Shown in pieces: positions 1 to 28,592 of a stretch of DNA of 28,592 nt. The stretch is taken from NCBI GenBank assembly GCA_000004985.1, contig GG738959.1. The stretch is one strand, 5' to 3'. Positions within the stretch are counted from its first letter, which is position 1, and each line of letters opens with the position of its first letter. The stretch comes from Naegleria gruberi (taxonomy: Eukaryota). Both the position numbers and the translations under genes were made by a program. The notes under the pieces were generated by a model. It was not told the origin of the DNA. It searched no databases and saw only the letters and a list, made by a program, of their open reading frames with translations.

Positions 1-435
1 ACCCAAACCCAAACCCAAACCCAAACCCAAACCCAAACCCAAACCCAAACCCAAACCCAAACCCAAACCCAAACCCAAACCCAAACCCAAACCCAAACCC
101 AAACCCAAACCCAAACCCAAACCCAAACCCAAACCCAAACCCAAACCCAAACCCAAACCCAAACCCAAACCCAAACCCAAACCCAAACCCAAACCCAAAC
201 CCAAACCCAAACCCAAACCCAAACCCAAACCCAAACCCAAACCCAAACCCAAACCCAAACCCAAACCCAAACCCAAACCCAAACCCAAACCCAAACCCAA
301 ACCCAAACCCAAACCCAAACCCAAACCCAAACCCAAACCCAAACCCAAACCCAAACCCAAACCCAAACCCAAACCCAAACCCAAACCAAAACCCCAACCA
401 AACCCAAACCCAAACCCAAACCCAAACCCAAACCC
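1..435. repeat. Telomeric repeat array (CCCAAA)n on + strand = (TTTGGG)n G-strand; ~72 hexamer units; chromosome-left-end orientation
   Basis: Direct reading: perfect 6-bp periodicity from nt 1. Variant units CCAAAA / CCCCAA / CCAAA occur at 385-404 just before the array ends at 435 (..aaccc|tgata). The C-rich strand runs 5'->3' inward, as expected for a left telomere. Confidence 0.95.
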
Positions 436-1893
436 TGATATCAACTATACCAATCTTTATGAAATTGATACAGTACCTTACTAATGGTGAATGAACACCA
501 CTGTATCAGTTTCATGACAATTTGAAATCATTCAACATGTCAGGAGTGTAATCATGGGAATAATGAATATCAAGATAATCAAATCATATTAATTTTAAAA
601 TCTTTCAATTATAGCATCATATATAGATCAATTAATCATGGTATTTCAATAATTGGTATTGAATTTCATATCAATTCATTCAAACCTTAATGACCTATCC
701 TTAGATGACCAACTCAATTTTAAACTATCATGAATCATATAACTATTGATACCATTGTGTTCACAATTGAAAATCTAGTCGATTGATATTAGTTTCATCA
801 ATTGGTAATATATATATGGTCAATTAGGGAATCTCAAAGTCAATTTTGAAAAACTAAGAGTAGCTATATATAATATCTAATAAATCATATTTAAATATCA
901 AAACTGATATCAAAATGCTTCAAATTACATGTACAACATGATAGAATTGAAATAAATATAATATCTCATATTAAATATTGAGATAGTCAATTAAGGTACC
1001 TCAATAAGGAAGTACCCTAAGGACAATGAGATTCATTACCAAATTGATACAGTATGTTATTAACATCATATAATGAGGTTCCTATCAATTTCATATCATT
1101 TGGACATCATTCAGTATTCATGTCATTTAACCATGTAGGTAACTACTCATGACAATATGACAAGTCAATATCAAGATGTACAACAAGATAGAATATAATA
1201 CAAATACTCTTATATATAATATTGGTAACGTTTCTGAGTGGTAGAAATTAATATCTATATAATTGGAATATCTGTCAAGCTACTGTCCCAATTGATCAAA
1301 GGTAACATTCTTACATGTCAATAATGGTAAGAATCAACACTAATTCATTACTACCATATTATAATCATCATATACTCTCATATTATCGATTTTGGAATGA
1401 TTTCAATATCATCTTAGATAGTTGTCATATGACAAAGTTATTACCTTAGTGAACTACCCATGTCATTAAGAAATGTCAAAATTGAAATATTTCAATTATA
1501 TATTCATATACACATCCAATAGAGTCTATAATATCAGTTTCATAACATATAATCAATAATTGGTATTATGGCAATAATTCTATTGAGATTAGACATTGCA
1601 ACATTTCCCAAATTGGAAATATAGAATATAAAATCATGAAACCAATTATATGTCGATAAAATGCATAGATAAACGATATTATCAAATAAAATATATGGGT
1701 CCCTATTGAAAATGTTTACCTGGTAAAAAGTGAGCGTAATTTCCCCAATTTTCATCCTAATTGGTTATCTCCCTATATATATGATAGATTTCAATTATTT
1801 TAATTTCATATCATAATACATGATAATTAGACATGTATCAATGAGTGGAATTAAGTCATGTATGATATTCATCCTTCAGTTACCAGTATTGTC
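436..1893. other. Subtelomeric AT-rich non-coding region with degenerate dispersed repeat motifs
   Basis: No ORF longer than 71 aa (the one present is low-complexity and AT-driven). Motif pairs: 'aaattgatacagta' at 461-474 and 1042-1055, each followed by ~100 bp of ~65-70% similarity; 'atgtacaaca[t/a]gatagaat' at 928-946 and 1177-1195 with similar flanks; 'tcatgacaat' at 514 and 1147. Confidence 0.6.
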
Positions 1894-3441
1894 NNNNNNN
1901 NNNNNNNNNNNNNNNNNNNNNNNNNNNNNNNNNNNNNNNNNNNNNNNNNNNNNNNNNNNNNNNNNNNNNNNNNNNNNNNNNNNNNNNNNNNNNNNNNNNN
2001 NNNNNNNNNNNNNNNNNNNNNNNNNNNNNNNNNNNNNNNNNNNNNNNNNNNNNNNNNNNNNNNNNNNNNNNNNNNNNNNNNNNNNNNNNNNNNNNNNNNN
2101 NNNNNNNNNNNNNNNNNNNNNNNNNNNNNNNNNNNNNNNNNNNNNNNNNNNNNNNNNNNNNNNNNNNNNNNNNNNNNNNNNNNNNNNNNNNNNNNNNNNN
2201 NNNNNNNNNNNNNNNNNNNNNNNNNNNNNNNNNNNNNNNNNNNNNNNNNNNNNNNNNNNNNNNNNNNNNNNNNNNNNNNNNNNNNNNNNNNNNNNNNNNN
2301 NNNNNNNNNNNNNNNNNNNNNNNNNNNNNNNNNNNNNNNNNNNNNNNNNNNNNNNNNNNNNNNNNNNNNNNNNNNNNNNNNNNNNNNNNNNNNNNNNNNN
2401 NNNNNNNNNNNNNNNNNNNNNNNNNNNNNNNNNNNNNNNNNNNNNNNNNNNNNNNNNNNNNNNNNNNNNNNNNNNNNNNNNNNNNNNNNNNNNNNNNNNN
2501 NNNNNNNNNNNNNNNNNNNNNNNNNNNNNNNNNNNNNNNNNNNNNNNNNNNNNNNNNNNNNNNNNNNNNNNNNNNNNNNNNNNNNNNNNNNNNNNNNNNN
2601 NNNNNNNNNNNNNNNNNNNNNNNNNNNNNNNNNNNNNNNNNNNNNNNNNNNNNNNNNNNNNNNNNNNNNNNNNNNNNNNNNNNNNNNNNNNNNNNNNNNN
2701 NNNNNNNNNNNNNNNNNNNNNNNNNNNNNNNNNNNNNNNNNNNNNNNNNNNNNNNNNNNNNNNNNNNNNNNNNNNNNNNNNNNNNNNNNNNNNNNNNNNN
2801 NNNNNNNNNNNNNNNNNNNNNNNNNNNNNNNNNNNNNNNNNNNNNNNNNNNNNNNNNNNNNNNNNNNNNNNNNNNNNNNNNNNNNNNNNNNNNNNNNNNN
2901 NNNNNNNNNNNNNNNNNNNNNNNNNNNNNNNNNNNNNNNNNNNNNNNNNNNNNNNNNNNNNNNNNNNNNNNNNNNNNNNNNNNNNNNNNNNNNNNNNNNN
3001 NNNNNNNNNNNNNNNNNNNNNNNNNNNNNNNNNNNNNNNNNNNNNNNNNNNNNNNNNNNNNNNNNNNNNNNNNNNNNNNNNNNNNNNNNNNNNNNNNNNN
3101 NNNNNNNNNNNNNNNNNNNNNNNNNNNNNNNNNNNNNNNNNNNNNNNNNNNNNNNNNNNNNNNNNNNNNNNNNNNNNNNNNNNNNNNNNNNNNNNNNNNN
3201 NNNNNNNNNNNNNNNNNNNNNNNNNNNNNNNNNNNNNNNNNNNNNNNNNNNNNNNNNNNNNNNNNNNNNNNNNNNNNNNNNNNNNNNNNNNNNNNNNNNN
3301 NNNNNNNNNNNNNNNNNNNNNNNNNNNNNNNNNNNNNNNNNNNNNNNNNNNNNNNNNNNNNNNNNNNNNNNNNNNNNNNNNNNNNNNNNNNNNNNNNNNN
3401 NNNNNNNNNNNNNNNNNNNNNNNNNNNNNNNNNNNNNNNNN
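1894..3441. other. Run of 1548 N (assembly gap or masked segment)
   Basis: Literal n characters. ORF-track entries 1820..3457 and 1858..3465 are artefacts of translating N as X. Confidence 0.99.
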
Positions 3442-3544
3442 TTTTTATTACACTTAGAATATTAAAACCTGTAATTTATTCTGGTGATAGTAGACATTTC
3501 TTATACTCTAATATCTTTTATTTTCCTCTTTTTGTTGTTTTCCC

Positions 3545-4414
3545 ATGGAGAATAATTGTAAAGTTTCTATCATTAACATGGTAAATCTTCAATATGTAAA
3601 ATTACCACAAAAGATATTTATTAGGTAGAGAGTGGATAGTTTACATGCTTCTTGTCATGTTTCCGAGTGTAAAAGTAATCAACATCATAAGAAACTTAAT
3701 AAAAACATCAATTATTCAGATATCGAAGATCTCCAAGAGTTACGATACAAGACTTTAAATTATACATTTAATAATTAAATAAACATTATACGTTGTTGTT
3801 TTATTATTGTTTAATTTGTAATTGGGCCATGAATCAACTCTGGTAGCATGAAATATCGGAACTTGGCAAATTGATAAGATGATGAAAATCTGATAATAAA
3901 TATGATGTTTATTATCTATTTAAATAGTAGTACTAAAAGACATGATTCAAGTTGGTGAAGTACATGTTGAGTTATGGTCCATGTACTTTTTCAAAATTCA
4001 CATGTACCTATCCCTATCATAACTTGACCAAAATTGATAAGATAAAGTTCTCCTACCTACTATTGACTATTCCGAACAATGCTACATTGACAGTTTTCCA
4101 ACTTATCCAGTAGATCCAACGGTGATGAATTTAGTGAAAATTTTGACATTTCACCAAAATTACATTACTAAAAATTAATTTCCACAAATACTATTATTAT
4201 ATTGATGGAAAACAATAATGATGATGGTTGGTAAATGATCCGATGATGGAACACCAAATTGTGATTTTCCATCAAGAAAAATAAATTCCAATTTCATGAT
4301 GATAATCCACCAATAAAAATTACTAATATTACTACTATTTAGATAATGTTGAGATGATGTTGTGAAAGTTTGGTGGTTTCATGATGTAAAACCGCTCCGA
4401 GAATGGTCATGTCC
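3545..4414 (+). repeat. Left arm of large inverted repeat (high-identity core 3775-4414; diverged outer extension to ~3545, possibly continuing into the N-run)
   Basis: The reverse complement of 3775-4414 aligns with 7461-8110 at roughly 92-94% identity with a few small indels, e.g. rc(4381-4414) 'ggacatgaccattctcggagcggttttacatcat' against 7461-7496 'ggacatgatgattttcggagtggttttacatcat'. Identity drops to ~70% for 3545-3775 against 8110-8325. No ORFs lie inside the arm. Confidence 0.85.
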
Positions 4415-4697
4415 ATAGAGGACCATTTGTTGAATATTTTTTGATTCTTTTGTTTAAAAAATATCACTTCACTCCTAGTATCTTCATTTCAATATGGAAA
4501 ACATTGATATTCAATGTACATCATCTTTGGATATCCGTCAATATTAAAATAATTAATTTTATTGTTTAAAATCATCAAGAAATTTAAATATAATGCCATC
4601 ATCTTTAGATGAATCTTGGAAAACTTTCAAATCAATAAGACTCTCGGATGTTGTTCGAACGAGATTGAGTTGTTGTTCTAATAGTATCCTCAAGTTA

Positions 4698-4747
4698 NNN
4701 NNNNNNNNNNNNNNNNNNNNNNNNNNNNNNNNNNNNNNNNNNNNNNN
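4698..4747. other. 50-N scaffold gap
   Basis: Literal n run, 9 nt downstream of the TAA stop of the minus-strand GTPase-like ORF. Confidence 0.99.
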
Positions 4748-4756
4748 TTTCTGATC

Positions 4757-5578
4757 TTAGCACAACAGGCATTTTTCCTTTTTGTTTAGAACTGGAGCTT
4801 TGATAAGTTTCGAATAGATAAACGTCTTGACAATCAAATCTTCCAATTCTTCCAGTCCAACAAACTCTCTTGAAGATGTTGTCACATAGCTCACAGCACC
4901 CATCCGCTGAGATAGTTTCTTTCCATACGAATCATACTTTTTACACAAATAACTATTCCAATATTTTCCCAAATGAAAATCTCCTGGTTTTGAATAATCA
5001 CAAATATCAGATTTTGTTCCAACGACCAATACTGATCTGTTGTAATCCAAAAATGGTTGAATTTCTGGAAGAAATCTATCAGAAAAATCCTTCAAACACT
5101 TATTCATCATTACTGGATTTGATATTGAATAGCACATTATAAAAATGTGACACTTGGATGGTGTATCATAAGAATAAGGAGTGTCAACTAATTGTAAACA
5201 ATAACCTTCAATCCTCTTAATATCACACGAATTATAGTAACGGGGAACAGAAAAACCCTCTTCCGAATCATTGTATCTTTCATACCTAAGGTGAAGATAG
5301 TAACACAGAGTGGTCTTTCCAATACCATGTGGCCCAATGAAGCAACATCGAATTGGCTCTGATTCTTTCAGTAAATTTGCATATTCCTCCAATTTGAAAT
5401 TCTCACAAAATGTCTCAAAGTTTTCAATTTCTTCCGAATATGAACCTCGCCACATCCAATCACTATTTAAAAGATTGAACCAAATGGTATTGACCAACAT
5501 AAGTTGGAGATGTTCGGAAAATGAAAGAAATTTATCAACGATCGTGATGGTATCCAGTGGCAAGAGATTTAATGACAT
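4757..5578 (-). CDS. Divergent Ras/Rho-superfamily small GTPase-fold protein, probably catalytically impaired (pseudo-GTPase-like). The ORF is open up to 5683, but its first ~24 codons are a tRNA-like sequence, so the first plausible ATG is 5576-5578 (alternatives 5498-5500 and 5453-5455)
   Basis: P-loop 'GPHGIGKTT' (GxxxxGK[ST]). Rho-like layout 'VDTPYSYD' in place of DTAGQE, then 'IFIMCYSISNP...LPEIQPF...VLVVGTKSDI' where Rho has 'VFLICFSVDSP...VGNKKDL'. G4 is TKSD instead of NKxD. The switch-I Thr is replaced ('VPRYYNS' against 'VPTVFEN'). C-terminus is polybasic plus 'KCLLC', followed by a TAA stop at 4757-4759. Confidence 0.6.
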   Translation of the reverse strand: MSLNLLPLDTITIVDKFLSFSEHLQLMLVNTIWFNLLNSDWMWRGSYSEEIENFETFCENFKLEEYANLLKESEPIRCCFIGPHGIGKTTLCYYLHLRYERYNDSEEGFSVPRYYNSCDIKRIEGYCLQLVDTPYSYDTPSKCHIFIMCYSISNPVMMNKCLKDFSDRFLPEIQPFLDYNRSVLVVGTKSDICDYSKPGDFHLGKYWNSYLCKKYDSYGKKLSQRMGAVSYVTTSSREFVGLEELEDLIVKTFIYSKLIKAPVLNKKEKCLLC

Positions 5579-5611
5579 TTTTTGATATGATTGAAGAAAA
5601 TAACGATGGTT

Positions 5612-5686
5612 AAAAAAACAGTCCGACCACAGGATGACAGTTGTTCTTGCTACAGTCCCATGCTCTACCAGCTGAGCTATCATCGG
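5612..5686 (-). pseudogene. tRNA-Tyr(GUA)-like gene relic: acceptor 5' half, D-arm, anticodon arm with a 14-nt intron-like insert and variable region, but no T-arm; ends in a T7 run
   Basis: Minus-strand sequence CCGATGA-TA-GCTCAGCTGGTAGAGC-A-TGGGA-CTGTAG-[CAAGAACAACTGTC]-A-TCCTG-TGGTC-GGACTG-TTTTTTT. The first 37 nt match canonical eukaryotic tRNA-Tyr at roughly 31 of 37 positions; from memory the human gene reads CCTTCGATAGCTCAGCTGGTAGAGCGGAGGACTGTAG|intron|ATCCTTAGGTC.... An A-box is present. No GGTTCGANTCC B-box or T-arm follows 'TGGTC'. The ORF-track ATG at 5681-5683 lies inside the acceptor stem. Confidence 0.6.
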
Positions 5687-5867
5687 TATCGATCTTTTTG
5701 AAAAACAATATATGGTTTACCCATTTCCCCACAAAATAAATACACACCCTATTAAATAATATTAATTGTTGATGCCAGATTCATTGCAATATTTGACAAG
5801 AAGAGTAACACTTTTATTGTCAAGTAATCTGTAGGTAGAGAAGGAAGCCAGGTAAAAAAATAATGAG

Positions 5868-6014
5868 ATGAGCAATGGAATAACAAGAACCCTTCAAAAT
5901 ATGCAACAAACACAATTACATCTCAAAAAGAGTAGTGAAAATTTATCAAACTTGTTGGCTGCTATTGAATCACGTCAGCAACCTGTTGTTGAAAATAAAG
6001 AAGGTTCTTATTAA
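5868..6014 (+). CDS. Small ORF, 48 aa (MSNGITRTLQNMQQTQLHLKKSSENLSNLLAAIESRQQPVVENKEGSY); speculative small coiled-coil protein or chance ORF
   Basis: ATG at 5868 and TAA at 6012-6014. The residue composition looks protein-like rather than the I/N/K/Y/F bias of random AT-rich ORFs, and local GC is raised. There is no recognisable family, and the ORF is below the ORF-track size cutoff. Confidence 0.15.
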   Translation: MSNGITRTLQNMQQTQLHLKKSSENLSNLLAAIESRQQPVVENKEGSY

Positions 6015-6163
6015 GGTGGCGGTATGGTGTTCCGAAATAGGCAGCTAATCATCAAAAAAAAATTTGTTATGATGAAAAATGTTTTACTCCTTTCCTCTCT
6101 TTCTGCTCATGTGATAATAGCACATCACACCTTCATCTTTAATTTTGCAAACAATATTGCTAT

Positions 6164-7312
6164 CTAGCGTTTTTGAATTTTTTCCTGATGAAACCCNNNN
6201 NNNNNNNNNNNNNNNNNNNNNNNNNNNNNNNNNNNNNNNNNNNNNNATTGCAATGTTTTTGGATCTCTTTGTATGCTCCTCATTACAAAACTATCAAGAG
6301 CATAATCGTCATCTAGTTCTTCATAGATTGAGCTAATTACTGAATCAGGAAGGTCGTGTTGTGTAATCTTCTTGATAGCATATTCTGTCGATAATTCCTT
6401 CCAATTTGCATACAATACAACTAGTGGATTAATTTTGATGAGTTCCAAAACATATTCAATATCTCCTTGAATATTACTAATAGCATACTGAATACATTGC
6501 GGAAAGTTGACAATTAATTCTGAAATATAAGTAATATCACTTCTCAATTGTAAGTGAGCATATCTAAATAGTGAAGGATCAAAAGGCAGAATATCATTCT
6601 TGAAAAATTCACGATCTTCCTTCAATTTTGAACTGGCAAACATGATTGCCGAATGTGAACTCATGACAGCAGCTTTAACAACCTCCTTATCTGCACTAAA
6701 GCAGTGCTTGATATCAGAATCTTCCAACATGTATCCTTCCTTTGAGACTACTAACAAGGCAATATCTCTATCCTTTCTCATTCTTTCCTTCAAATAATAG
6801 TAACACTTGTAATTCCATTCAATGGCTTCCATAATGAAAGCCTTGTCGTTTTGCAACTCTTCACTAGCTTGACCCAATATCTGACAATAATTAGTATTGG
6901 CTATTATTTTCAAAAGTCATTCCCTGTCATTGGAATAATAAGGCAATTCCAAAAAGTTGTAACATGAAACATTTCTACTAATCAACTCTCTTACATAATA
7001 TGGTTTCATCATGTTTGGAGAGCATTTAGAAACAACATAAGGAACATAAGAGACAGCCTTCAAGATGATTTCCGAAAAGAATCGATTATCTTTCAAATTG
7101 TCTATTAATCTAAGAAACTCATCCATTGAATAATAAACGTTAGAAAAATCCAAAGAATTCAATAAACACCTTTCACACTTCCATTCAAAACGCTCATCAA
7201 GATAACGTTCTTTAAGAGCCTCACTTCCCAAAGAATCATCTGTGGCCGGAAAGATTTTTCGTTGGTTTGAAGCAGGAAAGATTTTTAAGCAAAAATTTTT
7301 CCTGGATCTCAC
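6164..7312 (-). CDS. DUF4116-type repeat protein gene, probably a pseudogene or sequence error. Two same-frame ORFs (6917..7312 and 6164..6913) are separated by a single TGA at 6917-6919, and the span also contains a 50-N gap
   Basis: Repeated ~25-aa units resemble the DUF4116 consensus (ALqYASeELrnDkEvVlaAv...): 'QILGQASEELQNDKAFIMEAIEW', 'DKEVVKAAVMSSHSAIMFASSKLKEDREFFKND', 'IQYAISNIQGDIEYVLELIKINPLVVLYANWKEL'. The upstream ORF begins with GTG at 7310-7312; its first in-frame ATG is 7124-7126. The downstream ORF begins with TTG; its first in-frame ATG is 6830-6832, which lies downstream of clearly homologous repeat coding sequence. The C-terminal frame across the N gap is uncertain (the apparent TAG at 6164-6166 assumes frame continuity across 50 N). 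Confidence 0.5.
6197..6246. other. 50-N scaffold gap inside the DUF4116-like ORF
   Basis: Literal n run. Confidence 0.99.
7246..7299 (-). repeat. 27-bp tandem duplication (2 copies) in the 5' region of the DUF4116-like ORF
   Basis: 'ccggaaagatttttcgttggtttgaag' (7246-7272) and 'caggaaagatttttaagcaaaaatttt' (7273-7299). On the minus strand this encodes ..KIFPASNQR KIFPATD... Confidence 0.6.
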
Positions 7313-7460
7313 AGAAAAAAATTTGTTGTGGCTAAAAATAAAATATTGGTTATATTTTCAACAACTCCCACACACACATTCTAGAACATACCTCGCTCAC
7401 AAAAACTAAGTAACAACCAATCTTCATAAAAAAAATATTCAACATTCTTCTACTCAAGGA

Positions 7461-8325
7461 GGACATGATGATTTTCGGAGTGGTTTTACATCATGAAACC
7501 ACCAAACTTTCACATCATCATCTCAACATCATCTATATAGTAGTAATAATAGTAATTTTTATTGGTGGATTATCATCATGAAATTGGAATTTATTTTTCA
7601 TGATGGAAAATCATAAGTTGGTGTTCCATCATCGGATCATTCACCAACCATCATTATTATTGTTTTCCATCAATATAATAATAGTATTTGTGGAAATTAA
7701 TTTTTAGTAATGTAATTTTGGTGAAATGTCAAAATTTTCACTAAATTCATCATCACTGCTGGATCTACTGGACAAGTTGGAAAACTGTCAATGTAGTATT
7801 GTTCGGAATGGTCAATAGTAGGTAGGAGAACTTTCTCTTATCAATTTTGGTCAAGTTATGATAGGGATAGGTACATGTGAATTTGAAAAAGTACATGGAC
7901 CATAACTCAACATGTACTTCACCAACTTGAATCATGTCTTTTAGTACTACTATTTAAATAGATAATAAACATCATATTTATTATCAGATTTTCATCATGT
8001 TGTCAATTTACCAAGTTCCGATATTTCATGCTACCAGAGTTGATTCATAGCCCAATTACAAATCAAACAACAATAAAACAACAATTCATAATGTTTATTA
8101 TGTTATTAAATGTATAATTTCAAGTCTTGTAGCATAATTTGTGAAAATCATGGATATCTGATATTTTCATGTTTTTATTGTTTTTCTCATGATGTGGATA
8201 TTGAATTCTCACTGAAACATCACGAATAGCATGTCATTCATCCATTCTCTACCAGATAATTATCTTTTACTGTAATTTTCACTATTGGATATATTACTTT
8301 TAATATTTGTGATACTTTACTATTT
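7461..8325 (-). repeat. Right arm of large inverted repeat (core 7461-8110; diverged extension to ~8325)
   Basis: See the left-arm entry. The inner boundary is sharp: similarity begins at 7461 'ggacatga'. 7451-7460 does not match rc(4415-4424). Confidence 0.85.
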
Positions 8326-8503
8326 TATTCAATGAATAAGGATGAAAAACGTTCATTAGAAGAAGATAGATTCCCAGTAATATATTCTCTCTGTACAATT
8401 TATTATTTCAATATCTGTCAAGTTAATTGAGATAGAAGGTTTTTCATCAGCTCATATCAAAATAGCTGGAGTTGAACTACCTTGAAAAAGAAGTCTGGAA
8501 ATG

Positions 8504-8565
8504 AAAGAATTTGGAACAAAAATCTTTCCTAGAAAATCCAGAGAAAAATCTTTCCAGCTACAATA
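8504..8565 (+). repeat. Inverted partial copy of the DUF4116-like gene 5' region, overlapping a 33-aa relic ORF (8501..8602: MKEFGTKIFPRKSREKSFQLQYLLINIKLICQF)
   Basis: rc(8510-8565) 'gctggaaagatttttctctggattttctaggaaagatttttgttccaaa' against 7244-7292 'gccggaaagatttttcgttggtttgaagcaggaaagatttttaagcaaaa', roughly 80% identity. The 'KIFP' peptide motif is shared. Confidence 0.5.
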
Positions 8566-8721
8566 CCTTCTAATCAACATAAAGTTGATCTGTCAGTTTT
8601 AGATCACCAACAATTAGTTTTAGATCACCTATCATGAGTATGAAAATACATGATTTAATAATTTTGAAAATAAAATTATCTTGTTCACTATTGTATTAAA
8701 TCTTGTTTAGTTCCAAATAAA

Positions 8722-9567
8722 TTACTTATTTACTTTTGGTATTTCAATTAAGCTTTGAATTTTGAAACTGTCTTGTTTGTAGGGAGCGTCAAAATTACTA
8801 CGTATTACATAATAAATGAGCTTGTCAAGCTTGCTACTCCAATTATCAAGCAATTCCCAATCATTAATATCAAAGATCCTTTGGGAGTGCTGAAATAATC
8901 GTCCCAAACCTATAAATCGTCTGTTTTTCATAAAATATTCATAATGACGCAAGTGAAATATATTTTTTTGGTACAAAAAGGTGATTTCCTGAAGAATAGG
9001 TAGTTTTTCTTTTAAGGTTTGAAAAATCTCTAAAGCTAACTGTCTGTATTCTTCTGATAAAAACTTGTCGTCTGTTAGTGAAAAAAGTAAAAAGTAGGGT
9101 TCTCCAGACAAATAAAACTCTGCTAAACGCAATTCCCTTTCATCATAAGTATCATAGTTGCAATCAAATTTTTCAACATCTAAAGTAGAATAAAAACCCA
9201 TTATCGTTTCAGAAAGTAGGTGGTATATGAAAAGGGCTGGATTGTAGCATAGGGAAGAGAAAAAACGTTCGATTGGTCCAACTGCCGAGAGAGGTATGAG
9301 AGGTTTTTCACTATCCATCTTCTCAATGAAAATGTTTCTGATATCATGACCGTCACTGTGAATTTTAATGCAATAAGGATTTCTGTTTTTTTTAAAACTG
9401 AATAATTTTTCACTAAATATTTTCAACGTATGAATCAAGCAATTTTCTTTACATTGTTGAGCATAGATTACTTTTGCTTGTGGTTTTTTTAAAAAATAAG
9501 AAATGTTTTCAATAGGAAGCGTGACTGTTTTTTCGTTACCGAGGTTTTTTTCTACAGGAATTTCCAT
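8722..9567 (-). CDS. Hypothetical protein, 281 aa, with no recognisable domain. The frame stays open from the ATG at 9565-9567 up to the N-run at 9599, so the true N-terminus may lie in the gap
   Basis: Long minus-strand ORF ending TAA at 8722-8724. Residue composition is protein-like (L/F/K/E/I-rich with several Y/W/H). There is no in-frame stop between 9568 and 9598. Confidence 0.45.
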   Translation of the reverse strand: MEIPVEKNLGNEKTVTLPIENISYFLKKPQAKVIYAQQCKENCLIHTLKIFSEKLFSFKKNRNPYCIKIHSDGHDIRNIFIEKMDSEKPLIPLSAVGPIERFFSSLCYNPALFIYHLLSETIMGFYSTLDVEKFDCNYDTYDERELRLAEFYLSGEPYFLLFSLTDDKFLSEEYRQLALEIFQTLKEKLPILQEITFLYQKNIFHLRHYEYFMKNRRFIGLGRLFQHSQRIFDINDWELLDNWSSKLDKLIYYVIRSNFDAPYKQDSFKIQSLIEIPKVNK

Positions 9568-9598
9568 GATAGGTTGTGTAATTACTTGATTTGTGGAG

Positions 9599-12500
9599 NN
9601 NNNNNNNNNNNNNNNNNNNNNNNNNNNNNNNNNNNNNNNNNNNNNNNNNNNNNNNNNNNNNNNNNNNNNNNNNNNNNNNNNNNNNNNNNNNNNNNNNNNN
9701 NNNNNNNNNNNNNNNNNNNNNNNNNNNNNNNNNNNNNNNNNNNNNNNNNNNNNNNNNNNNNNNNNNNNNNNNNNNNNNNNNNNNNNNNNNNNNNNNNNNN
9801 NNNNNNNNNNNNNNNNNNNNNNNNNNNNNNNNNNNNNNNNNNNNNNNNNNNNNNNNNNNNNNNNNNNNNNNNNNNNNNNNNNNNNNNNNNNNNNNNNNNN
9901 NNNNNNNNNNNNNNNNNNNNNNNNNNNNNNNNNNNNNNNNNNNNNNNNNNNNNNNNNNNNNNNNNNNNNNNNNNNNNNNNNNNNNNNNNNNNNNNNNNNN
10001 NNNNNNNNNNNNNNNNNNNNNNNNNNNNNNNNNNNNNNNNNNNNNNNNNNNNNNNNNNNNNNNNNNNNNNNNNNNNNNNNNNNNNNNNNNNNNNNNNNNN
10101 NNNNNNNNNNNNNNNNNNNNNNNNNNNNNNNNNNNNNNNNNNNNNNNNNNNNNNNNNNNNNNNNNNNNNNNNNNNNNNNNNNNNNNNNNNNNNNNNNNNN
10201 NNNNNNNNNNNNNNNNNNNNNNNNNNNNNNNNNNNNNNNNNNNNNNNNNNNNNNNNNNNNNNNNNNNNNNNNNNNNNNNNNNNNNNNNNNNNNNNNNNNN
10301 NNNNNNNNNNNNNNNNNNNNNNNNNNNNNNNNNNNNNNNNNNNNNNNNNNNNNNNNNNNNNNNNNNNNNNNNNNNNNNNNNNNNNNNNNNNNNNNNNNNN
10401 NNNNNNNNNNNNNNNNNNNNNNNNNNNNNNNNNNNNNNNNNNNNNNNNNNNNNNNNNNNNNNNNNNNNNNNNNNNNNNNNNNNNNNNNNNNNNNNNNNNN
10501 NNNNNNNNNNNNNNNNNNNNNNNNNNNNNNNNNNNNNNNNNNNNNNNNNNNNNNNNNNNNNNNNNNNNNNNNNNNNNNNNNNNNNNNNNNNNNNNNNNNN
10601 NNNNNNNNNNNNNNNNNNNNNNNNNNNNNNNNNNNNNNNNNNNNNNNNNNNNNNNNNNNNNNNNNNNNNNNNNNNNNNNNNNNNNNNNNNNNNNNNNNNN
10701 NNNNNNNNNNNNNNNNNNNNNNNNNNNNNNNNNNNNNNNNNNNNNNNNNNNNNNNNNNNNNNNNNNNNNNNNNNNNNNNNNNNNNNNNNNNNNNNNNNNN
10801 NNNNNNNNNNNNNNNNNNNNNNNNNNNNNNNNNNNNNNNNNNNNNNNNNNNNNNNNNNNNNNNNNNNNNNNNNNNNNNNNNNNNNNNNNNNNNNNNNNNN
10901 NNNNNNNNNNNNNNNNNNNNNNNNNNNNNNNNNNNNNNNNNNNNNNNNNNNNNNNNNNNNNNNNNNNNNNNNNNNNNNNNNNNNNNNNNNNNNNNNNNNN
11001 NNNNNNNNNNNNNNNNNNNNNNNNNNNNNNNNNNNNNNNNNNNNNNNNNNNNNNNNNNNNNNNNNNNNNNNNNNNNNNNNNNNNNNNNNNNNNNNNNNNN
11101 NNNNNNNNNNNNNNNNNNNNNNNNNNNNNNNNNNNNNNNNNNNNNNNNNNNNNNNNNNNNNNNNNNNNNNNNNNNNNNNNNNNNNNNNNNNNNNNNNNNN
11201 NNNNNNNNNNNNNNNNNNNNNNNNNNNNNNNNNNNNNNNNNNNNNNNNNNNNNNNNNNNNNNNNNNNNNNNNNNNNNNNNNNNNNNNNNNNNNNNNNNNN
11301 NNNNNNNNNNNNNNNNNNNNNNNNNNNNNNNNNNNNNNNNNNNNNNNNNNNNNNNNNNNNNNNNNNNNNNNNNNNNNNNNNNNNNNNNNNNNNNNNNNNN
11401 NNNNNNNNNNNNNNNNNNNNNNNNNNNNNNNNNNNNNNNNNNNNNNNNNNNNNNNNNNNNNNNNNNNNNNNNNNNNNNNNNNNNNNNNNNNNNNNNNNNN
11501 NNNNNNNNNNNNNNNNNNNNNNNNNNNNNNNNNNNNNNNNNNNNNNNNNNNNNNNNNNNNNNNNNNNNNNNNNNNNNNNNNNNNNNNNNNNNNNNNNNNN
11601 NNNNNNNNNNNNNNNNNNNNNNNNNNNNNNNNNNNNNNNNNNNNNNNNNNNNNNNNNNNNNNNNNNNNNNNNNNNNNNNNNNNNNNNNNNNNNNNNNNNN
11701 NNNNNNNNNNNNNNNNNNNNNNNNNNNNNNNNNNNNNNNNNNNNNNNNNNNNNNNNNNNNNNNNNNNNNNNNNNNNNNNNNNNNNNNNNNNNNNNNNNNN
11801 NNNNNNNNNNNNNNNNNNNNNNNNNNNNNNNNNNNNNNNNNNNNNNNNNNNNNNNNNNNNNNNNNNNNNNNNNNNNNNNNNNNNNNNNNNNNNNNNNNNN
11901 NNNNNNNNNNNNNNNNNNNNNNNNNNNNNNNNNNNNNNNNNNNNNNNNNNNNNNNNNNNNNNNNNNNNNNNNNNNNNNNNNNNNNNNNNNNNNNNNNNNN
12001 NNNNNNNNNNNNNNNNNNNNNNNNNNNNNNNNNNNNNNNNNNNNNNNNNNNNNNNNNNNNNNNNNNNNNNNNNNNNNNNNNNNNNNNNNNNNNNNNNNNN
12101 NNNNNNNNNNNNNNNNNNNNNNNNNNNNNNNNNNNNNNNNNNNNNNNNNNNNNNNNNNNNNNNNNNNNNNNNNNNNNNNNNNNNNNNNNNNNNNNNNNNN
12201 NNNNNNNNNNNNNNNNNNNNNNNNNNNNNNNNNNNNNNNNNNNNNNNNNNNNNNNNNNNNNNNNNNNNNNNNNNNNNNNNNNNNNNNNNNNNNNNNNNNN
12301 NNNNNNNNNNNNNNNNNNNNNNNNNNNNNNNNNNNNNNNNNNNNNNNNNNNNNNNNNNNNNNNNNNNNNNNNNNNNNNNNNNNNNNNNNNNNNNNNNNNN
12401 NNNNNNNNNNNNNNNNNNNNNNNNNNNNNNNNNNNNNNNNNNNNNNNNNNNNNNNNNNNNNNNNNNNNNNNNNNNNNNNNNNNNNNNNNNNNNNNNNNNN

Positions 12501-15500
12501 NNNNNNNNNNNNNNNNNNNNNNNNNNNNNNNNNNNNNNNNNNNNNNNNNNNNNNNNNNNNNNNNNNNNNNNNNNNNNNNNNNNNNNNNNNNNNNNNNNNN
12601 NNNNNNNNNNNNNNNNNNNNNNNNNNNNNNNNNNNNNNNNNNNNNNNNNNNNNNNNNNNNNNNNNNNNNNNNNNNNNNNNNNNNNNNNNNNNNNNNNNNN
12701 NNNNNNNNNNNNNNNNNNNNNNNNNNNNNNNNNNNNNNNNNNNNNNNNNNNNNNNNNNNNNNNNNNNNNNNNNNNNNNNNNNNNNNNNNNNNNNNNNNNN
12801 NNNNNNNNNNNNNNNNNNNNNNNNNNNNNNNNNNNNNNNNNNNNNNNNNNNNNNNNNNNNNNNNNNNNNNNNNNNNNNNNNNNNNNNNNNNNNNNNNNNN
12901 NNNNNNNNNNNNNNNNNNNNNNNNNNNNNNNNNNNNNNNNNNNNNNNNNNNNNNNNNNNNNNNNNNNNNNNNNNNNNNNNNNNNNNNNNNNNNNNNNNNN
13001 NNNNNNNNNNNNNNNNNNNNNNNNNNNNNNNNNNNNNNNNNNNNNNNNNNNNNNNNNNNNNNNNNNNNNNNNNNNNNNNNNNNNNNNNNNNNNNNNNNNN
13101 NNNNNNNNNNNNNNNNNNNNNNNNNNNNNNNNNNNNNNNNNNNNNNNNNNNNNNNNNNNNNNNNNNNNNNNNNNNNNNNNNNNNNNNNNNNNNNNNNNNN
13201 NNNNNNNNNNNNNNNNNNNNNNNNNNNNNNNNNNNNNNNNNNNNNNNNNNNNNNNNNNNNNNNNNNNNNNNNNNNNNNNNNNNNNNNNNNNNNNNNNNNN
13301 NNNNNNNNNNNNNNNNNNNNNNNNNNNNNNNNNNNNNNNNNNNNNNNNNNNNNNNNNNNNNNNNNNNNNNNNNNNNNNNNNNNNNNNNNNNNNNNNNNNN
13401 NNNNNNNNNNNNNNNNNNNNNNNNNNNNNNNNNNNNNNNNNNNNNNNNNNNNNNNNNNNNNNNNNNNNNNNNNNNNNNNNNNNNNNNNNNNNNNNNNNNN
13501 NNNNNNNNNNNNNNNNNNNNNNNNNNNNNNNNNNNNNNNNNNNNNNNNNNNNNNNNNNNNNNNNNNNNNNNNNNNNNNNNNNNNNNNNNNNNNNNNNNNN
13601 NNNNNNNNNNNNNNNNNNNNNNNNNNNNNNNNNNNNNNNNNNNNNNNNNNNNNNNNNNNNNNNNNNNNNNNNNNNNNNNNNNNNNNNNNNNNNNNNNNNN
13701 NNNNNNNNNNNNNNNNNNNNNNNNNNNNNNNNNNNNNNNNNNNNNNNNNNNNNNNNNNNNNNNNNNNNNNNNNNNNNNNNNNNNNNNNNNNNNNNNNNNN
13801 NNNNNNNNNNNNNNNNNNNNNNNNNNNNNNNNNNNNNNNNNNNNNNNNNNNNNNNNNNNNNNNNNNNNNNNNNNNNNNNNNNNNNNNNNNNNNNNNNNNN
13901 NNNNNNNNNNNNNNNNNNNNNNNNNNNNNNNNNNNNNNNNNNNNNNNNNNNNNNNNNNNNNNNNNNNNNNNNNNNNNNNNNNNNNNNNNNNNNNNNNNNN
14001 NNNNNNNNNNNNNNNNNNNNNNNNNNNNNNNNNNNNNNNNNNNNNNNNNNNNNNNNNNNNNNNNNNNNNNNNNNNNNNNNNNNNNNNNNNNNNNNNNNNN
14101 NNNNNNNNNNNNNNNNNNNNNNNNNNNNNNNNNNNNNNNNNNNNNNNNNNNNNNNNNNNNNNNNNNNNNNNNNNNNNNNNNNNNNNNNNNNNNNNNNNNN
14201 NNNNNNNNNNNNNNNNNNNNNNNNNNNNNNNNNNNNNNNNNNNNNNNNNNNNNNNNNNNNNNNNNNNNNNNNNNNNNNNNNNNNNNNNNNNNNNNNNNNN
14301 NNNNNNNNNNNNNNNNNNNNNNNNNNNNNNNNNNNNNNNNNNNNNNNNNNNNNNNNNNNNNNNNNNNNNNNNNNNNNNNNNNNNNNNNNNNNNNNNNNNN
14401 NNNNNNNNNNNNNNNNNNNNNNNNNNNNNNNNNNNNNNNNNNNNNNNNNNNNNNNNNNNNNNNNNNNNNNNNNNNNNNNNNNNNNNNNNNNNNNNNNNNN
14501 NNNNNNNNNNNNNNNNNNNNNNNNNNNNNNNNNNNNNNNNNNNNNNNNNNNNNNNNNNNNNNNNNNNNNNNNNNNNNNNNNNNNNNNNNNNNNNNNNNNN
14601 NNNNNNNNNNNNNNNNNNNNNNNNNNNNNNNNNNNNNNNNNNNNNNNNNNNNNNNNNNNNNNNNNNNNNNNNNNNNNNNNNNNNNNNNNNNNNNNNNNNN
14701 NNNNNNNNNNNNNNNNNNNNNNNNNNNNNNNNNNNNNNNNNNNNNNNNNNNNNNNNNNNNNNNNNNNNNNNNNNNNNNNNNNNNNNNNNNNNNNNNNNNN
14801 NNNNNNNNNNNNNNNNNNNNNNNNNNNNNNNNNNNNNNNNNNNNNNNNNNNNNNNNNNNNNNNNNNNNNNNNNNNNNNNNNNNNNNNNNNNNNNNNNNNN
14901 NNNNNNNNNNNNNNNNNNNNNNNNNNNNNNNNNNNNNNNNNNNNNNNNNNNNNNNNNNNNNNNNNNNNNNNNNNNNNNNNNNNNNNNNNNNNNNNNNNNN
15001 NNNNNNNNNNNNNNNNNNNNNNNNNNNNNNNNNNNNNNNNNNNNNNNNNNNNNNNNNNNNNNNNNNNNNNNNNNNNNNNNNNNNNNNNNNNNNNNNNNNN
15101 NNNNNNNNNNNNNNNNNNNNNNNNNNNNNNNNNNNNNNNNNNNNNNNNNNNNNNNNNNNNNNNNNNNNNNNNNNNNNNNNNNNNNNNNNNNNNNNNNNNN
15201 NNNNNNNNNNNNNNNNNNNNNNNNNNNNNNNNNNNNNNNNNNNNNNNNNNNNNNNNNNNNNNNNNNNNNNNNNNNNNNNNNNNNNNNNNNNNNNNNNNNN
15301 NNNNNNNNNNNNNNNNNNNNNNNNNNNNNNNNNNNNNNNNNNNNNNNNNNNNNNNNNNNNNNNNNNNNNNNNNNNNNNNNNNNNNNNNNNNNNNNNNNNN
15401 NNNNNNNNNNNNNNNNNNNNNNNNNNNNNNNNNNNNNNNNNNNNNNNNNNNNNNNNNNNNNNNNNNNNNNNNNNNNNNNNNNNNNNNNNNNNNNNNNNNN

Positions 15501-18500
15501 NNNNNNNNNNNNNNNNNNNNNNNNNNNNNNNNNNNNNNNNNNNNNNNNNNNNNNNNNNNNNNNNNNNNNNNNNNNNNNNNNNNNNNNNNNNNNNNNNNNN
15601 NNNNNNNNNNNNNNNNNNNNNNNNNNNNNNNNNNNNNNNNNNNNNNNNNNNNNNNNNNNNNNNNNNNNNNNNNNNNNNNNNNNNNNNNNNNNNNNNNNNN
15701 NNNNNNNNNNNNNNNNNNNNNNNNNNNNNNNNNNNNNNNNNNNNNNNNNNNNNNNNNNNNNNNNNNNNNNNNNNNNNNNNNNNNNNNNNNNNNNNNNNNN
15801 NNNNNNNNNNNNNNNNNNNNNNNNNNNNNNNNNNNNNNNNNNNNNNNNNNNNNNNNNNNNNNNNNNNNNNNNNNNNNNNNNNNNNNNNNNNNNNNNNNNN
15901 NNNNNNNNNNNNNNNNNNNNNNNNNNNNNNNNNNNNNNNNNNNNNNNNNNNNNNNNNNNNNNNNNNNNNNNNNNNNNNNNNNNNNNNNNNNNNNNNNNNN
16001 NNNNNNNNNNNNNNNNNNNNNNNNNNNNNNNNNNNNNNNNNNNNNNNNNNNNNNNNNNNNNNNNNNNNNNNNNNNNNNNNNNNNNNNNNNNNNNNNNNNN
16101 NNNNNNNNNNNNNNNNNNNNNNNNNNNNNNNNNNNNNNNNNNNNNNNNNNNNNNNNNNNNNNNNNNNNNNNNNNNNNNNNNNNNNNNNNNNNNNNNNNNN
16201 NNNNNNNNNNNNNNNNNNNNNNNNNNNNNNNNNNNNNNNNNNNNNNNNNNNNNNNNNNNNNNNNNNNNNNNNNNNNNNNNNNNNNNNNNNNNNNNNNNNN
16301 NNNNNNNNNNNNNNNNNNNNNNNNNNNNNNNNNNNNNNNNNNNNNNNNNNNNNNNNNNNNNNNNNNNNNNNNNNNNNNNNNNNNNNNNNNNNNNNNNNNN
16401 NNNNNNNNNNNNNNNNNNNNNNNNNNNNNNNNNNNNNNNNNNNNNNNNNNNNNNNNNNNNNNNNNNNNNNNNNNNNNNNNNNNNNNNNNNNNNNNNNNNN
16501 NNNNNNNNNNNNNNNNNNNNNNNNNNNNNNNNNNNNNNNNNNNNNNNNNNNNNNNNNNNNNNNNNNNNNNNNNNNNNNNNNNNNNNNNNNNNNNNNNNNN
16601 NNNNNNNNNNNNNNNNNNNNNNNNNNNNNNNNNNNNNNNNNNNNNNNNNNNNNNNNNNNNNNNNNNNNNNNNNNNNNNNNNNNNNNNNNNNNNNNNNNNN
16701 NNNNNNNNNNNNNNNNNNNNNNNNNNNNNNNNNNNNNNNNNNNNNNNNNNNNNNNNNNNNNNNNNNNNNNNNNNNNNNNNNNNNNNNNNNNNNNNNNNNN
16801 NNNNNNNNNNNNNNNNNNNNNNNNNNNNNNNNNNNNNNNNNNNNNNNNNNNNNNNNNNNNNNNNNNNNNNNNNNNNNNNNNNNNNNNNNNNNNNNNNNNN
16901 NNNNNNNNNNNNNNNNNNNNNNNNNNNNNNNNNNNNNNNNNNNNNNNNNNNNNNNNNNNNNNNNNNNNNNNNNNNNNNNNNNNNNNNNNNNNNNNNNNNN
17001 NNNNNNNNNNNNNNNNNNNNNNNNNNNNNNNNNNNNNNNNNNNNNNNNNNNNNNNNNNNNNNNNNNNNNNNNNNNNNNNNNNNNNNNNNNNNNNNNNNNN
17101 NNNNNNNNNNNNNNNNNNNNNNNNNNNNNNNNNNNNNNNNNNNNNNNNNNNNNNNNNNNNNNNNNNNNNNNNNNNNNNNNNNNNNNNNNNNNNNNNNNNN
17201 NNNNNNNNNNNNNNNNNNNNNNNNNNNNNNNNNNNNNNNNNNNNNNNNNNNNNNNNNNNNNNNNNNNNNNNNNNNNNNNNNNNNNNNNNNNNNNNNNNNN
17301 NNNNNNNNNNNNNNNNNNNNNNNNNNNNNNNNNNNNNNNNNNNNNNNNNNNNNNNNNNNNNNNNNNNNNNNNNNNNNNNNNNNNNNNNNNNNNNNNNNNN
17401 NNNNNNNNNNNNNNNNNNNNNNNNNNNNNNNNNNNNNNNNNNNNNNNNNNNNNNNNNNNNNNNNNNNNNNNNNNNNNNNNNNNNNNNNNNNNNNNNNNNN
17501 NNNNNNNNNNNNNNNNNNNNNNNNNNNNNNNNNNNNNNNNNNNNNNNNNNNNNNNNNNNNNNNNNNNNNNNNNNNNNNNNNNNNNNNNNNNNNNNNNNNN
17601 NNNNNNNNNNNNNNNNNNNNNNNNNNNNNNNNNNNNNNNNNNNNNNNNNNNNNNNNNNNNNNNNNNNNNNNNNNNNNNNNNNNNNNNNNNNNNNNNNNNN
17701 NNNNNNNNNNNNNNNNNNNNNNNNNNNNNNNNNNNNNNNNNNNNNNNNNNNNNNNNNNNNNNNNNNNNNNNNNNNNNNNNNNNNNNNNNNNNNNNNNNNN
17801 NNNNNNNNNNNNNNNNNNNNNNNNNNNNNNNNNNNNNNNNNNNNNNNNNNNNNNNNNNNNNNNNNNNNNNNNNNNNNNNNNNNNNNNNNNNNNNNNNNNN
17901 NNNNNNNNNNNNNNNNNNNNNNNNNNNNNNNNNNNNNNNNNNNNNNNNNNNNNNNNNNNNNNNNNNNNNNNNNNNNNNNNNNNNNNNNNNNNNNNNNNNN
18001 NNNNNNNNNNNNNNNNNNNNNNNNNNNNNNNNNNNNNNNNNNNNNNNNNNNNNNNNNNNNNNNNNNNNNNNNNNNNNNNNNNNNNNNNNNNNNNNNNNNN
18101 NNNNNNNNNNNNNNNNNNNNNNNNNNNNNNNNNNNNNNNNNNNNNNNNNNNNNNNNNNNNNNNNNNNNNNNNNNNNNNNNNNNNNNNNNNNNNNNNNNNN
18201 NNNNNNNNNNNNNNNNNNNNNNNNNNNNNNNNNNNNNNNNNNNNNNNNNNNNNNNNNNNNNNNNNNNNNNNNNNNNNNNNNNNNNNNNNNNNNNNNNNNN
18301 NNNNNNNNNNNNNNNNNNNNNNNNNNNNNNNNNNNNNNNNNNNNNNNNNNNNNNNNNNNNNNNNNNNNNNNNNNNNNNNNNNNNNNNNNNNNNNNNNNNN
18401 NNNNNNNNNNNNNNNNNNNNNNNNNNNNNNNNNNNNNNNNNNNNNNNNNNNNNNNNNNNNNNNNNNNNNNNNNNNNNNNNNNNNNNNNNNNNNNNNNNNN

Positions 18501-21500
18501 NNNNNNNNNNNNNNNNNNNNNNNNNNNNNNNNNNNNNNNNNNNNNNNNNNNNNNNNNNNNNNNNNNNNNNNNNNNNNNNNNNNNNNNNNNNNNNNNNNNN
18601 NNNNNNNNNNNNNNNNNNNNNNNNNNNNNNNNNNNNNNNNNNNNNNNNNNNNNNNNNNNNNNNNNNNNNNNNNNNNNNNNNNNNNNNNNNNNNNNNNNNN
18701 NNNNNNNNNNNNNNNNNNNNNNNNNNNNNNNNNNNNNNNNNNNNNNNNNNNNNNNNNNNNNNNNNNNNNNNNNNNNNNNNNNNNNNNNNNNNNNNNNNNN
18801 NNNNNNNNNNNNNNNNNNNNNNNNNNNNNNNNNNNNNNNNNNNNNNNNNNNNNNNNNNNNNNNNNNNNNNNNNNNNNNNNNNNNNNNNNNNNNNNNNNNN
18901 NNNNNNNNNNNNNNNNNNNNNNNNNNNNNNNNNNNNNNNNNNNNNNNNNNNNNNNNNNNNNNNNNNNNNNNNNNNNNNNNNNNNNNNNNNNNNNNNNNNN
19001 NNNNNNNNNNNNNNNNNNNNNNNNNNNNNNNNNNNNNNNNNNNNNNNNNNNNNNNNNNNNNNNNNNNNNNNNNNNNNNNNNNNNNNNNNNNNNNNNNNNN
19101 NNNNNNNNNNNNNNNNNNNNNNNNNNNNNNNNNNNNNNNNNNNNNNNNNNNNNNNNNNNNNNNNNNNNNNNNNNNNNNNNNNNNNNNNNNNNNNNNNNNN
19201 NNNNNNNNNNNNNNNNNNNNNNNNNNNNNNNNNNNNNNNNNNNNNNNNNNNNNNNNNNNNNNNNNNNNNNNNNNNNNNNNNNNNNNNNNNNNNNNNNNNN
19301 NNNNNNNNNNNNNNNNNNNNNNNNNNNNNNNNNNNNNNNNNNNNNNNNNNNNNNNNNNNNNNNNNNNNNNNNNNNNNNNNNNNNNNNNNNNNNNNNNNNN
19401 NNNNNNNNNNNNNNNNNNNNNNNNNNNNNNNNNNNNNNNNNNNNNNNNNNNNNNNNNNNNNNNNNNNNNNNNNNNNNNNNNNNNNNNNNNNNNNNNNNNN
19501 NNNNNNNNNNNNNNNNNNNNNNNNNNNNNNNNNNNNNNNNNNNNNNNNNNNNNNNNNNNNNNNNNNNNNNNNNNNNNNNNNNNNNNNNNNNNNNNNNNNN
19601 NNNNNNNNNNNNNNNNNNNNNNNNNNNNNNNNNNNNNNNNNNNNNNNNNNNNNNNNNNNNNNNNNNNNNNNNNNNNNNNNNNNNNNNNNNNNNNNNNNNN
19701 NNNNNNNNNNNNNNNNNNNNNNNNNNNNNNNNNNNNNNNNNNNNNNNNNNNNNNNNNNNNNNNNNNNNNNNNNNNNNNNNNNNNNNNNNNNNNNNNNNNN
19801 NNNNNNNNNNNNNNNNNNNNNNNNNNNNNNNNNNNNNNNNNNNNNNNNNNNNNNNNNNNNNNNNNNNNNNNNNNNNNNNNNNNNNNNNNNNNNNNNNNNN
19901 NNNNNNNNNNNNNNNNNNNNNNNNNNNNNNNNNNNNNNNNNNNNNNNNNNNNNNNNNNNNNNNNNNNNNNNNNNNNNNNNNNNNNNNNNNNNNNNNNNNN
20001 NNNNNNNNNNNNNNNNNNNNNNNNNNNNNNNNNNNNNNNNNNNNNNNNNNNNNNNNNNNNNNNNNNNNNNNNNNNNNNNNNNNNNNNNNNNNNNNNNNNN
20101 NNNNNNNNNNNNNNNNNNNNNNNNNNNNNNNNNNNNNNNNNNNNNNNNNNNNNNNNNNNNNNNNNNNNNNNNNNNNNNNNNNNNNNNNNNNNNNNNNNNN
20201 NNNNNNNNNNNNNNNNNNNNNNNNNNNNNNNNNNNNNNNNNNNNNNNNNNNNNNNNNNNNNNNNNNNNNNNNNNNNNNNNNNNNNNNNNNNNNNNNNNNN
20301 NNNNNNNNNNNNNNNNNNNNNNNNNNNNNNNNNNNNNNNNNNNNNNNNNNNNNNNNNNNNNNNNNNNNNNNNNNNNNNNNNNNNNNNNNNNNNNNNNNNN
20401 NNNNNNNNNNNNNNNNNNNNNNNNNNNNNNNNNNNNNNNNNNNNNNNNNNNNNNNNNNNNNNNNNNNNNNNNNNNNNNNNNNNNNNNNNNNNNNNNNNNN
20501 NNNNNNNNNNNNNNNNNNNNNNNNNNNNNNNNNNNNNNNNNNNNNNNNNNNNNNNNNNNNNNNNNNNNNNNNNNNNNNNNNNNNNNNNNNNNNNNNNNNN
20601 NNNNNNNNNNNNNNNNNNNNNNNNNNNNNNNNNNNNNNNNNNNNNNNNNNNNNNNNNNNNNNNNNNNNNNNNNNNNNNNNNNNNNNNNNNNNNNNNNNNN
20701 NNNNNNNNNNNNNNNNNNNNNNNNNNNNNNNNNNNNNNNNNNNNNNNNNNNNNNNNNNNNNNNNNNNNNNNNNNNNNNNNNNNNNNNNNNNNNNNNNNNN
20801 NNNNNNNNNNNNNNNNNNNNNNNNNNNNNNNNNNNNNNNNNNNNNNNNNNNNNNNNNNNNNNNNNNNNNNNNNNNNNNNNNNNNNNNNNNNNNNNNNNNN
20901 NNNNNNNNNNNNNNNNNNNNNNNNNNNNNNNNNNNNNNNNNNNNNNNNNNNNNNNNNNNNNNNNNNNNNNNNNNNNNNNNNNNNNNNNNNNNNNNNNNNN
21001 NNNNNNNNNNNNNNNNNNNNNNNNNNNNNNNNNNNNNNNNNNNNNNNNNNNNNNNNNNNNNNNNNNNNNNNNNNNNNNNNNNNNNNNNNNNNNNNNNNNN
21101 NNNNNNNNNNNNNNNNNNNNNNNNNNNNNNNNNNNNNNNNNNNNNNNNNNNNNNNNNNNNNNNNNNNNNNNNNNNNNNNNNNNNNNNNNNNNNNNNNNNN
21201 NNNNNNNNNNNNNNNNNNNNNNNNNNNNNNNNNNNNNNNNNNNNNNNNNNNNNNNNNNNNNNNNNNNNNNNNNNNNNNNNNNNNNNNNNNNNNNNNNNNN
21301 NNNNNNNNNNNNNNNNNNNNNNNNNNNNNNNNNNNNNNNNNNNNNNNNNNNNNNNNNNNNNNNNNNNNNNNNNNNNNNNNNNNNNNNNNNNNNNNNNNNN
21401 NNNNNNNNNNNNNNNNNNNNNNNNNNNNNNNNNNNNNNNNNNNNNNNNNNNNNNNNNNNNNNNNNNNNNNNNNNNNNNNNNNNNNNNNNNNNNNNNNNNN

Positions 21501-24500
21501 NNNNNNNNNNNNNNNNNNNNNNNNNNNNNNNNNNNNNNNNNNNNNNNNNNNNNNNNNNNNNNNNNNNNNNNNNNNNNNNNNNNNNNNNNNNNNNNNNNNN
21601 NNNNNNNNNNNNNNNNNNNNNNNNNNNNNNNNNNNNNNNNNNNNNNNNNNNNNNNNNNNNNNNNNNNNNNNNNNNNNNNNNNNNNNNNNNNNNNNNNNNN
21701 NNNNNNNNNNNNNNNNNNNNNNNNNNNNNNNNNNNNNNNNNNNNNNNNNNNNNNNNNNNNNNNNNNNNNNNNNNNNNNNNNNNNNNNNNNNNNNNNNNNN
21801 NNNNNNNNNNNNNNNNNNNNNNNNNNNNNNNNNNNNNNNNNNNNNNNNNNNNNNNNNNNNNNNNNNNNNNNNNNNNNNNNNNNNNNNNNNNNNNNNNNNN
21901 NNNNNNNNNNNNNNNNNNNNNNNNNNNNNNNNNNNNNNNNNNNNNNNNNNNNNNNNNNNNNNNNNNNNNNNNNNNNNNNNNNNNNNNNNNNNNNNNNNNN
22001 NNNNNNNNNNNNNNNNNNNNNNNNNNNNNNNNNNNNNNNNNNNNNNNNNNNNNNNNNNNNNNNNNNNNNNNNNNNNNNNNNNNNNNNNNNNNNNNNNNNN
22101 NNNNNNNNNNNNNNNNNNNNNNNNNNNNNNNNNNNNNNNNNNNNNNNNNNNNNNNNNNNNNNNNNNNNNNNNNNNNNNNNNNNNNNNNNNNNNNNNNNNN
22201 NNNNNNNNNNNNNNNNNNNNNNNNNNNNNNNNNNNNNNNNNNNNNNNNNNNNNNNNNNNNNNNNNNNNNNNNNNNNNNNNNNNNNNNNNNNNNNNNNNNN
22301 NNNNNNNNNNNNNNNNNNNNNNNNNNNNNNNNNNNNNNNNNNNNNNNNNNNNNNNNNNNNNNNNNNNNNNNNNNNNNNNNNNNNNNNNNNNNNNNNNNNN
22401 NNNNNNNNNNNNNNNNNNNNNNNNNNNNNNNNNNNNNNNNNNNNNNNNNNNNNNNNNNNNNNNNNNNNNNNNNNNNNNNNNNNNNNNNNNNNNNNNNNNN
22501 NNNNNNNNNNNNNNNNNNNNNNNNNNNNNNNNNNNNNNNNNNNNNNNNNNNNNNNNNNNNNNNNNNNNNNNNNNNNNNNNNNNNNNNNNNNNNNNNNNNN
22601 NNNNNNNNNNNNNNNNNNNNNNNNNNNNNNNNNNNNNNNNNNNNNNNNNNNNNNNNNNNNNNNNNNNNNNNNNNNNNNNNNNNNNNNNNNNNNNNNNNNN
22701 NNNNNNNNNNNNNNNNNNNNNNNNNNNNNNNNNNNNNNNNNNNNNNNNNNNNNNNNNNNNNNNNNNNNNNNNNNNNNNNNNNNNNNNNNNNNNNNNNNNN
22801 NNNNNNNNNNNNNNNNNNNNNNNNNNNNNNNNNNNNNNNNNNNNNNNNNNNNNNNNNNNNNNNNNNNNNNNNNNNNNNNNNNNNNNNNNNNNNNNNNNNN
22901 NNNNNNNNNNNNNNNNNNNNNNNNNNNNNNNNNNNNNNNNNNNNNNNNNNNNNNNNNNNNNNNNNNNNNNNNNNNNNNNNNNNNNNNNNNNNNNNNNNNN
23001 NNNNNNNNNNNNNNNNNNNNNNNNNNNNNNNNNNNNNNNNNNNNNNNNNNNNNNNNNNNNNNNNNNNNNNNNNNNNNNNNNNNNNNNNNNNNNNNNNNNN
23101 NNNNNNNNNNNNNNNNNNNNNNNNNNNNNNNNNNNNNNNNNNNNNNNNNNNNNNNNNNNNNNNNNNNNNNNNNNNNNNNNNNNNNNNNNNNNNNNNNNNN
23201 NNNNNNNNNNNNNNNNNNNNNNNNNNNNNNNNNNNNNNNNNNNNNNNNNNNNNNNNNNNNNNNNNNNNNNNNNNNNNNNNNNNNNNNNNNNNNNNNNNNN
23301 NNNNNNNNNNNNNNNNNNNNNNNNNNNNNNNNNNNNNNNNNNNNNNNNNNNNNNNNNNNNNNNNNNNNNNNNNNNNNNNNNNNNNNNNNNNNNNNNNNNN
23401 NNNNNNNNNNNNNNNNNNNNNNNNNNNNNNNNNNNNNNNNNNNNNNNNNNNNNNNNNNNNNNNNNNNNNNNNNNNNNNNNNNNNNNNNNNNNNNNNNNNN
23501 NNNNNNNNNNNNNNNNNNNNNNNNNNNNNNNNNNNNNNNNNNNNNNNNNNNNNNNNNNNNNNNNNNNNNNNNNNNNNNNNNNNNNNNNNNNNNNNNNNNN
23601 NNNNNNNNNNNNNNNNNNNNNNNNNNNNNNNNNNNNNNNNNNNNNNNNNNNNNNNNNNNNNNNNNNNNNNNNNNNNNNNNNNNNNNNNNNNNNNNNNNNN
23701 NNNNNNNNNNNNNNNNNNNNNNNNNNNNNNNNNNNNNNNNNNNNNNNNNNNNNNNNNNNNNNNNNNNNNNNNNNNNNNNNNNNNNNNNNNNNNNNNNNNN
23801 NNNNNNNNNNNNNNNNNNNNNNNNNNNNNNNNNNNNNNNNNNNNNNNNNNNNNNNNNNNNNNNNNNNNNNNNNNNNNNNNNNNNNNNNNNNNNNNNNNNN
23901 NNNNNNNNNNNNNNNNNNNNNNNNNNNNNNNNNNNNNNNNNNNNNNNNNNNNNNNNNNNNNNNNNNNNNNNNNNNNNNNNNNNNNNNNNNNNNNNNNNNN
24001 NNNNNNNNNNNNNNNNNNNNNNNNNNNNNNNNNNNNNNNNNNNNNNNNNNNNNNNNNNNNNNNNNNNNNNNNNNNNNNNNNNNNNNNNNNNNNNNNNNNN
24101 NNNNNNNNNNNNNNNNNNNNNNNNNNNNNNNNNNNNNNNNNNNNNNNNNNNNNNNNNNNNNNNNNNNNNNNNNNNNNNNNNNNNNNNNNNNNNNNNNNNN
24201 NNNNNNNNNNNNNNNNNNNNNNNNNNNNNNNNNNNNNNNNNNNNNNNNNNNNNNNNNNNNNNNNNNNNNNNNNNNNNNNNNNNNNNNNNNNNNNNNNNNN
24301 NNNNNNNNNNNNNNNNNNNNNNNNNNNNNNNNNNNNNNNNNNNNNNNNNNNNNNNNNNNNNNNNNNNNNNNNNNNNNNNNNNNNNNNNNNNNNNNNNNNN
24401 NNNNNNNNNNNNNNNNNNNNNNNNNNNNNNNNNNNNNNNNNNNNNNNNNNNNNNNNNNNNNNNNNNNNNNNNNNNNNNNNNNNNNNNNNNNNNNNNNNNN

Positions 24501-27045
24501 NNNNNNNNNNNNNNNNNNNNNNNNNNNNNNNNNNNNNNNNNNNNNNNNNNNNNNNNNNNNNNNNNNNNNNNNNNNNNNNNNNNNNNNNNNNNNNNNNNNN
24601 NNNNNNNNNNNNNNNNNNNNNNNNNNNNNNNNNNNNNNNNNNNNNNNNNNNNNNNNNNNNNNNNNNNNNNNNNNNNNNNNNNNNNNNNNNNNNNNNNNNN
24701 NNNNNNNNNNNNNNNNNNNNNNNNNNNNNNNNNNNNNNNNNNNNNNNNNNNNNNNNNNNNNNNNNNNNNNNNNNNNNNNNNNNNNNNNNNNNNNNNNNNN
24801 NNNNNNNNNNNNNNNNNNNNNNNNNNNNNNNNNNNNNNNNNNNNNNNNNNNNNNNNNNNNNNNNNNNNNNNNNNNNNNNNNNNNNNNNNNNNNNNNNNNN
24901 NNNNNNNNNNNNNNNNNNNNNNNNNNNNNNNNNNNNNNNNNNNNNNNNNNNNNNNNNNNNNNNNNNNNNNNNNNNNNNNNNNNNNNNNNNNNNNNNNNNN
25001 NNNNNNNNNNNNNNNNNNNNNNNNNNNNNNNNNNNNNNNNNNNNNNNNNNNNNNNNNNNNNNNNNNNNNNNNNNNNNNNNNNNNNNNNNNNNNNNNNNNN
25101 NNNNNNNNNNNNNNNNNNNNNNNNNNNNNNNNNNNNNNNNNNNNNNNNNNNNNNNNNNNNNNNNNNNNNNNNNNNNNNNNNNNNNNNNNNNNNNNNNNNN
25201 NNNNNNNNNNNNNNNNNNNNNNNNNNNNNNNNNNNNNNNNNNNNNNNNNNNNNNNNNNNNNNNNNNNNNNNNNNNNNNNNNNNNNNNNNNNNNNNNNNNN
25301 NNNNNNNNNNNNNNNNNNNNNNNNNNNNNNNNNNNNNNNNNNNNNNNNNNNNNNNNNNNNNNNNNNNNNNNNNNNNNNNNNNNNNNNNNNNNNNNNNNNN
25401 NNNNNNNNNNNNNNNNNNNNNNNNNNNNNNNNNNNNNNNNNNNNNNNNNNNNNNNNNNNNNNNNNNNNNNNNNNNNNNNNNNNNNNNNNNNNNNNNNNNN
25501 NNNNNNNNNNNNNNNNNNNNNNNNNNNNNNNNNNNNNNNNNNNNNNNNNNNNNNNNNNNNNNNNNNNNNNNNNNNNNNNNNNNNNNNNNNNNNNNNNNNN
25601 NNNNNNNNNNNNNNNNNNNNNNNNNNNNNNNNNNNNNNNNNNNNNNNNNNNNNNNNNNNNNNNNNNNNNNNNNNNNNNNNNNNNNNNNNNNNNNNNNNNN
25701 NNNNNNNNNNNNNNNNNNNNNNNNNNNNNNNNNNNNNNNNNNNNNNNNNNNNNNNNNNNNNNNNNNNNNNNNNNNNNNNNNNNNNNNNNNNNNNNNNNNN
25801 NNNNNNNNNNNNNNNNNNNNNNNNNNNNNNNNNNNNNNNNNNNNNNNNNNNNNNNNNNNNNNNNNNNNNNNNNNNNNNNNNNNNNNNNNNNNNNNNNNNN
25901 NNNNNNNNNNNNNNNNNNNNNNNNNNNNNNNNNNNNNNNNNNNNNNNNNNNNNNNNNNNNNNNNNNNNNNNNNNNNNNNNNNNNNNNNNNNNNNNNNNNN
26001 NNNNNNNNNNNNNNNNNNNNNNNNNNNNNNNNNNNNNNNNNNNNNNNNNNNNNNNNNNNNNNNNNNNNNNNNNNNNNNNNNNNNNNNNNNNNNNNNNNNN
26101 NNNNNNNNNNNNNNNNNNNNNNNNNNNNNNNNNNNNNNNNNNNNNNNNNNNNNNNNNNNNNNNNNNNNNNNNNNNNNNNNNNNNNNNNNNNNNNNNNNNN
26201 NNNNNNNNNNNNNNNNNNNNNNNNNNNNNNNNNNNNNNNNNNNNNNNNNNNNNNNNNNNNNNNNNNNNNNNNNNNNNNNNNNNNNNNNNNNNNNNNNNNN
26301 NNNNNNNNNNNNNNNNNNNNNNNNNNNNNNNNNNNNNNNNNNNNNNNNNNNNNNNNNNNNNNNNNNNNNNNNNNNNNNNNNNNNNNNNNNNNNNNNNNNN
26401 NNNNNNNNNNNNNNNNNNNNNNNNNNNNNNNNNNNNNNNNNNNNNNNNNNNNNNNNNNNNNNNNNNNNNNNNNNNNNNNNNNNNNNNNNNNNNNNNNNNN
26501 NNNNNNNNNNNNNNNNNNNNNNNNNNNNNNNNNNNNNNNNNNNNNNNNNNNNNNNNNNNNNNNNNNNNNNNNNNNNNNNNNNNNNNNNNNNNNNNNNNNN
26601 NNNNNNNNNNNNNNNNNNNNNNNNNNNNNNNNNNNNNNNNNNNNNNNNNNNNNNNNNNNNNNNNNNNNNNNNNNNNNNNNNNNNNNNNNNNNNNNNNNNN
26701 NNNNNNNNNNNNNNNNNNNNNNNNNNNNNNNNNNNNNNNNNNNNNNNNNNNNNNNNNNNNNNNNNNNNNNNNNNNNNNNNNNNNNNNNNNNNNNNNNNNN
26801 NNNNNNNNNNNNNNNNNNNNNNNNNNNNNNNNNNNNNNNNNNNNNNNNNNNNNNNNNNNNNNNNNNNNNNNNNNNNNNNNNNNNNNNNNNNNNNNNNNNN
26901 NNNNNNNNNNNNNNNNNNNNNNNNNNNNNNNNNNNNNNNNNNNNNNNNNNNNNNNNNNNNNNNNNNNNNNNNNNNNNNNNNNNNNNNNNNNNNNNNNNNN
27001 NNNNNNNNNNNNNNNNNNNNNNNNNNNNNNNNNNNNNNNNNNNNN
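9599..27045. other. Run of 17,447 N (sized assembly gap or masked region)
   Basis: Literal n characters. All ORF-track entries spanning 9536-27605 (5825-6007 aa of X) are artefacts. Confidence 0.99.
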
Positions 27046-27512
27046 TATTGATTCTCAGCATATTCTCTATTTTCCTTACATTTATCACATACAAGAGCAT
27101 CCTTTCTTTCTCCAGATGAGAAATGATCACAACCAACAGCTGACATGGAAATGTACTTCTTGACATTACTCTTCATGGCTGCTTGGGCTAGGAATTTACC
27201 AGAAGTAAATTCAATCTTTTCAATATCCTTTCCAGAAGTTGATCCAGCTGCATCAATCACAAAATCACATCCTTCCAAATATTTAACAAAGTCATCTGTT
27301 TGAAGTTTTGTCAAATCTCCAACGAAAACATCAGTACAACCCAATCCTTGAACTTCCTTCTTGGCATCTTCATCTCTAACTAAACCTTTACACTTAAATC
27401 CTTGGTCACAAAGTCTCTTACATAAAACTTCGCCAAGTTTTCCTGAAATTCCAGTAATGAAAACACAAGGTTGGTTTTGATGAGAGGAGCAAGCAACTTT
27501 TCTTGATTCCAT
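27046..27512 (-). CDS. NAD(P)-binding Rossmann-fold protein of the atypical SDR group (HTATIP2/TIP30, BLVRB, NmrA-like). Only the N-terminal 155 aa are visible and the 3' part is lost in the N-run. Alternative upstream ATGs at 27540-27542 and 27546-27548
   Basis: 'MESRKVACSSHQNQPCVFITGISGKLGEVLCKRLCDQGFKCKGLVRDE..DVFVGDL...CDFVIDAAGS' carries the glycine-rich dinucleotide-binding motif (TGxxGxxG) and aligns by eye with TIP30 '[20 protein letters not shown]..' and BLVRB 'IAIFGATGQTGLTTL...VLVRD'. Confidence 0.7.
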
Positions 27513-28143
27513 TTTGAATAATGTTTTGATTGTTTTTTTCATTAACATTTTGTGAATTTTGCTTATTGGATTTATACCATTTTCGGTAGTTGTATAAATG
27601 GTCAATTAACAATAGTGTTATGTAGTATTATTGACTAATTATCATTTTAGGAAGAATTTAACATTGATTACAAAAGGATATAATCTAAATTTCGTAATTA
27701 TTAACCTCATCCTTTTCCATCATTATAAATTCTTCATAGGGGATAACATCTATTAATTCATTTACGAATTTTATGAAGAAAATCAGCATTTTCCTTCGAT
27801 AAATAAATAATTAAACAATACTATCATCTTTATCAATTCTAAAAAACCTCTTCATCATCTTCCGTAGCGAATTTTAAGAAGAAAAAAGGCGGGTTCAACG
27901 CTACCTATTCAATTAAGCCATTTTATTTTTAAAATGTAATCTTCAATTTTATTAAAAAATTTTAAAAAAAAATTGTTGATCATCAACACACCTAAAAGAA
28001 CTTTTTTCAGTGTGTGTAATATTGATAGAATACAATCATACAACAACAACAAAATCATCATTATATTAATAAGAGAATAAGCCTTTTAAGCTTGTCCACA
28101 ATATCATCACTTTTACAGTAAGCCTAAGAATAATACCAACAAC
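27513..28143. promoter_or_regulatory. Divergent (head-to-head) intergenic region between the SDR-like gene (-) and the API5-like gene (+), a putative bidirectional promoter; contains an isolated GC-rich 18-mer 'ggcgggttcaacgctacc' (27888-27905) and the palindrome GTTGAT-c-ATCAAC (27974-27986)
   Basis: Position between divergently oriented start codons. The motifs were read directly. No functional evidence. Confidence 0.3.
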
Positions 28144-28311
28144 ATGTCTGCAACAACTACTACTAAAGGAGGAGAAACATTGTATGTCCACGTTAATGCT
28201 GAATCGGACAAGGAAATTGACTTTTTGTATAAAAACGAAGAGGAATTGAGCAATGCCTTGAAGGCTGCTATTCAAGAACAAGGTACACAAGTACCAAACT
28301 TGGAGGCTTCG
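28144..28311 (+). CDS. API5: API5 (apoptosis inhibitor 5 / AAC-11)-like protein, exon 1 (56 codons, phase 0)
   Basis: ATG at 28144. '..IDFLYKNEEELSNALKAAIQEQ..' resembles the API5 N-terminus 'VEELYRNYGILADATEQ'. The exon ends immediately before GTATGT. Confidence 0.55.
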
Positions 28312-28433
28312 GTATGTTTTGAACAATCAAAGGTTGGATCTAACTGTGAATGTATTACCACATGAATTATATGATCAAATAATTTTAATATTACTATCAT
28401 CCTTATCATAATTTAATTTTAAAATAATAACAG
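28312..28433 (+). other. Spliceosomal intron, 122 nt, GTATGT...(ctaac-like motifs)...AACAG
   Basis: Unspliced reading hits TGA at 28363-28365. Splicing 28311|28434 keeps phase 0 and brings the conserved API5 block into frame. Confidence 0.55.
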
Positions 28434-28592
28434 GCAAAGTCTCACTATGAAGCAATTCTCAACATTGTTTCACCAAATCACTCTAAGAAGGCTAAGGAAT
28501 TGGCTTGCCAATTCATTCCGAAATATGCTGCTAACTTCCCAAGCCTTTCATCAGAAAGTATGTCAAAGCAATTGGATTTGTGTGAAGAAGAG
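28434..28592 (+). CDS. API5: API5-like protein, exon 2 (partial; continues beyond the window end)
   Basis: 'AKSHYEAILNIVSPNHSKKAKELACQFIPKYAANFPSLSSESMSKQLDLCEEE' against human API5 '..HKDAYQVILDGVKGGTKEKRLAAQFIPKFFKHFPELADSAINAQLDLCEDED'. Confidence 0.65.

Follow-up and report, generated by a model that had tools for sequence, protein, structure and literature searches.

The window considered here, a stretch of 28,592 nucleotides from contig GG738959.1 of Naegleria gruberi, carries on its minus strand, at 4757–5578, a complete open reading frame (ORF) of 273 amino acids plus a TAA stop codon, in which an F-box-like domain, a short linker, a Rac-like GTPase domain and a CaaX tail follow one another. 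As far as its sequence allows one to judge, this ORF is a recent duplicate of an F-box–Rac gene from which switch II has been deleted, encoding a putative constitutive SCF adaptor or decoy that is probably redundant and may be pseudogenising, a reading that we would back and doubt in equal measure. The motif pattern of a pseudo-GTPase was produced by one imprecise deletion of an intron plus part of an exon and not by point mutations, which makes the locus a tidy case of a GTPase switch removed in a single step.

The reading frame runs uninterrupted over 4757–5578 to the TAA at 4757–4759, and 273 stop-free codons are computed to arise by chance, at the local base composition, with a probability of about 2e-10. 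From its ATG onwards, the whole ORF is colinear with N. gruberi XP_002682426.1, with the paralogue P0003 and with the DNA of a canonical paralogue (L001), and it is free of pseudogene signs (frameshift, premature stop, lost start codon), both of its deletions being in-frame. When aligned with XP_002682426.1, itself a full ORF of 339 aa that carries the same switch II deletion, the window protein differs at one aligned residue (CLLC versus CMLC) and by a gap of 66 aa. The ORF evidently arose by a very recent duplication of the XP_002682426.1 gene, its site being subtelomeric. Neither the 273-aa nor the 308-aa product gave a match when looked up exactly, and no relatives came to light in JGI metagenomes, which were scanned once for a protein pattern and once for a conserved DNA word of 24 nt.

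The nature of the lesion in switch II becomes clear at the DNA level. In the canonical paralogue the locus reads GGTCAGGAAGA–gtaag…cag–TTATGACAGATTAAGACCT, and this stretch is gone from the window and from L002, a pseudogene found in a metagenome: the 87-bp genomic deletion consists of a 57-nt intron together with 30 coding nucleotides (10 codons, the core of switch II), with the frame kept and an ACC microhomology at both of its edges. The same junction is found in XP_002682426.1 and L002, and the gap of 10 residues is also seen against 16 Rho-family relatives; the corrected canonical protein in Table S8 of Herman et al. 2021 (BMC Biol 19:142, Additional file 4) contains a 23-residue segment with an intact switch II region. 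A mis-spliced retrocopy was considered as a cause of the intron loss, but the plausible cryptic donor/acceptor pairs checked by eye all yield frameshifts, which the actual sequence does not have; deletion at the genomic level, with ACC microhomology, is the better fit. The preliminary description had taken the change from DTAGQE to DTPYSY as a set of substitutions, and this part of it does not stand, since 10 residues have been deleted, whereas the loss of the Gly and the catalytic Gln that it reported is real. Its own caveat, that Gly, Gln and Thr might reappear once an indel is allowed for, was well placed in that a deletion does exist, yet none of the three is present.

Outside this gap, the domain retains several landmarks of its family. 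Pfam Ras (PF00071) matches residues 78–250, spanning 173 residues, and scores 25.3 bits where 21.6 are required (the canonical paralogue reaches 47 bits), and the best sequence matches in the PDB are TC10, Rac1, RhoU and RhoA. A Foldseek search with the AF2 model returned Rho-family proteins in 50 of the 50 top matches (E ~2e-10, TM to target 0.6–0.72), the AF2 alignments being shallow (20 sequences, a third word-indexed protein search having yielded just 18 proteins) and confidence in the two models moderate, with a pLDDT of 68 for that of the window protein and of 65 for the other. The Rho-insert region (4904–5005) gives a spacing between G4 and G5 of 46 residues, as compared with 42 in Rac1 and 28 in H-Ras. 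Membership of the Ras superfamily and of the Rho family, proposed earlier from the letters of the sequence, is therefore supported by profile matches and by the predicted structure. The 16-residue Rho switch II signature is kept in the canonical paralogue and cut to DTP-YSY in the window protein; the protein thus belongs to this family by descent and not by motif.

The individual G motifs, all on the minus strand, are unequally preserved. The G1/P-loop GPHGIGKT (residues 82–89, 5312–5335) fits GxxxxGK[ST] and can rightly be called conserved, though His stands at the position of Rac Gly12, as it does in the canonical paralogue. The remnant of switch I, VPRYY (5234–5248), places Arg113 (5240–5242) at the Thr35 position when aligned with Rac1 and TC10, and equally against the 16 Rho-family relatives, so that the Arg noted there from the beginning is found in every alignment; elsewhere this position holds His (canonical paralogue) or Arg (the distant relatives P0009, P0023 and P0007). 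The G3 remnant DTPYSYDTP (5159–5185) holds the junction of the 87-bp deletion, and neither the Gly of DxxG nor the catalytic Gln follows DTP in the alignments with Rac1/TC10, with the 16 relatives or with the paralogue DNA. TKSD (residues 188–191, 5006–5017) had been viewed as an altered NKxD, but it is the ordinary Rac form of G4, [NT]KxD (Rac1 has TKLD), and represents no lesion; TSS (residues 234–236, 4871–4879) is equivalent to the CSA/TSA of G5. Since the canonical paralogue lacks Thr35 and has the same His at Gly12, both changes are older than the switch II deletion, and a comparison of the copies shows that the clade had lost Thr35 (to Arg or His) and Gly12 (to His) beforehand.

Three other accounts of what this ORF is were weighed against its reading as a degenerate Rho-family gene. 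The public databases NCBI and UniProt both hold a model, XP_002668755.1, which assigns the 3' half, RIEGYC onwards, to a DUF4116 gene as one of its exons and leaves the 5' half, with the F-box and the P-loop, non-coding. Although the DUF4116 ORF and the GTPase ORF both lie on the minus strand, this model splices into the middle of the GTPase fold and throws away the P-loop, the neighbouring DUF4116 frame is interrupted by an in-frame stop, and the colinearity of the full ORF from its ATG with XP_002682426.1, P0003 and L001 contradicts it; nor does the model figure in the manual re-annotation by Herman et al. 2021. It is highly improbable that it is right, and the window ORF can be used to correct this chimeric public entry. 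A conventional cycling Rho GTPase, whose missing Gly, Gln and Thr would be alignment artefacts, would agree with the retention of G1, G4, G5 and the Rho insert, but the 10-residue gap falls exactly over G60–P69 in three independent alignments, no Gly-Gln pair occurs anywhere from beta-3 to beta-4, and Thr35 is aligned with Arg every time, which makes this account extremely unlikely. Still less can be said for a generic P-loop NTPase (STAND/AAA-like) outside the Ras superfamily, an idea that we consider practically untenable: the weak Pfam matches to nSTAND3, AAA_28 and NACHT (E 0.01–0.1) concern the P-loop only, covering 20–45 residues round Walker A and staying under their cut-offs, as opposed to the 173 residues of the Ras match, which is over its own; Rho GTPases alone make up the Foldseek top 50, and the canonical paralogue has the Rho switch II signature.

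The N-terminal part of the protein (residues 4–46, NLLPLDTITIVDKFLSFSEHLQLMLVNTIWFNLLNSDWMWRGS; 5441–5569, minus strand) is probably F-box-like, to judge by sub-threshold Pfam scores, hhalign and AF2. With Pfam F-box, whose cut-off is 20.5 bits, the window protein and XP_002682426.1 have an E value of about 0.1 (12.8–13 bits) and relatives have values of 0.0004–0.018, also under the cut-off; when the N-termini of the family are compared by hhalign with a hand-compiled reference set of canonical F-boxes, the probability is 95.7% (E 8e-9), and the AF2 model of the region has three helices at low pLDDT (<60). Gly45 and Ser46 (5441–5446, minus strand) mark, in the alignment with XP_002682426.1, P0003 and L001, the junction of a second in-frame deletion, of 198 nt, which takes out the 66-aa linker between F-box and GTPase that is found in all of these. 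The comparison of these copies shows an order of losses in which the linker deletion in the window copy came after the switch II deletion. An N-terminal F-box, a Rac/Rho domain joined to it by a linker and a CaaX end are, to judge from the aligned members, the architecture of a Naegleria/heterolobosean family. The F-box-like domain, the 66-aa deletion and the His at Gly12 are all absent from the preliminary description.

At the other end, a weakly basic LNKKEK is followed by the CaaX box CLLC (4760–4789, minus strand) and directly afterwards by the TAA. The earlier claim of a polybasic CaaX tail is borne out for the CaaX box, which is conserved as CMLC in XP_002682426.1, CILC in the canonical paralogue and CLIC, CLIT or CVLM in distant relatives, but less so for the basic stretch, the tail NKKEKCLLC containing 3 Lys and 1 Glu. 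Farnesyltransferase accepts Cys as the X residue of a CaaX box.

Any protein made would be expected still to hold guanine nucleotide through G1, G4 and G5, to be incapable of sensing the gamma-phosphate or hydrolysing GTP, and to have no switch II surface left for GEFs, GAPs or effectors. Since nucleotide would be held without switching, the product would amount to a farnesyl-anchored F-box protein with a locked Rac-like module, and such a locked F-box–Rac might serve SCF constitutively, as an adaptor or a decoy, with control exerted through its abundance rather than through a GTP cycle. The original prediction of nucleotide binding without hydrolysis or conventional switching is a fair one on the motifs, G1, G4 and G5 being kept and Thr35, Gly60, Gln61 and Gly12 gone. 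As for the further suggestion of a pseudo-GTPase or constitutive scaffold, the loss of the switch residues agrees with the former, but the scaffold is rivalled by a decaying duplicate, in view of the pseudogene L002 and of the additional 198-nt deletion.

The sister copy L002, from a related strain, shares the deletion, is 5'-truncated and has several frameshifts and stops, its changes amounting to 10 nonsynonymous and 1 synonymous; dN/dS is 0.37 between the window copy and L001 and 0.77 between the window copy and L002. The in-frame deletions, the former ratio and the conserved CaaX box suggest some constraint, and the product may be described as a non-switching pseudoGTPase at best and possibly as a decaying duplicate. 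The 339-aa ORF of XP_002682426.1 is full and has no pseudogene flag in Herman et al. 2021, so that its lineage may be fully functional; the sub-lineage shows birth-and-death decay, and the window copy is thus probably redundant and may be becoming a pseudogene. A different view, possible although we lean against it, sees a fully functional, selected pseudoGTPase, i.e., a membrane-anchored SCF substrate receptor or decoy, with the window copy as a working gene for a shorter-linker isoform. This would be consistent with an intact ORF whose two deletions are in-frame, one of them having taken an intron out cleanly, with an intact XP_002682426.1 that is listed as a Rac without pseudogene flag, and with the conservation of the CaaX box. 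Degenerate G3 motifs also occur in other catalogued Naegleria F-box–Racs (DTAIHE, DLSDIG, DTSGAD) and in the relative P0006 (LTVADD), so that catalytically dead F-box–Racs seem to be a tolerated class. The branch specific to the window copy has 2 nonsynonymous changes where about 6 would be expected under neutrality (Poisson estimate, P ~0.06), a branch that, with only 2 synonymous and 2 nonsynonymous changes in all, has too few to inform. Against full function stands the fact that L002, the only other deletion-bearing copy with DNA at hand, is clearly a pseudogene; moreover, losing 10 residues of switch II/helix alpha-2 goes far beyond what point substitutions do, and only 28 nt of conserved sequence remain upstream of a gene that has relics all round it. 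More far-reaching, and in our opinion very doubtful, would be a maintained class of F-box-fused, farnesyl-anchored Rac decoys without switch II, Thr35 and Gly12, serving as GTP-independent SCF receptors under subtelomeric birth-and-death turnover, the co-deletion having been adaptive. If that were true, Rac-binding proteins would be captured for ubiquitination, possible targets being host regulators or the toxins and effectors with which grazed bacteria act on Rho proteins, and the joint loss of the intron and switch II would be adaptive remodelling, not damage.

The recent, switch-II-deleted F-box–Rac duplicate that we favour has its closest counterparts within Naegleria itself. Herman et al. 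2021 (Table S8) list F-box–Rho fusions in this organism, with XP_002682426.1 and XP_002668220.1 as ‘Rac’, call an F-box in sister Racs, and find that, of the domains added to GTPases of the Rab, Rho, Ran and Galpha types in Naegleria, the F-box is the commonest. The likeness to these F-box–Rho/Rac fusions extends to the organism, the family, the F-box-like N-terminus, the linker, the Rac-like domain and the CaaX box, except that the 66-aa linker is missing in the window copy. In their table, however, the window copy is absent, and neither the F-box nor the switch II deletion is flagged for the XP_002682426.1 clade. The window copy is an uncatalogued member of a Naegleria family with a known architecture that is already listed, and the published Ras-superfamily inventory of this organism gains one copy.

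Some resemblances outside this family deserve mention. Rnd1–3 and RhoH (Stiegler & Boggon 2020, via PMC13236570) likewise have no Gly at the Gly12 position and an altered G3/switch II, and by analogy with the account of them in PMC13236570 the window protein would be expected to stand outside the GTP/GDP cycle, with its abundance as the means of control. Rnd/RhoH, however, keep a full-length switch II and Thr35 and have no F-box, whereas the window protein has lost 10 residues and has Arg; the resemblance arose independently. RhoBTB (Rho plus BTB, a Cul3 adaptor) and Rab40 (Rab plus SOCS box, in a cullin-based ligase) share with it the fusion of a GTPase-like domain to a cullin-RING ligase adaptor, the GTPase domain of RhoBTB being degenerate as well. 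They differ in carrying a C-terminal BTB or SOCS box, in contrast to an N-terminal F-box, which implies SCF/Cul1, and a CaaX box; where RhoBTB has its tandem BTB domains, behind the Rho domain, the window protein gives no Pfam BTB match and ends 23 residues past the G domain, and the true RhoBTBs of Naegleria are separate genes (Herman et al. 2021). Finally, TbFRP, a FYVE–F-box–Ras-like GTPase of Euglenozoa (PMC3593210), also has an F-box upstream of a small GTPase in a discoban protist, but its GTPase is Rab18-like instead of Rho-like and it has a FYVE domain, for which the window protein gave no Pfam match; the TbFRP paper identified no candidate ortholog in the genome of N. gruberi. The window copy is of modest interest; its family and architecture are known, as is the concept of atypical Rho proteins, and it may be no more than a gene in decay. 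Its product, if there is one, would be a Rac that naturally lacks switch II and is joined to an F-box. Such a protein could help to learn what function is left to a Rho fold once the switch is gone, and whether ubiquitination linked to GTPases depends on a GTP cycle in Naegleria.

The placement of the gene in a subtelomeric cassette bounded by inverted repeats, regarded as unusual at the outset, is borne out as a description, though a functional significance of this position is not supported. A telomere of (CCCAAA)n, i.e., TTTGGG repeats, occupies 1–435, and TTTGGG has been reported for N. gruberi as its candidate telomere repeat (PMC3622300). A ciliate-type genetic code, prompted by this G/T-rich telomere, is out, as the organism is Naegleria and the paralogues share the same stop. 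The gene-bearing core is flanked by the arms of the inverted repeat, 3585–4414 on the left and 7461–8292 on the right, which are 85–96% complementary. Upstream of the ORF, a tRNA-like sequence was considered as a real tRNA gene and is read as a relic: ARAGORN found none, the Rfam tRNA model scores 16.3 bits, under its cut-off, and the T arm is missing. Beside this sequence, 28 nt before the ATG, the upstream homology to the paralogue stops, so that, of everything upstream, the 28-nt 5' leader (5579–5606, minus strand) alone still shares homology with the locus of the canonical paralogue.

On the minus strand, an open frame of 273 codons runs unbroken from ATG to TAA (5578 to 4757), and the probability of such a stop-free stretch is about 2e-10 at the base composition of the window. 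This frame, together with its colinear match to P0001 (XP_002682426.1, a 339-residue N. gruberi "rho family member" encoded on a 941-kb scaffold), identifies the ORF at 4757-5578 as genuine, as the preliminary description had taken it to be. The window protein differs from P0001 in a single residue (CLLC versus CMLC) and in the absence of 66 residues between MWRG and SYSEE. The window gene arose by duplication of a gene that joins a putative F-box to a Rac domain and a CaaX box, and its switch II has been excised together with an intron.

The earlier assignment to the Ras superfamily, with Rho topology, is borne out by both sequence and predicted structure. Pfam Ras covers residues 78-250 with 25.3 bits (cut-off 21.6), and the closest solved structures by sequence are TC10, Rac1 (including N. 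fowleri Rac1, 5vcu), RhoU and RhoA, with alignments that take in the Rho insert as well as the tail at the C-terminus. The presence of this insert follows from the distance between G4 and G5, which is 46 residues in the window protein, 42 in Rac1 and 28 in H-Ras. When an AF2 model built on a 20-sequence alignment (pLDDT 68, pTM 0.67, core strands in the 80s) was compared with the PDB using Foldseek, the best 50 matches were all Rho-family proteins (E about 2e-10, TM to target 0.6-0.72). A generic P-loop NTPase is rejected, since Pfam matches to other P-loop families span only about 20-45 residues around Walker A and fall under their cut-offs, whereas the Ras match spans the domain and the top 50 structures are exclusively Rho.

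The preliminary description had read DTPYSY as DTAGQE substituted position for position, but every alignment opens a gap there instead, so that against Rac1 the window protein shows DTP and, after the gap, YSYDTPSKCH. The key evidence comes from the DNA of a close NEG-M relative in an ENA metagenome, in which contig L001 carries the canonical paralogue, that is, the counterpart of XP_002668220.1, a protein manually corrected by Herman et al. There, GAC ACA CCA GGT CAG GAA GA is followed by a 57-nt intron (gtaag…cag) and by T TAT GAC AGA TTA AGA CCT TTA TCT TAT GAT; the window DNA reads GAC ACT CCT TAT TCT TAT GAT at the same place. Because L001 holds both the intron and the flanking codons missing from the window, the window lineage has lost the entire intron plus 30 flanking coding nucleotides, 87 bp in all, with an ACC microhomology at each edge and Leu70 changed to Tyr at the junction (TTA→TAT). 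Gly60 and Gln61 are therefore indeed absent, as had been claimed, yet by deletion of the switch-II core and not by substitution. Both P0001 and another metagenome contig, L002, share this junction, which rules out an assembly error and marks a real, inherited allele.

As for the remaining GTPase motifs, the change of switch-I Thr35 to Arg is seen in the alignments, and the P-loop is conserved as described, GPHGIGKT fitting GxxxxGK[ST], with His as the Gly12-equivalent residue. TKSD, previously counted as a lesion in NKxD, is not one, since Rac1 itself has TKLD. Arg also occupies the Thr35 position in the more distant relatives P0009, P0023 and P0007, and the canonical paralogue has His at both the Gly12 (GPHAIGKT) and Thr35 positions. 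In Rnd and RhoH, absence of Gly12 renders the protein GTPase-deficient and constitutively active (PMC13236570). Given these residues in the canonical paralogue and the distant relatives, atypical character and GTPase deficiency probably predate the loss of switch II in this clade. Since G1, G4 (TKSD) and G5 (TSS) are retained, nucleotide binding by the window protein is conceivable. Nonsynonymous differences between the canonical paralogue and the window copy, along with two small indels, cluster in and before switch I at codons 99-123 (5234-5290); the branch between that paralogue and the window/L002 lineage carries 22 nonsynonymous changes, of which about 10 lie within these 25 codons, which suggests relaxed or diversifying selection on the switch-I surface.

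The N-terminus contains a candidate F-box that the preliminary description overlooked (residues 4-46, NLLPLDTITIVDKFLSFSEHLQLMLVNTIWFNLLNSDWMWRGS). All Pfam F-box/F-box-like matches are sub-threshold: the window protein and P0001 give E about 0.1, the canonical paralogue 0.011-0.018, and Willaertia and Naegleria relatives about 4e-4 to 1e-3 at the same position. A profile of ten family N-termini matched a hand-compiled reference profile of nine canonical F-boxes (Skp2, FBXW7, β-TrCP, Cdc4 and others) at a probability of 95.7% and an E of 8e-9. According to Herman et al. 2021 (PMC8296547, Additional file 4), the Rho-family genes of N. gruberi number more than 80, and among the additional domains carried by Rab, Rho, Ran and Gα GTPases in Naegleria the F-box is the commonest, "pointing to GTPase-dependent ubiquitination". 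Table S8 of that study enters XP_002682426.1 and XP_002668220.1 both as "Rac" and flags an F-box for neither.

The gene family, its fusion of F-box and Rho domains and the nearly identical twin XP_002682426.1 have already been published, and atypical Rho proteins and pseudoGTPases were well known beforehand. What is new is an uncatalogued, mis-annotated gene copy, the putative F-box recognised in its clade, and the loss of intron and switch II in a single deletion event. The NCBI model over the ORF, XP_002668755.1 (375 aa, minus strand, about 5203-7466), combines a short 5' exon from the right inverted-repeat arm with a DUF4116 ORF and with the GTPase ORF from RIEGYC onwards, which is its 3' half, skipping the putative F-box, the P-loop and a tRNA-like element. 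It appears to be, almost certainly, a chimeric mis-prediction, and Herman et al. 2021 do not list it among their manually curated GTPases (Table S8, PMC8296547).

At the other end of the protein, CLLC immediately precedes the stop codon, and a CaaX box is kept across the family (CMLC in P0001, CILC in the canonical paralogue, and CLIC, CLIT, CVLM, CLVQ and similar). The CaaX part of the tail described earlier therefore stands, conserved as it is in relatives, but its polybasic part does not, LNKKEK being weakly basic. CaaX boxes with a small or polar X, Cys included, are farnesyltransferase-type signals. If the protein is made, it would combine an F-box with a locked Rac-like module and a prenyl anchor, would be unable to sense or hydrolyse GTP, and would miss the switch-II surface that GEFs, GAPs and many effectors contact. 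Its predicted role would then be that of a constitutive SCF adaptor or decoy, with abundance as the means of control. The logic would be analogous to that of RhoBTB–Cul3, Rab40–cullin and TbFRP.

Whether the window copy still serves such a role turns on opposing signs. Both the 87-bp deletion and a further 198-nt one are in frame, the former having taken the intron out cleanly; window versus L001 gives a dN/dS of 0.37 at a dS of 0.16; the CaaX box is retained, P0001 is intact, and other catalogued Naegleria F-box–Racs also have degenerate G3 motifs. These signs of constraint favour maintenance of the window copy itself by selection, a reading that we regard as possible but less likely than not. 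Against it, the 198-nt deletion is also a mark of decay. So is the short reach of homology to the paralogue locus, which extends no more than 28 nt ahead of the ATG and ends beside the tRNA-like relic, and so is the interruption of the neighbouring DUF4116 frame. The L002 copy (2440-3075 of the contig, from ENA metagenome ERZ929261) belongs to a close NEG-M relative, where an unrelated 359/254-aa gene pair stands immediately upstream of it. It is 5'-truncated, beginning at EYANLLKESEP, and carries at least six frameshifting indels together with in-frame stops; its lineage-specific changes number 10 nonsynonymous and 1 synonymous. In another strain, the lineage with the deletion has therefore both dispersed and decayed. 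The window-specific branch, with 2 synonymous and 2 nonsynonymous changes, holds too few to inform; in the canonical paralogue, by contrast, NEG-M and the metagenome strain agree at every one of the C-terminal 140 residues. On balance, we give an even chance to the reading in which the constitutive SCF adaptor or decoy would fit the lineage, the window copy itself being redundant and drifting; minor alternatives take up the remaining probability.

The subtelomeric, inverted-repeat-bounded setting noted earlier is confirmed by a telomere array, (CCCAAA)n or TTTGGG, at 1-435, with a few variant units towards its inner end, and by two flanking arms of about 830 nt (3585-4414 and 7461-8292), 85-96% complementary in three blocks. 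TTTGGG was proposed as the N. gruberi telomere repeat from genome data in 2013 (PMC3622300). The inverted repeat and its core of gene relics lie about 3 kb from the telomere, and the 3,046-nt core comprises the DUF4116 frame, the tRNA-like relic and the GTPase ORF, all on the minus strand. The DUF4116 frame (6164-7312; Pfam E 3e-29 for 6164-6913) is split by one in-frame TGA (6917-6919), lacks a 5' ATG and includes a 50-nt N mask; it is probably a pseudogene, or else wrongly modelled. A tRNA-Tyr(GUA)-like element (5612-5686, minus) lies some 35 nt before the start codon of the GTPase. Its acceptor, D and anticodon arms are present, with 17 nt inserted behind the anticodon loop, and it has a T7 run; it lacks a T arm, scores 16.3 bits with the Rfam tRNA model (cut-off 29) and is not called by ARAGORN. 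It looks like the relic of a truncated tRNA at the breakpoint of a rearrangement. The window is a complete 28,592-bp scaffold of N. gruberi NEG-M, about two thirds of it N-masked (1894-3441, 4698-4747, 6197-6246 and 9599-27045). Past the large mask the genes look ordinary: an ORF at 27046-27513 (minus) resembles, by eye, an NAD(P)-binding, NmrA-like protein, and an intron-containing gene at 28146-28592 (plus) resembles the API5 family.

What the first reader, a model, noticed from the sequence alone, without database searches (positions are those of the whole stretch)
5612..5686. Truncated tRNA-Tyr(GUA)-like element with intron-like insert and T7 run, forming the apparent N-terminus of the GTPase ORF
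The minus strand reads as tRNA-Tyr through acceptor 5' half, D-arm, anticodon stem-loop (GTA), a 14-nt insert exactly at the canonical 37/38 intron position, the 3' anticodon stem and the variable region. The T-arm and 3' acceptor are then replaced by GGACTG+TTTTTTT, a Pol III-terminator-like run. Without a B-box this is most likely a dead tRNA gene or a tRNA-derived relic (a SINE-like head). The ORF-track start codon at 5681-5683 sits inside the acceptor stem, so the first 24 'codons' (MIAQLVEHGTVARTTVILWSDCFF) are almost certainly not protein-coding and the GTPase gene starts further downstream. The intron-bearing form implies it derives from a genomic tRNA-Tyr gene rather than a retro-copied mature tRNA.
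Basis: partly seen in the sequence, partly recalled or inferred. Interest (0 to 1): 0.6.

Follow-up and report, generated by a model that had tools for sequence, protein, structure and literature searches.

The report
Dead tyrosine tRNA gene missing T-arm
This is a broken copy of a tyrosine tRNA gene near a chromosome end of the amoeba Naegleria gruberi that lost 22 bases from its middle, so it is an ordinary pseudogene that also makes the neighbouring GTPase gene look 35 codons too long.

Summary
The window is a 28,592-bp subtelomeric scaffold of Naegleria gruberi with only 9,497 real bases. On the minus strand at 5686-5612 there is a genuine tRNA-Tyr(GUA)-derived sequence. It has the acceptor 5' strand, D-arm, anticodon arm, a 14-nt intron at 37/38 and a variable loop.

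The 3' part is not foreign sequence. Alignment to three intact intron-bearing tRNA-Tyr genes with the same acceptor stem gives a single 22-nt gap, covering the 17-nt T-arm plus 5 nt of the 3' acceptor strand. G71-G72-A73, a short trailer and the oligo-T terminator are retained. Putting 22 nt back makes ARAGORN call tRNA-Tyr(gta) with a 14-nt intron. As it stands, ARAGORN finds nothing and the Rfam tRNA model scores 16.3 bits (threshold 29; intact genes score about 60).

There is no B box, no stable fold, no second copy in the window and no target-site duplication. I read it as a young, internally deleted tRNA pseudogene, not a SINE head.

The ATG at 5683-5681 is in frame with the GTPase only because of this deletion. 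All three related proteins start at M36 (ATG 5578-5576). One relative has an in-frame TAA two codons upstream of that ATG. This is ordinary and of low interest.

The parts
5680..5686 (-). Acceptor stem 5' strand CCGATGA (tRNA positions 1-7). It contains the spurious ORF start ATG at 5683-5681.
   Evidence: The same 7-mer is the acceptor strand of the intact tRNA-Tyr genes L001, L002 and L004.
5662..5679 (-). U8-A9 plus D-arm GCTC/AGCTGGTA/GAGC. It carries an A-box-like TAGCTCAGCTGG.
   Evidence: (a unique exact 16-mer, 0.01 expected by chance).
5630..5661 (-). A26 plus the anticodon arm: TGGGA / CTGTAG (anticodon GTA at 5653-5651) / 14-nt intron 5649-5636 at position 37/38 / A38 / TCCTG.
   Evidence: After in-silico repair ARAGORN reports tRNA-Tyr(gta) with a 14-nt intron, placing the intron one base further 3'.
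5625..5629 (-). Variable loop TGGTC (positions 44-48).
   Evidence: It matches CGGTC, CGGTC and TAGTC in the intact comparators.
5626..5627 (-). Deletion junction. About 22 nt (the 17-nt T-arm plus TCATC of the 3' acceptor strand) are missing here. The position is ambiguous by 2 nt (5627/5626 to 5625/5624) because TC flanks both ends.
   Evidence: Pairwise alignment to L002 gives a single 22-nt gap. Repair at this point restores a callable tRNA-Tyr.
5622..5624 (-). Retained G71, G72 and discriminator A73.
   Evidence: The Rfam alignment places these at the 3' acceptor end. They pair with C2 and C1 in the repaired model.
5612..5621 (-). 3' trailer CTG plus the T7 run, the gene's own Pol III-type terminator.
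   Evidence: L001 and L002 have GGA-TG-T8/T7 in the same place.
5576..5578 (-). The real start codon of the F-box-like/Ras-family GTPase gene (M36 of the 308-aa ORF). The ORF then runs to 4757.
   Evidence: P0001, P0003 and P0004 start here. The conserved AAAAAATG context and the TAA in L005 at the position of window CAA 5584-5582 support it. The Pfam Ras domain covers residues 113-285.
5579..5683 (-). A spurious 35-codon N-terminal extension (MIAQLVEHGTVARTTVILWSDCFFNHRYFLQSYQK).
   Evidence: It has no counterpart in any relative. With the 22 nt restored, this reading frame ends at TAA just after the T-run.

Best explanation
The element at 5686-5612 (minus strand) is a nuclear, intron-containing tRNA-Tyr(GUA) gene of Naegleria gruberi. 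It was inactivated by one internal deletion of about 22 nt, which removed the whole T-arm (and so the B box) and the first five bases of the 3' acceptor strand. Everything else is still in place: 5' acceptor strand, D-arm/A box, anticodon arm, 14-nt intron, variable loop, G71-G72-A73, trailer and oligo-T terminator.

The deletion lies between short direct repeats (TC, or TCGG if the lost T-stem began with GG). That fits replication slippage or microhomology-mediated repair, which is an inference.

Without a B box, TFIIIC-dependent Pol III transcription should fail. Without a T-arm and a full acceptor stem, any transcript could not fold as a tRNA. It is therefore a non-functional pseudogene lying 34 nt upstream of a GTPase gene.

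Because 22 is not a multiple of 3, the deletion happens to put the ATG inside the acceptor strand in frame with the GTPase ORF. A CAA stands where a relative has TAA, which also keeps the frame open. Together these create an artefactual 35-codon extension. The true start is ATG 5578-5576.
For: - **Organism and setting.** The scaffold is N. gruberi. The (CCCAAA)n at 1-435 matches the published candidate telomere repeat TTTGGG.
- **tRNA identity.** The Rfam tRNA alignment covers model positions 1-71 but skips 21 positions for the variable loop and T-arm. The D-arm is a unique exact match.
- **Comparators.** Three intact genes share the acceptor stem. ARAGORN calls each tRNA-Tyr(gta) with an intron, and Rfam scores them 60-62 bits.
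- **Single deletion.** Alignment to L002 gives one 22-nt gap, and GGA + (C)TG + oligo-T match on the far side.
- **Repair test.** Restoring 22 nt gives an ARAGORN tRNA-Tyr(gta) call with a 14-nt intron and a 7-bp acceptor stem that uses the window's own GG.
- **As it stands.** ARAGORN finds nothing at the locus even when relaxed. Rfam gives 16.3 bits against a threshold of 29. There is no B box in the window. The fold is no better than shuffled sequence (z +0.15 and +0.41), while intact L001 gives z -2.79.
- **ORF.** Relatives start at M36. The L005 upstream region has no tRNA, has TAA two codons before the ATG, and is similar only from about -28. With the 22 nt restored the upstream ORF stops at TAA.
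Against: - No bona fide N. gruberi tRNA-Tyr gene could be retrieved. The size and content of the deletion are inferred from tRNA-Tyr genes of unidentified eukaryotes that share the acceptor stem.
- Those comparators were found with a pattern taken from the element itself. Identity in the 5' 37 nt is therefore partly circular. Only the 3' part and the cloverleaf logic are independent.
- One alternative alignment (to L001) instead matches ATCC..TCGGA to the 3' side of the T-arm. I rejected it because it ignores the 5/5 TGGGA/TCCTG pairing and the GGTC variable loop.
- The scaffold is small, full of gaps and subtelomeric, so a local assembly error cannot be excluded.
- No expression data were available, so 'not transcribed' is inferred from general Pol III promoter rules, not shown for Naegleria.
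Confidence: 0.8

Rival explanations
1. The tRNA-Tyr gene is 3'-truncated at the T-stem by a rearrangement or insertion. The T-arm and 3' acceptor are replaced by unrelated sequence that happens to carry a T7 run, and the piece may be the head of a tRNA-derived SINE.
For: The T-arm and B box are absent. N. gruberi is reported to have 924 tDNA loci, so tRNA-related repeats are conceivable (PMC2888827).
Against: The bases after the variable loop are GGA, then 3 nt, then T7. This is what follows TCATC in intact genes with this acceptor stem (GGA-TG-T7/8). Adding 22 nt restores a full cloverleaf that uses the window's own GG. SINE heads keep both A and B boxes. There is only one copy in the window and no flanking direct repeats.
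Confidence: 0.07
2. Assembly or sequencing artefact. The real locus carries an intact tRNA-Tyr gene, and 22 nt were lost in the draft assembly of a low-coverage subtelomeric scaffold.
For: Two thirds of the scaffold is N, with four gaps. The rest of the gene looks undamaged.
Against: A clean 22-nt loss between 2-4-nt direct repeats is more typical of a biological deletion than of an assembly error (my judgement). The same scaffold copy also carries a 198-nt in-frame deletion in the adjacent GTPase relative to P0001, which suggests a decaying duplicate. Neither point is decisive.
Confidence: 0.07
3. A functional T-arm-less tRNA-like RNA. It would be transcribed by Pol III from the A box or an upstream element to the T7 terminator and act as a minimal tRNA, a tRNA-half-like regulator, or a cis element for the GTPase gene.
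For: The A box, intron, anticodon arm and terminator are intact. CCGAU can pair with GUCGG in the predicted fold. The Rfam alignment accepts TGGTCGG as a 3' acceptor strand.
Against: There is no linker between the anticodon stem and the putative 3' acceptor strand. That stem would have only 5 standard base pairs out of 7 positions (C-G, C-G, G-C, A-U, A-U) plus one U-G wobble and one G-G mismatch. The fold is no more stable than shuffles (z +0.15 and +0.41). There is no B box. The related locus L005 has no such element, so it is not conserved with the gene. No partner small-RNA gene lies upstream. As far as I know, no nuclear cytosolic T-arm-less tRNA has been described.
Confidence: 0.03
4. 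Residues 1-35 of the 308-aa ORF are genuinely translated, and the tRNA resemblance is incidental to a coding N-terminus.
For: The ORF is open and in frame from ATG 5683.
Against: None of the three relatives has these residues. L005 has a stop two codons before the conserved ATG, and similarity stops about 28 nt upstream. The frame is open only because of the deletion. The sequence is tRNA-derived beyond chance.
Confidence: 0.03

Closest known systems
Eukaryotic nuclear tRNA-Tyr(GUA) genes with the canonical 37/38 intron
   Same: It shares the acceptor 5' strand, D-arm/A box, anticodon arm, GTA anticodon, a short intron at 37/38, an NGGTC variable loop, G71-G72-A73 and an oligo-T terminator 3 nt after the discriminator. 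The tRNA-Tyr intron is reported as the most widely conserved tRNA intron in eukaryotes (PMC12168002, abstract seen).
   Different: It lacks the T-arm/B box and five bases of the 3' acceptor strand. It fails ARAGORN and the Rfam threshold.
tRNA pseudogenes (the decayed or truncated tDNA class that tRNA gene finders flag in eukaryotic genomes)
   Same: It is a tRNA-derived sequence with a disabling structural lesion. It lies in a genome reported to hold 924 tDNA loci (PMC2888827).
   Different: Most described pseudogenes are point-mutated or end-truncated. This one has a clean internal deletion and is otherwise intact, so it looks young.
tRNA-derived SINEs
   Same: Both have a tRNA-like 5' region with an A box.
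   Different: SINE heads keep the B box, continue into a tRNA-unrelated body and tail, are multicopy and have target-site duplications. None of these features is seen here.
T-arm-less mitochondrial tRNAs of nematodes and other metazoans (TV-replacement loop)
   Same: No T-arm is present, while the acceptor, D and anticodon parts are.
   Different: Those are mitochondrial, keep a full 7-bp acceptor stem and have a 6-12-nt replacement loop. Here the element is nuclear and intron-bearing, has no linker, and five bases of the 3' acceptor strand are missing.

Membership tests
Functional eukaryotic tRNA gene (Rfam RF00005 / cloverleaf) | Score at or above the curated threshold of a tRNA covariance model | tested here: not met
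   16.3 bits against a gathering score of 29. Intact comparators score 59.9-62.5 bits.
Functional eukaryotic tRNA gene (Rfam RF00005 / cloverleaf) | D-arm and anticodon arm with a 7-nt loop and a defined anticodon | tested here: met
   GCTC/GAGC D-stem, TGGGA/TCCTG anticodon stem, and loop CTGTAG(intron)A with anticodon GTA.
Functional eukaryotic tRNA gene (Rfam RF00005 / cloverleaf) | T-arm carrying the B box (GGTTCGANNCC) | tested here: not met
   Absent from the element. There is no match with up to 2 mismatches anywhere in the window.
Functional eukaryotic tRNA gene (Rfam RF00005 / cloverleaf) | 7-bp acceptor stem | tested here: not met
   Only G71 and G72 of the native 3' strand remain. 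The substitute pairing with TGGTCGG has a G-G mismatch and no linker.
Functional eukaryotic tRNA gene (Rfam RF00005 / cloverleaf) | Detection by a tRNA gene finder in intron mode | tested here: not met
   ARAGORN -i finds nothing at the locus, even at relaxed thresholds. tRNAscan-SE was not available.
tRNA-Tyr(GUA) gene lineage (origin, not function) | GTA anticodon, intron at 37/38, C1 with G72, A73, and a genomic 3' trailer with oligo-T instead of CCA | tested here: met
tRNA-derived SINE | Both A and B boxes in the head | tested here: not met
   No B box.
tRNA-derived SINE | Multiple dispersed copies with a shared body, and target-site duplications | tested here: inconclusive
   There is one copy in the 9.5 kb of real sequence and no flanking direct repeats. 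The rest of the N. gruberi genome could not be searched.
T-arm-less (TV-loop) tRNA | Complete acceptor stem plus a 6-12-nt replacement loop | tested here: not met
   There is no linker between the anticodon stem and TGGTCGG, and the stem is imperfect.
Ras-superfamily GTPase with an N-terminal extension (coding reading of 5579-5683) | Residues 1-35 conserved in homologues | tested here: not met
   P0001, P0003 and P0004 begin at M36. L005 has a stop upstream and no upstream similarity.

The most novel reading that the evidence does not exclude
The relic is not silent. One possibility is that it is still transcribed from its A box or an upstream element to its own T7 terminator, giving a T-arm-less tRNA-Tyr-like small RNA. 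The other is that the GTPase mRNA starts upstream of it, so that a 22-nt deletion in a tRNA gene created a new, translated 35-residue N-terminal extension, meaning coding sequence born from a tRNA gene.
Probability: 0.06. Interest if true: 0.4.

Novelty: new member of a known kind. Interest (0 to 1): 0.12.

Why it matters
The main value is for annotation. It marks an unannotated tRNA-Tyr pseudogene in the N. gruberi reference. It fixes the start of the adjacent GTPase gene at M36. It also shows that the deposited gene model on this scaffold (XP_002668755.1) skips over both the relic and the GTPase N-terminal half. More generally, it shows how a small deletion in a tRNA gene can create a misleading long ORF. 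It opens no new biological question unless expression data show the relic is used.

Tried and rejected
- **N. gruberi DNA for related loci.** I tried to fetch it by exact-protein look-up for P0001, P0002, P0003 and both versions of the window ORF. Nothing was on record. Only P0004, an ENA cluster member, gave a locus, L005.
- **Collection scans.** The exact 30-mer of the element was not found in the JGI metagenomes. A 36-mer from the GTPase 5' end was not found in the viral contigs.
- **Permuted or split tRNA.** I looked for a T-arm/B box elsewhere in the window and found none. The GATCGATACC just upstream of the element is only a poor B-box match and overlaps C1-C2. This was read by eye and rejected.
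- **Trypanosomatid-style arrangement.** I looked for a small-RNA gene divergently upstream that might use the tRNA boxes. Only sub-threshold noise was found in 5680-6196.
- **Alternative alignment.** Placing ATCC..TCGGA on the 3' side of the T-arm (L001 alignment) was rejected, because it discards the anticodon-stem complementarity and the variable-loop match.
- **Relaxed ARAGORN.** The hits at -ps80 and -ps70 elsewhere in 5300-6000 are implausible, with introns of 44-206 nt, and I treated them as noise.
- **Literature.** Searches for Naegleria tRNA-Tyr or Naegleria tRNA pseudogenes found nothing specific.

Full report
**What the window is.** The 308-aa ORF that contains the finding matches three Naegleria gruberi proteins. 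One of them, P0002, is 100% identical over the part it shares and sits on a contig of exactly 28,592 bp, so the window is that N. gruberi scaffold. Only 9,497 bases are real. The rest is four runs of N. G+C is 31%. Positions 1-435 are (CCCAAA)n, the complement of TTTGGG, which Fulneckova et al. 2013 reported as the candidate telomere repeat of N. gruberi (PMC3622300). The finding therefore lies about 5 kb from a chromosome end, with an uncertain distance because of a 1.5-kb gap.

**Checking the observation.** On the minus strand the sequence reads as follows:

| Part | Sequence | Coordinates |
|---|---|---|
| Acceptor 5' strand | CCGATGA | 5686-5680 |
| U8/A9 | TA | 5679-5678 |
| D-arm | GCTC AGCTGGTA GAGC | 5677-5662 |
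| Position 26 | A | 5661 |
| Anticodon stem 5' | TGGGA | 5660-5656 |
| Anticodon loop (anticodon GTA) | CTGTAG | 5655-5650 |
| Intron at 37/38 | CAAGAACAACTGTC | 5649-5636 |
| Position 38 | A | 5635 |
| Anticodon stem 3' | TCCTG | 5634-5630 |
| Variable loop | TGGTC | 5629-5625 |
| G71, G72, A73 | GGA | 5624-5622 |
| Trailer | CTG | 5621-5619 |
| Oligo-T run | TTTTTTT | 5618-5612 |

- The D-arm 16-mer occurs once in the window, where 0.01 matches are expected even with three mismatches.
- The Rfam tRNA model aligns the element over its full length at 16.3 bits. It skips 21 model positions (variable loop plus T-arm) and uses TGGTCGG+A as the 3' end.
- That score is below the gathering score of 29, and nothing in the window reaches any Rfam threshold.
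- ARAGORN finds nothing by default. In intron mode with relaxed thresholds it finds nothing at this locus; the few hits elsewhere in 5300-6000 are noise.
- No B-box-like sequence exists anywhere in the window.

**What the 3' part really is.** A metagenome scan was run with the acceptor strand, D-arm and anticodon loop, leaving the anticodon stem free. It returned four contigs from unidentified eukaryotes.

- Three of them (L001, L002, L004) carry intact genes. ARAGORN in intron mode calls each tRNA-Tyr(gta), with introns of 13, 13 and 5 nt. Rfam scores them 59.9-62.5 bits. These serve as both comparators and positive controls.
- After the anticodon stem they read (C/T)(G/A)GTC, then the T-arm (for example CCTGG TTCGAAT CCGGG), then TCATCGG, A73, TG and T7-8.
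- A pairwise alignment of the window element to L002 gives a single 22-nt gap. The window reads ...GTGG|TCGGA-CTG-TTTTTTT. L002 reads ...GCGG|TCCCTGGTTCGAATCCGGGTCA|TCGGA-TG-TTTTTTT.

So GGA is G71-G72-A73 of the original gene and the T7 run is its own terminator. What is missing is the 17-nt T-arm plus TCATC of the 3' acceptor strand.

The junction is flanked by TC on both sides, or by TCGG if the lost T-stem began with GG as in L004. That fits slippage or microhomology-mediated deletion, which is an inference.

As a direct test I reinserted 22 nt from either L002 or L004 between 5627 and 5626. ARAGORN then calls tRNA-Tyr(gta) with a 14-nt intron and a 7-bp acceptor stem closed by the window's own GG. 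The unrepaired sequence gives nothing. Apart from this one lesion the gene looks undamaged, so the deletion is probably recent.

**Does the remnant look functional?**

- The transcript that would run from C1 to A73 does not fold better than shuffled versions. The z-score is +0.15, or +0.41 with the trailer included, and -1.23 for the spliced form. The intact L001 gene gives -2.79.
- The substitute acceptor pairing (CCGATGA with TGGTCGG) has a G-G mismatch and no linker to the anticodon stem.
- There is no B box, so TFIIIC-dependent transcription is not expected. This follows from general knowledge of Pol III type 2 promoters and has not been tested in Naegleria.
- No snRNA or 7SL-type gene lies divergently upstream that could be using the tRNA boxes.
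- No direct repeats flank the element, and there is no second copy in the window.
- A related locus (L005, below) has no tRNA-like sequence upstream of the homologous gene. The element is therefore not a conserved part of that gene's control region.

**The ORF question.** The ATG at 5683-5681 is inside the acceptor strand. It opens a 308-aa ORF whose residues 113-285 match the Pfam Ras family.

- Three relatives begin at the residue equivalent to M36 (MSLNLLPLD...). They are P0001 (XP_002682426.1, 99% identical), P0003 (XP_002668220.1) and P0004 (from an ENA metagenome). None has residues 1-35.
- P0004 could be traced to a 1,779-nt contig, L005.
- DNA similarity between L005 and the window covers the coding region and only about 28 nt upstream of the shared ATG (TATTTTCTTCAAT...ATAT[C/T]AAAAAATG).
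- L005 has TAA two codons before the ATG, where the window has CAA at 5584-5582.
- With the 22 nt restored, the reading frame from ATG 5683 ends at TAA immediately after the T-run.

The 35-codon extension is thus a by-product of the deletion together with that CAA. The real start is ATG 5578-5576.

**Comparison with known classes.**

- The element descends from the eukaryotic intron-bearing tRNA-Tyr(GUA) gene lineage but fails the tests for a functional tRNA gene: T-arm/B box, acceptor stem, covariance-model threshold and gene-finder call.
- It is not a SINE head. It has no B box, ends at a tRNA terminator, is a single copy here and has no target-site duplication.
- It is not comparable to the T-arm-less mitochondrial tRNAs, which keep a full acceptor stem and have a replacement loop.
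- It belongs with ordinary tRNA pseudogenes. These are unsurprising in a genome reported to contain 924 tDNA loci (PMC2888827).

**Limits.**

- No native N. gruberi tRNA-Tyr gene and no DNA of the 99%-identical P0001 locus could be obtained.
- The comparators come from other eukaryotes and were found with a pattern derived from the element. Only their 3' parts are independent evidence.
- An assembly error in this gap-rich scaffold cannot be excluded.
- No expression data were available.

**Verdict.** It needs correcting in two respects. The lesion is an internal 22-nt deletion with the native 3' end and terminator retained, not a truncation with foreign replacement, and there is no support for a SINE. 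This is an ordinary pseudogene plus an annotation artefact, of low interest.

Noticed in passing
window 1-435: (CCCAAA)n with a few variant units, ending at the scaffold edge. This is the complement of TTTGGG, the published candidate telomere repeat of N. gruberi (PMC3622300), so the scaffold is a chromosome end.
   Followed up: partly
window 5443-5444 (minus strand, between codons G80 and S81 of the 308-aa ORF): The window GTPase lacks a 66-residue stretch (RITQLD...KNTWS, 198 nt, in frame) that P0001, P0003 and P0004 all have between MWRG and SYSEE. It is otherwise 99% identical to P0001, so this subtelomeric copy looks like a decaying or variant duplicate.
   Followed up: partly
window 5192-6313 (minus strand): The deposited gene model XP_002668755.1 (NAEGRDRAFT_76325, P0002) joins the DUF4116 ORF (...DDYALDSF, ending at 6287) directly to RIEGYCLQ (starting at 5215). 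It treats the tRNA relic, a 50-N gap and the GTPase N-terminal half with its P-loop as an intron. This is probably a fused mis-annotation of two genes.
   Followed up: partly
window 5582-5584 compared with L005 367-369: A single-base difference two codons upstream of the conserved start: CAA in the window and TAA in the related locus. This removes the stop that would otherwise close the upstream reading frame.
   Followed up: yes
L003 138-174 compared with L004 82-118: In an unrelated metagenomic eukaryote, two contigs share the same upstream flank and tRNA-Tyr 5' half. L004 continues as an intact gene with a 5-nt intron. L003 diverges right after CTGTAGGGGA, has no TCATCGG anywhere on that strand of the contig, and is not called as a tRNA by ARAGORN or Rfam. 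It could be another interrupted tRNA-Tyr gene, a very large insertion at the intron site, or a chimeric contig.
   Followed up: no
window 6164-6913 (minus strand): An ORF with four DUF4116 repeats (Pfam PF13475, E 3e-29) lies immediately upstream of the relic and is interrupted by a 50-N gap at 6197-6246.
   Followed up: no
window 9599-27045: A single 17,447-base run of N makes up 61% of the scaffold. The linkage between the telomeric 9.6 kb and the right-hand 1.5 kb rests only on scaffolding. The right-hand part holds a minus-strand ORF ending near 27513 and, near 28313-28433, what looks by eye like an intron in a plus-strand gene.
   Followed up: no
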